From: Alphaproteobacteria bacterium UBA1185
GTDB taxonomy: Bacteria > Pseudomonadota > Alphaproteobacteria > Rs-D84
Length of the DNA: 64,000 bases
Assembly (NCBI GenBank): GCA_002310415.1
Contig: DBYN01000006.1
Location: 4,996-68,995, forward strand
Direction of reading: 5' to 3'
The stretch's first letter is position 1, and every line of letters starts with the position of its first letter. Shown in pieces: positions 1-64,000 of this stretch. A program made the translations under genes and the position numbers. Under the pieces are notes generated by a model. It was not told where the DNA came from, ran no database searches, and saw nothing but the letters and a program-made list of their open reading frames with translations.

Positions 1-2081
1 GGCTGGTCATAAACACACCCTTGATTATCAACATAATCACACGTACAACCCGAACTTGGCCACAAACGGTTCAGCGTATCGTCCGCCTTGCTAACGGTCT
101 GTGCTGCCTTCAATTCATTAATTCTGCTACATGACAAGGTTTGTGTTTTTGCACATTCTGAATACTCATTACTGCACCCAACAACGGTATCAGTTGCTTG
201 AACGCCCCCAGCAGCCCCCAACCAAGTCTCACGTACACTCGTGTTGTCACCCAAAGAATCTTTTGTTGAGTCTCCAAACTTAGTTGAAACTTTGGCTGCT
301 TCTATTTTCAAATGTTCGTCGCAAACCTTTGAATTTGTAATCGTATTCAAACATAATCCGATTACAACGTTATAATCCAAAACGCCCCCAACTTTGTTCA
401 TACTTTTGTTAAAATCTGCATTGTCGGTATTATATACATCCAAAACAATATCCGTTCTGTTGCGATAGCATTTTTCGTAATCTGCACCGCACATAGATTT
501 TACACAACCGGTAGCTGTTCTGGAACACTGCGTTTTCATTTCCGCAATCGCAGCATCATTATAAGAATCGGTCAATATCTTGTTCAATGTCGCAACAACA
601 CTTATTGGATCAGAATTTGACCCATCGTATATTGGGAATAACGTACTAAACGTAGTGTTATCTGTATACGCATATGTATAAATATTCTTGTTATTTGATG
701 CCAATGCGTATTTGCAATTTGCATCCGTATTTACCGATGCTTCACATCCCAATCTGATACTGTCGTATGTGTTTTTACCATTAATTGTATTTTCGCCTTC
801 ACCACTCTTATCAAAAACCAAGGCATAACATGCAGAACCAATACCACCACCACACGAACGCATTGCACATGTTTTAAATGTTTCAACGCATTTATCTTTG
901 GCCTTGGTATCAAATTTATTCAATATATCAGTCAAACGTTGATTCATCGCGGAATTCATACGTGTTGAATAAATATCTTCAAATACGCTTTCCGGATCTT
1001 CCATTAAATCTTTGGATGTTGGAACCTTGCCATCATTAGCAGTCATATAACAATATTTATTACCACCAATTGTTTCCGTACACATATTACGGATATAAGA
1101 ATTAACATCTTTTTTGGTTGTCTGTTCGGTTGACGTGTCGGTTAAACCCAACAATGCCCGCATTTCATCTTCAGATGGTGCAGCAGTTCCGTTATTAATA
1201 GAATCTATTATTTCCGCCTGAACCCGAGACACATCGGTCATACATCTTGCCGGATTGGTTCCACACGCACTTAATATACATTGGTCAGCAACCTTGTAAC
1301 AAGTGGAAACAGCATTCAATGCCGCCAATTCAGCACCGTCATCAATCAATTTACGTAATCTGGATTTTCCACCAGATACCCCCGTTGGCGCCATAGACAT
1401 ATTTGTATGTCCATATAATTCCATTAAACCATCACCACCACACCGGGCAATCGTTGATGCACACAACAAAGATTGTTTTTTAAATTCTTCATCACTGGTG
1501 CACAATTCAAAATCAGCACCACAAACACTTTCTTTCTTTAAACAAGATTCAGTTTTCTTGATACACTGTTGTAAATCATATCGATTTGAAATCTCTGCCC
1601 CCAATATCATTTGCCCCAAAACACTGCCGTCTGTGGGGTATGTATAGCGCGAAACTTCGTTATAACCATTATATTCTTTGACATTCGAAAAATTAGCCAC
1701 AGAAGATGTTCCAAACAAATCATTAATACCAGATGATGTACATTGTGATAAAATGCTTAAACATTTGGGCATTTGACCATGGAATAAAACATTTGTCGTA
1801 CATTCTTCGAAATTTGGACCGCACGCATCATTAGCCTTGATACAAGACGTATACGCATCTATACATTCACGATTATTCATCAAAGATGATGCCGTCGTTT
1901 TACCAACACCGCTGACCACGCCACCAGCAACAACCAATTTCGGATTCATATAACCCGACACAGATGGCAAACGTGATGCCGCAGAACCAGAAACCATACT
2001 GCCCCGCGCAGTCGCCGCAAAAGCCCCAGAAGCCGCGGACATAATTGCAATTAAACTAACGGTTTTGACAAGATATTTCAT
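1..2081 (-). CDS. Secreted cysteine-repeat protein; N-terminus present, C-terminus cut off by the window start; no family recognised
   Basis: Missing from the ORF track because it runs off the edge. My translation of the minus strand from ATG at 2079-2081 stayed open in every segment I checked, down to base 3. It starts MKYLVKTVSLIAIMSAASGAFA|ATARGS (signal peptide). At least five C-x6-C-x4/6-CG-x5/6-C motifs follow: CIDAYTSCIKANDACGPNFEEC, CIKKTESCLKKESVCGADFELC, CYKVADQCILSACGTNPARC, CVETFKTCAMRSCGGGIGSAC, CSRTATGCVKSMCGADYEKC. Confidence 0.6.
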   Translation of the reverse strand, partial: MKYLVKTVSLIAIMSAASGAFAATARGSMVSGSAASRLPSVSGYMNPKLVVAGGVVSGVGKTTASSLMNNRECIDAYTSCIKANDACGPNFEECTTNVLFHGQMPKCLSILSQCTSSGINDLFGTSSVANFSNVKEYNGYNEVSRYTYPTDGSVLGQMILGAEISNRYDLQQCIKKTESCLKKESVCGADFELCTSDEEFKKQSLLCASTIARCGGDGLMELYGHTNMSMAPTGVSGGKSRLRKLIDDGAELAALNAVSTCYKVADQCILSACGTNPARCMTDVSRVQAEIIDSINNGTAAPSEDEMRALLGLTDTSTEQTTKKDVNSYIRNMCTETIGGNKYCYMTANDGKVPTSKDLMEDPESVFEDIYSTRMNSAMNQRLTDILNKFDTKAKDKCVETFKTCAMRSCGGGIGSACYALVFDKSGEGENTINGKNTYDSIRLGCEASVNTDANCKYALASNNKNIYTYAYTDNTTFSTLFPIYDGSNSDPISVVATLNKILTDSYNDAAIAEMKTQCSRTATGCVKSMCGADYEKCYRNRTDIVLDVYNTDNADFNKSMNKVGGVLDYNVVIGLCLNTITNSKVCDEHLKIEAAKVSTKFGDSTKDSLGDNTSVRETWLGAAGGVQATDTVVGCSNEYSECAKTQTLSCSRINELKAAQTVSKADDTLNRLWPSSGCTCDYVDNQGCVYDQ

Positions 2082-2202
2082 CCCCTTTCTCCATTTTACT
2101 TTGTCTTTATTTTATCATAGTTTCAAAAATAATAAAAGAAAAAAATAACAATATTTTAATTATTTTTTCGGTGTTCACACAAACACCAGTTTATAAAAAA
2201 TT

Positions 2203-3162
2203 TTATTCGTTATCCAATATTTCTTTCAATTCCAACATATCGTTCGGCATTTTAGTTTTAAAATGCATCTGTTCGCCAGATACCGGATGTCTAAATTCCA
2301 ATACTTCGGCATGCAACATTTGTCCGGTATGATTTTGTAAAAAATCCAATAAATCTAAGTCTTTGACACTGCCAATATGGGATTTTTCGCGTCCGTACAA
2401 TGGGTCACACAAAACAGGAAACCCATGAGATGACAAATGGACACGAATTTGATGTGTTCGCCCCGTCAACAACGTACAGCGAAACAATGATATACCACTT
2501 TTTGTCCAAACATCTGCAACATTCACAACGGTATGTGCCGGTTTTCCACCCGTTTTTACCAAAGACATCTTTTGACGATTGCGTGATGAACGCGCTATGT
2601 TACCGGTAATATCTGCCCCACCCCAAAGCGGGACACCCCATACAAAGGCAACATATTTTCGCGTTAAATCATGTGTGGAAAACATTTTTACTAATTCACG
2701 ATACGCTATATCGCTTTTGGCAAAAACCATAACCCCACTTGTATCTTTGTCCAAGCGATGAACCACACCCGGTCGTGTTTGACCACCCAGCGCAGATAAA
2801 TGCGTATGCGCCAGTAAATTTTGTACCAATGTACCAGTTTTATTGCCCGCAGATGGGTACATCACAACCCCGCGTGGCTTGTTTATCACTATTATATCAT
2901 CGTCTTCGTATAAAATATCTAAATCAAAATCTTTGGAAATGTTATCGTACGCGATATCTGTTTTGCGTTCCGCAATTTTAACCGTAAATTCATCACCAAT
3001 TTTTGTTTTATCGGATAATTTCACCCCACCGCCATTAACACGACATATTTCAAACTGTTGAATTTCACTGCGAGAAAATTCCGGCATTTGCAAAGACAAA
3101 AATTTATCAACACGAATACCAATATTTTGATCATCTACTTTGAAAATGCGGGTATCAGACAT
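2203..3162 (-). CDS. rluD: RluA-family 23S rRNA pseudouridine synthase (RluD-like), with N-terminal S4 domain
   Basis: 319 aa. Catalytic motif HRLDKDTSG, GRTHQIRVH motif, and S4-like N-terminus (RVDKFLS...SRSEIQ). Confidence 0.9.
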   Translation of the reverse strand: MSDTRIFKVDDQNIGIRVDKFLSLQMPEFSRSEIQQFEICRVNGGGVKLSDKTKIGDEFTVKIAERKTDIAYDNISKDFDLDILYEDDDIIVINKPRGVVMYPSAGNKTGTLVQNLLAHTHLSALGGQTRPGVVHRLDKDTSGVMVFAKSDIAYRELVKMFSTHDLTRKYVAFVWGVPLWGGADITGNIARSSRNRQKMSLVKTGGKPAHTVVNVADVWTKSGISLFRCTLLTGRTHQIRVHLSSHGFPVLCDPLYGREKSHIGSVKDLDLLDFLQNHTGQMLHAEVLEFRHPVSGEQMHFKTKMPNDMLELKEILDNE

Positions 3163-3620
3163 TATTTAATCTCTTTCCAATCTTTGCCAATTTCACACTG
3201 TGAAATATCAATTGTAAAATTACGGTCGCCATCCACAGGACATGTTAAAATACCAGTTGTAACAGAATCTAATGCCTGTTCATCTGCATTTCGCCATGCA
3301 AAAGATATTGTTTCGGGTTTATATACACAAACCAACCTTAAATGCCCCGTCATTTTTCCATTTGGTGACACCCAAACGCGAACACTGTCCGCTTCACCAT
3401 AACAAGGAAAAGCATCCAGATAATACAAAACCAAACCTTTTTTTACAAAAGACTTGTTTTTTCCAATAATTGTTCCGGAAAATTGTTTCCATGATTTACC
3501 AGTAACTGCCGCCCAATCAACAGTTGTAGAAAATATGCTAACACGTGGTGCAACAGGCACTGTATCCGCAAATGCGCAAGTTATCATAAAAATAAAAAAC
3601 AACGAAATTAATTTCTTCAT
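3162..3620 (-). CDS. Hypothetical secreted protein
   Basis: 152 aa with signal peptide MKKLISLFFIFMITCAFA|DT. Overlaps the upstream gene by 4 nt and rluD by 1 nt. No family recognised. Confidence 0.5.
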   Translation of the reverse strand: MKKLISLFFIFMITCAFADTVPVAPRVSIFSTTVDWAAVTGKSWKQFSGTIIGKNKSFVKKGLVLYYLDAFPCYGEADSVRVWVSPNGKMTGHLRLVCVYKPETISFAWRNADEQALDSVTTGILTCPVDGDRNFTIDISQCEIGKDWKEIK

Positions 3621-4132
3621 TTATATTCCTTTAATTCAACAGATACACGCTTTACGTTTGTTGGCTCTACTGACAATATATGATTAAATGTCACTGTGTT
3701 TTTAGGTTCCAAAAATGTAGCCGGTGGCATAAAAGTTTGACGCGATAATACATTATTATTTATATCATAAGATACTATTATAACGTTTGGTAATCCATAT
3801 ATTTCATCGGTATTATTTTTAATATCACCTGAAACAAAAATACTTTGCCGACCATTTTTATCCAAAACAAGGCGAACATTTTTTTCATCTATGCGCGCAA
3901 TTAATGGTTTATTGTTCGCAGAATTATTCTGAAACTTTACAATCGCAACAAACGAAAATATACATGCCGCAATCAAAGCACATAACACAACGCAAAATTT
4001 TAACCATGTCCGATTCCAAGTAAATGATGAACGTGGTAACCACACGTGTCCACATATCGCACATTTCACAGGTTTATTCGGCGTGCGGTTCAATGTATAT
4101 TCTGTTTTACAAAAATCACAAATTATTTTCAT
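3617..4132 (-). CDS. MJ0042-type zinc-ribbon protein with one TM helix and a DUF3426-like C-terminal domain
   Basis: N-terminus MKIICDFCKTEYTL...VKCAICGHVW (CxxC...CxxC zinc ribbon). TM segment WLKFCVVLCALIAACIFSFVAIV, then a beta-rich C-terminus. Confidence 0.65.
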   Translation of the reverse strand: MKIICDFCKTEYTLNRTPNKPVKCAICGHVWLPRSSFTWNRTWLKFCVVLCALIAACIFSFVAIVKFQNNSANNKPLIARIDEKNVRLVLDKNGRQSIFVSGDIKNNTDEIYGLPNVIIVSYDINNNVLSRQTFMPPATFLEPKNTVTFNHILSVEPTNVKRVSVELKEYK

Positions 4133-4167
4133 TGTACACCTTTGATTTATAAAATTTATAGCACAAT

Positions 4168-5499
4168 TTATTCTAAATTCAACATTTGATATTTTTGACG
4201 AACTCGTGTTTGAATTTCATGTAAAGCATTCAGAAAATCGCCAACTGTTGCATTCATATTTGATGTAACACCACCAAATAAAATTGTTGATACTGTCCCC
4301 GATTTTGATTCAATCGCAACAGCACTTGTCGCCAAACGTGATAATTCAGGAAAAGAAACGTCTGCAAAACGCGCCTTTTTATTTGTTATATCCCAATAAT
4401 AACTGGAATCTTTGGCATCTTGAATTTTATCACTAACAATTAATTTTGGTGTTACAGAACCCGTATAACCAACAGTTACATAACCAACATCTACGTGTCC
4501 CAAAACCAAATCCATGTCGCCAATTACTTTTAATATCGACTCTTTGCCAGATGATGCATTTACAGAAAATCCGCTTAACGTCAAATTATTTACATATAAA
4601 TCATTTGTTTTAAACGAAGAAAATTTTCCCGAATCTGCCAAAGATAATAATCCCGCGACATTCATCTGTTTGGAATCGGCGGTTAACGCACCATTTACGA
4701 CAGCATTATTTGTGGCATACACTGAATCCAATTTTGTTCTATTTGCGAAAACTAATGAATTTGTTGCTAATTTGCCAGAATTAATTTTTTCTTCAAATTG
4801 CGCTTTGTTTGCATCAATAAATCTTGCATTAATTATGTCGTGTCCATCAAGATTTAATGACGATAACATGGTGGCATCACTTGCCCGTTCAGATGGCAAT
4901 CGCCACAAATATTCTATGTTACCACGTTTCACAGATGTTGTACCAACAATGCCTTTATTTTTTGTAATACCAAAATCACTGGCATTAGTATGAAATACAC
5001 CAAAACCACCGTATGTTTGATTGGATTCTATGAACCCAAATTTACCACCACCAAGATTTACAATTTCACGTGTACGTAAAGGGCTAATACTTTTATCATT
5101 TAAAATAACTATACCCTGCAAAGTTGATTTGTTGTTTATATCTGATGATTTTAATATTCTTAATTGATAATCATCTTTATAAGAATTTGCAATATTATCT
5201 GGCAAACCATAGTTTACTAAATCTGAAATTTTAACATTAAATATCTTCTTGCCCACAGGTTTCATCAACAAAGATTTGTTTTCCAAAATATAATGCTCCA
5301 AAGCATTTTGAACAATTTCCAACTGATTTGCTATGACAATATTTCTGGCACGCAATACCGCGTTTTGTTGATATCTGAATATAAATGGAATAACAATAGC
5401 AGCCAAACAAATTGTCATCATCAATTCAATCAACATGCCACCATGCTGATCAGGTAGATTAAAAAAATATTTTTTGTGTGTTTTCATTTTATATGCCAA
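4168..5499 (-). CDS. Large (443 aa) protein with type IV prepilin-like N-terminus (paralog 3 of 3)
   Basis: N-terminus ...NLPDQHG|GMLIELMMTICLAAIVIPFIF: Gly cleavage site, Glu at +5, hydrophobic helix. Shares the block SLNLDGHDIINARFIDA and an N/D/S/T/G-rich repetitive C-terminal half with the two upstream ORFs. Confidence 0.6.
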   Translation of the reverse strand: MAYKMKTHKKYFFNLPDQHGGMLIELMMTICLAAIVIPFIFRYQQNAVLRARNIVIANQLEIVQNALEHYILENKSLLMKPVGKKIFNVKISDLVNYGLPDNIANSYKDDYQLRILKSSDINNKSTLQGIVILNDKSISPLRTREIVNLGGGKFGFIESNQTYGGFGVFHTNASDFGITKNKGIVGTTSVKRGNIEYLWRLPSERASDATMLSSLNLDGHDIINARFIDANKAQFEEKINSGKLATNSLVFANRTKLDSVYATNNAVVNGALTADSKQMNVAGLLSLADSGKFSSFKTNDLYVNNLTLSGFSVNASSGKESILKVIGDMDLVLGHVDVGYVTVGYTGSVTPKLIVSDKIQDAKDSSYYWDITNKKARFADVSFPELSRLATSAVAIESKSGTVSTILFGGVTSNMNATVGDFLNALHEIQTRVRQKYQMLNLE

Positions 5500-6689
5500 T
5501 TTGCCGACGTTATGTTTTTAAATTCTTGTACATCTGGGACAGAAGGCACAGATGCGCGTGTTAATATCAATTTTGAAAACGATGGCGGTGTATTTGTTGG
5601 AAATACCCAAGAACCTATTTGTAATGGTCCCGCCCCAGATAACAATAATTCACCCGACACTGTTACCCCAAATCCATCACCAAAAACCATTTCTGTTGCA
5701 GATATGTACGGTGTCAAAAGTTTACTGGTTGAAATACCAGTAAATCCAGTTATTGACCGTGCACTGTCAGATTTTAAAATCAAATTATTTGCAACATTAA
5801 CTGAATCTGCTATGCTTGCACTGTCTACAATCAAACGCCCATTTGTAACATATTTGTCACCATTTAATCTGTCTGCAAAAATTTTACTGAATCCATTTGT
5901 ATCACCTGTTACACGCATAGAACCAATTTTAATATCTGTCGAATCTAAATTTGCGCCAGAAGAAAAATATAACACGTCCGCATCAACAACATCTGAAGTT
6001 AAAAACACACCGTCCACATCCGTTATTTTTGCAGACAAAGATAAAATATTACCAACATCAAATAAATTAAAATTATTCATGTTTAAATCGCGTTGCATTT
6101 GATTTAATCCATCTTCACCCATTGTACCACGATGTAAAAATCTAGATGTGTCTTCACCTTGAAAATCACGAGATATTCTGAATACTAAGTCACCAGGATT
6201 AAATACTTCTGGCGCAGACACAGCCCAAGTTTGCCCATACGCAACATCGTCATCACTAACAATTGCAGCATCTATACCTATGTGTTTTGCTACGTTCACA
6301 GAATGATATAAATTATTATTCATATCAAATGCCAAATATACGTCTGTGATTGATGCACCATTAACTTTATATTTGTCTATGAAACCAGCATATGCTAATG
6401 GCGCAATTTTATTTATTTCATCATCTGTTAACTGAATTTCAACTGTATCTGGCCATTGTGTTTGATTGATACGTAAAAAATTAATTACCGAATCTTTTGA
6501 TTTAACAATTTTATTTGCCGTTGCTATATCACGCACATCACCAGAAATATCCATTATTTGATTATACATAAAAGGCGATATCGCAATAACTACGGTAATT
6601 GCCAATAAAACCTCTAATACAGAAGCACCACGTTCTGCACAAGACAACATATTGTAAAAATGTTTTTTACATACACTCATTTCCGCCAT
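5484..6689 (-). CDS. Large (about 390-401 aa) protein with type IV prepilin-like N-terminus (paralog 2 of 3)
   Basis: N-terminus ...MLSCAERG|ASVLEVLLAITVVIAISPF, with Glu at +5. The start is uncertain. ATG at 6650 would give a typical 8-aa leader and remove the overlap with the upstream stop at 6667. Confidence 0.6.
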   Translation of the reverse strand: MAEMSVCKKHFYNMLSCAERGASVLEVLLAITVVIAISPFMYNQIMDISGDVRDIATANKIVKSKDSVINFLRINQTQWPDTVEIQLTDDEINKIAPLAYAGFIDKYKVNGASITDVYLAFDMNNNLYHSVNVAKHIGIDAAIVSDDDVAYGQTWAVSAPEVFNPGDLVFRISRDFQGEDTSRFLHRGTMGEDGLNQMQRDLNMNNFNLFDVGNILSLSAKITDVDGVFLTSDVVDADVLYFSSGANLDSTDIKIGSMRVTGDTNGFSKIFADRLNGDKYVTNGRLIVDSASIADSVNVANNLILKSDSARSITGFTGISTSKLLTPYISATEMVFGDGFGVTVSGELLLSGAGPLQIGSWVFPTNTPPSFSKLILTRASVPSVPDVQEFKNITSANWHIK

Positions 6690-8019
6690 TCATCAAACAT
6701 TGTTTTATATCTATTCTGTTTTCTAATCTTTGCCAAAACACATACTGACAGATTATATTTTGCGCCAAAGATTTACTGTTATAATTGCCATTTAATGATT
6801 CAATAATATTTTTACACGAAACGGTTTTTCCATCTATATCTTTGACATCTGCAATAATTTCAAACGAATCGTTATTAATGTTATCTATGTATGCATCTGG
6901 TAACAAAGAAGTTCCCGCAGGTCTTATGTCTATTAACACAGGTCCGCTTTGTCCATTTAACAAACCATACGAAGTTTGATCGCGCAAAGTTATATTTGCC
7001 GCCGAAATTGTTTTAACATTTATGCCAGATTTTGTATTATATTCAAAACTTTCTGGGTCAACATAAACATCTTGCCCGCGTGAAGCATCAATATATGCAC
7101 CAACATCCAAACGTTCAACCGTGAAACTGAAATTATCTGCGCGTACATTACCACGGACCAACCAATTTGCTGGACCAGTAAAACTGGTTTTGCCTTCTGC
7201 CATTGAAAAATCATAAACTGATGCAACATTTGATTCAAAAGAACCAGTTGTTCCAAATTTAGCAATTGTGCGTAAAAAAACATCCCCTACATTCAATTCG
7301 CCACGATTCAAAGACAAAGCCGAACCACCATCTGCACTTTGAAATACAGTTTTATTTGCAAATAAATCTGAGATTTTATTTTTATCTTGGCGACCAGATT
7401 CTATTCCGTATAACGTCAATGTTCCAAATTGGACAGATTCAAAATCGCCATTACGTGCAAACAAAATATTTATTTTATCTATGCTGTTATCACCCATATC
7501 TAATTCAGATAAAAACCCAATATTTTCGTCAGTTTCTTTTTTATTAACAATATCTGAATACATAGTATCTAATGGAATATGTACGTAAATATTACCGTCT
7601 ACAATCTCTGCATAAAAACCAATTCTGCGAGCCAATTCTGCAACTTGCATTTTAGATAGGTTGCCTTTGGTAATTTTAATATAACTTATTATACCATCTT
7701 CATTTTTATCTATGAACAAAGATATATCTTGTTCAAATACAGTTTTTGGATTAAATCCGTATGGCAGTCCGTAATCTGTCAAATCATGTATAAATTTATC
7801 ACCTAATAATTCTGTTTTTTTGTATTGCAATTTATCTTTCATTTCGCGCATATAAACCCGCGCTGTGTTATGAGCCACTTCAATCTGTTCTGTTACAGCA
7901 TACATTTGCGCAGCATTATCACGTGCAGAAATTTTTCCTGCAAAAAATGGTATAAAAGCAAAAACTAATGTCAATGCCAATAACGCCTGTAATAAAAAAC
8001 TTCCGCTTTGTTTGTACAA
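6667..8019 (-). CDS. Large (450 aa) protein with type IV prepilin-like N-terminus lacking Glu5 (paralog 1 of 3)
   Basis: N-terminus MYKQSG|SFLLQALLALTLVFAFIPFF: 6-aa leader, Gln at +5. First gene of the minus-strand chain 8019 to 2203. Confidence 0.6.
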   Translation of the reverse strand: MYKQSGSFLLQALLALTLVFAFIPFFAGKISARDNAAQMYAVTEQIEVAHNTARVYMREMKDKLQYKKTELLGDKFIHDLTDYGLPYGFNPKTVFEQDISLFIDKNEDGIISYIKITKGNLSKMQVAELARRIGFYAEIVDGNIYVHIPLDTMYSDIVNKKETDENIGFLSELDMGDNSIDKINILFARNGDFESVQFGTLTLYGIESGRQDKNKISDLFANKTVFQSADGGSALSLNRGELNVGDVFLRTIAKFGTTGSFESNVASVYDFSMAEGKTSFTGPANWLVRGNVRADNFSFTVERLDVGAYIDASRGQDVYVDPESFEYNTKSGINVKTISAANITLRDQTSYGLLNGQSGPVLIDIRPAGTSLLPDAYIDNINNDSFEIIADVKDIDGKTVSCKNIIESLNGNYNSKSLAQNIICQYVFWQRLENRIDIKQCLMNGGNECM

Positions 8020-8065
8020 AAAAACTCCCCCCTACAAAAGAAATCATAGCAATTGAAAAAAATTA

Positions 8066-8094
8066 TTGCAATCAGTTTTAAGATGTTTTACAAT
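8066..8094 (+). promoter_or_regulatory. Candidate sigma70-type promoter for the DUF4167 gene / dnaX
   Basis: TTGCAA (8066-8071), 17-nt spacer, TACAAT (8089-8094), about 70 nt upstream of the ATG at 8167. Chance matches are common in AT-rich DNA. Confidence 0.3.
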
Positions 8095-8166
8095 CAACCT
8101 GTTGAACGAAACAGTAATGGGATTACTGTTAAAAATATTCCCTTAAAAAAAACATGAAGTAAAGAA

Positions 8167-8484
8167 ATGCAAAATAAAAAAAATCAAACAACTGTTGGTC
8201 AGATGATTCAGCGTTGTCATAAATGGCGCCAAAAAAGAAAACAATATATTGATTTGGCTCGTCAAACCAGTGATGAAATTGAACGCGAACGTTTGTTACA
8301 AACTGCTGAACATTACGGCAGAATTGTTAACGAAGAACAGGTTAAAATAGATTCTCAACGCGACCCCAAAGACAAAGCACCAATCCAAGAAGAAACAAAC
8401 GAATCTTCTGAAAATACTGAATCTGCTGAATCAAATGAAGACGACGAAATCGGCTTTCCAGATTTTATTACTAATTTACAGTAA
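8167..8484 (+). CDS. DUF4167-like small protein (alphaproteobacterial family)
   Basis: 105 aa. Segment KQYIDLARQTSDEIERERLLQTAEHYGRIV resembles the DUF4167 core as I remember it (Y..lAr......e...qhAEHY.Ri). Acidic tail ends GFPDFI. Confidence 0.55.
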   Translation: MQNKKNQTTVGQMIQRCHKWRQKRKQYIDLARQTSDEIERERLLQTAEHYGRIVNEEQVKIDSQRDPKDKAPIQEETNESSENTESAESNEDDEIGFPDFITNLQ

Positions 8485-8548
8485 AAATAAATTTGTTTTT
8501 TATTGAAATCGGGTATTTATTTGCTATGCTTTGCACAAAGGAAGCATT

Positions 8549-10084
8549 ATGGAAAATAATTATACTGTTCTGGCACGTAAATATCGCAGTCAAGATTTTG
8601 AATCTTTGATTGGTCAAGATGTGTTGGTTAAAACTTTGACAACCGCTATTAATACGGGACGTATTGCACATGCATATATATTTACTGGTATTCGTGGAAC
8701 CGGAAAAACCAGTACTGCGCGTATATTGGCCAAGGCGTTAAATTGTTTATCTTCTGAAACAGCAACATCAAAACCATGTGGAAAATGTGAAAACTGTCGC
8801 GCCATAGCCGCAGGACAACATATTGATGTTATGGAAATTGATGCTGCATCACATACTGGGGTTGATAATATGCGCGATATTTTGGATGCCGCTCAATATC
8901 GTCCTACAAATGCCAGATACAAAGTGTATATTATTGACGAAGTTCATATGTTATCAACCAGCGCATTTAATGCATTATTAAAAACATTAGAAGAACCACC
9001 TGCACATGTTATATTTATATTGGCAACAACCGAAATTAGAAAAGTTCCTGTAACAATTCTGTCGCGCTGTCAAAGATTTGATTTGGCTCGTGTTCCTGTT
9101 GAAACATTGAAAAAACATTTCGCTTATATTGCTGGTCAAGAAAACATCGAATTATCTGATGGTGCAAACGAATTGTTGGCACGTGCCGCTGATGGTTCTG
9201 TGCGCGATGGGTTATCTTTGTTGGATCAAGCAATTGCACAAACTGGTGGTCATGTTGATGAAACCGCTGTTTTAGACATGTTAAAAAGAACAGATCGTGG
9301 TACTGTTGTTGGGTTTATGAAAACCATTTTATCTGGCGATGTTAGTGTCGCATTGAATAAACTGGACGAAATATATAACAACGGCGCAGATTTAACTATG
9401 TTATTAAACGATATGATGGAATGGACGCATTGGGCAACACGCATGTATCCATCATTACGCTTGCAAGATTCAACTTCGTCCCCATATACCGCCGACCAAC
9501 GCGAAACAATAAAAAATATCAATGAAAATATATCTTTGAACACTTTGTCCAGAATATGGCAAGTTATGGTTGCGGCTGTTCCAGAATTACAGGCATCAAA
9601 CAATCAAAAACAATGTTTTGATATGTTGGTTGTACGATTAATGCATATCGCAGATATGCCATCAATTCCAGAATTATTAAAACAGCAAGACAACAATACA
9701 ACACCTCAAAAACAACCAGAGATTAAAGTTGCCGAACAAACCAAGCATATTGATATAAAAACGTCTGATGAATTGGCATCTGCTTTACAACATGCACGTG
9801 AATTATTATTGTATTCTTACTATGCTAATAATCTTGAAATTATCAATTTTGATATTGGAAAAATAAAATATTTTGACCGCAAAGGCGATAAAGATTTTTC
9901 ACAAAAATTGGCTATTTGGTTAAAAGATAATACGGGCCAAACGTGGGAATTAGAAACTGTATCAGAATCGCCTCATCAACAAACCGTCGTAGAACATACT
10001 AAATCTGAAATAGAATCTGACCCTATGGTCGCCAACGCGATGGGATTATTTGAAGATGCAGAGATTGTAAGTATATCTAAATAA
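8549..10084 (+). CDS. dnaX: DNA polymerase III subunit gamma/tau
   Basis: Walker A GIRGTGKTS, zinc module CGKCENC, IIDEVHMLS, SRCQRF. The ORF-track start 8531 is TTG. ATG at 8549 follows AAGGAAG, so I prefer it. Confidence 0.9.
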   Translation: MENNYTVLARKYRSQDFESLIGQDVLVKTLTTAINTGRIAHAYIFTGIRGTGKTSTARILAKALNCLSSETATSKPCGKCENCRAIAAGQHIDVMEIDAASHTGVDNMRDILDAAQYRPTNARYKVYIIDEVHMLSTSAFNALLKTLEEPPAHVIFILATTEIRKVPVTILSRCQRFDLARVPVETLKKHFAYIAGQENIELSDGANELLARAADGSVRDGLSLLDQAIAQTGGHVDETAVLDMLKRTDRGTVVGFMKTILSGDVSVALNKLDEIYNNGADLTMLLNDMMEWTHWATRMYPSLRLQDSTSSPYTADQRETIKNINENISLNTLSRIWQVMVAAVPELQASNNQKQCFDMLVVRLMHIADMPSIPELLKQQDNNTTPQKQPEIKVAEQTKHIDIKTSDELASALQHARELLLYSYYANNLEIINFDIGKIKYFDRKGDKDFSQKLAIWLKDNTGQTWELETVSESPHQQTVVEHTKSEIESDPMVANAMGLFEDAEIVSISK

Positions 10085-10103
10085 ACAAACCAGGGGTAAA
10101 AAT

Positions 10104-10559
10104 ATGAGAGAGCAATCAGGACGTTCATTAATAGAAATTATTGGTGTATTGGCATTGGGTGCAATTATGGTATCTGCTGCATTCAGCATGTATCATACTT
10201 CAAATCAAAGACAAAAAAGATTAATCGCCACAGAAAATTTACGCGATATTGCAACCAAGACAAAAACTTTGTTGGAATATTCTGGATATCAACCTGTATC
10301 TGTTGATTTTCTAATTGAATCTGGCGCACTGGTAAATGATAAACAACCGATGGGTGGACAAGATTGGTCTGTTACATCTTCCATAGATGGTACAGAATTT
10401 TCGATTAATTTGGTTGATGTACCTTTTGAAGATTGTGCGTATTTTTCAACGAAAAAATTTAGTTGGGCGTTACGCATAGAAATAAACGGATACGATTCAA
10501 ACACTGGTTCTTTTTGTTTAAAAACGGGTGATAACAGAATATCTTTTGTTGTAAAATAA
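10104..10559 (+). CDS. Type IV pilin-like protein (151 aa, major-pilin size)
   Basis: MREQSG|RSLIEIIGVLALGAIMVSAAF: 6-aa leader, Glu at +5, hydrophobic helix. C-terminal Cys pair (FEDC...SFC) resembles the pilin D-region disulfide. Confidence 0.65.
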   Translation: MREQSGRSLIEIIGVLALGAIMVSAAFSMYHTSNQRQKRLIATENLRDIATKTKTLLEYSGYQPVSVDFLIESGALVNDKQPMGGQDWSVTSSIDGTEFSINLVDVPFEDCAYFSTKKFSWALRIEINGYDSNTGSFCLKTGDNRISFVVK

Positions 10560-10564
10560 AAAAA

Positions 10565-11245
10565 ATGAAATTAAAAACAATTATTTTATCTTTGATATGC
10601 TTTGTTTTGATGGGATGTCAACAATATCACAGCCCAAGTCGTAATACATGGCAAAAATATTTATCTGGTGCCAGTTTTATGGATATGACAGAAACAGCAA
10701 AAACCGCTAAATTGCCTGTATACATGGGACATGGTGGAAAAATTGTAACCGCAACAGGGGAATTATCACCCAATATGCAATATGGTGATAAAAACAATAT
10801 AGATAATGTAACATTATTAAATTATATGTCAGGATTAGAATATGAATTATATGACAGTTTACGTAAACCTGGAATATCTGTTCAGCGCGCTGGAACTGAC
10901 GTTGTTGTAATTTTGGTTCGTGATGCAATTATGGAAATGAATATTGCAGATATTTCGGCAGATGGTGCAGATACATTGAATACTATTACCAAGATATTAA
11001 AAAAATACGGTGCTACGTTTATAGAGATTGCAGGATATACAGATTCTATGAAAGATAAAAATGCTGCATACGCATTTTCGTTGGATATGGCGGAACGTGT
11101 TGGGGTTTATTTGGCGCAACATAATATATCTACATCGCGTATGTTTATTGTTGGACGTGGTTCTGCGCGCCCAATTGCTGGTCAAAACGATACTGGTCGT
11201 TTAACAAACCGTCGTGTTGAAATTAAAATTAATCCAGCCAGATAA
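10565..11245 (+). CDS. OmpA-family lipoprotein (OmpA/MotB C-terminal peptidoglycan-binding domain)
   Basis: Lipobox FVLMGC. C-terminus IEIAGYTDS...AYAFSLDMAERVGVYL...GRGSARPIA...NRRVEI. Starts 5 nt after the pilin-like gene. Confidence 0.8.
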   Translation: MKLKTIILSLICFVLMGCQQYHSPSRNTWQKYLSGASFMDMTETAKTAKLPVYMGHGGKIVTATGELSPNMQYGDKNNIDNVTLLNYMSGLEYELYDSLRKPGISVQRAGTDVVVILVRDAIMEMNIADISADGADTLNTITKILKKYGATFIEIAGYTDSMKDKNAAYAFSLDMAERVGVYLAQHNISTSRMFIVGRGSARPIAGQNDTGRLTNRRVEIKINPAR

Positions 11246-11361
11246 AAATTTTTTCATATTTTGAAAGACTTGCGTTTTTCTGGAAATGTTGCTATATTCA
11301 CTATGATTAATCAATTCCACTTTGCAAAATAAGCAGTGGAACAAACAAAGGAAGGTTCAAA

Positions 11362-12009
11362 ATGAAAACAAATACAATAATTCAAAAATATAAAAAAACT
11401 GGTTTAATCGCAGGTATTGCTGTTCTTGTTGCGGCATTGTGCATTTGGGGATTTTCACGTTCTGATAATGGTGCATCGTTGAATGATTCTTTGTCCGAAG
11501 TATCAGAAAAAGCGCCAACATTATCTGATTTACGCGTTGCTGTTGTAAGTATGGATAAAATTCAAATGGATTCCGCGGTATTAAAAGATTTACATAAACA
11601 ACGCGAATCTTTTGAAAAGAAATTAAAAGCAAAATTGGAAAAAGAACAAAAAGCAATAGAAAAAGAAAAAACTGATATTGAAAAATCACAAGATGTTTTG
11701 TCCCAAGAAGCATTACAACGTCGTGTTGTTGAATATCAACGTCGTATAAATAATTTCCAACGTGATTTGGCAGAAAAAGCGCAATCTGTTGAAGCATCAT
11801 ACCAAGATGCATTGACCACAATTCAAAAGAAACATTTAGACCCTGTTATAGAAGGTATTATTGCAAAGAAAAAATTATCTTTGGTAATTGATGGCCGTAT
11901 GGCGCGTGTTGGCAAAGATGTAGAAGGTTTGGATATTACAGATGAAGTTATTAAATCTTTGAACAAAAAAGTGTCATCTGTAAAAATGGCAACACCAAAA
12001 GGTTTTTAA
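11362..12009 (+). CDS. OmpH/Skp-like periplasmic chaperone
   Basis: 215 aa. N-terminal hydrophobic segment, then a long Lys/Glu coiled-coil region flanked by VAVVSMDKI... and LSLVIDG blocks typical of OmpH. Confidence 0.6.
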   Translation: MKTNTIIQKYKKTGLIAGIAVLVAALCIWGFSRSDNGASLNDSLSEVSEKAPTLSDLRVAVVSMDKIQMDSAVLKDLHKQRESFEKKLKAKLEKEQKAIEKEKTDIEKSQDVLSQEALQRRVVEYQRRINNFQRDLAEKAQSVEASYQDALTTIQKKHLDPVIEGIIAKKKLSLVIDGRMARVGKDVEGLDITDEVIKSLNKKVSSVKMATPKGF

Positions 12010-12026
12010 AAATAAAACTGTAAAAT

Positions 12027-12053
12027 AAAAACCGCCAAGATGGCGGTTTTTTT
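12027..12053. terminator. Bidirectional intrinsic terminator between the skp-like gene and thyX
   Basis: AAAA-ACCGCCA-AGA-TGGCGGT-TTTTTT: 7-bp GC-rich stem flanked by an A-run and a T-run, between convergent genes. Confidence 0.7.
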
Positions 12054-12720
12054 AATGGATTTGTTGTTTCTTTTGTTTATATATTTCAAACAAATCATCA
12101 AATATTACTGGTATTTTACTATAAAATAATTCCAGTGTTGGATCTATTATTTGGGTAACACAAGGACGCACAGGTCCAGTAGACGCAATTGATGAACGAA
12201 GCGAAAAAATATGGCGCCATTCTCTTAAATTAGCACATATATTAAATTCTGCCGCTGTTGACTGGTTAAGTATCAAACCAAGTTGATCGGGCTTCGCCCC
12301 CATTTTAGCCATTTCCATATAATGATTTTCAACTGTCTGCATATTCTGTTTCCAAATTTTGTATTCTTGGCTACCCTTTTGTATTTCGACAGGTTCAAGA
12401 AACTTTAATTCATTATTAAACTTATCTTTGCTGTAATTAGCATATCTGGTTGATTCTATTGCAAAAGTAACCATTCTGTGTCTTGTTAAATCCTTGTATG
12501 CGGCAATATCAGAAAGGTATTGCATCGTAATGTGCACAAATTCTAGCATAGATGTATGGCCAGATTGGATAAGCCTTTGTACTGTTCTTTTTGCCGCTTC
12601 GATATCATTTGATTTTGGGGTTTTATAACAAGTTCTTGCAATATTTGCTATCTCTAACAGCATCTTATTACCATTTATTCTTGTTATTGGTTTAATTTTG
12701 GCTTTAACTATTTTCATCAA
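12052..12720 (-). CDS. thyX: FAD-dependent thymidylate synthase ThyX
   Basis: ThyX signature RHR-x7-S present (RHRMVTFAIESTRY). Also SGHTSMLEF and the usual ~220 aa length. Confidence 0.85.
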   Translation of the reverse strand: MMKIVKAKIKPITRINGNKMLLEIANIARTCYKTPKSNDIEAAKRTVQRLIQSGHTSMLEFVHITMQYLSDIAAYKDLTRHRMVTFAIESTRYANYSKDKFNNELKFLEPVEIQKGSQEYKIWKQNMQTVENHYMEMAKMGAKPDQLGLILNQSTAAEFNICANLREWRHIFSLRSSIASTGPVRPCVTQIIDPTLELFYSKIPVIFDDLFEIYKQKKQQIH

Positions 12721-12739
12721 TATACCCCTTTATTAATTC

Positions 12740-15133
12740 TTATAATTCGGCTCTTACTTCTTGAATTTCGTAACATTCGACCCTGTCACCTTCTTTTAAG
12801 TCGTTATATTTATCGAAACTCATACCAAATTCAACACCGACTGTAACTTCACTGACTTCATTCTTTTCACGACGTAATTCGCCAATTTTGCCATCATAAA
12901 TAACAACGTTATCGCGCAACAAACGAACGAATGCAGATTTTTTAATTACACCTTCGCTAACACGGCAACCAGCAACTTTGATACCCTTGCCCACAGTGAA
13001 CAAAGCAATAACATCTGCATATCCAATGAACTTTTCGTGTTTTTCCGGTGCTAATTTTCCGGACAATATTTCTTTGATCTCATCTGTAATACGATAAACA
13101 ACACTGTGATAGCGGATATCTATACCGTTATTGCGCGCCATATCACGTACAGCACTGTCCGCACGAACATTAAACGCAATTATAACTGCACCTGATGCAG
13201 TTGCCAATCTTATATCACCTTCTGTGATTTGACCGACACCTGCTGATAATAATTCAACACCAGCCTTGTCAGAATTAAATCCGCGCAACATATCTGAAAT
13301 TGCTTCCACAGAACCCTGAACGTCAGCACGTAAAATAACAGGCAAAGTTAATTTCTTGGTTTCATCACGTTTTGCAAATAATTCTTCCAACGAAGAACGT
13401 TTAACTGCATTTGCTTTATCTTTTGCTTTTTGAACACGATAGGCCGCAACTTCGCGTGTTTGTGCTTCGTTTTCCATTACGTGTAATTCGTCACCTGCAC
13501 TGGGGACAGATTCCAATCCTAACACCATAACAGGCTGACCAGGCTTTACACTTTTTACACGCACACCAGCAGAATTTACCAAACCACGCACACGACCGAA
13601 TGTTTCACCAACAACAAATACATCACCAACAGATAAAGTTCCTTGGCGAATTAAGACAGTAGCGACGGCACCCAAACCTTTTTCCATTTTTGCTTCTACT
13701 ACATAAGCAGATGCCAACATTTCTGGGTCAGCCTTTAAATCCATCATTGCGGCTTGTAATAAAATTGCTTCTTCTAATTTATCCAAACCCATTTTTGTTT
13801 TAGCGGATATTTCAACACATTGAACATCGCCACCCATTTCTTCAACCTGAACTTCTTGTTGTAACAAATCTGTTTTAACACGTTGTGGATCTGCTTCTGG
13901 TAAATCGCATTTGTTAATAGCAACGATAAAAGGTACCTTAGCCGCACGAATGTGATTTATCGCTTCGATAGTTTGTGGCATAATAGAATCATTTGCCGCA
14001 ACAACCAACACCACAATATCTGCAATTTGCGCACCACGTGCACGCATAGCGGTAAATGTTTCGTGACCCGGCGTATCCAAAAACGTAATTATTTCGCCAG
14101 ATTTTGTTTTTACTTCATAAGAAGATATATGTTGAGTAATTCCACCTGCTTCGCCAGCGGTTACATTAGAATTACGAAATGCGTCCAACAACGAAGTTTT
14201 ACCATGGTCAACGTGCCCTACAACCGTTACAACAGGTGCACGATGTTGTAATCTGTCCGGATTTGGTTGTTGTTCCAAGATATTGGCATATGGCTTTACA
14301 TCAACACGTTTAACAGTTGCGCCAAATTCAGTTGCTATTAATTCGGCAGTATCAGCATCAATAGATTGATTCTGAGATGCCATCATACCCATTTCCATCA
14401 ATTTTTTGATAACATTTCCAACTTTTTCCGCCATAGCAACAGCCAAATCTTTGACTGTTATTGTGTCGCCCAATGTAACAACATGTTCAACTTTTTGTGG
14501 GGCAGAAAAAACAGCGCGCGCTTTTTCACGAAAACGTTTTAAAGATGCCTCACTTCTGCGACGATTGGCGCCACGTAATCCGATTTCATCTTCGTCATCA
14601 TCTTCACCACCAATAACAATATCGTGTATAGATATTTTGCCACCTTTTTTAAAATCTTTTTTGAAACGACTTTGTTTATTTGGGCGCATATCTTCGTCTT
14701 CGTTGCCGCGACGATTATTATAATTTGTGAAAGAAGCATTTTTTCTGGACTCATGAGTATTTTCACGCACAGGAACATTGATCACTTCGTCTGGTTGAAC
14801 ATCGATTTCATTTTCACGTTGCGCCAATTGTTCTTTGACGTGTTCATATTCGCGATTTTCACGTTCAATTTCGGCTTCGCGTGCTTTGCGTGCCGCTTCC
14901 TCTTCGGCTTCACGTTTTCTGCGTTCTTCATCACGCGCTTTGGCAGCCTCTAATACTGCACGTAATTTTTCATCAGCCACACTACGTGGTGTTTCAACTT
15001 TTTTAGGTTCTTCACGTAATTCCTTGTTACCAGGCGCAACAATGCGACGGCGGCGTTCTACGAACACCGCGTCCCCTTTTTTGCTGTGTACTGCATCAAT
15101 TGTTACCGATTTTCCAAGTGTCAATGTTGCCAT
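12740..15133 (-). CDS. infB: Translation initiation factor IF-2
   Basis: 797 aa. GTPase motifs [18 protein letters not shown]. Charged N-terminal region. Immediately downstream of nusA. Confidence 0.95.
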
Positions 15134-15158
15134 ATTTTAACCTTTGGTTAAATTATTT

Positions 15159-16703
15159 TTATTCTTCATCTTCGTCTTGTTTAATGCCGTATGCTAATTC
15201 ACGTGCTTTCATAACAACACGTTCTGCTAAACGAGATGACATTGTATCTTCACCTAATATTTCAACCAATTCGTCAGATGCCAAGTCAGCCAAATCAGAC
15301 AAAGATTTAACGTCAGATTCACCAAGTTTCATAATAATTGGACGTTTGATAAAATCGAAGTTTAATAAATCATCTTTCATGCCCATTTGATGACCTTTGT
15401 CGAAATAATCTTGTTCTAATTTTTCAAGATATTTCTTTGCACGATTTTGCAATTCTGTTGCCAATTCTTGGTTAAAGCCTTCGATAGATTCCAATTCAGA
15501 TTGTTCAACATACGCAATTTCTTCAATTGTTCTGAAACCTTCTGTAATCAGCAGTTGAGCAATAGTTTCATCAACATCCAATGCAGTTGTAAACAATTCT
15601 GTTTTTTCTTTGAATTCTTTTGCACGACGTTCTTGTTCTTCGGCTTCGCTCATTACGTCAATATTCCAACCTGTTAATTGGGAAGCAAGGCGAACATTTT
15701 GACCACGACGACCAATCGCCAAAGATTGTTGGTCTTCTGTTACAACCACAGCGGCAGTATGTGTATCTTCATCCACGATAATTTTTGCAACTTTTGCCGG
15801 TTGCATTGCGTTTACTATGAACACAGCAGGATCTTCTGAATATAAAATAACGTCAATTTTTTCACCATGACATTCATTTATCACAGGCTGTATACGAGTT
15901 CCTTTGATACCAACAGTCATACCAACTGCATCAATAGATGGATCTTGGGTTTCAACTGCTATTTTAGCATGCGAACCAGGTGCACGTGATACAGATTTAA
16001 TTTTAATTATGCCTTCGTAAATTTCTGGCACTTCCTGAGTAAATAATTTTTCCATAAACATCGGATGTGTTCTAGTCAAAAAGATTTGTGGACCAGAATT
16101 AGAACGCGCAACATCCATAATCAAAGCACGGACACGATCACCCACAGCCAAGCGTTCACCAGGTATCAATTCTGTATTTTTAATATAACCTTCTGCTTTG
16201 CCATTAATATCAACAAAAATGTTACCAAATTCAATACGTTTGACAACACCATTAACAATATCACCAATATTATCTTTGAATTCTTCGAATTGACGACCTT
16301 TTTCAGCATCACGAACACGTGCTGTCATAATTTGACGCGCTGTTTGAAATGCCATACGACCAAATTCAGGTTCTGGTAAAATATCTTCTACAACATCGCC
16401 CACAGTTGGATTTGTTGCATACTTTTTTGCCTGAGCAACCGTTAACATCGTATTTGGATTATAATCATCACCAGCAGATTCAGGTGATTGAATAACATCA
16501 AACAAACGTTTAACATGTATCGAACCATTTTTACGGTCTATATTTGCAACAATATTAAATTCTTCGCCATATTTATGTTTAGCAATTTTTGCAATAGCGG
16601 CTTCTAATGATTCAATTACAGTTTCTTTGTCTATCATTTTTTCTTGAGCCAAAGAATCAATCGCTAATAACAAGTCTTGACGTGGCATAGATTCAAAAGA
16701 CAT
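15159..16703 (-). CDS. nusA: Transcription termination/antitermination factor NusA
   Basis: 514 aa. S1 and KH regions (GxxIGRRGQNVRLASQLTGW), acidic C-terminal repeats. nusA-infB order is conserved. Confidence 0.95.
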   Translation of the reverse strand: MSFESMPRQDLLLAIDSLAQEKMIDKETVIESLEAAIAKIAKHKYGEEFNIVANIDRKNGSIHVKRLFDVIQSPESAGDDYNPNTMLTVAQAKKYATNPTVGDVVEDILPEPEFGRMAFQTARQIMTARVRDAEKGRQFEEFKDNIGDIVNGVVKRIEFGNIFVDINGKAEGYIKNTELIPGERLAVGDRVRALIMDVARSNSGPQIFLTRTHPMFMEKLFTQEVPEIYEGIIKIKSVSRAPGSHAKIAVETQDPSIDAVGMTVGIKGTRIQPVINECHGEKIDVILYSEDPAVFIVNAMQPAKVAKIIVDEDTHTAAVVVTEDQQSLAIGRRGQNVRLASQLTGWNIDVMSEAEEQERRAKEFKEKTELFTTALDVDETIAQLLITEGFRTIEEIAYVEQSELESIEGFNQELATELQNRAKKYLEKLEQDYFDKGHQMGMKDDLLNFDFIKRPIIMKLGESDVKSLSDLADLASDELVEILGEDTMSSRLAERVVMKARELAYGIKQDEDEE

Positions 16704-16915
16704 ATTTTATTCTCCTTGATATGTTTTTTATATTGTTCGTTTTTTTTTATTGAAAGAGCGGGGTCTTTCAACCCCGCCCTTAAAACTTATTTTTTAAGAA
16801 CATACTTATTATCTATCCCGAATCGCCAAAAATCAAGAAAAAATTAAATTCGCTGGTGCACAATACTTTTTATTGTTGCTTGACGGTGGGGCTTTTGGGT
16901 TTTATACTTCACAGT

Positions 16916-17977
16916 ATGAAGATTATAAACCGATATTTTAGGCATCAATTGACAGGTGTCTTTGTCATGCTGTTGTTAATTTTAACGGGCTTGGCATGGA
17001 TGATGCAAATTATGTCTATGATGAAATTTTTAATAAATTATGGCATAAAATTTTCAAGTTTTGTGTATTTAACATCACTGATGATACCATTTATCGTATC
17101 TATCATATTGCCATTCGTTACGTTTATCGCGATTATATTCATTTATAATAAAATGATTACTGAAAATGAAATTACTGTGATGGCGGCATCTGGATTATCA
17201 CCATGGCAATTAGCAAGGCCTGCGATAAAAATGGCGATTTTTTTAACAATTATACATTTTGTTTTAAGTATTTGGATTGTTCCAACCAGTCAGGCGATGT
17301 TTTACAGCACTCAATGGAATCTGCGTTATGGTTTGGCGCATTTAAAATTGCAAGAATCTGCTTTTACAAAAATGGCAAATGGGTTGGTTGTTTATGTTGA
17401 TAATGTTTCTGGTCAAGATTTAAATCAAGTTATGTTATCTGATATGCGTGATGCAAATAACCAAATGTTGATTTTTGCAGAACGTGGGAAATTAGTGTCC
17501 ACTGTACATGGATTATCTATAATAACAGATAACGGATCATTGCAAATGTTTGGTAAAAATGGGTTTACAACCGGAACATTTGATAGTTTTGATATGGATT
17601 TAAATTTAAATGATAATGATACAGATGTTTCTTTTCGTGTGCGTAGAATACCAACCAAAGATTTATTGAACAACCTTATAACCCAAGAAGATCTGCGCAG
17701 ACATAAAAAAACCTTGGTTGAATTATGCACACGTTTTGTAAATCCTTTTATGAATTTGGTTTTGGCCATAGTATGTGTGTTGATTTTATTAAAATCTTCT
17801 TTGTTACGTCGCAAAGCAAGTTTTGCACCCGCAGCAGCAGTATTATCTATGGCATGTATTATGGCGATATATATGTCTGTTTCTAATATGATAACCAGTA
17901 TAACAGGTTTAGTTTGTGTGGCACTTGGTGTATTTGTGTTATTGTTGATTTTAACTGGTTTATTGATAAAAAAATGA
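16916..17977 (+). CDS. LptF/LptG-family LPS export permease
   Basis: Starts MKIINRYFRHQL (typical YjgP/YjgQ N-terminus), six TM-like segments, directly upstream of lptD. The ORF-track start 16856 is a non-ATG extension. Confidence 0.75.
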   Translation: MKIINRYFRHQLTGVFVMLLLILTGLAWMMQIMSMMKFLINYGIKFSSFVYLTSLMIPFIVSIILPFVTFIAIIFIYNKMITENEITVMAASGLSPWQLARPAIKMAIFLTIIHFVLSIWIVPTSQAMFYSTQWNLRYGLAHLKLQESAFTKMANGLVVYVDNVSGQDLNQVMLSDMRDANNQMLIFAERGKLVSTVHGLSIITDNGSLQMFGKNGFTTGTFDSFDMDLNLNDNDTDVSFRVRRIPTKDLLNNLITQEDLRRHKKTLVELCTRFVNPFMNLVLAIVCVLILLKSSLLRRKASFAPAAAVLSMACIMAIYMSVSNMITSITGLVCVALGVFVLLLILTGLLIKK

Positions 17978-20010
17978 AATATTTAATTTTATCTTTTTGG
18001 TATTTGTTTTTTATTACAAACGCATTTGCGTTAGGTGTAAATCTTAACGAACCCAAAACCATTAAATCAGACAAAATAGAATACGACGTAAAATCACAAG
18101 AAATGCAGGCATCTGGAAATACAGAAATAACAAATCAATCTGGTCAAACAATAAAATTAAACCAAGCATCTATATCAAAACAAGATGATTTTATGTCTGC
18201 ACACGATATAGAATTATGGTTGGGTAAAAACGTTTATGTTCGGGCAGACGAAATTACAAAGAAAACAGATGAAACTATTGCACGACATGCTATATTTACA
18301 GCCTGTGATAAATGTGATTCTTTTGGAAATGCATGGGAAATATCTGGAAATACAATTATTCATGATAAATCTGAAAAAATGCTTTATTTTCATAACGCGA
18401 TATTTTGGGTATATAATGACAATATACCAATATTTTGGTTACCGTATTATGCAGTACCAGACCCAACTGTGAAATATAAATCTGGTTTGTTGATGCCCAA
18501 CCTAAGTTCTACTAACAATATGGGTATGCAAATAAATGTGCCTGTGTATATAAATATATCTGACAGACATGATTTGACACCAACGTTTTCTTTTTTGACA
18601 AAAGAAAATCCAATGTTTCAATTGGAACATCGGTTAAATTTAGATCGCGCAGAATTTCGTACAAACGGTGCATATACTCATAACAAAGACGGTGAAAATC
18701 GTTGGTATTTGTATAACAACGATAACATAGAACTTGGCGAAAACGCACGTGCATTTATTTATGTTCAACGTGCTTCGGACAGTACATTTCTACAAAAATA
18801 TGGTTTTTATGATTATCAACCATATTTAGATTCTGGTGGCAAACTGGAAATATTTGGTCAGACCAGTTATATTGTTGCAGATGCTCATATTTTCCAAGAA
18901 TTGCGTGATACTTATGTATCTGGCAATATATTGCCAAATGTGCGCGGTGTATATCAAACCAAACCATTATTTGCCGAAACATATTTAAGTTTTACTGGCG
19001 ATTTATTAAGTGTTTATGGCAAGAATGTATCTAATCAACGCATTATTGGCGAAGGTCGCATAGTTTCCCCATGGACATTGTGGGGTGGTAATCGGCTGAC
19101 ATTAAGTGCCGCCACCAGATATGATATATACAATTTTAAACATACGGCTGTTTACGATCCATATTATCCAGACGGCATTGATGATTCTTATTCTGGCGCA
19201 AAAACAAGATTCTTACCAAATGGCTATATTGAATGGGGATTGCCGTTATTCAATGTTCAAGGTGATTGGACATACATATTGGAACCACGTGCCAGACTAA
19301 CAATTATGGAACATTCTGATTCTAAATCTGTATTCACAGTTAACAATGATTCTGCGGGACGTTTTTTATCAGACACCACATTATTTTCTAATAACAGATA
19401 TGCTGGATTTGACGTCTGGGAAAATGGTAATTTTAATGATTATGGTGTTCAGTGGATTGGTTTTAATAAAAATAATAATATTGAAATATTTGTTGGTCAA
19501 ACATACGACTTTAAAAAACATAACCAAGAAGACCGAGATTTTAATGACAATGGATTCAGAAATGGTTTTTCTGACTATGTTGGTCGTATGGCATACAGTA
19601 ATAATAAAAACATACAATTATCCACGCATTTTCGCATTGACCGCAAAGATATGGATTTGCGACACATAGAAAATTCTGTTTATTTATATCATGGCGCAAA
19701 TTATCTAACGGTTGGACATATATGGGATTCAACACCTATTGACATATATTCTTTGACAGATCAAGATACACATGAAATCATGGCTGGTGTTGGGTTACAA
19801 ATTACGAATCGCATCAGTATACGTGGAAATCTTATATACGATATTTATGAACATTTTCTTCAACAACATTCTGGTGGAATATTTTATAATCATCCATGTT
19901 ATTATTTATCTTTGGAATATACTCGTGACAATTCAGTTCGTGCGGATTATATCGGCGGAACGACATTTCAGTTTAAATTCGGTATAAGTATTGATGGAAA
20001 ACATTATTAA
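17974..20010 (+). CDS. lptD: LPS-assembly outer membrane protein LptD
   Basis: Signal peptide MKYLILSFWYLFFITNAFA, OstA-like N-terminal domain, large aromatic/Gly-rich beta-barrel-like C-terminus. The ATG at 17974 overlaps the lptF/G stop (ATGA). Confidence 0.8.
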   Translation: MKYLILSFWYLFFITNAFALGVNLNEPKTIKSDKIEYDVKSQEMQASGNTEITNQSGQTIKLNQASISKQDDFMSAHDIELWLGKNVYVRADEITKKTDETIARHAIFTACDKCDSFGNAWEISGNTIIHDKSEKMLYFHNAIFWVYNDNIPIFWLPYYAVPDPTVKYKSGLLMPNLSSTNNMGMQINVPVYINISDRHDLTPTFSFLTKENPMFQLEHRLNLDRAEFRTNGAYTHNKDGENRWYLYNNDNIELGENARAFIYVQRASDSTFLQKYGFYDYQPYLDSGGKLEIFGQTSYIVADAHIFQELRDTYVSGNILPNVRGVYQTKPLFAETYLSFTGDLLSVYGKNVSNQRIIGEGRIVSPWTLWGGNRLTLSAATRYDIYNFKHTAVYDPYYPDGIDDSYSGAKTRFLPNGYIEWGLPLFNVQGDWTYILEPRARLTIMEHSDSKSVFTVNNDSAGRFLSDTTLFSNNRYAGFDVWENGNFNDYGVQWIGFNKNNNIEIFVGQTYDFKKHNQEDRDFNDNGFRNGFSDYVGRMAYSNNKNIQLSTHFRIDRKDMDLRHIENSVYLYHGANYLTVGHIWDSTPIDIYSLTDQDTHEIMAGVGLQITNRISIRGNLIYDIYEHFLQQHSGGIFYNHPCYYLSLEYTRDNSVRADYIGGTTFQFKFGISIDGKHY

Positions 20011-20020
20011 AGGATAAAAT

Positions 20021-20845
20021 ATGAAAAAATTATTTGCTGGATTTGTGTTTTTATTATCGTCTTTGTGTAGTGGAATTTGCGCCACAGTTGTCGGTACAGT
20101 AAATGGAAACCCGATTACAGATTCAGATATCACTGCGCGTGTTGCATTGATGGCAAAACAAGGAAAAACATCAACAACAAATCGTCGCCAGGCATTACAA
20201 AACATCATTGATGATTATGTTAAATTGGATTACGCAAATAATTTTGGTGTTCGTCCAACTGATAAAGATGCAGACCAAGAATTAAAACGTATGAATTTGG
20301 GAAATATAGATGATACTATGCGTTCAATGGCGCGCTTAGCAATGCGTTCAGATATGGCATGGCAAATTGTGATGGCACGAACAATTATGCAAAATGTTGA
20401 CATATCTGATTCTGACATTGCATCTGAAAAATCAGATTTAATTCGTGAGCGTGGTTTACCAATTGAAATAACCATGATACGTCTGGTTGATGTCCCAAAC
20501 GACATAAAAAGTAAATTAAGTAAACCTAAAAATTGCGATGCCGCAGAAAAAATGGTGGAAGACATGGGTGGATATCCACAAAAAATAACTGCTTTGCAAT
20601 ATGAATTATCTGCTGATATGCGCAACAGAATCGCAGATTTGCCACTTTTAACATGGTCTAATATTGTTGATAATTCCATTGTGTTGGTTTGCAAAGAATC
20701 TAAAACCAAAGAATACAAAGACATTGATGATATTATAAAACAAAATGCAAAATTTAAAAAGGCATCACAAATAGCAGATCAAAATCTTAAACAATTGCGT
20801 CGCAAAGCGGTTATAATTATAAACGATGACAGATATAAATTATGA
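20021..20845 (+). CDS. SurA N-terminal-domain-like periplasmic chaperone (no obvious parvulin domain)
   Basis: Signal peptide, then VNGNPITDSDI...ALQNIIDDYVKL resembling the SurA N-terminal domain. Sits after lptD, as surA does in proteobacteria. Confidence 0.5.
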   Translation: MKKLFAGFVFLLSSLCSGICATVVGTVNGNPITDSDITARVALMAKQGKTSTTNRRQALQNIIDDYVKLDYANNFGVRPTDKDADQELKRMNLGNIDDTMRSMARLAMRSDMAWQIVMARTIMQNVDISDSDIASEKSDLIRERGLPIEITMIRLVDVPNDIKSKLSKPKNCDAAEKMVEDMGGYPQKITALQYELSADMRNRIADLPLLTWSNIVDNSIVLVCKESKTKEYKDIDDIIKQNAKFKKASQIADQNLKQLRRKAVIIINDDRYKL

Positions 20846-21936
20846 AAAAAGTTCTTTTTAATTTGACAGACGGCGAATTAAATCAATTTGTAATTGATAT
20901 GGGTTTGCCACGTTTTCGTGCAAAACAAATACGTGAATGGTTGAATCGTGGTGCGCCTGATTTTTCTGTGATGAAGAATTTGCCAATTGATTTACGTGAA
21001 AAATTAAATCAGGTTGCCGAAACTTTGCCGGTTAAAATTGTACAAAAATTGGAAAGTAAAGATAACCAGACAACCAAATTTTTATTGGAATTGAATGATT
21101 GTGAACAAATAGAATGTGTTTTGATGCGCACAACATACGGTAACAGTGTTTGCGTCAGTTCCCAGGCTGGTTGTGCCATGGGATGTAAATTTTGTGCCAG
21201 CACATTATTAGGTTTAAAGCGTAATTTAACAATAAATGAAATGTTTGCCCAGGTTTTGGTTGCACAGTGGGAATTACGGGGCGATAAATTAAACGACACA
21301 CGTCCGAACGGTGATGCAAATAATAACGATGTTTCGCATATTGTCGTTATGGGAACGGGCGAACCATTACAAAACACTGAAAATGTAATTGGATTTTTAG
21401 AACGTGCAAACAATGAATTAAATATTTCTTGGCGTCGAATCACAGTATCAACCTGTGGCATAGTTTCGGGCATAGACGCGTTAAACACATGGGGACGACC
21501 AATCAACCTGGCAATATCATTACACGCGCCAGACGACGATTTACGCACGCAAATAATGCCCATAAATAATCGATACAAGATAGCCGAAGTTTTAGATGCT
21601 GCATTTCGGTTTTCGGACACCCATAATCGTCAGTTAATGATTGAATATATATTATTAGGTAAAAAGAATGCAGACGGTGAAATAGAATTGTTTAATTCAT
21701 CGCCAGAACATGCTGAAAAGTTATCGAATTTAATGCGTGGACACAATGTAATGGTGAATTTGATTCCTTGGAACGCAGTTGATGAACGTGATTTTGCATC
21801 TATTTCCGGCAACGCAGTTCACAGATTTCAAGATATTTTAATAAAAAACGGTGTACACACACGAATAAGACGTGAACGTGGTGCAGACATTGGTTCTGCA
21901 TGTGGTCAGTTAAGATTAAAAAACGCAAAGAGATAA
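20842..21936 (+). CDS. rlmN: 23S rRNA/tRNA (adenine-C2)-methyltransferase RlmN (radical SAM)
   Basis: Radical SAM cluster motif CAMGCKFCAS, FRAKQIREW N-terminus, C-terminal GSACGQL. Confidence 0.9.
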   Translation: MKKVLFNLTDGELNQFVIDMGLPRFRAKQIREWLNRGAPDFSVMKNLPIDLREKLNQVAETLPVKIVQKLESKDNQTTKFLLELNDCEQIECVLMRTTYGNSVCVSSQAGCAMGCKFCASTLLGLKRNLTINEMFAQVLVAQWELRGDKLNDTRPNGDANNNDVSHIVVMGTGEPLQNTENVIGFLERANNELNISWRRITVSTCGIVSGIDALNTWGRPINLAISLHAPDDDLRTQIMPINNRYKIAEVLDAAFRFSDTHNRQLMIEYILLGKKNADGEIELFNSSPEHAEKLSNLMRGHNVMVNLIPWNAVDERDFASISGNAVHRFQDILIKNGVHTRIRRERGADIGSACGQLRLKNAKR

Positions 21937-21976
21937 AAAATCACCCCGAAGATTTAAATCTTTGGGGTGATTTTTT
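21937..21976. terminator. Bidirectional intrinsic terminator
   Basis: AAAAA-TCACCCCGAAGATTT/AAATCTTTGGGGTGA-TTTTTT between convergent rlmN and the 21996-23783 gene. Confidence 0.7.
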
Positions 21977-21995
21977 ATACTTTTTAACATTGCGA

Positions 21996-23783
21996 TTAAT
22001 AATTCACATCAATGATACAATCGCCATTAAACCATTTCACTTTATATGATTTATTATTAAAATCGTCCTTAATTTTTTTCATAAAATCATTTATGGTGTT
22101 ACATTGTTTTTCAGTAATACCACCGCAAGAGGAAAATGTATAACTATAATCACCATTTACAACATTTTCACACGCATATCTCAACACACCTGTTCTTCTT
22201 TCGGTGTCAACCACTTCATCCAAATCGTCAAATTTGAATATATATTTTAGTTCTTGACCTATATCATTTCTGTATTTACATGTTAACCAATCATCGTTGT
22301 CTCTTGTTTCGTATTTGGAATCACAATTAACTGTTGCTCTCCCTATCTCTTCACTACGATACCTTTGTAACCAATCTTTGGCCATTTGTATCCCCATAAG
22401 AGGTTTAACCTGAATTTTACCGAGTTCGGTTATTGTTTCTATCGGATTGAAACAAGCGCCACGTGTTGGGTTGTATAACCATCCATCTGAACAAGTAATA
22501 TCAGAGAAATTAATATGATACGTACCATCTGTACACTCAATTTCATAAGTATATTTTGTACCAGATTTATAATATTTTCTGGGATTTTCCCCGTTATGAA
22601 GGTAACACTCTTTGTCCTGTACAGGCTCAAATATAGCATTATCTAAACTAAAATCCGATTTTACAACGCCTTTGTTAAAGGTAAATATGCTATTTTGGGG
22701 CTCTGTGTTTTTACCTGGTTCTTCATTTGGTTGTTGAGGCTTTTCCTGAACTGGTACATTTTTATCTTCTGGGTTTGTTGGATTATTATCACCATCCCCT
22801 TTCTTAACATCACCATCATCTATGTCGTCAAATTTTACATACAGACGATTTGGTTTTGTGCCAGTTTTGCAATTAAACACTTTGGTTTTATCATCATGTT
22901 TTTTGACAGTATTATCCGGACAAACATCATCGCCTAATTTTTTACTTACTGCAACACTGTCCATATCTTCGGTTTTTGTTTTATCGGCAACATGAATCGT
23001 ACAAGAATTTTCTGCATCACCCTTGGTTGGTTTACCAGTGCATGCCGCCAAGAATGCAGCATCAATTTTTGCTTTTTCGTCTTCACCAGTCGGTGCAGGT
23101 TTTGTTGGCTCTGTTTTTTCTGGTTGTACTTCTGGTTTTGTTTCTGCTTTGGGTTGTTCCACTGGCGCATCTGGTTGTGGCTTGGATTCTTCTTTTTTAG
23201 TTTCCGCCGGAACTTCCGCCTTTACTTTACCAGTTGCCTTGTAATCGTCTTTGGTACATTCAAAACTATCGTCACCACCCGAACATGTCATATTCAACAA
23301 TTCAGAAAACATTTTGTGTGCTTTGTCTAATTGATTTTTATCAACATCATTAACAGCACAAGTTTTATCGTTCGGTGTTCCTTGGGCATCTTTACATATT
23401 TGTGCAAACTCTTGTGCAAACTGTTCCGCTGCTTTTTGTGCTGCTTCTTCCTTGCGTTTTTCTTCAACTCTTTTGTCCTGTTCCGCTTGCAGTTTTTCTT
23501 GTCTGTCTTCCTCTGTCTTTAATGCTTTTTTCGCCTTATTAACATCTTCCTTGGCGTTATTTAAAACCACAGCCTCTGCAATATTACCCGCAACACCAAC
23601 CGCAGTTAATCCCAACGTGGATATACCAGCAATTTTCAAAGCCTTGGTGGTGCCCTTGCAATCTTCCAGTTTTTTCATCTTTTGTTGCTTTTCAGCAATC
23701 AACTGGGCAACACGCGGATGTTCCGCAAAACATGCGCCAGAAACCAAACTTAATATCAATCCAAATGTTAAATATTTTTTCAT
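21996..23783 (-). CDS. Secreted glycine-zipper/coiled-coil protein with Pro/Lys/Glu linker and Cys-containing C-terminal modules (family member A)
   Basis: 595 aa. Signal peptide MKKYLTFGLILSLVSGACFA|EHP. 54 residues (EHPRVAQL...NIAEAVVL) identical to the neighbour at 23878-26202. Repeated C...C...YVKFDDI / YIFKFDDL type modules. Confidence 0.6.
   Translation of the reverse strand: MKKYLTFGLILSLVSGACFAEHPRVAQLIAEKQQKMKKLEDCKGTTKALKIAGISTLGLTAVGVAGNIAEAVVLNNAKEDVNKAKKALKTEEDRQEKLQAEQDKRVEEKRKEEAAQKAAEQFAQEFAQICKDAQGTPNDKTCAVNDVDKNQLDKAHKMFSELLNMTCSGGDDSFECTKDDYKATGKVKAEVPAETKKEESKPQPDAPVEQPKAETKPEVQPEKTEPTKPAPTGEDEKAKIDAAFLAACTGKPTKGDAENSCTIHVADKTKTEDMDSVAVSKKLGDDVCPDNTVKKHDDKTKVFNCKTGTKPNRLYVKFDDIDDGDVKKGDGDNNPTNPEDKNVPVQEKPQQPNEEPGKNTEPQNSIFTFNKGVVKSDFSLDNAIFEPVQDKECYLHNGENPRKYYKSGTKYTYEIECTDGTYHINFSDITCSDGWLYNPTRGACFNPIETITELGKIQVKPLMGIQMAKDWLQRYRSEEIGRATVNCDSKYETRDNDDWLTCKYRNDIGQELKYIFKFDDLDEVVDTERRTGVLRYACENVVNGDYSYTFSSCGGITEKQCNTINDFMKKIKDDFNNKSYKVKWFNGDCIIDVNY
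23578..23723 (-). repeat. 146-nt near-identical segment shared with 25997-26142 (copy 1)
   Basis: I aligned the two by eye and found 2 mismatches in 146 nt. Flanking coding sequence is clearly more diverged. Confidence 0.85.
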
Positions 23784-23877
23784 ACTGGTATACCTTTTTG
23801 TTATACTTAATTGTATTAATTGATGGTCGTGGATTTAATTTTACCTTCTGAACCTTAAAAACCTCTTGATCTACAGG

Positions 23878-26202
23878 TTATTCTTTTTGAATATTGGTAA
23901 ACTTGAACTTATACTCGTTTCCATAGTCATCTGTACACGTTCTATCAGGACCCGACGATGGCCTGCAACCGCTCAAAAATATATATTTTGCGGTTTCTTC
24001 AGGGATACCCTTTCCTTTTATAAATTCCACTATTTTGTCTCCAACAGTAAGCCTATTACCTTTCTTTGTTTCATATACTGCATCATCAAAAGTTTTCGAA
24101 AACCGTTGATTATATACGCCTTTGGGTTCAGACTTTGCAGAAGTGATTTTTTCAAAAAACAAAATATGTTTATCATTATTAATATCTGTACAAGTCACTT
24201 CCTCTTTCTCTTTAATATTTGATGGACATTTGTACTGCTTATCACTAAATCCTTTACCTTTAAAATACTCTTTTATCTTGGATTTAACACCGTTGATATC
24301 ACCTGTTTCATAAGTTTCACCATCAAAAACCTTTTTTTCGTATGTTTTTGGCAAAGAACGTCCAGGTATACCCGCCGCTTTTGTTTCTGTCCCTTTTTTC
24401 ACGTAGAAACTCAACCTGCCATCTTGAGCAGATGTGTGTTTACTATTGCAACTAACACTCCATTCGGAATCTGTATCTAATCCATCACACTCACAATCAG
24501 TTAAACCCAATTCTGGAGCTTTTTTGTTCGCTTGTTTTACAAAATTTACGGCATCATCACAAGTTTTAGCGGTTTGTTTTGATAACCATTCTGTAGAATC
24601 TGTGACAAGATCATTGCCACCTTTGATATTTTGTAGTTTTTCCTCTTTTGTTACTATTTTTTTCTCTTCTGCATCTTGTACTATTTTTGCCTCTTCTGCA
24701 CCTTGTACACCAGATCCAGATGCATTCAAAGTATCCTTGTTATTCCAATTAACAATTATGGTTGCAACTTCATCATAATCATCATCATACACGGTGCACT
24801 TCAATTTTCCCTTCCCTGCACTTTCACACTCAACATCCTTATATTTATATTTTAAAAGCTCTACTACCACTCGCGCTTGTGCCGCCTCTATTGCCTGACC
24901 TTCAGAATCATACACGCCACTCATATCCCAAGTTTTGGGTATTACATTACCATTGCCTTGTTCGCTGTTTTGGTTTGCTTTTGGTAATTCATTATTTTTG
25001 TTCCCTGTTGTTTTTATACATTCACCTTTTTTTGAATCCCATTTTCTTTCATCGCCCTGGCATTCTACACCACGAAATGTAACATACATAACATTCTTTT
25101 TGGCTTGTTCACCACAACCAATCGTAAATCTTGTCTTTTCAGATGTTGTTAAATCTTGAACAAAATGTCCAGAATAACAATTTATTCTGTCAAAATCTGT
25201 TTCGTCTGTTATACGCTCTTCAACTCTTCTAACAACAGCAGTCAAAGCCTTTTGACCTTCGGCGACGGACAACGCCTCATCAAACTCCATTTGACAAGCT
25301 TGACCATCTGGCTGTGTTCCCCCCAATGATTCACAATATTTTCTATTTGGTGTTTGAATTTCTTCAAATACAACACGAACATGCATACCACTGCATTCTG
25401 TGTCGTATGTGGTATTTGAATAAGAAGTCGACCTTTTGCACGATGCGTTGTTAACATATCCCTGAACTTCGTTGTAAATTTCATTGATAGCAACAGTTAT
25501 ATTAGTTTTGTCAATAATACAAACATCTTCGGCTTCGTTATAGTTACCAGACCAATCGCTATTACACACTTTAATCAATTTTTTCTTGGCATCAAGTTTA
25601 TTTTTTTCAGATTGTGTTATAGATGTACCACCAAACTGAACACGTACAGACATACCATCACATTTTGCATCAAATGTATTGCTGGTGCTGGTTTCACGAA
25701 CATTTTCACAAACACCACCCACAATTTTGCTTATTTCACTTTGCGCATTTTCTTTTATTTTTAATTCAGTAGAAGATGTTATACGACAAACACTGTCTAC
25801 AAAACTTGCAGTTTGACCGTCTTTTGTTAAATTAATACATTTAGAACCATATTTTGCTTTTGCTTCTGCCTCGGCGGCTTTGGCTTCTTGTTCTTCTTTT
25901 TGGGACTGCAATTCTTCTTGTCTTTCTTCCTGTTTCTTTAATTCAGATTTAGCCTTTTTAACATCGTCTTTGGCATTGCTTAACACCACCGCTTCGGCAA
26001 TATTACCCGCAACACCAACCGCAGTTAAACCCAACGTGGATATACCAGCAATTTTCAAAGCCTTGGTGGTACCCTTGCAATCTTCCAGTTTTTTCATCTT
26101 TTGTTGCTTTTCAGCAATCAACTGGGCAACACGCGGATGTTCAGCCGCACAAAGCCCCGGTATTAACGATATTATCAAACTGGATATAATTGCTTTTTTC
26201 AT
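23878..26202 (-). CDS. Secreted glycine-zipper/coiled-coil protein with multiple Cys modules (family member B)
   Basis: 774 aa. Signal peptide MKKAIISSLIISLIPGLCAA|EHP, the same 54-aa core, a coiled coil, then three 4-Cys modules ending SVRVQFGG / HVRVVFEE / MYVTFRGV, plus 2-Cys modules ending KFKFTNI. Confidence 0.6.
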   Translation of the reverse strand: MKKAIISSLIISLIPGLCAAEHPRVAQLIAEKQQKMKKLEDCKGTTKALKIAGISTLGLTAVGVAGNIAEAVVLSNAKDDVKKAKSELKKQEERQEELQSQKEEQEAKAAEAEAKAKYGSKCINLTKDGQTASFVDSVCRITSSTELKIKENAQSEISKIVGGVCENVRETSTSNTFDAKCDGMSVRVQFGGTSITQSEKNKLDAKKKLIKVCNSDWSGNYNEAEDVCIIDKTNITVAINEIYNEVQGYVNNASCKRSTSYSNTTYDTECSGMHVRVVFEEIQTPNRKYCESLGGTQPDGQACQMEFDEALSVAEGQKALTAVVRRVEERITDETDFDRINCYSGHFVQDLTTSEKTRFTIGCGEQAKKNVMYVTFRGVECQGDERKWDSKKGECIKTTGNKNNELPKANQNSEQGNGNVIPKTWDMSGVYDSEGQAIEAAQARVVVELLKYKYKDVECESAGKGKLKCTVYDDDYDEVATIIVNWNNKDTLNASGSGVQGAEEAKIVQDAEEKKIVTKEEKLQNIKGGNDLVTDSTEWLSKQTAKTCDDAVNFVKQANKKAPELGLTDCECDGLDTDSEWSVSCNSKHTSAQDGRLSFYVKKGTETKAAGIPGRSLPKTYEKKVFDGETYETGDINGVKSKIKEYFKGKGFSDKQYKCPSNIKEKEEVTCTDINNDKHILFFEKITSAKSEPKGVYNQRFSKTFDDAVYETKKGNRLTVGDKIVEFIKGKGIPEETAKYIFLSGCRPSSGPDRTCTDDYGNEYKFKFTNIQKE
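25997..26142 (-). repeat. 146-nt near-identical segment shared with 23578-23723 (copy 2)
   Basis: See copy 1. Confidence 0.85.
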
Positions 26203-26216
26203 GGTCGCAGTCCTTT

Positions 26217-26244
26217 TAAAATAATCTGGTTAAAATAATCTGGT
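26217..26244. repeat. Perfect tandem duplication of a 14-mer (TAAAATAATCTGGT x2) in a 43-nt intergenic spacer
   Basis: Read directly at 26217-26230 and 26231-26244, between the stop of family member C and the RBS/start of member B. Confidence 0.9.
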
Positions 26245-26245
26245 A

Positions 26246-26644
26246 TTATTCATTTCCTTTTAATTCTTTTGCTGTACTTTCATTTTTTTCTTTCAAATCT
26301 TTAGTTTTGGCTTTGACGTCCTTTAACTCACTTTTCTTATTGCTTATCTGAACCCCTTGTGCAATAGCGGCGATACCAGTTGCCAACACACCAGCACCAC
26401 CAATCACAGTACCAGCAATCCAACCTTTCTTGCTTTTTTCGCACTTTTTAATTTCAGAATCCAATATACGAATGTCGTTTTCCAAAATCTGAATGTTGCG
26501 CGCATCTTCCATTGTCAATTCTGGATATGCAGGTCCATAAGAACCATACGGATCAGCATTAGAATTATTCACAACCAATGCAGCATTCGCAGTACAACAA
26601 ACACCGGCAAACATGCCAGAAACCAACAAAATTTTAGTTTTCAT
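26246..26644 (-). CDS. Small secreted glycine-zipper/coiled-coil protein (family member C)
   Basis: Preferred start MKTKILLVSGMFAGVCCTANA (ATG at 26644; the ORF-track start 26707 is an extension). KKCEKSKKGWIAGTVIGGAGVLATGIAAIAQGV then a Lys/Glu coiled coil. Same layout as the N-termini of A and B. Confidence 0.55.
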   Translation of the reverse strand: MKTKILLVSGMFAGVCCTANAALVVNNSNADPYGSYGPAYPELTMEDARNIQILENDIRILDSEIKKCEKSKKGWIAGTVIGGAGVLATGIAAIAQGVQISNKKSELKDVKAKTKDLKEKNESTAKELKGNE

Positions 26645-26780
26645 AGTAAATCTCCTACTTTGATACTTATGGGTATTATACCATAAAAGCACCCCGATAA
26701 AAAGCAAAAATTAATATCTTTTTAAAATTAATTTTGATGTGGGTAAAACAAAATCACATTCGCTCCGCTCGATTATACTA

Positions 26781-26809
26781 ATCGCGACGGAGCGAAGCGA
26801 AGACGGATG
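26781..26809. repeat. GC-rich 29-nt dispersed repeat, copy 1 (abuts the tRNA-Val 3' end)
   Basis: ATCGCGACGGAGCGAAGCGAAGACGGATG matches 45783-45811 (ATCGCGACGTAGCAAAGCGAAGACGGATG) at 27 of 29 positions. Confidence 0.8.
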
Positions 26810-26884
26810 GTGGATGTTAAGGGACTCGAACCCCTGACCCTCTGCGTGTAAAGCAGATGCTCTAGCCAACTGAGCTAAACATCC
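26808..26884 (-). tRNA. tRNA-Val (anticodon TAC), CCA encoded
   Basis: Manual cloverleaf: acceptor GGATGTT/AACATCC, D arm GCTC-AGTTGGCTA-GAGC, anticodon arm TCTGC-TTTACAC-GCAGA, T arm AGGGG-TTCGAGT-CCCTT, then ACCA. Confidence 0.9.
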
Positions 26885-26899
26885 AAGCAAAGCAGGCTT

Positions 26900-26928
26900 A
26901 TAATAATCTGTTTTTTTTGTATTGTCCA
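26900..26928 (-). promoter_or_regulatory. Candidate promoter for tRNA-Val(TAC)
   Basis: On the minus strand: TGGACA, 17 nt, TATTAT. The -10 element ends 15 nt upstream of the mature tRNA 5' end. Confidence 0.35.
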
Positions 26929-26938
26929 GTTTTTTTTA

Positions 26939-27232
26939 TTATTCTGATGTCGCGCCCGTTATTTCAGACATTTTTTTATCAATCAAAATATCAGCCTTGG
27001 TTTTTGCATCCTTATATGCCAATGTAACCAATTCAGATAAATTCTCCGACCCAGTAGACAAAGCATTTTTATCAATTTTGACATCTATAACATCGTATTT
27101 ACCGGTCATATCAACAACAACCATTCCATTTCCAGAAACGCCCTTGACGTGCATGGTTGCAAGTGCGTCTTGGGCTGCTGATATTTGGCTTTGCAATGAT
27201 TGAGCCTGGGCCATCAATGATTCCATATTCAT
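26939..27232 (-). CDS. ybaB: Nucleoid-associated protein YbaB/EbfC
   Basis: 97 aa. MESLMAQAQSLQSQISAAQ...VSGNGMVVVDMTGKYDVIDVKID is typical of the family. Confidence 0.85.
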   Translation of the reverse strand: MNMESLMAQAQSLQSQISAAQDALATMHVKGVSGNGMVVVDMTGKYDVIDVKIDKNALSTGSENLSELVTLAYKDAKTKADILIDKKMSEITGATSE

Positions 27233-27251
27233 TGTTCTTCCTTTGATTATG

Positions 27252-27277
27252 TTAAAAATGGGCGGAAAAATCCGCCC
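27252..27277 (-). terminator. Intrinsic terminator downstream of pnp
   Basis: Minus strand reads GGGCGGA-TTTT-TCCGCCC followed by ATTTTTAAC. Confidence 0.65.
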
Positions 27278-27286
27278 TATGTTTCA

Positions 27287-29446
27287 TTATTTTTCTTTAC
27301 CTGTTTTTTGATCAATACCGACCATTGACATACGTGTTTTACCACGCTTGTCAGCACCCAAATATCTTACATAAACAGTGTCACCGACCTTTAATTTAGA
27401 ATCTTCGATTTTTTCCAGTCTTTCACCTGTGATTTCAGAAATATGAACCATAGATTCAAAGCCTTTCAAAATCTTTACGAACAAACCAAAGTCTTTGATA
27501 CCAGAAATAGTTCCTTGGTATATTTCGCCAACTTCTGGTTCTGCAACAATATCTTTGATACGATTCATCGCAGCATCTGCGTCTTCTTGACTGGATGCCA
27601 TGATTTTAATTGTTCCATCATCTTCTAATTCAATCTGAGTATTTGTATCACGTGTCAAAGCCTGAATCACAGAGCCACCTTTGCCAATAACATCGCGCAC
27701 TTTGTCTGGATTGATTTTCATTGTATAAGACTGTGGCGCAAATTCAGACAATTGTTTGCGTGGTGCCTTGATAGCCTTTTCAATTTTGCCCAAAATGTGC
27801 ATACGACCATCTTTTGCCTGAGCCAATGCGCGTTCCATGATTTCAAATGTAATAGATGTGATTTTAATATCCATCTGTAATGCAGTAATACCGCGGTCTG
27901 TACCAGTTACTTTGAAATCCATATCGCCCAAATGGTCTTCGTCACCCAAAATATCTGTCAAGATTGCATAATCATCGCCTTCTTTAATCAACCCCATCGC
28001 GATACCAGCAACAGGTCTTTTCATTGGAACACCACCGTCCATCATAGCCAATGTTGCGCCACATGTTGTCGCCATAGAAGACGAGCCGTTTGATTCCAAA
28101 ATATCAGAACAAACACGAATTACGTAATCAAACTCTGAACGAGTTGGAACCATAGGATGAACCGCACGCCATGCCAGGTTTCCATGTCCCAATTCACGAC
28201 GACCCGGTGATTTTAAACCCTTAACTTCACCAACTGCATAGCCCGGGAAATTATAATTCAAAATAAAATCACGCTCTTCATCACCATCCAAAGATTCCAT
28301 TGGCAAAGCATCTTTGCCACCACCTAGTGTCAAAGATACCAATGCCTGGGTTTCACCACGTGTGAACAATGCAGAACCATGTGCGCGTGGCAATATACCC
28401 AATTCAATTTCAATTGGACGAACAGTTTTGGTATCACGACCATCAATACGGGGTTTACCCGCCAATATATTTCCACGCATAATACGCGCAGTTATATTTT
28501 CAACAATTTCATCTGCCCAAGATTCCAAAGTTGATGTGGCAGTTGTTGTATCTGGGAACAATTCTGGAATACGAGTTTTTGCAGTTGCATGTATTTGTGC
28601 CAAAGTATCCAGACGAACCAATTTTTCTTTAATCTGTAATGCTTTTTCAATATCGCCAGCATATTGTTTAAAATCCTGTTCCATAGCGATATATTCAGGT
28701 GTTTTTTCAGGCACAGCCCAAGCATCTTTACCGGCTTTGTCTTTAAGTTCGTTAATTGCTTTAATTACAGTCTGTTGAGCATCAAACCCAAATTTCACAG
28801 CACCCAAAGTTGTCTTTTCATCTAATTCACCGATTTCAGATTCAACCATCAACACACCATCTTTGGTCGCAGCAACAACCAAATCCATTTCAGAATCTTC
28901 AACTTCTTTCTTGGACGGATTTAACAGATATTGACCATCTTTATAGCCAACGCGTGCCGCACCAATTGGACCCGAAAAAGGAACACCAGATAAAACTAAT
29001 GCTGCACTGGACGCAATCATAGCCAAAATATCAGGTTGATTTTTCTTGTCATAAGAAAACACCTGGGCAATTATTTGAACTTTGTTTTTAAAAGTTTCTG
29101 GGAACAAAGGACGAATAGGTCTGTCGATAAGACGAGCAATCAAAGTTTCACTTACACTAGCTTTGCCCTCACGTCTGTCGCGCGAACCAGGAATACGACC
29201 AGCAGATGCAAATTTTTCCTGATAATCAACTGTCAAAGGAAAGAAATCTTGCCCTTCTACTGCGGTCTTTTCGGCACACACAGTTGCCAAAACCATCGTG
29301 CCACCCATAGTTGCCATAACAGCACCAGTCGCCTGTTTTGCATAACGACCCGTTTCCAATCTAACCGTTTCATCACCATATTGAAATTCAACAGCAACTG
29401 GATTATTCAATACATGTTTTTCACTTTTGTTAAATAAACCAAACAT
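27287..29446 (-). CDS. pnp: Polyribonucleotide nucleotidyltransferase (PNPase)
   Basis: 719 aa. Two RNase PH-like halves, a KH region (VIGKGGSVIQAL) and a C-terminal S1 domain (GEIYQGTISGIKDFGLFV). Confidence 0.95.
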   Translation of the reverse strand: MFGLFNKSEKHVLNNPVAVEFQYGDETVRLETGRYAKQATGAVMATMGGTMVLATVCAEKTAVEGQDFFPLTVDYQEKFASAGRIPGSRDRREGKASVSETLIARLIDRPIRPLFPETFKNKVQIIAQVFSYDKKNQPDILAMIASSAALVLSGVPFSGPIGAARVGYKDGQYLLNPSKKEVEDSEMDLVVAATKDGVLMVESEIGELDEKTTLGAVKFGFDAQQTVIKAINELKDKAGKDAWAVPEKTPEYIAMEQDFKQYAGDIEKALQIKEKLVRLDTLAQIHATAKTRIPELFPDTTTATSTLESWADEIVENITARIMRGNILAGKPRIDGRDTKTVRPIEIELGILPRAHGSALFTRGETQALVSLTLGGGKDALPMESLDGDEERDFILNYNFPGYAVGEVKGLKSPGRRELGHGNLAWRAVHPMVPTRSEFDYVIRVCSDILESNGSSSMATTCGATLAMMDGGVPMKRPVAGIAMGLIKEGDDYAILTDILGDEDHLGDMDFKVTGTDRGITALQMDIKITSITFEIMERALAQAKDGRMHILGKIEKAIKAPRKQLSEFAPQSYTMKINPDKVRDVIGKGGSVIQALTRDTNTQIELEDDGTIKIMASSQEDADAAMNRIKDIVAEPEVGEIYQGTISGIKDFGLFVKILKGFESMVHISEITGERLEKIEDSKLKVGDTVYVRYLGADKRGKTRMSMVGIDQKTGKEK

Positions 29447-29697
29447 TTTTATATCTCCATTTTTAGTTTGTTTCTTATTATGCGGAGATAAATTATTCGT
29501 TTTTGTATTCTTTGCACAAATACAAGAAAGAACAATTTCATCCCCTGCACTTTCGGACTAGAATTATATATCATATTTATCCATTTGCAACAAAAAAGCC
29601 TTGTTAATCTCATTAATATTAGATAAAAAACTAGTAATATCTGCTTAAAATTTATGATAAAGTACAAAGTATACAGAAAACAATACAGGAGAAAAAT

Positions 29698-31281
29698 ATG
29701 TCAGATAAATTAACAAAACTTAAAGAAGCAGCAAAAAAAGCAATCCTTGTTGCTACTGGCGTTGCCACATTATCGTTTGGGGCACAAGGTAAAACCAAAG
29801 AAGACGATAAAAACAAAAATAACCAAGGGAAAAAAGTATCCATCGCACAAATTGATGGTACAAGTAATAATCAAGGAATCCCAAAATTTTTAACAGACCC
29901 CGCCAAAAACAAACCAAAGGACAAAAAATACATAAAGAATCTTGACCCAAGAAATGAAAGACTTATAAACGACACTTGGCCAGAATATTCTGGCATGATT
30001 CCGGGCTTTGAATCATTTTTTGGGTTAACTGACAGCGGAAGACTTAAATACAGTTCCGGAGAAAGCCGTTGCACCATTGGTTATGGAAATACGTATACTT
30101 TTTTACCGGCTGGCAACAATGTGTTTTATCAATATGAATGTCAAGACCACAGTTCCAAAGGACGCCCAGACAGCCCAATGGCACCCGAAATAAAAGCACA
30201 CTATAAAAATAACGATAAAAATTGGTTTATGTATCAAGCAAAATTACACTTGATGCTGGAAACTTTACCAATATTAAGAAATAAACTGGCCAGATATGGA
30301 TTACCTGCGCCTGAAAAACTACCAAAAAATGTGTTGTGGGCATTATTAATCGCGGGATATCAAAGGGATGATTATGATGCTATTTTGCCAAAATTCAAAA
30401 CGGCACAGACAATCCAAGACAAAGCCAATGCTTTTTCATATTTTGGTTCACAAAGAAGACTTTTAAGGGGTTCATGGGACCGTCGTTATTGGTTAGGGCT
30501 TTTGGCTGCTGGCAAAGTAACGATAAAACAATTAAACAGTTTTCCAATTGATGGATTTTCGGAACTTGGTATACAACACTATGTCGTAAACAAATCTGAA
30601 ACGTGGTATAATGGCACTATGGGATGTAAATTCAAAGTTGATGATGAAACAATCAAAAAAAATATCCAAATAGTTAAAAAAGTTAAGGCAGAAACAATCA
30701 CTAACCATATGAAAAACTTTGACCAAAGTCAAAAAACAAAAGTTACAAAGGGCGTAGATAAGACTGCTAAATCAGTGGATATAAGGGCAGGTCAAGTAAA
30801 AGCGATGATGGCGGATGCTCATAAATCTTTGAAAGATAAAAAATATAAAGAAGCAACTAGTAAATACGAAGCGATTATTGCAAAAGATAAAAATAATTCC
30901 GAAGCATATAGCGATTTAACTTTGGCATATATAAAATTGGCAGAAAACAGCAAAACATCCGCAGAAAAAACTAAATATTACGAAGCATCTTGTAAAAATG
31001 CTAGATTGGGTCTTAGATCAAATCCAGATATTAATACAAGCGCATATTTATCTTTTAACGCAGGATTGGCACGCGAAGGTTTGGCAAAACATTATGCTAC
31101 TAATAAAAATTTCAGCAAAGCCGAAGAGCAGTATCACAAAGCCAAAATTAATTACGATAATGCTTTTAAGACTATTCCAAATAAAGTTTATTCAAATGCA
31201 CGCGATAATGCTGAAAGCGAGGCTTACCGTATAAGAAACATGATAAGGCAAATGAACAAGTCGAATCAACGTCGTCGGTAA
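29698..31281 (+). CDS. Hypothetical exported protein with a GH24 lysozyme-like motif and C-terminal TPR-like repeats
   Basis: 527 aa with an N-terminal hydrophobic segment AILVATGVATLSFGAQG. GRLKYSSGESRCTIGYGNT resembles the phage-lysozyme LRLKxYxDxxGxxTIGxGH block. The C-terminus has KYKEATSKYEAIIAKDKNNSEAYSDLTLAYIKL type helical repeats. Confidence 0.45.
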   Translation: MSDKLTKLKEAAKKAILVATGVATLSFGAQGKTKEDDKNKNNQGKKVSIAQIDGTSNNQGIPKFLTDPAKNKPKDKKYIKNLDPRNERLINDTWPEYSGMIPGFESFFGLTDSGRLKYSSGESRCTIGYGNTYTFLPAGNNVFYQYECQDHSSKGRPDSPMAPEIKAHYKNNDKNWFMYQAKLHLMLETLPILRNKLARYGLPAPEKLPKNVLWALLIAGYQRDDYDAILPKFKTAQTIQDKANAFSYFGSQRRLLRGSWDRRYWLGLLAAGKVTIKQLNSFPIDGFSELGIQHYVVNKSETWYNGTMGCKFKVDDETIKKNIQIVKKVKAETITNHMKNFDQSQKTKVTKGVDKTAKSVDIRAGQVKAMMADAHKSLKDKKYKEATSKYEAIIAKDKNNSEAYSDLTLAYIKLAENSKTSAEKTKYYEASCKNARLGLRSNPDINTSAYLSFNAGLAREGLAKHYATNKNFSKAEEQYHKAKINYDNAFKTIPNKVYSNARDNAESEAYRIRNMIRQMNKSNQRRR

Positions 31282-31289
31282 AATACACT

Positions 31290-34200
31290 TTATTTTACCG
31301 ATTCATCGTGAGCGTACCAAGTGCCACCTGAATCAATAATCACCAACTGGTTTGGCGAAATTGACGTTATTGTATGCGCGGTTTGCGATAGCAACATGTG
31401 ATATGTCTGACCGTCCTTGCGTGCAATCAAAGCCTTGGTATTGACACCCGGTAAACCATCAATCAAACACATCGTCGCGCCCATAACCGTCATTTCTGTA
31501 CACTCTGATTGATTCACAGGATAGACTACACATCCATCAGTATTCAAATCATATTCACACCATGTTGAATCATTTGTTTCAAACATCCATAGTGTTGATT
31601 GATTTGGACAATGTGGTTCACCAGAACAGGAAACACATTGAAATGCACCTTCTGCCTTTTGTCCAGTACCACATATTATAAAGTTGTCACCAGGAATACA
31701 TGAAACCTTGCCAGACCAATCGGATTCAAAACCGGTTGTGTATTGAATCAACGGCGCAGTACACGATGTATCAAGATTGGTTCCTTCAAATATATATTCC
31801 ATTGGGTCGTCGCCTGTATCAGGATATGGATTCGGTGCCGTTAAATTTGCAAACAATGTTGGTGGCACATATCCGGACAAATCGGTGTCACCATAAAACA
31901 TACCGTAAAAAATATATTCCCCCAGTGTACCCGTAATATTTGGGAATAAACTGTTTGGTAAATGCGTCAACGACGTACATCCATAAAAAGTAGTCAAAAA
32001 CATATCATTAACCCCTGTTACATCACCCACCCCTGAAAACAAGTTTTCTGGAATCGATTGCAACGATGTACAATTTAAAAATGTATACGAATACATATAA
32101 TCCGCCGCACCGGTTACGTGTTCAAACAAAGTTGCAGGAATTGGGTTAGTTATTTTCGGATCTGCACCCAATTCCGTACATTCCGCAAATGTCCCAGAAA
32201 ACATACCTTCTGCCGCACCGGTTACACCATTGAACAAACCAGCGGGGATAAATGTTATTTGGGTCTCTGCAAAAGTTCCAGCAAACATTTCTGTTGCTGC
32301 GCCAGTTATGCCACTGAACAAAGTTGCAGGAATAGATGTTATTGATGTACCTGCAAAAGTTCCAGCAAACATTTCTGCTGCTGCGCCAGTTATACCACTG
32401 AACAAAGTGGAGTGAATAGATGCTATCGGTGTATAAGCAAATGTATTATAGAACATTTGCGATGTTGCACCAGTTACATCGTCAAACAAATCTGCAGAAA
32501 TTGATTCCAACGATGTACAATCGGAAAATGCATTCTTAAATTTTGGTTGTGCAATTATTTGATCATTCGAATTACGTATTGTTGGAAATACATGTCCCAA
32601 AGACCCACGCAATGCCGCAACAAACTCTCTTCCGTTGTCATAATTAATATATAATACACCATCTTCTTCGGAATAATCAGTGGCGGTTCCACCAATACTG
32701 ATAGTATATGATTTTTGGGTTTCGTACGTATGTGTTATTGGCAGAAAAGAATCCGTATCTGACTTGTTTATAACTTCTGTTGGACTGTCGTCACCCCAAT
32801 CTATGAAAAATCTTCCAGCCGCAGATATATATAAAGTAAATTCGCCAACAGTATCCTTTGTTGTATCAATAAAGAATTCGTATGAGGTTCTCCATGTGGC
32901 GTATAAATCTATGTCTGTTATTGAACCAACTGGAATTTCTGTTACAAGATCGCCAGCCGGACATTCAACATCATCACCAGATATTACCGATGAACACCAA
33001 CCCATAAACGTATATCTATCACGTGATAATCCGCTTAATTCCATTGGCAACAAAGATGCCGTATAAGATATCGGATTATTGTTTGTTGCGCCCGATAAAT
33101 TATGATAGTTAATTGAATGTGTCCATGTTGTATAACACGCATTCTCGTAATGTTCCAAATTAGACGGATTATATATATCTTGTTGATATCGTTCAAGATG
33201 TTGATAAAAATATTCATCCCAATCAATATTATTTAAATTGTTTTGATCTATATTCTTTGCCGTCAATTCAACAGGAAAAACATCTGCTGAATAAGTATTA
33301 TACTCAGCATTTATTATGGTAACCGCATCATTACCAACACAATCCCTTATTACACTGGAACAATCTGTATAGTGATGCCATTGAGTATCATGATATGTTT
33401 CCGCATTATATCTGCAAGTCATATAAGATACCCCGATTTTTGAATAATCGCATGGCGTGCCAAAATAATAATCATAATCATCACCAAACCATTCACGCAA
33501 TGTTGCTTCTGATTCATCACCATAAACTAATTGCATATAACATCGATTATATTCTTCTTCATCCTCTATATCCCAATACATACTGATACACTCGGTTATA
33601 CTTTCCTGTCCATCACCATTTAAATCAAACCATGCCGAACCAAAATGCCCCGTATTTTCCCCAGTAACCGGACAAATAGAACATTTATTTACAGATGATG
33701 CACCAGAATCACTGTACGGTCTGTTTGGATTATTTTCAGCGCAAGATACAATACCCGCAGCCATTTGTGTTTTATTATTAACTTGCTTTTCTGTTATATC
33801 ATCATAAGAATATGTTCTGGAATTTCCGTTATCACCCGGGCAATAGTAATTTTTCTCACAATATGAACAATACAACATGTTGGTTGCAGTTTCCATTCTT
33901 GCATAATAACCTGCATCACATGTTGCCGTCCATGTTGCATACAACCAGTTTTTACCGGCATCCTGACGCGATAAAGAAAAAATCGGATTGTTACATTTTG
34001 CTGCCTCTATCGGGTCCGGCTGTTCAGAATCATATGCACACCAACCCCGAAAAGTGACACCATACCCGGAAGCCTGTAGCGAATCCAACACTATACTATT
34101 TGCAGAAACAACCCTTACACTAAAATCGGCATTAACATCATCTGTCGAAAATTTGTATTTATATTTATCGTTTGTATACCAATAATATTGCGTTATATAC

Positions 34201-34691
34201 GAAGCAATAAAGCGTCCGCCATTCAAATTATAATGCAACGTGTTTATCGGAACATATTTTGCATAAACCCATTTATCGCCCGCATCAGAAACCGTCAAAT
34301 CAAAAACTGGATTTGGGCAATTGGTGTCATTAGTCGCAATGTCAACGTCAGCTTGTTCAGAATTATATACACACCAACCAACCCAACCAAAAGAATCCTT
34401 GTTGTTCGCCGTCCCCAAGCCCATGCGACACATGTACGGTTGATTAACAGTTACATAATCAGACCAAGTTAAATCATTTGTTGTATCATCATAATATTGA
34501 TATCTGTAAACATACTTGCAATAATTATCCCAATAATACTCTTGTTTTTTGTCCGCCGGGTTGGACATTTCCCCACCATTAAGATTGTAATGAATCGTAT
34601 ATGTATCAGTTGGGTACGTTATACCAAATACAGACAAAGGCAACACAACAAAAACGATAAAAAACAACATTTGTTGCATAAATTTTTTCAT
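31290..34691 (-). CDS. Giant surface protein: Listeria-Bacteroides (Flg_new) repeats, Cys-rich regions and BspA/DUF285-type leucine-rich repeats
   Basis: 1133 aa, signal peptide MKKFMQQMLFFIVFVVLPLSVFG. Three modules: YTIHYNLNGG...WVYAKY, LHYNLNGG...TFRGWCAY...WLYATW, INYHNLSG...YTFMGWCSS...LYATW. DWGDDSPTEV...THTYE block. Then eight or more ~28-aa repeats such as ITSIPATLFSGITGAATEMFAGTFAETQ. Confidence 0.7.
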   Translation of the reverse strand: MKKFMQQMLFFIVFVVLPLSVFGITYPTDTYTIHYNLNGGEMSNPADKKQEYYWDNYCKYVYRYQYYDDTTNDLTWSDYVTVNQPYMCRMGLGTANNKDSFGWVGWCVYNSEQADVDIATNDTNCPNPVFDLTVSDAGDKWVYAKYVPINTLHYNLNGGRFIASYITQYYWYTNDKYKYKFSTDDVNADFSVRVVSANSIVLDSLQASGYGVTFRGWCAYDSEQPDPIEAAKCNNPIFSLSRQDAGKNWLYATWTATCDAGYYARMETATNMLYCSYCEKNYYCPGDNGNSRTYSYDDITEKQVNNKTQMAAGIVSCAENNPNRPYSDSGASSVNKCSICPVTGENTGHFGSAWFDLNGDGQESITECISMYWDIEDEEEYNRCYMQLVYGDESEATLREWFGDDYDYYFGTPCDYSKIGVSYMTCRYNAETYHDTQWHHYTDCSSVIRDCVGNDAVTIINAEYNTYSADVFPVELTAKNIDQNNLNNIDWDEYFYQHLERYQQDIYNPSNLEHYENACYTTWTHSINYHNLSGATNNNPISYTASLLPMELSGLSRDRYTFMGWCSSVISGDDVECPAGDLVTEIPVGSITDIDLYATWRTSYEFFIDTTKDTVGEFTLYISAAGRFFIDWGDDSPTEVINKSDTDSFLPITHTYETQKSYTISIGGTATDYSEEDGVLYINYDNGREFVAALRGSLGHVFPTIRNSNDQIIAQPKFKNAFSDCTSLESISADLFDDVTGATSQMFYNTFAYTPIASIHSTLFSGITGAAAEMFAGTFAGTSITSIPATLFSGITGAATEMFAGTFAETQITFIPAGLFNGVTGAAEGMFSGTFAECTELGADPKITNPIPATLFEHVTGAADYMYSYTFLNCTSLQSIPENLFSGVGDVTGVNDMFLTTFYGCTSLTHLPNSLFPNITGTLGEYIFYGMFYGDTDLSGYVPPTLFANLTAPNPYPDTGDDPMEYIFEGTNLDTSCTAPLIQYTTGFESDWSGKVSCIPGDNFIICGTGQKAEGAFQCVSCSGEPHCPNQSTLWMFETNDSTWCEYDLNTDGCVVYPVNQSECTEMTVMGATMCLIDGLPGVNTKALIARKDGQTYHMLLSQTAHTITSISPNQLVIIDSGGTWYAHDESVK
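31845..32531 (-). repeat. In-frame 84-nt (28-aa) periodic repeats encoding the BspA-type LRR array
   Basis: Adjacent units starting at 32269 and 32353 are near-identical over about 60 nt (GCAAAAGTTCCAGCAAACATTTCTG[T/C]TGCTGCGCCAGTTAT...). Flanking units are progressively more degenerate. Confidence 0.8.
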
Positions 34692-34759
34692 GATTATATC
34701 CTTCCTTTTAACCGTCCAAGGCGCATTTTTCCGGCATTTTTTCCTTTCAACAACATTAT

Positions 34760-34781
34760 AAATTAAAGGTACCTTTAATTT
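34760..34781. promoter_or_regulatory. Perfect palindrome AATTAAAGGTACCTTTAATT upstream of the giant surface-protein gene; candidate operator
   Basis: The 20-nt perfect palindrome at 34761-34780 lies 70-90 nt upstream of the start codon at 34691. The exact 12-nt half-site AATTAAAGGTAC recurs at 34913-34924. Confidence 0.35.
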
Positions 34782-34842
34782 TTACATTCAAAACAAAAAA
34801 TTGTCAATAAAATATAAGTAATAAAAACTGCTGTAATTCAAC

Positions 34843-34962
34843 AAATCTGCGGGGCTCAAAGAATTAATGTCAAAAATCATTAAAAAATATAAAAGTATAA
34901 AAAAATATGTTGAATTAAAGGTACATTAAAACTTTATACTGCCCGTCCAACCCCGCAGATTT
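34843..34962. repeat. 12-bp perfect inverted repeat (AAATCTGCGGGG ... CCCCGCAGATTT) enclosing 96 nt of AT-rich sequence
   Basis: Arms at 34843-34854 and 34951-34962, read directly. Followed by a GC-rich island up to about 35025. Confidence 0.8.
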
Positions 34963-35065
34963 CTGGGATTATTCCTGGCACCAGTTCTCCCCTTGGGGTG
35001 GAGTACGGCGCAGCCGGGAGGGAGGTTATTCTCGTATAATAGAAAAGAAAAAGAAGAATTAGTTT

Positions 35066-35929
35066 TTATAACCCCATTTTTTCTTTCATTTCACAAAGAA
35101 CCGGTGTTTGTAAGTTCAATTTTTCGGCACGATTTATTAAACCGCGCAAAGCAAATATACCCTCCACAGTTCCCGAATATTCTTCACCTTTGGCTATCGA
35201 TATACCCGCTGAAAAATTACGACTTGTTGGCGATGTTGCAGATAAAAACAAATCCCCTACACCACACAGACCATGAAATGTCCCGCAATTTGCGCCCATT
35301 TTTACTGCAATATCAACAATTTCATTCCACGCACGCGTAAATATCAATGCGCGTTCGTTTTCACCACCTGATTTAACAGTTAAAAAACCAGATATCAAAG
35401 ATTCTGCGTTTTTGCCGACACCACAAATCTGTGTGCCAATTATATCATCAGTGTCTTGTAAATAAATTGCAGATAATGCGATATGCCCCCCTGCTCTTAC
35501 TGTTTCGTTACCCGCTAATGTAGAACCTGTCGGAACACCAATCGCAACTTCACGAGCAAATTGAGGACCAGATAATACACCAATATTTTTACATTCTGGT
35601 AATTCTTGTGCCAAAATTTCAGACATAAACATACCACTATTGCTTTCCATACCTTTGGTACAGATTAGAATTGGTTGATTGCTGTATACGCTACGCATTT
35701 TTTGAACTGTTTCACGAAAAAAAGCCGCCGGTGTAACAATTAACCAATATTCACAGTCCGATAAATCAGATACATTTGATGTTCTGGTTATCGAATCTGG
35801 CGGGGTTAAATCTGATAGACCATCAAAAATATTATCAAATCCCCAATGAATTACATCATTACCAGATTTTGCACACACAAACGCCAGCGCAGTTCCCCAA
35901 GCACCTGCACCAAAAACACCTATTTTCAT
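35066..35929 (-). CDS. gpsA: NAD(P)H-dependent glycerol-3-phosphate dehydrogenase
   Basis: MKIGVFGAGAWGTALA Rossmann motif and GLCGVGDLFLSATSPTSRNFSAG signature region. 287 aa, which is short for the family. Confidence 0.85.
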   Translation of the reverse strand: MKIGVFGAGAWGTALAFVCAKSGNDVIHWGFDNIFDGLSDLTPPDSITRTSNVSDLSDCEYWLIVTPAAFFRETVQKMRSVYSNQPILICTKGMESNSGMFMSEILAQELPECKNIGVLSGPQFAREVAIGVPTGSTLAGNETVRAGGHIALSAIYLQDTDDIIGTQICGVGKNAESLISGFLTVKSGGENERALIFTRAWNEIVDIAVKMGANCGTFHGLCGVGDLFLSATSPTSRNFSAGISIAKGEEYSGTVEGIFALRGLINRAEKLNLQTPVLCEMKEKMGL

Positions 35930-37545
35930 TTCAACAGCCTTATTTTCTTTTGAACAAAAGGAACCACAACCAAACCATCATCTGATAAATCAATTGCACG
36001 TAAATAAGATTTTATGGCTTTTTCCTTTTCGCCCTTCTTTACATAAAAATCACCCAAATGTTCATACAAAGATGACGTTGTAACAGAAACTTCGCCAACA
36101 CGTTCTATTAATTCCAATGCTGCATCTACCCCTTCACGTTTATCAACTATGACCCCCAATATATCCCAAGCAGAGACATCAGAAGTATTTCTTTTGACCA
36201 ACATCATAGCATAATCATAAGCATCTTCTAAATTACGGTCTTGTTGTACCCATATACGCGCCTGTAATGCCAATATATCGGGCAAAAGCCTGTCGTCTAT
36301 TTCTTGGATAGATTTTAAATCTTTCTGGGCGCGTTCTGGTCGATTAAACATCAAGTAAACATTTGCACGCTGTTTAAGGAAATAAATACGCCCTGTATCT
36401 GTTAAATCTTTGTGTCGCAAAGCGCGGTTTATTAATCTTAATGCAGAATGCTCTTTGCCATTTTTAATATTATGCGAAACGACATTACCCACAGCAGAAA
36501 TAAACAACGGATTTTTATATGCTATTTTTTCAATATCTTGAAAATTACCGGCCTTTTCTGCAATTTTCATCTGTCCAAACAAATAAAGCGGATTATGTTT
36601 CGATATCTTGTTAAAAGATTTTTCGTAATCACCGTTATTATAAAAATAATATTGTCCCAGGTAATAATTTACTGCATCTGAAATAACATCATTTGAAACA
36701 ACACTGGCAAATCGCAACATTAATAACGATAAATCTGTAAAAATCACAATTTGGGTGTGTGATATAGATTGAATCAAACTGAATGCTAAATTATTTTTAA
36801 AGCCAGAATAATTATCCCAATCTGGAATATCTTTGTAATTCAGTATAAACATACCCGTCGGTTTAGCCAAGAAATCATTACGCAAAATATCCATATCTTC
36901 GGTCATGTTATTTTCTTTGTAAAAAGACATCAGATACAAATAATCGTTTATATTCATAAAATCAGGATGAACATCAGCAAATTCCTTGGCAGCACCATCA
37001 ACATCATTTTGTAAAACAGCCACCTGCCCCCGCATAAACGCTTTCCATGATTTATTTACTTTCAAAGAATCTATAAATGATAATGCTTCTTTACTTTTAC
37101 CCTGATTAACTGAAGATATTATTCGTAATGGTGCAAAAAACAAAGAATTATCTTTTCCGTGTCTTTTGTATATTTCTTTCCAATCATCTTGTTGTACCAA
37201 ATAAGAATCATAAATTAAACGCCGCGTTACATCTTTGTCATTCTTCATAGATTTGACATTTCCTGGTATTTGACCACCAAAGAAATCAACTATGTCCTTT
37301 GCATTATTAACAACTGGCACATCTGCTTTGACATCTTTTATCATCAAAGCAGCAGAATCAAAATCATTGACATACAAAGCATGTTGAGCCGCCAAAAAAT
37401 TCCCAAAATCAGTGTCTGTTACAGACATACTTTGGGTCCTGTTGTTAATATTTAAATTATGCAATACAATACCAACAAAGCAGCAAAGGCAAAAAACCAT
37501 CACCCCGCCAAAAATAATTTTCCAAAAACTTTTATTTTCTTTCAT
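35926..37545 (-). CDS. Membrane-anchored TPR-repeat protein
   Basis: 539 aa. N-terminal TM FWKIIFGGVMVFCLCCFVGIVL. TPR-like helical repeats throughout, e.g. LYEHLGDFYVKKGEKEKAIKSYLRAIDL. Overlaps the gpsA start by 4 nt. Confidence 0.5.
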   Translation of the reverse strand: MKENKSFWKIIFGGVMVFCLCCFVGIVLHNLNINNRTQSMSVTDTDFGNFLAAQHALYVNDFDSAALMIKDVKADVPVVNNAKDIVDFFGGQIPGNVKSMKNDKDVTRRLIYDSYLVQQDDWKEIYKRHGKDNSLFFAPLRIISSVNQGKSKEALSFIDSLKVNKSWKAFMRGQVAVLQNDVDGAAKEFADVHPDFMNINDYLYLMSFYKENNMTEDMDILRNDFLAKPTGMFILNYKDIPDWDNYSGFKNNLAFSLIQSISHTQIVIFTDLSLLMLRFASVVSNDVISDAVNYYLGQYYFYNNGDYEKSFNKISKHNPLYLFGQMKIAEKAGNFQDIEKIAYKNPLFISAVGNVVSHNIKNGKEHSALRLINRALRHKDLTDTGRIYFLKQRANVYLMFNRPERAQKDLKSIQEIDDRLLPDILALQARIWVQQDRNLEDAYDYAMMLVKRNTSDVSAWDILGVIVDKREGVDAALELIERVGEVSVTTSSLYEHLGDFYVKKGEKEKAIKSYLRAIDLSDDGLVVVPFVQKKIRLLK

Positions 37546-37571
37546 AGCAGAATCATGTTAAAATAAATCTT

Positions 37572-38126
37572 ATGAATAATAAAGAAAAATTTATTAAATA
37601 CGAAAAATTATTAAAAAACTGGTCAACACGTATAAACCTTGTTGCACCCAGCACTTTGCTTGATATTTACAATCGGCACATTATGGACAGCGCACAATTG
37701 GCTGATTATATACCCAAAGATGTAAAAATAATCGATTTGGGCAGTGGCGCTGGTTTTCCAGGCGTTGTTCTCGCAATTTTAGGTTGGAACGTTACATGTA
37801 TCGAATCTGTCAGAAAAAAAACTTTATTTCTAGAAACACTGAAACAAGAATTAGATTTACCAAATTTAACAATTATAAACGACAGAATAGAAAATTTTCT
37901 TTCAAAAAGACCGGTAAATACCGGCAATTTTATATTCACCGCACGCGCTTTTGCGCCACTTATTAAAATTTTAGACTATACATTTAAAACAAAATGCCGG
38001 CTTTTTTTATTAAAAGGCCGGCAAATTGAATCAGAAATAAACGAAGCAAAAAAGAAATATAAATTCGATTATAAATTATATCAATCAAAGACTGGCGATG
38101 GATATATCACATACATAAAACCATAA
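37572..38126 (+). CDS. rsmG: 16S rRNA (guanine527-N7)-methyltransferase RsmG (GidB)
   Basis: SAM motif IIDLGSGAGFPGVVLAI. 184 aa. Upstream of parAB, as in alphaproteobacteria. Confidence 0.85.
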   Translation: MNNKEKFIKYEKLLKNWSTRINLVAPSTLLDIYNRHIMDSAQLADYIPKDVKIIDLGSGAGFPGVVLAILGWNVTCIESVRKKTLFLETLKQELDLPNLTIINDRIENFLSKRPVNTGNFIFTARAFAPLIKILDYTFKTKCRLFLLKGRQIESEINEAKKKYKFDYKLYQSKTGDGYITYIKP

Positions 38127-38246
38127 AACACACGACTTATTTCACATGAAACAATAAATAACATATTGTTTTTACGCAATTTAATATTTGTATTGACTAT
38201 TTTTTTGCTATTTAATATGCTTTATTTTGGATTGAAAGGGTAAAAA

Positions 38247-39026
38247 ATGGCGATAGTTATATCATTTGCAAATCAAAAAGGTGGGGTTGGAAAGACAACG
38301 ACTGCCATAAATATTGCAACATCATTAGCAACTATAAAAAAACGTGTTCTGTTAATAGATATCGATTCGCAGGGAAATGCCGGTACAGGCCTTGGTTTTG
38401 TACGAGCATCACATAAACAAAGCGTATACGGCGTATTAATGGGTACTGCATCAATTGCAGAAAACATTTTGACAACTGCTGTTCCAAACATGCATCTTTT
38501 GCCAGCATCCGCAAAATTAGCCGGTGCCGAATTAGATATGCTTGATTTAGAAAATCGTGAATATCGGTTAAGAGATGCTATAAAAACCATAGAAAATAAT
38601 TATGATTATATTTTAATAGATTGCCCCCCTGCCCTTGGTATGTTAACTATTAATGCATTAAGTGCATCAGATTATATTATAATACCGCTACAATGTGAAT
38701 TTTTTGCACTTGAAGGTGTACAACAATTATTATCAACAATTAATGCTATTCAACAAAAATGGAACCCAAAACTTGAAATCTTGGGCATGGTTTTAACTAT
38801 GTATGATAAAAAATTGGGATTAACAAAAGCGGTTGAAGAAGATGTTCGTAACACATTTGGAAATAAAGTTTTCAAAACAGTGGTTCCACGAAATGTTCGT
38901 ATCTCAGAGGCTCCAAGCCATGGAAAACCGGCTTTATTTTACGACTTTAAATCACCTGGAGCCCAGGCATATTTGCGTGTCGCAACCGAAGTTGTTAATG
39001 CATTAGAACAAAGGAATACAAAATGA
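38247..39026 (+). CDS. parA: Chromosome partitioning ATPase ParA
   Basis: Deviant Walker A NQKGGVGKTTTAINIA; IDCPPALG. Confidence 0.9.
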   Translation: MAIVISFANQKGGVGKTTTAINIATSLATIKKRVLLIDIDSQGNAGTGLGFVRASHKQSVYGVLMGTASIAENILTTAVPNMHLLPASAKLAGAELDMLDLENREYRLRDAIKTIENNYDYILIDCPPALGMLTINALSASDYIIIPLQCEFFALEGVQQLLSTINAIQQKWNPKLEILGMVLTMYDKKLGLTKAVEEDVRNTFGNKVFKTVVPRNVRISEAPSHGKPALFYDFKSPGAQAYLRVATEVVNALEQRNTK

Positions 39027-39898
39027 CATCAAAATTTCTTGGCAAAGGTTTGGCTGAATTAAACAAAGAAATGGGACAAATACCGGATATTTCTGTTTTA
39101 ACAGGTTTGGAACGCGTTGTTGTAAAACCAATCCCATTGGTGCAAATTAGTCCAAATCCAGATCAACCGCGCAAACAATTCAAAGAACAAGAATTAAAAG
39201 AATTATCCGAATCGATTAAAGACAAAGGGGTTTTGGTTCCTATCATATTGCGCACAGTTCAAAACAAACCTTATCTTTACGAAATAGTCGCAGGCGAAAG
39301 ACGGTTTCGTGCCGCCCAAATGGCTGGATTAAGTGAAATTCCTGCATTAGTTAAAACATTAACAAATCAAAATGCGATGGAAATTGCTTTGATTGAAAAT
39401 GTACAACGTGAAAATCTGAACCCAATAGAAGAGGCCGAAGGTTATAAAAATTTAATGGAAAAATGCGAATATTCTATAAATGATGTATCAAAATTGATTG
39501 GAAAATCTGAGAGTTATATTCGAAATCTTATGCGTATAAATTCGTTACCCGAATCTGTTAAAGAAATGGTGCGCAGTGGCGAATTATCTGCATCACATGC
39601 ACGAACAATCGCGGTGTCAGATGATCCGGAAACATTGGCTCATCAAATAATAAACAATGGCTTGTCTGTTGCAGAAGCACAAAAACAGGTTAAAAAATCT
39701 GAACGTAAAAAAACAAGTCGTTCATTTAACACAAAGACACTAGATTCGGTCTATGTAACAAAAATAGAATCTAGATTATCAAACATACTGGAAACTAATG
39801 TCAAATTACGTGAAAGACGTGGCGGGGCAGGGGAAATTATTATTTCTTTTGCCAATCGTATTCAAATGGAAGAATTAATCAATAAACTGTCAAAATAA
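39023..39898 (+). CDS. parB: Chromosome partitioning protein ParB
   Basis: ParB box IVAGERRFRAA and an HTH region. 4-nt overlap with parA. Confidence 0.9.
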   Translation: MTSKFLGKGLAELNKEMGQIPDISVLTGLERVVVKPIPLVQISPNPDQPRKQFKEQELKELSESIKDKGVLVPIILRTVQNKPYLYEIVAGERRFRAAQMAGLSEIPALVKTLTNQNAMEIALIENVQRENLNPIEEAEGYKNLMEKCEYSINDVSKLIGKSESYIRNLMRINSLPESVKEMVRSGELSASHARTIAVSDDPETLAHQIINNGLSVAEAQKQVKKSERKKTSRSFNTKTLDSVYVTKIESRLSNILETNVKLRERRGGAGEIIISFANRIQMEELINKLSK

Positions 39899-39915
39899 TA
39901 AAATAAAAAACATAC

Positions 39916-39943
39916 AAAAACACCGGCAAATGCCGGTGTTTTT
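39916..39943. terminator. Bidirectional intrinsic terminator between parB and pal
   Basis: AAAAA-CACCGG-CAAATG-CCGGTG-TTTTT. Confidence 0.65.
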
Positions 39944-39960
39944 ATAATAAAATTACAACA

Positions 39961-40377
39961 TTATTTAACTGTTGTTGTAGCATTACGGTTGAACTTCCAG
40001 ACTTCTTCGCCTGTGCCCAAAACCAATGGACGTTCTTTTCCGTAAGAGATAGTAGAGATACGACGTGAATCTATACCATCATCGACCAATACTTTTTTGG
40101 CTGCATTTGCACGACGTGCGCCCAAAGCCAAGTTGTATTCAACAGAACCACGTTCGTCGCAATTACCAGCAATTTGGATTTTTGTGTCTTCGTGATTTTT
40201 CATATACAAAGATTGTCCCAACAAATTATCTTTTGCTTCGTCTGAAATTTCAGCAGAATTAAAAGCAAAAAATACACGTTGATTATTTAAATCAGCTGGT
40301 TCAACAACACCGCAACCAGAGCATGCAGCCATAAGTCCGGCAACACCAGCCAACAAAGCAAAGTTTTTTATTTTCAT
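39961..40377 (-). CDS. pal: Peptidoglycan-associated lipoprotein Pal (OmpA family)
   Basis: Lipobox LMAAC. IAGNCDERGSVEYNLALGARRANA matches the Pal signature (GxxDERGTxEYNLALGxRRA). Confidence 0.85.
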   Translation of the reverse strand: MKIKNFALLAGVAGLMAACSGCGVVEPADLNNQRVFFAFNSAEISDEAKDNLLGQSLYMKNHEDTKIQIAGNCDERGSVEYNLALGARRANAAKKVLVDDGIDSRRISTISYGKERPLVLGTGEEVWKFNRNATTTVK

Positions 40378-40451
40378 GAAAATACTCCCTTGAGTTTTTG
40401 TTGCTCAGGTTATATTGTATAATAAAATATAGATAAAATCAAGGATAAAAC

Positions 40452-41201
40452 ATGGGAAATTATATGTTACGTGATTTGGATATGGCTGGTGTTCGCTGGG
40501 AACTTACGGAAAACACATCAAAAACAAACACAAAGAAACCTTTAGTGCAACAAAATTTTGCTGATATCACGAATCACCAAACATCAAAACCTGTTATTGT
40601 ACCGCCTTGTGCACCGATTAGTTTAGATACAGTAAAATCAATGGTTACAAGACCAACTGATATTAATTCACTGATTCGTATGATTTGTGAATTTAATCAT
40701 CCACTACGAAATGGGGCTACTAATGTAGTGTTACCAAACATAGCCCAAAATCCAAATGGATTATTGATAATTACAGATATGCCAAGCACAGAAGATGATT
40801 TATCAGGTAATATTTTATCTGGGAATGCCGGCGAATTGATTGATAAAATGCTGTCTGCTATTGAAATGTCAAGAAACGAAGTATCTATTATACCGCTTGT
40901 TTTTTGGCGAACCCCAGGTGGCAGAACACCAAACCGTGAAGAATTAGATTTGGTGCGTCCGTTTATTGATAAAATGATAGATATGATAAAACCGAAAATA
41001 ATTTTAACATTGGGGACATTAACCGCAACTGAAATTGCCGGCACAAATTTAATGAACAAACATGGCGCAGAAATTCAAACAGATAAAGGTTATACAATTA
41101 TCCCTATTTATCATCCAAATTATCTAATATTAAAACCTAGCGCAAAACGCGAAGTGTGGGATGCACTGCAAAATGCGCAAAAATTGTTGAAAAATTGCTA
41201 A
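40452..41201 (+). CDS. Uracil-DNA glycosylase superfamily protein (family 4-like, with N-terminal extension)
   Basis: LLIITDMPSTEDDLSGNILSGNAGELIDKML resembles family 4 motif A (PGxxEDxxGxPFxGxAGxLL). Late motif IYHPNYLI. Confidence 0.65.
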   Translation: MGNYMLRDLDMAGVRWELTENTSKTNTKKPLVQQNFADITNHQTSKPVIVPPCAPISLDTVKSMVTRPTDINSLIRMICEFNHPLRNGATNVVLPNIAQNPNGLLIITDMPSTEDDLSGNILSGNAGELIDKMLSAIEMSRNEVSIIPLVFWRTPGGRTPNREELDLVRPFIDKMIDMIKPKIILTLGTLTATEIAGTNLMNKHGAEIQTDKGYTIIPIYHPNYLILKPSAKREVWDALQNAQKLLKNC

Positions 41202-41242
41202 AAATATTTAATAATTCCTTTGTATTACCAAAGGAGTACACA

Positions 41243-41791
41243 ATTAAAACCACAGTAAACAACAATAAAGCCCGCGATATGGGGCCACGTATAAATGACA
41301 AAATATTTGCTAAATCTGTCCAGGTAATAAGTCAAGATGGTCAAAATCTTGGTACGATGGGTATAAATGAAGCCTTGAATATGGCCTATGATGTGGGGTT
41401 GGATTTGGTTGAAATAAACGCAAACGCAACGCCTGTATTGGTAAAAATTATGGATTATGGTAAATATAAATACGAACAGAAAAAACGTGCAAACGAAGCA
41501 CGCAAAAAACAAAAAAGTATCGAGTTACGAGAAGTATGGGTTACCCCGGTGATTGAAGAAAACGATTTCAATGTAAAAATGAAGAAAGTTTTTGAATTTC
41601 TGGGGCAGGGTAACAAAGTAAAAATTGCGGTAATGACACATGGTGACAAAAGAATTTTGGCACGCAGTCGTGATGCTGTTCCACAGTTGTTTGAACGTAT
41701 TATTGCAATAATTGGCGACAAGGGAACATTAGAATCTAAATCAAAACCAGAAGAGCGAACAAAGTCGATTATTATCGCACCCGCAAAATAG
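41243..41791 (+). CDS. infC: Translation initiation factor IF-3, probable ATT start codon
   Basis: INDKIFAKSVQVISQDGQNLG...LDLVEI...PVLVKIMDYGKYKYE is a typical IF-3. AAGGAG (41231-41236) sits 6 nt before the in-frame ATT at 41243. Alternative ATG at 41279. The ORF-track start 41156 overlaps udg. Confidence 0.85.
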   Translation: MKTTVNNNKARDMGPRINDKIFAKSVQVISQDGQNLGTMGINEALNMAYDVGLDLVEINANATPVLVKIMDYGKYKYEQKKRANEARKKQKSIELREVWVTPVIEENDFNVKMKKVFEFLGQGNKVKIAVMTHGDKRILARSRDAVPQLFERIIAIIGDKGTLESKSKPEERTKSIIIAPAK

Positions 41792-41792
41792 A

Positions 41793-41817
41793 AATGCTGC
41801 CGTATGGCAGTATTTTT
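41793..41817 (+). terminator. Intrinsic terminator after infC
   Basis: ATGCTGCC-GTA-TGGCAGTAT (one mismatch) followed by TTTTTT. Confidence 0.5.
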
Positions 41818-41885
41818 TATCAAATATTAATGTTGCAAATTGACGTTTTATGCTGTATCTTAACATCATTAAAAAAGGATAAAAA

Positions 41886-42089
41886 ATGGATGCCGAAAAA
41901 TTATCTTTTGAAGAAGCCTATAAACAATTAACTGAACTGGTGCAAAAAATGGAATCTGGCGAAATGCCTTTGGCTGATTCTGTTGCTGCGTACGAACAGG
42001 GCATAAAATTAAAGGCATATTGTGAACAGTTATTAAAAGAGGCTGAATTAAAAATTGAAACTTTAAAGGTATCAAACACTGGCGAATAA
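41886..42089 (+). CDS. xseB: Exodeoxyribonuclease VII small subunit
   Basis: 67 aa. SFEEAYKQLTELVQKMESGEMPLADSVAAYEQGIKL is the typical XseB helix-turn pattern. Confidence 0.85.
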   Translation: MDAEKLSFEEAYKQLTELVQKMESGEMPLADSVAAYEQGIKLKAYCEQLLKEAELKIETLKVSNTGE

Positions 42090-42090
42090 T

Positions 42091-44601
42091 ATGGCAGAAA
42101 AAAACAAACTTTCACCAGTAATGCAACAATATGTTGATATGAAAGCAGAAAACCCAGATGCATTATTGATGTTTCGGCTGGGTGATTTTTACGAGGCTTT
42201 TTTTGAAGACGCAAAAACCGTAAGTGAAACATTAAGTTTGGTTTTAACACATCGCGGCACAGATGGGTTTGGTGAAAATGTGCCAATGTGTGGAATTCCT
42301 TGGCATGCAGCAGATAATTATTTTGGGCGTCTTGTTAAATCTGGATACAAACTTGCTTTGGTTGAACAAATGGAAACGCCACAACAAGCAAAGCAACGTG
42401 GACATAAATATATTGAACGCAAAGTTGTTCGTGTTTTAACACCCGGAACATTGACAGATGAAAATTTATTAACGCCCAAAAAATCTAATTTTTTGGTTTC
42501 GATTATTTATTTAGGTGATGATAAATTTGATTTAGCAGGTTGTGATATTTCAACTGGCGAGATGTTTGTTGGTCATACACAAAATATAATTGATGATATG
42601 ATTCGTATAAATCCCGCAGAAATTATATATCCAGAAAAAGATGCAGAAAATCAGATTGTAAAAACTTTGCGTGAATTATACAAAACAACACCTGTATATG
42701 AAAAATTGTATGTACGTTCTGATATAAATTTGATTGTTACGCGTGTATTCGGCGGAAACGTTAAATCTGACAAAGATAACAATATTTCTGCAACAACATT
42801 ATTGGCAGGATATCTGTTTAATACGCAACGTGGTGCAAATGTATCTTTTCGAACACCTTATGATTTTAAATCTGGGCATCAGTTATTGATTGATTCTGCA
42901 ACATGGAAAAGTTTGGAAATTGATGCACCTATTAATGATGGTGGCACTTGTTTATTAGATGTTATTGACAGAACCAAGACCGCCACAGGCGCACGAAAAT
43001 TACGTTCTTATTTGCGAACATTACCATCTAGTAAAGATATGATTTTATCTCGTCAAGAACACATTGGGCATTTATTAATTAACCATTCTTTGATGGCGGA
43101 AATAAACGGTGTTTTATCGCGTGTACCGGATGTTAATCGTGCATTAAGCAGATTATTGGCTGGACGCGGTACACCACGCGATATGCGCAATATATGTGAT
43201 TTTTTAAGTGTTTTGGATTCTGTTAAAATGTTTGGTTTAAAATTAGATTCAACTTTATCAGAACAATTCAAAAATATAGATACACATGATAATATCGCAA
43301 ATGAATTATTGTCTGCATTGGCTGATGAATTACCAACATTTTTCCGGGATGGAAATGTAATTAAATCCGGATTTAATTTGGCTTTGGACAATATGCGTAA
43401 TTTATCAAATGGCGCAATGGAAACGATCGCGAAGTTACAGGCAAAATATATAAATACAACAAATGTAAATAATTTAAAAATTAAATATAATAATATACTG
43501 GGATATTTTATAGAGGTTCCATCTTCTAAGGCAGATATATTGATGGCACCAGAATCTGGCTTTATACACAGACAGACAATGGCCGGTAATATGCGTTTTA
43601 CAACGCCAGAATTAATTGATTTGGATAATGATATTCGCAGCGCTTCTGAAAAAGCAACTGCAATTGAATCGGAAATAATAACAGATTTAATTAACAAAAT
43701 TCAAAGTATACAAACTGATTTAATGGATACAGCGGATTTAATCGCAGATGTTGATGTTTGGTTATCTTTGGCTGAATGTGCAGATTTGTATTCTTGGGTG
43801 CGTCCAACGATAACTACAAATAACGAATTTAATATCGTTGGTGGTCGACATCCGGTCATAGAATATGTTTTGCGTCAAAATGGAAATAATTTTGTTAAAA
43901 ATGATTGTGATTTGAATACCAAACCTGTCGCATTATTAACAGGTCCGAATATGGCTGGTAAATCTACGTATTTACGTCAAAATGCCATTTTGATTGTATT
44001 GGCGCATTTGGGCTCGTTTGTTCCAGCAACCAGTGCTACAATTGGTATTTGTGATCAATTGTTCAGTCGTGTTGGCGCATCAGATAATTTGGCGGCGGGT
44101 CAATCTACGTTCATGGTTGAAATGGTAGAAACTGCGAATATTTTAAATCGCGCAACAAAAGAATCTTTTATTATTTTTGATGAAATAGGGCGGGGCACAT
44201 CAACGTTTGACGGTATGGCTATTGCCCAGGCTGTATTAGAATATTTAAATGAATTAAGTCCGCGTACATTGTTTGCTACACATTATCATGAATTAACTCA
44301 ATTAGTGGACAGTGAAAATTTAAATAATGTTTCGTGTTTAACTATTGATGTTCGTGAACATAATAACGACATAATATTTTTACATAAAATTATAAGCGGT
44401 GTTGCAAATCGTTCGTATGGAATTGCTGTGGCGAAAATGGCCGGTATGCCAGAAAAAGTTTTGAATCGCGCCGAACAAGTATTGGAAAATTTAGAAAACA
44501 TCAAAGATAATAATCATCAGGTACAGAATTCACCAAAGCCATCTGTAAAGCCCGTATTAGAAGAGCCAAAACAAAAACCACAATTATCATTATTTGAATA
44601 A
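42091..44601 (+). CDS. mutS: DNA mismatch repair protein MutS
   Basis: 836 aa. N-terminus TPVMQQY-like (SPVMQQYVDMK), Walker A GPNMAGKST, DEIGRGTSTFDG, THYHEL. Confidence 0.95.
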   Translation: MAEKNKLSPVMQQYVDMKAENPDALLMFRLGDFYEAFFEDAKTVSETLSLVLTHRGTDGFGENVPMCGIPWHAADNYFGRLVKSGYKLALVEQMETPQQAKQRGHKYIERKVVRVLTPGTLTDENLLTPKKSNFLVSIIYLGDDKFDLAGCDISTGEMFVGHTQNIIDDMIRINPAEIIYPEKDAENQIVKTLRELYKTTPVYEKLYVRSDINLIVTRVFGGNVKSDKDNNISATTLLAGYLFNTQRGANVSFRTPYDFKSGHQLLIDSATWKSLEIDAPINDGGTCLLDVIDRTKTATGARKLRSYLRTLPSSKDMILSRQEHIGHLLINHSLMAEINGVLSRVPDVNRALSRLLAGRGTPRDMRNICDFLSVLDSVKMFGLKLDSTLSEQFKNIDTHDNIANELLSALADELPTFFRDGNVIKSGFNLALDNMRNLSNGAMETIAKLQAKYINTTNVNNLKIKYNNILGYFIEVPSSKADILMAPESGFIHRQTMAGNMRFTTPELIDLDNDIRSASEKATAIESEIITDLINKIQSIQTDLMDTADLIADVDVWLSLAECADLYSWVRPTITTNNEFNIVGGRHPVIEYVLRQNGNNFVKNDCDLNTKPVALLTGPNMAGKSTYLRQNAILIVLAHLGSFVPATSATIGICDQLFSRVGASDNLAAGQSTFMVEMVETANILNRATKESFIIFDEIGRGTSTFDGMAIAQAVLEYLNELSPRTLFATHYHELTQLVDSENLNNVSCLTIDVREHNNDIIFLHKIISGVANRSYGIAVAKMAGMPEKVLNRAEQVLENLENIKDNNHQVQNSPKPSVKPVLEEPKQKPQLSLFE

Positions 44602-44603
44602 AC

Positions 44604-45473
44604 ATGGACGGAATAATTATCTTGGACAAAGACAGCGGCCTGTTCAGCAGAACAGCCGGTTGGCGTGTTGCAAAACTATTTAACGAAAAGAAATTTGGGC
44701 ATATAGGAACATTGGACCCAATGGCCAATGGTGTTTTGCCAATTGCAATTGGAAATGCAACCAAAATGATTCCTTTTATTGAAGAAAACTGTCCAAATAT
44801 AAAAGAATACTTATTTGGTCTGAAATTTGGAATTGAAACAGACTCGCTGGATATCACTGGTAATATTGTAAAAACATGCGATATTATACCAAATGAACAA
44901 GATATAAAAAATGCAATTCAAAAAATTGTTGGCAACACAGAACAAATACCACCAAAATTTTCTGCCATTCATATAAACGGTAAACGCGCCTATGAATTGG
45001 CACGTCAAGGTCAAAAAATTGATATAAAGCCAAGAAACGTCTGTATACATGAATTAGAATATAATGGTAAATCCGACACAGAATACAATTTTCGCGTTTT
45101 ATGTTCGCGTGGTACATACGTCCGTTCAATTGTTCGCGATATCGCACAACTTTGCAATACAGTTGCTGTAACTACTTATATTCGCAGAATACAAACAAAT
45201 GGTTTTTGCATAAAAAATGCTGTAAAACTTGATTTTTTAGAAAATCTGGTTAATAATAACGGAAACATCAATGAATATTTGATGGATTCAGATTGTGCGC
45301 TGGGGGACATTCCGGTAATCAATTTGAATGATGAAAACACCAAATTATATAGAAATGGTGGATTCATAAAAACCGATGAACCAAACGGTTTGCGACGCGT
45401 TTATTATGATAACACTTTTGTTGGAATAGGGCGCGTTGTTGATGGTTTGCTTCGTCCACAAAGAACAATTTAA
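44604..45473 (+). CDS. truB: tRNA pseudouridine55 synthase TruB
   Basis: GHIGTLDPMANGVLPIAIG catalytic-Asp motif. 289 aa. Confidence 0.9.
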   Translation: MDGIIILDKDSGLFSRTAGWRVAKLFNEKKFGHIGTLDPMANGVLPIAIGNATKMIPFIEENCPNIKEYLFGLKFGIETDSLDITGNIVKTCDIIPNEQDIKNAIQKIVGNTEQIPPKFSAIHINGKRAYELARQGQKIDIKPRNVCIHELEYNGKSDTEYNFRVLCSRGTYVRSIVRDIAQLCNTVAVTTYIRRIQTNGFCIKNAVKLDFLENLVNNNGNINEYLMDSDCALGDIPVINLNDENTKLYRNGGFIKTDEPNGLRRVYYDNTFVGIGRVVDGLLRPQRTI

Positions 45474-45487
45474 CAAAGGAATATATA

Positions 45488-45760
45488 ATGTCCATAACAA
45501 AACAAAAGAAAAGCGAATTGGTCGCTGCGTTCAAGACATCTGAACGCGATAATGGTGGTTCTGCTGCATCTCAGGTTGCAGTTTTAACAGAACGTATCAA
45601 TAATTTAACACAACACATGAAAGCGAATCACAAAGATGAACATTCAAAACGTGGTTTGTTGTTGATGGTTAATCGCCGCAAAAAATTGTTGGCTTACATC
45701 AAAAATAAAAGTGTTGCTGAATACGAAGAACTTATTAAAAAATTGGGTCTGCGTAAATAG
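45488..45760 (+). CDS. rpsO: 30S ribosomal protein S15
   Basis: 90 aa. VAVLTERINNLTQHMKANHKDEHSKRGLLLMVNRRKKLLAY. Confidence 0.95.
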   Translation: MSITKQKKSELVAAFKTSERDNGGSAASQVAVLTERINNLTQHMKANHKDEHSKRGLLLMVNRRKKLLAYIKNKSVAEYEELIKKLGLRK

Positions 45761-45763
45761 TTT

Positions 45764-45825
45764 AAAAACACCAGTATTTTTCATCGCGACGTAGCAAAGC
45801 GAAGACGGATGCCGGTGTTTTTTTT
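45764..45825. terminator. Long-range bidirectional terminator-like hairpin enclosing the 29-nt GC-rich repeat
   Basis: AAAAACACCAG ... (37 nt) ... CCGGTGTTTTTTTT between convergent rpsO and the ABC permease gene. The loop carries repeat copy 2. Confidence 0.45.
45783..45811. repeat. GC-rich 29-nt dispersed repeat, copy 2
   Basis: See copy 1 at 26781-26809. Confidence 0.8.
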
Positions 45826-45830
45826 ATATT

Positions 45831-47048
45831 TTATTCGTATCTTAAACTGTCAATTGGATTTAATTTAGCGGCTTTGATTGCAGGCATAACACCAGATGAT
45901 AAACCGACAACAACCGCCACTGTAACAGATAATATCACCGGCCAAATACTGAACGGTACGTTATAATGCAATATAAACCGCCCAACACCTTGGGATAACC
46001 CAACCCCCATAACAAGACCAATCATTGAACCAATAAACGATATTAATACAGATTCTGATAAAAATTGGATAATTATTACACGTTCGCGCGCACCGATGGC
46101 TTTTCGTACACCAATTTCACGTGTACGTTCTGCAACAGATACCAACATCATATTCATAATACCAATAGAACCAACCAATAATGATACAGCCGCAATTGCC
46201 ACCAAAAGCAACTTTATATACCCTGTTACTGTATTCATTGTCTCCATAATTTGTTTCATATCTGTAACCTGGAAATCATTTTCATCGTTTTCTTTTATTT
46301 TATGCCTTTGGCGTAACAAAGATGTTATTTGGTCTGTTACAACGGCATTATCAGCATCTTGATATAATTTCAAAGCAATCATTGATACAGCATCGGGAAA
46401 ACGTGAACCCTGAACCCGCTTTTTTAGTGTTGTTACCGGTATAATAACCATATCATCCTGTGACCCCATCGCAGAATCACCTTTTTCTTTCATAATACCA
46501 ATTATTACAAATGGGGTATTTTGAATACGAATTATTTCACCAACTGGGTTTTCAGGCATTCCTAATTCTTTCGCCGTCGTTGGACCGATAACAGCATACG
46601 TTGATGCATTTTTTACCGCCATTCTGTCAAAAAACGTTCCATACTCCATTTCTATGTTTTGAACGGTAGCATAGTCTGGATAAACTCCAACCATTGATGT
46701 TGACCAGTTTTGATTTCCATAAATAACCTGGGCCCCAGCATTTTGTGCAGGTGTTACAGCAGAAACATCAGGTAATTTACCAATTTGTTCTGCATCACTT
46801 AACGTTAATGTTTGACGATTTCCCATTCGAACACCACCAGTACGCGCCGCACCAGCACGAATTACAATAGTATTTGTTCCCAAAGATGAAAATTGGTCCG
46901 TAATAGATTGTTGAACCGTTTCACCAACCGCAACCATTATCACCACAGCCATAACACCAATAATAATACCCAGAACCGTCAGAAACGAACGTAATTTATT
47001 TCCACTTATAGACAACCAAGATTCTTTTAATATGTCATACAGAGTCAT
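45831..47048 (-). CDS. ABC transporter permease, MacB/FtsX family
   Basis: 405 aa. N-terminal TM, large periplasmic domain, three C-terminal TMs. RTREIGVRKAIGA motif typical of FtsX-like permeases. Confidence 0.85.
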   Translation of the reverse strand: MTLYDILKESWLSISGNKLRSFLTVLGIIIGVMAVVIMVAVGETVQQSITDQFSSLGTNTIVIRAGAARTGGVRMGNRQTLTLSDAEQIGKLPDVSAVTPAQNAGAQVIYGNQNWSTSMVGVYPDYATVQNIEMEYGTFFDRMAVKNASTYAVIGPTTAKELGMPENPVGEIIRIQNTPFVIIGIMKEKGDSAMGSQDDMVIIPVTTLKKRVQGSRFPDAVSMIALKLYQDADNAVVTDQITSLLRQRHKIKENDENDFQVTDMKQIMETMNTVTGYIKLLLVAIAAVSLLVGSIGIMNMMLVSVAERTREIGVRKAIGARERVIIIQFLSESVLISFIGSMIGLVMGVGLSQGVGRFILHYNVPFSIWPVILSVTVAVVVGLSSGVMPAIKAAKLNPIDSLRYE

Positions 47049-47791
47049 TTTTTATGGCCTTTTTCCGCTTTTAACAAAGTATTTTCACTGGCTGGCACCG
47101 GACCATCGTACACTATACGTCCATCGTATATGTGAATAACCCTGTCGGCATACTTTGCGATTTCAAATTCATGAGTAATCATTATTATAGTTATTCCCAT
47201 ATCTTTATTTAATTTTTTAAAGAAATGTAGAATTTCATTACCCATTTTTGAATCCAATGCCCCAGTTGGTTCGTCTGCTAAAATTAACTTTGGATTACCA
47301 GCCAAAGCACGTGCAATTGCAACACGCTGTTTCATACCACCAGAAAGTTGTGTCGGAAAATAAGTTTCAAATTTTTCCAAACCAACCAACCTTAACATTT
47401 CACGCGCGCGTCTGATTCTGTCGTCCATAACCAATCCACGGTACATTAATGGTAACATTACATTATCCAAGATTGTTCTTTTGGGTAATAAATTAAAATT
47501 CTGAAAAACAAAGCCAATATATTCGTTTCGAATCGTTGCCAATTCATCATCTGTCATTGTGGTAATATCTTTGCCATATAATTCATACGTACCAGACGTA
47601 GCAGAATCCAACGCCCCAACAATATTCATACACGTAGATTTACCGGAACCACTGGGACCCATAATCGCAACAAATTCGCCAGATTTAACCGTAAACGTAA
47701 CGTCAAACAATACCTGCTGTTGTCCACCAATTGCCAATGGAAAACTTTTACAGACTTTGTTTAATGCGATAATCGGCGGTTCTTTTTTCAT
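47045..47791 (-). CDS. ABC transporter ATP-binding protein (MacB/LolD-like)
   Basis: Walker A GPSGSGKST, signature LSGGMKQR, Walker B LILADEPTG. The start MKKEPPIIAL at 47791 avoids overlap with the upstream adaptor gene; the ORF-track start is 47866. Confidence 0.9.
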   Translation of the reverse strand: MKKEPPIIALNKVCKSFPLAIGGQQQVLFDVTFTVKSGEFVAIMGPSGSGKSTCMNIVGALDSATSGTYELYGKDITTMTDDELATIRNEYIGFVFQNFNLLPKRTILDNVMLPLMYRGLVMDDRIRRAREMLRLVGLEKFETYFPTQLSGGMKQRVAIARALAGNPKLILADEPTGALDSKMGNEILHFFKKLNKDMGITIIMITHEFEIAKYADRVIHIYDGRIVYDGPVPASENTLLKAEKGHKK

Positions 47792-47801
47792 GTATTTAAT
47801 C

Positions 47802-48986
47802 CTACATTCTTGGTCCACCGCGCATTTCGCTTTTGTTTGTAGATTTTTGTCCAACAAAACCGACAATCAATTTATCATTGTTTTTGATTTCATCTGAAAT
47901 TAATTGTGTTTCTGTTGGTGTAACCAAACCACGTTTATACGGCACAAATATTGCTTTGCCGTCACGTTCAATTGCAAGATGTGTTTTTGGTGTTATATCA
48001 TCTGTTACACCATCAATGACATTTTTATACGTTCTTATTAAAAGACCAGAATTTTTTGTTTTCCAGGCCTCTTTGGCTTCTGCTACAACGATTGTAACGA
48101 AAGCGGTCATTCCTGGCATAAGGCGCAAATCTGCATTATCTACATTGATAACAACGGTATAAACAACCACATTGGATACTGTTGTTGGGGATAAACGAAT
48201 TTGATGCACATCGCCTTGAAAGGTTTGACCAGAATAAGCATCAACTGTAAACGTAACTGGTAAGCCCTTTTTAATCATGCCGATATCCGCTTCGGATACA
48301 GCAGTTTCTATTTGCATTTTTGATAAATCTTCGGCAATTTCAAATAAATCTGGTGTTTGGAAAGATGCAGCGACGGTTTGCCCTTTGTCCACCTTTCTTG
48401 AAATAACAGTTCCATCAACAGGTGAAGTAATTGTCGCATATCCCAAATTAGTAACTGCACGATCATATGAATATTGTGCTTTTTTTACCGCCTGTTCCGC
48501 TTGTTCATAGGTTGTTTGAGATTTTTCCATCTCTGCACGTGATATAAATCCATCTTTGTACAAAGACTGATTACGCTTGTATTCGCTTTTTGCATATTTC
48601 AATTGAGATTGTGCAGATTTCAAAGATGCATTTGCTTCGTCAACCGATGATTGCAAAACTGACGGTTCTATGGTTAACAAAACATCACCTTTTTTCACTT
48701 TGGAATTAAAATCCACAAAAATATCTTCTATTGTTCCAGAAACCTGGGAACCAACACTAACTGTGTTTACAGGCTGAATTTCACCGGTTGCCGTAACAGT
48801 TTGAATAACATCGCCACGAACAATATCTACGGTTACATAATCTTTCTTTTTGCTTGAAACCTTTGGACAAAGCCACCAACAAAGCCCACCGGCAATTAAC
48901 AGTAATATTATTATCCACCATTTATTACGCCACATCCAACCAAAAAATCTTCTTATAAAAGATGGCTTTTTTTCTTCACTTTTCAT
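47802..48986 (-). CDS. Efflux periplasmic adaptor (HlyD/MacA family membrane fusion protein)
   Basis: 394 aa. N-terminal TM, GEIQPVNTVSVGSQVSGTI lipoyl-like motif, coiled-coil hairpin, beta-barrel region. Confidence 0.85.
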   Translation of the reverse strand: MKSEEKKPSFIRRFFGWMWRNKWWIIILLLIAGGLCWWLCPKVSSKKKDYVTVDIVRGDVIQTVTATGEIQPVNTVSVGSQVSGTIEDIFVDFNSKVKKGDVLLTIEPSVLQSSVDEANASLKSAQSQLKYAKSEYKRNQSLYKDGFISRAEMEKSQTTYEQAEQAVKKAQYSYDRAVTNLGYATITSPVDGTVISRKVDKGQTVAASFQTPDLFEIAEDLSKMQIETAVSEADIGMIKKGLPVTFTVDAYSGQTFQGDVHQIRLSPTTVSNVVVYTVVINVDNADLRLMPGMTAFVTIVVAEAKEAWKTKNSGLLIRTYKNVIDGVTDDITPKTHLAIERDGKAIFVPYKRGLVTPTETQLISDEIKNNDKLIVGFVGQKSTNKSEMRGGPRM

Positions 48987-50298
48987 TTTCGTTTTCCTTT
49001 AAACCAGATTTAATATCGCCAATTGCCAATGCAACAGCGGCCCGCTTTATGAACAAATCGTATTTAGCAGCATTATTTTGTTTTTGTGCATCAACCAATT
49101 CAGATTGTGCAGTTTGCCAATCTAACATTGTGCTGCGACCAACTTTGTACATACCAGATGTTACACGTTCGCTTTCTGTGGCAGATTTTAACAATGTTTC
49201 TGATTGATTCAAAACTGTTTTGGCAGTTTTATAATTTTGATACGCAGTAAATACGTCCAACATCGCATTATTCGAAACATTACGTTCACGATATTTTGCA
49301 TTATCATAATCTGCACCAGCAGAACGAGCATTATACATATTTGCAAATCCTGCGAATATTGGCATTGATACAGATACACCAAATCTGCCACTTACACGTT
49401 CAGACATATGTTCAAATAACCCACCCGCAGAATCGGCGGTTAATCCAGCAGTGCCAGTTAACGATACAGATGGTAAATTTTTCAAGAATGCAGAATTACG
49501 TTTATGCCATGCTGCACTTGTTTGCGCATTTGCCCTTAATAAATCTGGACGTTGTTTTTGTGCAATAGCGACCAATTCATCTATATTTTCCAATTCTGCA
49601 TCAGACCCAAAACTGGCAGGCATATCTTTGATTTTTATATCTTGATCAGCCGGAAAAGATAATGCGTTTAACAGTGTTCCTTTTGCAATTTCACGATTAT
49701 TTTTTGCACGTTCCAATGATAATTGCGAACTTGCCAACGTAGTATCTGCTTTGTACACATCAGCCTTGGCCACAACACCAGATTTAAATTTTTTATCTGC
49801 CGTATTTTTAGCGATCTGTGCCACAGTCAAAGCGGACACAGCCGATTTTACATTTGCATCAGCATTTAACAAAGAATAATACGCACCAATCACAGAATAT
49901 ACATAATTTTGAACCGTTTCATCATAATCAAAACCAGCGGCACGATACGTTGCCAGCGCCTGAGCAAAATCAGATTCGCGTTTACCAAAATCAAAAATTA
50001 AATACGATGCGGAAAGCGATGCATCATATTTCCATGCATCATGTTCAGTATGCAAACGACCCGCACCACCACTGGCATTAAAAGACGGCAAATATTTAGA
50101 ATATGCACTGTTTTTAGTATATTTTGACGATTGCAAAGATGCATACGCAGCGGCCGTTTGAGGATTACGGCACAAACCCATATTTAACACTTCTTGTAAT
50201 GTCATTTCTTTGTCTGGAACATGTCGCATCGTTGCGCAATCTTCTTCTGCAAAAGCGCATATTGGAACAAAAATCAGATAAAAACCCAGTTTTTTCAT
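48976..50298 (-). CDS. TolC-family outer membrane efflux protein
   Basis: 440 aa. Signal peptide, two repeated halves of long helical segments, typical LTLQEVLNMGLCRNP N-terminal motif. Confidence 0.85.
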   Translation of the reverse strand: MKKLGFYLIFVPICAFAEEDCATMRHVPDKEMTLQEVLNMGLCRNPQTAAAYASLQSSKYTKNSAYSKYLPSFNASGGAGRLHTEHDAWKYDASLSASYLIFDFGKRESDFAQALATYRAAGFDYDETVQNYVYSVIGAYYSLLNADANVKSAVSALTVAQIAKNTADKKFKSGVVAKADVYKADTTLASSQLSLERAKNNREIAKGTLLNALSFPADQDIKIKDMPASFGSDAELENIDELVAIAQKQRPDLLRANAQTSAAWHKRNSAFLKNLPSVSLTGTAGLTADSAGGLFEHMSERVSGRFGVSVSMPIFAGFANMYNARSAGADYDNAKYRERNVSNNAMLDVFTAYQNYKTAKTVLNQSETLLKSATESERVTSGMYKVGRSTMLDWQTAQSELVDAQKQNNAAKYDLFIKRAAVALAIGDIKSGLKENENEK

Positions 50299-50450
50299 AT
50301 AAAATCTCTCTCAGTTAAGACATTATTGCAAGATACGAACCTTTTTTCAATATGTTTTTTGGCATAAACATTTCTTCTTATTTTTTTATTTTTTTGATAT
50401 TTTTATGTTGAAATAGATTTATTTTTTGCGTAATATAACCTTACACAAAA

Positions 50451-50524
50451 GGCCAGGTGGCAGAGTGGTTATGCAGAGGACTGCAAATCCTTCTATGCCG
50501 GTTCGATTCCGACCCTGGCCTCCA
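50451..50524 (+). tRNA. tRNA-Cys (anticodon GCA), CCA encoded
   Basis: Manual cloverleaf: acceptor GGCCAGG/CCTGGCC, anticodon arm GAGGA-CTGCAAA-TCCTT, T loop TTCGATT (one T-stem mismatch), discriminator T, CCA. Confidence 0.85.
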
Positions 50525-50533
50525 CATTTTAAA

Positions 50534-51613
50534 ATGATAAATCAGATTACCCTTACTAATTTTAGAAATCATACTTGTTCAAGAATAACGACTTTTGGCC
50601 GTAAGAATATTATTATCACAGGTTTAAATGGGGCTGGTAAAACAGCAATCTTAGAAGCACTTTCGTTATTATCTGGTGAACGTGGATTACGTGGCGCAGA
50701 TATACAAATGCTGCCAAGATTTAATGGAGATGGTGGATTTTCTGTATTTGCAAATACCGATAATGATTCGGATATATGCGTTTTTTTAAATTCTGGTGAT
50801 GCAAACAGACATGCCAAAATTGATAACGAAAATTGTGCTTTATCTGATTTGGCTAAACAATTGCGTATCGTTTGGTTAACCCCAAAAGAAGATAGAATTT
50901 TTGTTGAATCAGCATCTGATAGGCGCGCTTTCTTTGACAGATTAGCTGCAAGTTTTGAACCTGCACACGTTGGTCGTATTACAAGATTAAATAAATTAAT
51001 GTCGGAAAGAGCTGGCGCAATAAAATCTGGCGCGGATGAAAATTGGTTAAATGCACTGGACACACAAATTGCGGCAACTTCTATTGCTGTTGGGGCAGGG
51101 CGTATCCGCTATGCAGCAGAAATTAACTATTTTTTTGAAACTGGGGCTGTATCTGTTGATGGTACGATTGAACGATTGATAATAGAAAACACATCAACAA
51201 ATGCAGAAAAGATTTATTTCGAATATCTAACAAAAAATCGCGAATTAATTGGTGATAAAATGGTTATTGACGGTGTTCATAAATCTGATTTTGGTGTATT
51301 TAATAAAAAATTGAATTTGCCAGCCCAAATAACCAGTACGGGTCAACAAAAATCTATATTGATAGATTTGATTTTGGCACACGCAAAATTAATTCATATA
51401 AAAACTGGGAAAAAACCTTTGATTTTACTGGACGAAGCCGCGGCTCATTTGGATAATACGGCACGATTAAAATTATTTAACGAATTAAATCAATCTGATG
51501 CCCAGGTCTGGGCGACAGGTTTAGATATAACAATATTTCAAAATGTACCAAATGCTTTATTTGTTACTTGCCAAGACGGCTGTATTAGTAATATAGTATT
51601 ATCCGGAGAATAA
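50534..51613 (+). CDS. recF: DNA replication and repair protein RecF
   Basis: MINQITLTNFRNH start, Walker A GLNGAGKTAILEAL, late LLDEAAAHLD. The ORF-track start 50426 runs through the tRNA-Cys gene, so I reject it. Confidence 0.9.
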   Translation: MINQITLTNFRNHTCSRITTFGRKNIIITGLNGAGKTAILEALSLLSGERGLRGADIQMLPRFNGDGGFSVFANTDNDSDICVFLNSGDANRHAKIDNENCALSDLAKQLRIVWLTPKEDRIFVESASDRRAFFDRLAASFEPAHVGRITRLNKLMSERAGAIKSGADENWLNALDTQIAATSIAVGAGRIRYAAEINYFFETGAVSVDGTIERLIIENTSTNAEKIYFEYLTKNRELIGDKMVIDGVHKSDFGVFNKKLNLPAQITSTGQQKSILIDLILAHAKLIHIKTGKKPLILLDEAAAHLDNTARLKLFNELNQSDAQVWATGLDITIFQNVPNALFVTCQDGCISNIVLSGE

Positions 51614-51616
51614 AAA

Positions 51617-52087
51617 ATGCACAAAATAGATTATCAAAAATTATTAGATGATGCGTTGAAATCTGTCGTCAAAGAAGCCTTGCTTTATGCACAATTCAAT
51701 GGCCTTGGTGATGATGCTGGATTTTTTATAACTTTTAAAACACGTGATCCGGGTGTTGTATTACCTGATTTTTTGCGTATACGTTATCCAGACATAATGA
51801 CGATTGTGTTGCAATATTCGTATAATAATCTTAATGTTTCAGATAAAGAATTTGGTGTTCAATTAACTTTTGATGGCCGTCCGTTTTTTATTCGTGTTCC
51901 ATTTTCTGCATTGGTTGAATTCAAAGACCCATCGACTGAATTTATGTTATCTTTTCATCCTAAACAACCATCTACTGCGAACGCAGATAATGACATTGAA
52001 TTACCATTAGAAGAAAAACAAAACACTGTTCCAGACGACAAACGAATTGTTTCTTTGGATGAATTTAGAAAAAAGAAAAATAAGTAA
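51617..52087 (+). CDS. sspB: Alpha-type SspB-like ClpXP adaptor
   Basis: FFITFKTRDPGVVLPDFLRIRYPDIMTIVLQYSYNNLNV...FSALVEFKDPS matches my memory of alphaproteobacterial SspB. The C-terminal IVSLDEFRKKK resembles the ClpX-binding tail. Confidence 0.6.
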   Translation: MHKIDYQKLLDDALKSVVKEALLYAQFNGLGDDAGFFITFKTRDPGVVLPDFLRIRYPDIMTIVLQYSYNNLNVSDKEFGVQLTFDGRPFFIRVPFSALVEFKDPSTEFMLSFHPKQPSTANADNDIELPLEEKQNTVPDDKRIVSLDEFRKKKNK

Positions 52088-52090
52088 AAT

Positions 52091-52351
52091 CTATTTTTCT
52101 TTTGCTTTTTTACTTGCCCATGGGCAAAAATTACTTGGGTCCATAAAACCAGCAATAAGGAATTTATTATATAATTTTTGAACTTTGTCGTATGTCGCAT
52201 CTTTTGGAACAATAAACTTAACCCCATTGAAATCTGCAAATACACTTTTATGATTGTCTTTACAAAATTCCATAACTTTGTTAATAGATTTTTCCAAAGA
52301 ATCTTTGGGTTCTGCTGTCCAAGAAAGTACTCCGGGACTTGTATTACTCAT
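52091..52351 (-). CDS. Hypothetical protein (86 aa)
   Basis: ORF 23 nt downstream of accC. No signal peptide and no recognised motif. Confidence 0.4.
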   Translation of the reverse strand: MSNTSPGVLSWTAEPKDSLEKSINKVMEFCKDNHKSVFADFNGVKFIVPKDATYDKVQKLYNKFLIAGFMDPSNFCPWASKKAKEK

Positions 52352-52374
52352 TTTTTATCCTTATTCTGTCAATA

Positions 52375-53745
52375 TTATTCTGATGTTTTTTGTTCTGATT
52401 TTTCAGATTCTAAAAATTGTTCCAACCAATGATTATCTGTTTTTAATTGGCGAACATCTGAATTAGTCAGTAATTTTTTCTGCAAAGGAATTGTCGTTTT
52501 AATACCCTCAATCACGAATTCATCCAGCGCACGCTCTGCACGCATAATGCAAGCAGTTCTGGATTGCGCATGAACAATCAATTTTGCAATCATTGAATCG
52601 TATGTTGATGGTATAGTATATCCGCTGTATACAGCAGAATCTACACGTACACCCAATCCACCAGACGGTGCATACAATGTTATTTTACCAGGATTTGGAA
52701 TAAAGTTTTCTGGGTCTTCTGCATTTATACGAAATTCAATTGCATGTCCATGTGGAACAACATTAGATTGTGTATAACCCAACTTTTCACCTGCGGCAAT
52801 TCTGATTTGCTCACGTACCAAATCAACACCATAAACCATTTCAGTTACTGGATGTTCAACTTGTAATCTGGTATTCATTTCCAAGAAATAAAATTTGCCA
52901 TCTTCGAACATAAACTCAAATGTTCCGGCATTTGTATAACCCATTTTCTTAGCAGCGGTCTTGCAAATTTCAATCATATCATCACGTTGCTTTTGTGTTA
53001 ACACAGACGCAGGGCATTCTTCCATAACTTTTTGATTTTTACGTTGCAAAGAACAATCACGTTCACCAAAAATCACAACATTTCCATGCGCATCACCCAA
53101 AACCTGAAATTCAATATGACGTGGATGCAATAATAATTTTTCCATATACAAAGTATCATCTCCAAACGCAGCCTTCGATTCCGCTTTGGTTAATGGAAAC
53201 GCTTCACGTAATTCTTCTTCATTATGAACCGCACGCATTCCGCGACCACCACCACCAGCAGCAGCCTTTATCATCACAGGATACCCAATTTTATCGGCCC
53301 ATATAATTGCATCTTCAATTGCATTTATAGCGCCATCAGACCCCGGTACAACAGGCAACCCACATTTTATCGCAGTTTGTTTCGCGTTTACTTTATCACC
53401 CATTTTACGAATCATATCTGCACTGGGTCCAATCCAAATTAAATCATGCTGTTCAACTTTCTCGACAAAATCTGCACGTTCAGATAAAAAACCGTATCCC
53501 GGGTGTATAGCATCCGCATTGGTTAACAGCGCAGCGGTTAAAATTGCAGATTCATTTAAATATGATTCTGATGAAGGTGCCGGTCCAATACACACAGATT
53601 CATCCGCCAATTTAACGTGCATAGCATCTTTGTCAGCCGTTGAATACACAGCAACAGTTCTTATACCCATATCACGACATGCTCGAATGATTCGTAATGC
53701 AATTTCACCACGATTAGCAATTAAAACTTTCTTTATTTGTGGCAT
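52375..53745 (-). CDS. accC: Acetyl-CoA carboxylase biotin carboxylase subunit
   Basis: MPQIKKVLIANRGEIALRI..., ATP-grasp GGGGRGMR, EMNTRLQVEHPVTE. Confidence 0.95.
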   Translation of the reverse strand: MPQIKKVLIANRGEIALRIIRACRDMGIRTVAVYSTADKDAMHVKLADESVCIGPAPSSESYLNESAILTAALLTNADAIHPGYGFLSERADFVEKVEQHDLIWIGPSADMIRKMGDKVNAKQTAIKCGLPVVPGSDGAINAIEDAIIWADKIGYPVMIKAAAGGGGRGMRAVHNEEELREAFPLTKAESKAAFGDDTLYMEKLLLHPRHIEFQVLGDAHGNVVIFGERDCSLQRKNQKVMEECPASVLTQKQRDDMIEICKTAAKKMGYTNAGTFEFMFEDGKFYFLEMNTRLQVEHPVTEMVYGVDLVREQIRIAAGEKLGYTQSNVVPHGHAIEFRINAEDPENFIPNPGKITLYAPSGGLGVRVDSAVYSGYTIPSTYDSMIAKLIVHAQSRTACIMRAERALDEFVIEGIKTTIPLQKKLLTNSDVRQLKTDNHWLEQFLESEKSEQKTSE

Positions 53746-53752
53746 GGAAAAC

Positions 53753-54181
53753 CTATTCTATTATTGCAATTGGTGAATCAAATTCAACAGCCGCAGTATC
53801 TGAAACCAAAATTTCTTTGACAACACCGTCAACATCAGATTTGATTGGGTTAAATGTCTTCATCGCCTCTACCAATGCGATAGTATCCCCAACTTTGACA
53901 GAATCACCAACTTCTACAAAATGTTTCGCGCCGGGTTCAGGTGCCAAATAAACAACACCAACCATCGGTGATTTTACAACATGCCCAGATATTTTATTTT
54001 GGTCACATTTTTGTTGAGCAGAAACAAAACCAACAGGCGCCGCCACAGTTTGTTGCTTAGATAAATGTATATGTTTACGATATAAACCCAACAATAACTG
54101 TCGTTCTATATCTAATTCTGTTATGCCCATTTCATCCATCAATTTGGACATATTTTCAACAGTCGCTCTAAAAGATGTCAT
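53753..54181 (-). CDS. accB: Acetyl-CoA carboxylase biotin carboxyl carrier protein
   Basis: 142 aa. Biotinyl-lysine context LVEAMKTFNPI (canonical EAMKxxN). Confidence 0.9.
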   Translation of the reverse strand: MTSFRATVENMSKLMDEMGITELDIERQLLLGLYRKHIHLSKQQTVAAPVGFVSAQQKCDQNKISGHVVKSPMVGVVYLAPEPGAKHFVEVGDSVKVGDTIALVEAMKTFNPIKSDVDGVVKEILVSDTAAVEFDSPIAIIE

Positions 54182-54240
54182 TATTAAAAATCCTTTTTAT
54201 GTTTTACGTTAGATTAATTTTATCATATTGATTTGCTATG

Positions 54241-54477
54241 TCAAGGCACAGGGTCGTATCCGCACCCACCCCCAGGTCGACATCTGGAAATACGCTTTAT
54301 ACCCATATATACCCCCCGGAAAAAACCATATTTAATCAGCGCTTGGCGTGTATATTCACTGCACGTAGGTATAAATCTGCATGCTGCACCACCACCAATA
54401 AATGGGGATATACATTTTTGATATATCCGCACCATAAAACAGCCAATATTGGTAAATATGTTGTATTTATTTTTCAT
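54241..54477 (-). CDS. yidD: Membrane protein insertion efficiency factor YidD
   Basis: YQKCISPF...CRFIPTCSEYTRQAL..G...G.....RISRCRP.GGCGYDPVP. Confidence 0.9.
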   Translation of the reverse strand: MKNKYNIFTNIGCFMVRIYQKCISPFIGGGAACRFIPTCSEYTRQALIKYGFFRGVYMGIKRISRCRPGGGCGYDPVP

Positions 54478-54817
54478 TGTGAATATGTATTTGCGCGATT
54501 TTACTTAAAGCCTGATACATTTGAGCACGACCAGTCTCACAATTGCAATTCAAAATGTTTATCCGTGCAATAAATATATAGTCTAAATCTGGCAACATTA
54601 ATTCTTCGTTAAAAGCCAACCAATCACGTAATAAACGCTTGGCACGATTTCTATGTACAGCCAATTTAAAAGTGCGTTTGGCGGCAACCAAACCATATCT
54701 ACCATCGTTTTCATATTTAGCAGATTTGGCTTTTAAAACAAAACACCCCATATGCACCACTAAATCATCTGGTGTTGTTAAAAAATCTTTATGATTAAGT
54801 ATTGTTTTGTGTTTCAT
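54467..54817 (-). CDS. rnpA: Ribonuclease P protein component
   Basis: 116 aa, basic. KRTFKLAVHRNRAKRLLRDW matches the RNR motif region. Upstream of yidD, as is usual. Confidence 0.85.
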   Translation of the reverse strand: MKHKTILNHKDFLTTPDDLVVHMGCFVLKAKSAKYENDGRYGLVAAKRTFKLAVHRNRAKRLLRDWLAFNEELMLPDLDYIFIARINILNCNCETGRAQMYQALSKIAQIHIHNEK

Positions 54818-54879
54818 GTTACAAATAATAGCAAAATATCTTAGTTTTCAAATAAAAAAGTAAAAATTATTCCCAACAC

Positions 54880-55986
<1,107 letters not shown>

Positions 55987-55999
55987 AAAGGGGTTGCAT

Positions 56000-56311
56000 A
56001 TGATATTCAAAAGAAATTACATCATAGATATAGAACAAGACGGGGCAGCAATACATAGTTTTTCGTGTGATTATTGTAAGCACAACCCGAAATGTTTGGG
56101 AATATTTTGTAAACTTCGTTGGAAACTTCATAAACTAGGTCTTAGCTATAAAAAAATATATAAAAATTATTACAGATATACAAATAATCGTATCCCTTTG
56201 CGTGGTTATGCTTTATCTTATGATGATTTGAAGAAACTGAAAAACAAGTGGGATACCTTGCATGGTAATGTGCTTGTAAAAAAGGGCGCAATTATACTAA
56301 ACAACCGATAA
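56000..56311 (+). CDS. Hypothetical small basic Cys-containing protein (103 aa)
   Basis: ATG at 56000 preceded by AAAAAGGGG. MIFKRNYIIDIEQDGAAIHSFSCDYCKHNPKCLGIFCKLRW... The ORF-track start 55826 overlaps mreB. Confidence 0.4.
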   Translation: MIFKRNYIIDIEQDGAAIHSFSCDYCKHNPKCLGIFCKLRWKLHKLGLSYKKIYKNYYRYTNNRIPLRGYALSYDDLKKLKNKWDTLHGNVLVKKGAIILNNR

Positions 56312-56389
56312 ACTAAATAAAAAATACGGGTGTATATCAGTATTTTTATTTGCAAATCCAAAATAAGTTGTTATAATTTGTTCTGTTTC

Positions 56390-56466
56390 GGACGGTTAGC
56401 TCAGTTGGCTAGAGCGTTACGTTGACATCGTAGAGGTCGTTGGTTCGAGCCCAATACCGTCCACCA
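56390..56466 (+). tRNA. tRNA-Val (anticodon GAC), CCA encoded
   Basis: Manual cloverleaf: acceptor GGACGGT/ACCGTCC, D arm GCTC-AGTTGGCTA-GAGC, anticodon arm TTACG-TTGACAT-CGTAG, T arm GTTGG-TTCGAGC-CCAAT, ACCA. Confidence 0.9.
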
Positions 56467-56620
56467 CAAATTTTCACCGAAGCGCAGCAAATTCTTGGAA
56501 ACGAGTTTCAAGTTTTAAAAATTGCGAATGCGGACCAAAAATATGAAAAAACATAAAAAAAGAAACCAATAACTATGCGAATGTATAAATAATCTTTATA
56601 AAAAACTTTACGGGAATTTG

Positions 56621-56644
56621 AAACACCCGTTTTGGGTGTTTTTC
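56621..56644 (+). terminator. Intrinsic terminator-like hairpin with no annotated gene upstream
   Basis: ACACCC-GTTTT-GGGTGT-TTTTC, 155 nt after tRNA-Val and 17 nt before the metG ATG. Confidence 0.5.
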
Positions 56645-56661
56645 TATAAAAAGGATTACAA

Positions 56662-58638
56662 ATGGCACAAAAATATTTAATTACATCTGCATTACCTTAC
56701 GTTAACGGTGAATTACACCTTGGACATTTGGTTGGTTGTTGGTTACCAAGCGATGTATATGCAAGATTCTGTCGTGCCATGGGTCGTGATGTGTTATATG
56801 TTTGTGGTGCAGATGAACATGGGACACCGGCTATTGTTGGGGCTGCACGCGAAAATATACCCGTTAAAGAATATAATGATAAATATTATGAAAAGCATTT
56901 ACGCGCTGTGTCCGATTTCAATTTATCTTTTGATTTATATGGTCGCACACACACAGATTTACAAGAAAAATTGGTTCACGATTTGTTTACGCGTCTTGAC
57001 GAACAAGGCTTAATCGAAGAACGTGAAACAGTGCAACCTTTTTCAATCGATGATAATATGTTTTTAACGGACAGACAATTGATTGGAACATGCCCAAAAT
57101 GCGGTTATGACAAAGCGCGTGGCGACCAATGCGACAAATGTGGTTCTATATACGAAGCAACAGAATTGTTAAATCCGAAATCTACTGTTTCTGGTTCAAG
57201 TAACATTGAAAATCGTCCAACAAAGAATTTATTTTTCTTGGCATCAAATGTTGAAAATGCCTGGAAAGAATGGTTATCTGAACATGCACCAAAATGGTCA
57301 AAAACTGCATCATCTATTGCCAAGGCTTGGGCGAACGAGGGTTTGCGCGATACATCTATTACACGCGATTTATCTTGGGGAATTTCTGTAAATAAACCTG
57401 GGTATGAAAATAAAGTTTTTTATGTTTGGTTTGATGCGCCATGGGGATACGTTTCTATATCTCAGGCCGCAAACAAAGATTGGGCAACTTGGTGGAAAAA
57501 TCCAGATTGTTTTTATGCACAATTTATGGGCAAAGATAACGTAAAATTTCATTCTGTGTATTTTCCAGAACAAGAATTGGCTATGAATGATAATTGGAAA
57601 ACCGTAGATATGTTGAAATCTATGAATTTTCTTAATTTTGCTGGCGGTAAATTTTCTAAATCCGAAGGTCGCGGAATATTTTTGGACAAAGCAATTAACA
57701 TTGCACCAAGTGATTGTTGGCGTTATACTTTGATGGCATCTGCCCCAGAAACAGACGATACAGATTTTACAATTGAACGTTTTGCAGATATTGTTAACAA
57801 AGATTTAAATGGCATATTGGGAAATTTTGTTTCACGTGTATGTAAATTAAGTGCTAAAAATTTCGGCTATACAGTGCCACGTGCAGGTGATATCGATTCT
57901 TATGTAATCGAACAATTAAATGAAAAATTAAATGATTTAACAGACGCACTTGATAAATGTGAATTTCGGGATGCAATATTCGCGTTGCGTTCTTTGTGGG
58001 CGATTGGCAATGAATATATGACAATCAAAGAACCCTGGGCTTTGGTCAAAGACGGCAAAATGGTTGAAGCAGAACATGTATTAAATACTTGTTTTCAACT
58101 GATTGATTTTTATGCGCGCGTATCTGCACCGTTTATACCAGACACAGCAGAAAAAATGCAAAATATTTTTGCAACTAAATACGATTTATCTTGGCCAAAA
58201 CAATTTGAAGCCCGCATAAAAAGTGGCACAGAATTTATTATTCCAGATAATTTATTTGAAAGAATTGATGATGACAAAGTTAAAGAATTGGTTGAAAAAT
58301 ATTCGTCTGTAAACAAACAACCAAAAATAATAGTTGTAAAAGTTATTGATGTAAAAAAACATCCAAATCGCGAAGATTTGCATATTGTTACAATTGATGA
58401 TGGTAATACAACCCAGGATATAGTATGTGGTGCATCAAACGTTCACAAAGATATGTTGACTGCGTTTGCGCCAGTCGGGGCAATTTTACCAAAGACAGGA
58501 AAGGCAATTAAAGAACGTTTGGTTTCAGGCGTTGAATCCAAAGGTATGCTTTGTAGTGGCGCAGAATTAAACTTGTCAGACGATGACATAAATATTTATG
58601 AAATTACCGATAAAAAACCAGGACAGGTATTAAAATGA
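56662..58638 (+). CDS. metG: Methionine--tRNA ligase with C-terminal tRNA-binding (Trbp111-like) domain
   Basis: 658 aa. HIGH-type motif (GELHLGHLVG), zinc knuckles CPKCGY...CDKCG, KFSKS (KMSKS) motif. C-terminal HPNREDLHIVTIDDG...CGASNV OB-fold domain. Confidence 0.95.
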   Translation: MAQKYLITSALPYVNGELHLGHLVGCWLPSDVYARFCRAMGRDVLYVCGADEHGTPAIVGAARENIPVKEYNDKYYEKHLRAVSDFNLSFDLYGRTHTDLQEKLVHDLFTRLDEQGLIEERETVQPFSIDDNMFLTDRQLIGTCPKCGYDKARGDQCDKCGSIYEATELLNPKSTVSGSSNIENRPTKNLFFLASNVENAWKEWLSEHAPKWSKTASSIAKAWANEGLRDTSITRDLSWGISVNKPGYENKVFYVWFDAPWGYVSISQAANKDWATWWKNPDCFYAQFMGKDNVKFHSVYFPEQELAMNDNWKTVDMLKSMNFLNFAGGKFSKSEGRGIFLDKAINIAPSDCWRYTLMASAPETDDTDFTIERFADIVNKDLNGILGNFVSRVCKLSAKNFGYTVPRAGDIDSYVIEQLNEKLNDLTDALDKCEFRDAIFALRSLWAIGNEYMTIKEPWALVKDGKMVEAEHVLNTCFQLIDFYARVSAPFIPDTAEKMQNIFATKYDLSWPKQFEARIKSGTEFIIPDNLFERIDDDKVKELVEKYSSVNKQPKIIVVKVIDVKKHPNREDLHIVTIDDGNTTQDIVCGASNVHKDMLTAFAPVGAILPKTGKAIKERLVSGVESKGMLCSGAELNLSDDDINIYEITDKKPGQVLK

Positions 58639-59003
58639 AAAACATTATACAACAAAACATTATACAACAAGATATCGCCTTGCGAAGACAAGAACATGTA
58701 ATTTTCAGTCCATCATCTACAAAACCGGCATACAGTAATATTCAAATATATAATTCACACCAAGTTTGGTTATTTGATTTTTCATGCAATAAATGTGTAA
58801 ATAAAAAATATTGTTCTGAACCAGAACAAAAATGTACTCACTGTGAAATTGACGATGCCATCATAAAATCTGGTGTCTTTGACATACAAGCGCAAATTCA
58901 TGGCACAAAGATATCAACATATATTATTAATACAGATGAATGCGACTATCTGGATGTCGCACTTTTAGCCATACAAAGAATAGAAAAAGAATATTATCGT
59001 TAA
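58635..59003 (+). CDS. Hypothetical protein (122 aa) with Cys cluster
   Basis: The ATG overlaps the metG TGA (ATGA). NIIQQNIIQQ is encoded by a perfect 15-nt tandem duplication (58641-58670). CNKC...C...CTHC cluster. Confidence 0.45.
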   Translation: MKNIIQQNIIQQDIALRRQEHVIFSPSSTKPAYSNIQIYNSHQVWLFDFSCNKCVNKKYCSEPEQKCTHCEIDDAIIKSGVFDIQAQIHGTKISTYIINTDECDYLDVALLAIQRIEKEYYR

Positions 59004-59004
59004 A

Positions 59005-59541
59005 ATGGGTGGTATTCGTTTGATTTTGATGTCTTGTTGTGCGCCATGTTCATGTGGTGCTGTTCAACAACTTGTAAACGGCGAAATATGCGGTATAGAC
59101 GATTTTATCGTTATGTTTTTTAACCCAAATATTTTTCCAGAAACTGAATATCAAAAAAGATTAAACGAACAAATTAAATACTGTGAAAAAATTGGCGTTA
59201 AATATGTTATTGGCGATTATGACCATGATAAATGGAAAAAAGAAATCGCTGGACTTGAAAACGAACCAGAACGCGGCGCACGGTGCAGTAAATGTTTTGC
59301 GTATCGTTTTTGTTATGCACGTGATTATGCTAAAAAACATGGTTTTAATGCTATTACCTCTGTATTTGGTGTATCAAAGTATAAAAATCAGGCTCAGGTT
59401 GACGATGCTGGTAAAGAATCTTGCGCTGAAATAGAATATTTGCCGGTCGATTGGAACGAAAAATTACGTCAATCCATAAATCACGAATCTGATTTTTATC
59501 GTCAAAAATATTGTGGTTGTGAATTTTCTATACGTAAATAA
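59005..59541 (+). CDS. queH: Epoxyqueuosine reductase QueH (DUF208)
   Basis: LMSCCAPCS, ARCSKCFAYRF and YCGCEFS, the conserved Cys motifs of QueH. Confidence 0.85.
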   Translation: MGGIRLILMSCCAPCSCGAVQQLVNGEICGIDDFIVMFFNPNIFPETEYQKRLNEQIKYCEKIGVKYVIGDYDHDKWKKEIAGLENEPERGARCSKCFAYRFCYARDYAKKHGFNAITSVFGVSKYKNQAQVDDAGKESCAEIEYLPVDWNEKLRQSINHESDFYRQKYCGCEFSIRK

Positions 59542-59609
59542 ATATTTAATAATTTGATTTTTGCTTTTAATTTCCTATAATTTTATACAAAACAAACAAA
59601 AGGACGATT

Positions 59610-60503
59610 ATGTCATCTGTATATGTTTTCCCTGGTCAAGGCTCACAAGCCGTTGGTATGGGACAAGATTTATATAACAACAATGTCGCTGCACGCGAAG
59701 TGTTCGATGTGGCTGATGCGGTATTGGGTGAAAAATTATCAGATGTTATTTTCAATGGCCCAATGGAAACTTTGACTTTGACTGCAAATGTTCAGCCTGC
59801 GATTTTAACAACATCAATCGCAATGTTTCGTGCATCGAATTTACAATTACCAGATTATGTTGCTGGACATTCTTTGGGGGAATATACTGCACTTTGTGTT
59901 GCTGGGGCGCTGTCTTTGGAAGATGCGGTTAAATTGGTTCGTCTGCGTGGCAAAGAAATGCAGAAAGCGGTACCTGCGGGTCAGGGCGCAATGGCTGTTG
60001 TTTTGGGTATGAACATAGAAACATTAAAAGATATTTGTGCAAAGGCAGAACAAGAAACCAATGGTGTATGTGATATAGCAAACGATAATTGTGATGGTCA
60101 AATTGTGATATCTGGTGCGACAAATGCAATTGAACGTGCCATGGAATTGGCAAAAGAAGCGGGTGCAAAACGTGCTATGAAATTGCCGTTGTCTGTGCCG
60201 CCACATTCAAGATTGATGGCACCTGTTGCAGAAAAAATGAAAATCGCATTAGATAATATAGAAATAAAAACACCAAGTGTTCCATTAATTTCAAATAAAA
60301 CCTGTCAGCCTATGACGGATATTAATGAAATAAAAGAATCTTTGATTTATCAAATCACACATGGTGTCCGCTGGCGTGAATCTGTATTGAATATGGTTGA
60401 TTTAGGTATAACAGATTTAACAGAAATCGGACCAGGGACTGCATTGATTGGTTTGGTTTCACGCATAACAGATAAAATAACCACACATAAATTGGAGATA
60501 TAA
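59610..60503 (+). CDS. fabD: Malonyl CoA-ACP transacylase
   Basis: FPGQGSQ, active site GHSLGEY, 297 aa. Confidence 0.95.
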   Translation: MSSVYVFPGQGSQAVGMGQDLYNNNVAAREVFDVADAVLGEKLSDVIFNGPMETLTLTANVQPAILTTSIAMFRASNLQLPDYVAGHSLGEYTALCVAGALSLEDAVKLVRLRGKEMQKAVPAGQGAMAVVLGMNIETLKDICAKAEQETNGVCDIANDNCDGQIVISGATNAIERAMELAKEAGAKRAMKLPLSVPPHSRLMAPVAEKMKIALDNIEIKTPSVPLISNKTCQPMTDINEIKESLIYQITHGVRWRESVLNMVDLGITDLTEIGPGTALIGLVSRITDKITTHKLEI

Positions 60504-60505
60504 AA

Positions 60506-61234
60506 ATGTTCGATTTAACAAACAAAGTTGTTTTGATTACTGGCGCCACGGGTGGTATTGGTGGCGAAATCGCCAAACAAATGAAAAACGCTGGCGCAAC
60601 AGTCGTTGTATCCGGTCGCAATTCTGAAAAATTGAACAAAGATTTTGGTAATAATTTTATAAAAATCGTGTCTGATTTGTCTGTTGATGGTGCAGCAGAA
60701 AAATTAATTAATGACACAATTGAAAAAACAGGTCGCATTGATATTTTAATCAACAATGCTGGTATTACCAAAGACACATTATTAATGCGTATGAATGATG
60801 AACAATTTGATGATGTTATAAACACTAATTTACGTGCAACATTTAAAATGTGTCGTGCTGCTATTATGCCGATGATAAAGCAAAAATTTGGTCGTATTAT
60901 AAATATGTCTTCTATCGTTGGTGTTGTTGGTGGTGCAGGTCAGGCGAATTATGCTGCATCAAAGGCTGGTATTATCGGTTTAACAAAATCTATCGCAACA
61001 GAGGTCGCATCACGTGGTATCACAGCGAATTGTATCGCACCGGGCTTTATAAAAACACCAATGACAGACGTATTAAGTGATGATTTAAAGAAAACTTATT
61101 TATCACAAATACCAGCGGGTCGTTTTGGTGAACCAAAAGATGTTGCAAATGCTTGCGTATTTTTAGCAAGTGATGAAGCATCATATATCAACGGACAAAC
61201 AATACATGTCAATGGCGGCATGGGGAGATTTTAA
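60506..61234 (+). CDS. fabG: 3-oxoacyl-ACP reductase
   Basis: TGATGGIG, NNAGIT, YAASKAG, typical 242-aa SDR following fabD. Confidence 0.9.
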   Translation: MFDLTNKVVLITGATGGIGGEIAKQMKNAGATVVVSGRNSEKLNKDFGNNFIKIVSDLSVDGAAEKLINDTIEKTGRIDILINNAGITKDTLLMRMNDEQFDDVINTNLRATFKMCRAAIMPMIKQKFGRIINMSSIVGVVGGAGQANYAASKAGIIGLTKSIATEVASRGITANCIAPGFIKTPMTDVLSDDLKKTYLSQIPAGRFGEPKDVANACVFLASDEASYINGQTIHVNGGMGRF

Positions 61235-61236
61235 TT

Positions 61237-61791
61237 ATGAAACCGCAAGAATTCAAACCATTACAAACAGTACGCCTTGATTTGAAACCGTTGGTTGCCA
61301 CATTTGATTTTGCAAAACAAATTTTTGATATAATCGATAAAAATCGGGAATATTTTAAATTTATGCCTTTTGCTGATGTAAAACAACCAGAACAAGAATT
61401 TGATTTTTTACGTAGTGCAGAAAAAGGTTGGAAAAATAATTCGAAATCAACGTATGGTTTATATCTGCGTGAAAATGGCGATTTTGTTGGTGTGTGTACT
61501 ATGTTTGCAATTGATTGGGAAAACGAGAGTGGCGAAATAGGTTATTGGTTAAACCCAAAATATGCACGCCAAGGTTTTATGAGCGAAGCTGTTCATGCAA
61601 TTGAACAAGAGTTTTCTAATATGGGTTTTAAACGTATCGTTATAACCGCAAACATAGAAAACATAGCATCTTGTAAAACTGCTGAAAAATGTGGTTTTGA
61701 ACGCGAGGGTGTCATGCGCGCTTGGGTATTTAACAAAATATTGAACAAGCGTGAAAATATGGCTTTGTATGCGAAAATAAATACTAAATAG
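61237..61791 (+). CDS. GNAT N-acetyltransferase (RimJ/RimL-like)
   Basis: [21 protein letters not shown]...[21 protein letters not shown]. Confidence 0.8.
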
Positions 61792-61793
61792 AT

Positions 61794-63449
61794 ATGCAAA
61801 ATTTTGATGTGATTGTTATTGGGGGTGGACATGCAGGGATAGAAGCAGCAACTGCATCTGCACGTCGTGGTGCAAAAACATTGTTAATCACAATGCGCGA
61901 AAGCGATATTGGTGCGATGTCTTGTAATCCGTCTATTGGGGGACCAGGTAAATCACAAATGGTTGCCGAAATGGCGGCAATGGGTGGTGTTATGCCGTTT
62001 GCAGCGGACAAAGCAGGTATTCATTGGCGAACATTAAATGCAACACATGGCGCGGCAACCCAGGCATTACGCGCACAAATAGATAGAAATTTTTATCATG
62101 ATGCAGTTATGAATATTTTGCATACGGCAGAAAACCTGACCGTTGTGTTTGAATCTGTTTTTGATTTGGATATTGAAAATAAAATTGTAAATAAAAAATA
62201 TTCTGCCAAAGCGATTGTTTTAACAACTGGAACTTTTTTGGGTGGACTTGTTACACGTGGAAGCGAAAAAATTCAATCTGGTCGTTTAATGGATAATGGT
62301 GAATATCAAGAAAACGACACCAATATTTCAAGCGTGTTGAAAAAATTTGGTTTTGATTTATTGCGGTTAAAAACTGGAACACCTGCGCGCATATATCGTA
62401 ATTCTATTGATTTTTCTGTGTGCGAAGAACAGCCCGGTGATTATCCACATGATTGGTTTGGGTTGGGTAATGATAATAATAAATATGCCGAAAAATGTTT
62501 TATTACTCATACAACCGAAACAACTCATGACATTATTCGTGATAATATAAAAAATGCACCAATGTATAATGGTGACATTGTCGGTCTGGGGCCACGTTAT
62601 TGTCCATCATTGGAAGACAAAGTTATGCGTTTTCCAGAACATAAAACACATCATGTATTTTTAGAACCAGAAGGTTTCAACAGCGATTTAATTTATCCAA
62701 ACGGTATTTCAACCAGTTTTGGAAGTGATATTCAAGAAAAATGGATACGCACTATACCAGGTTTAGAGAACGCAAAAATTGCAAGATACGGATATGCAAT
62801 CGAATATGATGCAATTGATGCACGTGCTTTGAAATCAACACTGGAATCAAAAGATATAACTGGTTTATTTTTTGCCGGTCAAATCAACGGGACCAGTGGA
62901 TACGAAGAAGCCGCCGCCCAGGGTTTGGTTGCAGGCGCAAATGCTGCTGCATTTGCATTAAACAAACAACCACTGATTTTAGACAGAACAAATTCTATGA
63001 TTGGTGTTTTGATTGATGACATAACAACACTGGGGGTTGATGAACCATATCGCATGTTTACTTCGCGTGCAGAATACAGATTAAATTTACGCGCAGATAA
63101 TGCAATATTAAGATTAGGTAATACAGCAGAATCCCTGGATTTAATTACAAAAGATTTACATGAAAAAATCAAAAAATTACGTGAAGAAACTGCAATACAA
63201 AACGATAAATTTTATGCTGGATATATTTCACGAAACGAACGCGAAATTGCAAATTATAAAAAAGATGCAGAATTAAAAATTCCACGTGATTTCGATTATA
63301 AATCTTTACCTGGTTTAACAAATGAACTGATTGAAAAAATGACCAAGACAAGACCCGAAACAATCGCATCACTGTCCAGAATACCTGGTATGACACCGGC
63401 TGGAATAATGGTTGTGCTTCGCCGATTAAGATGTGGAAAAAAAGATTAA
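61794..63449 (+). CDS. mnmG: tRNA uridine 5-carboxymethylaminomethyl modification enzyme MnmG (GidA)
   Basis: [19 protein letters not shown] motif, [32 protein letters not shown]-terminal [11 protein letters not shown]. 551 aa, somewhat short for the family. Confidence 0.9.
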
Positions 63450-63461
63450 AGGAGTAAAATT

Positions 63462-64000
63462 ATGCGTTTATATATTCTTGCACCAAACGGAAATGATTTT
63501 TCAAATTCACAAATGGAGAAATTATATACGGTATATTCCGAGATTATTTTTGTTGACAAGGTTATGAGGTTTTCCGAATTACCAAAAATAAATGATGATA
63601 CAAACAAGGTTTTTGCTATTGACCCCGATTTTTGTGATTGGAACATACCAAACTATGCATTAGACACAAATGGATTAAAAGCAATTTGTTTAGATACAAC
63701 ATCATACTCTTGGGTTGATTTAGAATACGCAAAAACAAAAAATATAATCATCACAAATGTTCGACATTGGTCTACAAATGCCGTTGCAGAACAAGGCATT
63801 TTAATGGCGTTAATGTTGGCAAGAAAAATACCATTATTAACACAAAACAATATGCAAATAAACTTTGCAACTATGCGCGGAACAGAATTACACAGCAAAA
63901 CAGCCGGTATCATTGGGCTTGGTCATATTGGGACACGTTTGTGTGAGTTGTTAAAAGGTATAGGAATGAAGGTTGTTTACTGGTCTGCACACAGTCAAAA
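63462..64000 (+). CDS. D-isomer-specific 2-hydroxyacid dehydrogenase family protein (3' end beyond the window)
   Basis: Missing from the ORF track (runs off the edge). ATG at 63462 after AAAGGAG. My translation is MRLYILAPNGNDF...HWSTNAVAEQGILMALMLARK...TAGIIGLGHIGTRLCELLKGIGMKVVYW (NAD-binding GxGxxG). Confidence 0.7.
   Translation, partial: MRLYILAPNGNDFSNSQMEKLYTVYSEIIFVDKVMRFSELPKINDDTNKVFAIDPDFCDWNIPNYALDTNGLKAICLDTTSYSWVDLEYAKTKNIIITNVRHWSTNAVAEQGILMALMLARKIPLLTQNNMQINFATMRGTELHSKTAGIIGLGHIGTRLCELLKGIGMKVVYWSAHSQ

Follow-up and report, generated by a model that had tools for sequence, protein, structure and literature searches.

A putative small-plus-long coiled-coil system with variable Cys-rich tails in the Rs-D84/Candidatus Enterousia lineage

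Bacteria of the Rs-D84/Enterousia lineage are widespread in the guts of ruminants, horses, birds and humans, are uncultured, and have genomes of about 0.75-1.0 Mb (PMC12306168). Because these small genomes are devoid of respiration and of standard transporters, and the bacteria are proposed to depend on other cells, interaction with other cells is the central question on the lineage (PMC12306168). Three adjacent minus-strand genes, designated A, B and C, lie in a 64,000-nt stretch from one such genome (the window, meaning the whole stretch that was analyzed), and raise the question of what kind of system they encode. The C-B-A operon spans about 4.6 kb, or about 0.5% of the genome at the published size for the lineage. 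In the preliminary description, the three genes were taken as a plain tandem family of three copies with a common layout. The layout is indeed present, with a signal peptide, a helix carrying one Cys, a Gly/Thr-rich helix and a coiled coil encoded in each ORF. The three-copy view has to be given up, since C is distinct in kind and only A and B are alike. The genes and their setting are as follows.

21933-21978, no strand assigned: hairpin terminator acting in both directions, flanked by the 3' ends of A and rlmN; 23-nt arms, 96% complementary
21996-23783, minus strand: gene A, ORF of 595 aa, long protein; same N-terminal module as B, a Pro/Lys/Glu-rich spacer and a tail with 18 Cys
23878-26202, minus strand: gene B, ORF of 774 aa, long protein; signal peptide, module from aa 21 to about 110 and a 660-aa tail of alpha/beta modules with 24 Cys
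26246-26644, minus strand: gene C, ORF of 132 aa, small protein; signal peptide, acidic helix ILENDIRILDSEIKKC, C68, glycine zipper GWIAGTVIGGAGVLATGIAAIAQG and a short Lys-rich coiled coil
26652-26683, minus strand: putative expression signals, an extended -10 (TGgTATAAT, 26675-26683) and a ribosome-binding site (AGGAG, 26652-26656); consensus matches only
26808-26884, minus strand: tRNA-Val(TAC), directly upstream of the operon and kept there in relatives, in varying orientation

The ATG of C, at 26644, has its AGGAG 8 nt upstream, and relatives use the same start position. At the other side, the hairpin at 21933-21978 carries T-runs on both strands and is the operon end. The gene order pnp-ybaB-tRNA-Val-small-long-rlmN is shared by Rs-D84/Enterousia genomes from at least 11 species. 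A genomic island at tRNA-Val was ruled out by this synteny of tRNA and operon between species and by a GC content matching that of the rest of the window. Short repeats occur within the unit: the C-B spacer contains a tandem repeat of 14 nt, and B an in-frame repeat of 27 nt. The parts common to the three genes map as listed here.

25873-26142, minus strand: N-terminal module of B (aa 21-110), with a basic helix, the zipper IAGISTLGLTAVGVAGNIAEA and a coiled coil with Ile at a
23454-23723, minus strand: N-terminal module of A (aa 21-110), nearly identical in DNA to that of B
25981-26052 (B, aa 51-74), 23562-23633 (A) and 26345-26422 (C), minus strand: Gly/Thr-rich hydrophobic helix
26077-26079 (B, C42), 23658-23660 (A) and 26441-26443 (C, C68), minus strand: codon of the conserved unpaired Cys

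A and B alone are paralogues of one kind. The 54 identical residues reported earlier were recovered at residues 21-74 (EHPRV...AVVL); BLASTP aligns the two proteins at 86% identity over residues 16-100 and finds nothing significant thereafter. Among the long proteins, the conserved N-terminal module of about 90 aa is predicted to be helical and follows the consensus L-x3-K-x2-K-x3-L-x2-C-x8-IAG-x-ST-x-G-x-TA-x-G-x3-N, then a heptad stalk with Ile at a. Its basic helix has invariant L28, K32, K35, L39 and C42, and the module Cys is present in 146/146 long members. The family HMM scores A and B at 153-154 bits. The likeness extends to the DNA, where a direct repeat of 300 nt (23488-23787 and 25907-26206) covers the 5' ends, the module DNA is identical at 205 of 225 nt, and the same codon is used at 57 of 66 conserved residues. 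Such 5' ends appear to evolve in concert, as the L012 pair is identical at 215 of 225 nt, against about 150-170 between species. As a monomer, the module is poorly modeled by AlphaFold2 (pLDDT 66), with the helix broken at residues 43-57.

Small and long proteins alike begin with a Sec-type signal peptide and an AxA-like cleavage site, with a Pro conserved where the h and c regions meet and C/V-F/L-A/G ends before the cleavage point. In C, cleavage is likely at ANA↓A. The ends are SGAC↓F in A and PGLC↓A in B, and relatives with VFA, VFG or AFG replace the Cys. A lipoprotein anchor, whether of the Lpp/OprI type or that of the glycine-zipper lipoproteins, was rejected: positions -3 to -1 are unlike the lipobox [LVI][ASTVI][GAS]C, and the Cys is missing in several relatives, so these proteins are not lipoproteins.

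Previously, C was regarded as a minimal version of the family. The kinship is real: the long-family HMM scores C at 20 bits, the reciprocal search gives 33 bits, and profile-profile alignment against the long N-terminal module (hhalign, 96% probability, E = 1.7e-9) identifies C as a true homologue of that module. What does not stand is the idea of a reduced copy. Orthologues of C are conserved at 114-146 aa, the small proteins of relatives are 44-69% identical to C and have the motif LENDIxxLDxEIxKC-x6-W, and in 31/48 related loci a long member has a small gene immediately upstream. C is, on this comparative evidence, a separate conserved small subunit and not a degenerate copy. The small-long gaps run from -35 to +95 nt, with several 4-nt overlaps and stop and start codons that often overlap; at 17/48 loci the long gene has no adjacent small gene. 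The sequences suggest that C probably pairs with the long members. The identities of small proteins track those of the long N-terminal modules more closely than species divergence accounts for (partial r = 0.45), and the 20 residues before the Cys carry opposite net charge (-1.7 in small, +2.1 in long proteins); both are modest signals from non-independent pairs. A single mature Cys is found in 63/64 small proteins, and it stands 7 residues ahead of the Trp in 64/64 with the motif. From HMM and profile matches, A, B and C are assigned to one small-plus-long family of Rs-D84.

The mature N-terminal modules contain one Cys each (C42 in A and B, C68 in C), which falls at heptad position d in both small and long subunits. 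A coiled coil had been placed after the identical core, and residues 72-110 bear this out in 188 non-redundant members, with a mean hydropathy of +0.42 at a/d versus -2.16 elsewhere in the register used, the best among the seven possible. As read from the heptad pattern, one register spans Cys, zipper and stalk in small and long subunits, and its continuity through the Gly-rich helix fits the oligomeric stalk suggested at the outset. In the long frame it runs through L28(d), L39(a), C42(d), G53(a), T56(d), T60(a), G63(d), N67(a) and Ile 74/81/88/95. The frame of the small protein is the same: I51, L54, I58, L61, I65, C68(d), T79, G82, V86, T89, A93 and I100. With the Cys residues aligned, Gly lies opposite Thr in three core layers. 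Residues G53, T56, T60, G63, N67 and E70 show little or no variation and occupy a/d positions of the stalk register; the hydrophobic helix, about 25 residues long in small and long modules, is nearly invariant on all faces. Its Kyte-Doolittle value (1.55 in A and B, 1.88 in C) is borderline for a transmembrane or Sec stop-transfer segment, and the Hessa-scale sum for the zipper of A and B (+3.8 kcal/mol) disfavors membrane integration.

Beyond the module, the long proteins go separate ways. Matches of B to its homologues (n = 45) are confined to the first 12-26% of the protein. The tails had been described as modules with paired Cys ending in xFxF motifs. All of the motifs occur in the translations, but repetition is statistically supported only for the internal duplications B1/B2 (z = 8.3) and B6/B7 (z = 6.8); the remaining ones have no more than a pattern in common. 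One tail domain could be modeled with confidence.

21999-22478, minus strand: C-terminal domain of A (aa 436-595), two-lobed alpha/beta with Cys; AlphaFold2 pLDDT 84.7, pTM 0.81

The KYIFKF motif of A lies within a predicted beta-strand of this model. Foldseek found no structural neighbor for it in the PDB or BFVD (best E about 0.01, TM <0.35), and sequence searches gave no significant PDB relative of the A or B tail. By jackhmmer, the domain recurs at the C-terminus of about 18/233 family members. The number of tail Cys residues is even in 135/146 members (92%). Cys makes up 4.35% of tail residues, most commonly at spacings of 11-16, with CxxC in 28/2925 Cys and His scarce. An export signal, even Cys counts and spacing unlike that of metal-binding sites are all features of the disulfide class, and support the earlier proposal of Cys-stabilized tails, which appear to be built like disulfide-bonded extracytoplasmic domains. 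Zinc-binding cytoplasmic tails were ruled out by the scarcity of CxxC and His. Proteins of this class would also call for an oxidizing folding system; a motif search of about 840 kb of sampled sequence, from partial genomes, gave no DsbA, DsbB or VKOR candidate, and the organism, an anaerobe, has no respiratory chain.

The tails were also expected to diversify. Indeed, at a fixed locus they diversify much faster than the flanking genes: RlmN averages 87% identity, yet tails have no detectable similarity in 38/55 pairs. Tail modules are shared among members in mosaic fashion, residues 120-322 of A being common to P0013. Against 5.8 billion proteins, the A tail has a single match, a 98%-identical fragment from another sample, which argues against hypermutation. 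Diversity-generating or phase-variation machinery was sought in the region, and no reverse transcriptase, long homopolymer or repeat tract was found. A C-terminal sorting signal or beta-signal was likewise rejected: the last residue is aromatic in only 23/165 members (14%), and there is no shared motif.

The first impression that no known family was recognizable proved accurate. A, B and C have no significant match in Pfam, NCBIfam, PHROGs or PADLOC, and both module profiles have nothing significant in the PDB. A Pfam scan of 172 members returned only coiled-coil and Cys-pattern noise (CPL1-like, YscO-like, Mitofilin, Fusion_gly), of which CPL1-like alone recurs (8/172 members, best E = 1e-7), as a likeness of Cys pattern. 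As far as these searches reach, the small-plus-long family is previously undescribed. It comprises at least 512 clusters at 50% identity, across which the invariant residues are kept, with several copies per genome. No viral relatives were found in 2.9 million viral contigs; with no PHROGs or PADLOC match either, phage or anti-phage defense proteins were set aside. The Pfam glycine-zipper families (Gly-zipper_Omp, Gly-zipper_YMGG, Rick_17kDa_Anti, YtxH) match neither A, B and C to E 1 nor the 172 members. Trimeric autotransporter adhesins were rejected for lack of a Pfam match and because the C-termini are unconserved, the sole conserved part being N-terminal. Inverse autotransporters of the intimin/invasin type have an N-terminal beta-barrel of about 250 aa and Ig-like domains; the module here is about 90 aa and helical, with no Pfam match.

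Given the shared helix, Cys, membrane-like helix and coiled coil, together with fast-changing, disulfide-rich tails, A, B and C most likely form a putative exported, disulfide-linked, small-plus-long coiled-coil anchor and stalk that would display shuffled binding domains. That the three genes constitute one operon for a two-subunit exported envelope system specific to the Rs-D84/Candidatus Enterousia lineage is a reading to which we give about even credence. In the proposed mechanism, small and long chains would join after export, parallel and in register, as one continuous coiled coil. The helices before the Cys, acidic in the small and basic in the long chain, would attract each other, and an inter-chain disulfide at heptad d would lock the pair. 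The hydrophobic stretch would then stack Gly against Thr in successive core layers, leaving Ile, Leu and Val to face lipid, which would make it a membrane-embedded anchor, most plausibly, we propose, in the outer membrane. The Ile-zipper stalk and low-complexity spacers would hold the disulfide-stabilized tail modules off the cell. The tails may be binding or antigenic domains that can be exchanged for one another and that attach the cell to a partner cell, a host surface or a substrate; recombination beside the homogenized 5' module would renew them. The invariant small subunit would serve as the common anchor partner of several long variants, from this and other loci. Counting against the anchor, we know of no general pathway for inserting an alpha-helical anchor into the bacterial outer membrane.

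Other readings of the same features have to be weighed against this one. The small protein could be the major subunit of a fibre or pilus-like polymer, polymerizing through its hydrophobic helix and coiled coil, with the long proteins as minor or tip subunits in which an adhesin tail is added to the same assembly module, much as type IV, conjugative or chaperone-usher pili are organized. An assembly-like N-terminal module shared by a small, conserved, first-in-operon gene and larger variable genes would suit this, as would the near-invariance of the hydrophobic helix on all faces, expected of a tightly packed core; conjugative pilins, moreover, also carry signal peptidase I-type leaders. However, a prepilin G↓FxxxE motif and a Pfam pilin match are both absent; in about 48 loci the flanks are housekeeping genes, with no assembly ATPase, usher or secretin beside the family; and continuous heptads suit a bundle more than a helical polymer. 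Type IV pilins and pseudopilins as such were rejected, as the leader is a standard Sec leader, a 28-residue polar helix precedes the hydrophobic segment, and Pfam N_methyl does not match. The published survey places type IV pilus genes only in another lineage (PMC12306168), and we consider a fibre improbable. If, instead, the zipper were a stop-transfer anchor, with the N-terminus out and the tail in the cytoplasm, or part of a TolA/TonB/Lpp-like tether spanning the envelope, the proteins would belong to the inner membrane or periplasm. The zipper is near the transmembrane threshold, so inner-membrane stop-transfer is possible, and only the Cys statistics oppose the cytoplasmic tails that would follow. 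Those statistics (4.35% Cys, 92% even counts, hairpin-type spacing, near-absent CxxC and His) are hard to square with a cytoplasmic location, and the Hessa sum disfavors integration. Also on the side of this reading are a weak match to the Lpp/OprI alanine zipper (NCBIfam Ala_zip_lipo, E = 0.76, 10 bits versus a cut-off of 43), the Pro/Lys/Glu-rich spacer of A, which we take to resemble TonB/TolA linkers, and the lack of any visible outer-membrane targeting signal, few C-terminal residues being aromatic. Structural tethers are conserved, however, whereas these tails are among the fastest-changing sequences of the genome, and an inner-membrane or periplasmic role appears quite improbable.

A secreted binary agent that inserts into, or forms pores in, a partner or host membrane would use the zipper for insertion, as in the ClyA-family toxins (XaxAB, Nhe, MakA) or the VacA N-terminus, and the tails for receptor binding. 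C matches alpha-xenorhabdolysin A at E = 2.9e-4 and NheC at E = 0.023, and the long-module profile matches MakA and NheA at E about 2; these weak, sub-threshold matches recur, and they lie precisely on the hydrophobic head region of that toxin family. C also matches the fusion-peptide/heptad region of a paramyxovirus fusion protein at E = 0.009. The two genes are adjacent, as in binary toxins, and the organism is thought to take metabolites from other cells (PMC12306168). The scores nevertheless fall far under the family cut-offs (20.3 bits versus 125 for the XaxA family, 14 versus 420 for NheC, with 75 residues matched), and assignment to the ClyA family was rejected. The mature small protein has about 110 aa, versus about 350 aa for a ClyA-fold subunit, and thus lacks the helical tail bundle that defines the fold. 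The matches can be explained by composition, since a hydrophobic stretch rich in Gly runs into a K/E-rich helix, and a chromosomal locus that is syntenic throughout the lineage and has several variable paralogues would be more usual for surface proteins than for a toxin; a pore-former is likewise quite improbable. Decay or annotation noise is largely refuted and scarcely credible. The absence of a known domain and the several short members of 84-250 aa in the database would fit a decaying repeat family, but many of the short entries come from 1-3 kb contigs and are probably truncated. In many species this locus carries intact ORFs of 250-774 aa, the invariant residues persist across clusters, ribosome-binding sites and a terminator are present, and one tail domain has a confident fold prediction. 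For these genomes the published survey gives ordinary coding fractions, 81%-94%, without a build-up of pseudogenes (PMC12306168).

The proposed anchor and stalk has partial counterparts elsewhere. Streptococcal M proteins and the trimeric autotransporter adhesins YadA and BadA likewise combine an exported anchor, a coiled-coil stalk and spacers that keep a variable distal domain off the cell; they too come in multigene families, whose variable parts are mosaic and recombine. Autotransporter stalks have Asn layers in their core, and N67 here sits at position a. There is no sequence or domain relation to these proteins; the anchor here is a helix at the N-terminus, where the others have an LPXTG motif or a beta-barrel at the C-terminus, the variable, disulfide-rich part forms the C-terminal end, and a separate small homologous subunit lies alongside. 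Glycine-zipper helices (VacA N-terminus, SlyB/Pcp, Rickettsia 17-kDa antigen, YtxH, ATP synthase subunit c) are likewise short, hydrophobic, Gly/Ala/Ser/Thr-rich packing helices, and C has the textbook GxxxGxxxG (G74, G78, G82). ATP synthase subunit c was also among the faint PDB matches. In contrast to the classical i, i+4 zipper, the small residues of A and B (G53, T56, T60, G63, N67) have 3-4 heptad spacing and run into the coiled coil, and there is no lipobox or Pfam zipper match as in glycine-zipper lipoproteins. The ClyA family (XaxAB/YaxAB, Nhe, Hbl, MakA) also has adjacent genes for related subunits and a hydrophobic insertion segment between long amphipathic helices, but the subunits here lack the bundle of about 350 aa and carry cleaved Sec signals, an unpaired Cys and huge variable Cys-rich tails. 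A possible analogue of the small subunit is the Lpp/OprI alanine-zipper trimer, a small and seemingly abundant envelope protein with a parallel coiled coil, small core residues and a Lys-rich C-terminus; instead of a lipobox and lipid anchor, the small subunit has a hydrophobic helix, and the long homologues carry tails. The Cys-rich variable surface proteins of host-associated microbes, such as the Giardia VSPs, also form large, fast-evolving families of secreted modular proteins, and the CPL1-like domain noted above is fungal; the proteins here have no CXXC repeats, are anchored at the opposite end and are bacterial.

For a lineage in which contact with other cells is the central question, a family of this breadth and copy number is the most obvious candidate for the cell-cell interface. 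The furthest-reaching version of the proposal, which we regard as unlikely but worth stating, is an envelope anchor of a new kind: a Sec-exported, disulfide-locked, hetero-oligomeric coiled coil whose central Gly/Thr zipper would cross the outer membrane as alpha-helices, with one invariant small subunit and exchangeable long subunits, by which a gut symbiont of reduced genome would dock on partner cells, and possibly insert into their membrane, for metabolites. If the helical zipper does anchor in the outer membrane, it would be a rare alpha-helical anchoring mode for Gram-negative envelopes. The tail domains appear to include folds with no solved relative. With a two-gene unit, one conserved Cys per chain and complementary core layers, the question is now testable.

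The three adjacent genes, C, B and A, lie on the minus strand; C encodes the small member of the set and A and B the long members.

26808-26884: tRNA-Val(TAC), upstream of C-B-A
26246-26644, minus strand: C, 132 aa
23878-26202, minus strand: B, 774 aa
21996-23783, minus strand: A, 595 aa
21933-21978: bidirectional hairpin terminator between A and rlmN

Beyond tRNA-Val, on the upstream side, are ybaB and then pnp; on the 3' side of A, in convergent orientation, are rlmN, surA, lptD and an lptF/G-type permease gene. An AGGAG ribosome-binding site is found 8 nt 5' of the ATG of C, with an extended -10-like TGgTATAAT (a consensus match only) farther upstream. The GC content of the region, 0.36-0.37, is the same as that of the remaining window. 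A, B and C look like a single operon in a native chromosomal setting. The C-B spacer also contains a tandem repeat of a 14-nt unit, TTAAAATAATCTGG, at 26216-26243, and a third copy, 86% identical, at 26898-26911 overlaps the promoter-like site upstream of tRNA-Val. This unit might act as a common regulatory or -10-like element.

The preliminary description treated the genes as a tandem family in which A and B share a core and then diverge. Indeed, a 54-residue string is common to both proteins at residues 21-74 of each, and in BLASTP the identity is 86% across residues 16-100, with no significant match after residue 100. Behind the signal peptide, the N-terminal module of the long proteins comprises a helix with one Cys, a Gly/Thr-rich hydrophobic helix (the zipper) and a coiled-coil stalk; the remainder is the tail. 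A search of 5.8 billion proteins with B returned 45 clusters, all matching only its first 12-26%. A profile of the first ~115 residues recovered 512 clusters at 50% identity from 1.84 billion representatives, 412 of them at E < 1e-10; among the matches listed, every N-terminal-module match sits at the protein N-terminus, in proteins of 84-877 aa. In GTDB, at one genome per species, 49 loci were found, up to five in a single genome; nearly all come from Alphaproteobacteria of gut or rumen that have not been cultured, Candidatus Enterousia among them. No relatives were found in 2.9 million viral contigs. Enterousia belongs to the order Rs-D84, whose genomes (0.75-1.0 Mb) are fermentative, non-flagellated and without standard transporters, and an obligate symbiotic or parasitic life on other cells has been proposed for these organisms (PMC12306168).

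C had been taken for a minimal version of the long proteins, lacking a tail. It appears instead to be their partner, with orthologues of its own, and not a remnant. C scores 20 bits with the long-family HMM and, reciprocally, the C-family HMM picks up some long members at 33 bits; when the two families are compared profile to profile, the Cys, zipper and coiled coil align at 96% probability and E = 1.7e-9. The orthologues form 33 clusters of 114-137 aa, and the fetched loci contain 31 C-like copies. Of 48 loci, 31 have a C-like gene immediately 5' of a long member, at gaps of -35 to +95 nt, typically ~10 nt, with several 4-nt overlaps.

At least 11 species share the gene order pnp-ybaB-tRNA-Val-small-long(1-2)-rlmN-surA-lptD. 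In every syntenic locus tRNA-Val(TAC) stands between ybaB and the small gene, on a strand that varies by species: it is on the operon strand in the window and in five loci of relatives (L003, L007, L010, L015 and L022), and on the opposite strand in L011, L012, L014, L025 and L032. The difference reads as a small local inversion of the tRNA gene. In L011, L012, L014, L015, L021, L022, L025 and L032, a conserved gene of ~249 aa (MKLRYITCSDPREHNS...) separates the long gene from rlmN; it is duplicated in L011 and absent from this position in the window and L007. Other long members occur as orphans, set among housekeeping genes. Two genomes carry such orphans between rpsK and rpoA (L018, ~10001-11659; L045, ~9989-10750), and this gap in the ribosomal-protein/rpoA row appears to be a second recurrent insertion site. 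At L044, 7058-7903, a neighboring 281-aa secreted ORF has a comparable hydrophobic stretch, rich in Gly/Ser, with a helix and a Cys behind it (..LGASLLPSVIGLATNVIQINKEQKELSAKCEP..), and may represent a further related family.

Elsewhere in the window, two ORFs without family assignment occupy 29698-34691, between pnp and gpsA: one of 527 aa on the plus strand, with weak TPR matches only, and one of 1133 aa on the minus strand, which has a signal peptide and contains internal repeats as well as Cys-rich parts. Since gpsA directly follows pnp in relatives, this segment would be a second variable insertion, probably encoding another exported protein. A minus-strand tripartite export set at 45831-50298 consists of a MacB-type permease with an adjoining ABC-ATPase-sized ORF, an HlyD/MacA-type adaptor and a TolC-like outer-membrane factor; envelope proteins might be exported through it. 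Five consecutive minus-strand ORFs at 3162-8019 have no Pfam family, and the N-terminus of the last, at 6667-8019, is hydrophobic and pilin-like (..GSFLLQALLALTLVFAFIPFFAG).

The family leaders have a Pro at the h/c boundary and end in C/V-F/L-A/G. A lipobox reading of the leader Cys was rejected because that Cys is missing in several relatives, which argues for a signal peptidase I site. Past the leader, L28, K32, K35, L39, C42, I51, A52, G53, S55, T56, L57, T60, G63 and N67 are invariant in the long proteins. A single heptad register fits the whole long module across 188 non-redundant members, and over residues 72-110 it is the best of the seven possible. It places L28 (d), L39 (a) and C42 (d) before the zipper, G53 (a), T56 (d), T60 (a), G63 (d), N67 (a) and E70 (d) within it, and Ile at a positions 74, 81, 88, 95 and 102 of the stalk. 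The same layout is read in the small protein, with I51, L54, I58, L61, I65 and C68 (d) and, after this Cys, T79 (a), G82 (d), V86 (a), T89 (d), A93 (a), Q96 (d) and I100 (a). When small and long chains are aligned on the Cys without gaps, Gly stands opposite Thr in three successive core layers, and both chains have Ile at Cys+32. Over the 20 residues that precede the Cys, small chains are acidic (mean charge -1.7) and long ones basic (+2.1). The single Cys noted earlier in each mature N-terminal part holds across the family: the module Cys is conserved in 146 of 146 long proteins, and 63 of 64 mature small proteins have exactly one Cys. Together, register, Gly/Thr layers, charge and Cys fit, but do not prove, a parallel in-register hetero-oligomer with a d-position disulfide. 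The hydrophobic stretch itself is ambiguous in character, with a Kyte-Doolittle hydropathy of 1.55 in A and B and 1.88 in C, and position-independent Hessa sums of +3.8 and +1.7 kcal/mol, respectively. The AlphaFold2 monomer of the long module is weak (pLDDT 66), with helices at 23-42 and 58-114.

The tails contain 18 (A) and 24 (B) Cys. Across the family the tail Cys count is even in 135 of 146 members, Cys makes up 4.35% of residues and His 0.92%, Cys are most often spaced 11-16 residues apart, and CxxC motifs number just 28 for 2925 Cys. Such a pattern points to disulfide-bonded extracytoplasmic domains and disfavors cytoplasmic tails. All the xFxF motifs initially reported are present, and a confident model predicts that the KYIFKF of A is part of a strand. 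Of the proposed repeated tail modules, B1/B2 (z = 8.3) and B6/B7 (z = 6.8) are significant internal duplications, while the others share only a pattern: an alpha/beta unit with a terminal strand, behind which a C-x(10-13)-C hairpin often comes. B also carries an in-frame 27-nt tandem duplication at 24652-24705, encoding ..QGAEEAKIV / QDAEEKKIV...

Against 5.8 billion proteins, the tail of A found one match, a 98%-identical fragment, and the tail of B none. In 55 pairs of syntenic loci mean identity is 87% for RlmN, 59% for the small protein and 55% for the long N-terminal module, and in 38 pairs the tails give not one HSP. The tails are mosaic assemblies of shared pieces: A residues 120-322 match part of the protein P0013, and the last 150 residues of A recur C-terminally in ~18 of 233 members. 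The model of this C-terminal domain is confident (pLDDT 84.7, pTM 0.81), with two alpha/beta lobes and no Foldseek neighbors in PDB or BFVD. No family had been recognized at first sight; indeed, known domains are absent from 172 members, and PDB sequence searches with family profiles and tails were empty.

Tandem paralogs within a genome have almost identical 5' DNA: the 5' modules of A and B agree at 205 of 225 nt and use identical codons for 57 of 66 conserved residues, and those of the L012 pair agree at 215 of 225, against ~150-170 of 225 between species. Such near-identity beside unrelated tails indicates gene conversion or recent duplication of the module. Recombination that exchanges tails would find an anchor in a homogenized 5' module. 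The region showed no diversity-generating or phase-variation element.

The original observation is confirmed. The best-supported reading of the operon is an exported two-subunit complex, in which an invariant small chain and interchangeable long chains would form a disulfide-locked coiled coil. We infer that the Gly/Thr zipper sits in a membrane, most plausibly the outer membrane, and that stalk and spacers would present shuffled, disulfide-stabilized binding domains at the surface. What the analysis shows directly is homology, gene linkage, synteny, Cys statistics, the heptad register and tail turnover; pairing, the disulfide, membrane placement, surface exposure and a binding role are inferred from these. 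Among the rivals is a pilus-like polymer, with the small protein as major subunit and the long one as tip subunit. A binary membrane-inserting toxin is suggested by faint matches to ClyA-family heads, but these fall far below threshold. The proteins could also form an inner-membrane or periplasmic tether, or the genes might be non-functional.

Variable coiled-coil surface proteins are a known kind, but no relationship between them and this family is detectable. Its N-terminal helical module, a putative anchor, is new; a small homologous protein is its putative dedicated partner, and the predicted tail folds are without solved relatives. If a helical outer-membrane anchor or insertion into a partner membrane were confirmed, the system would be categorically new.
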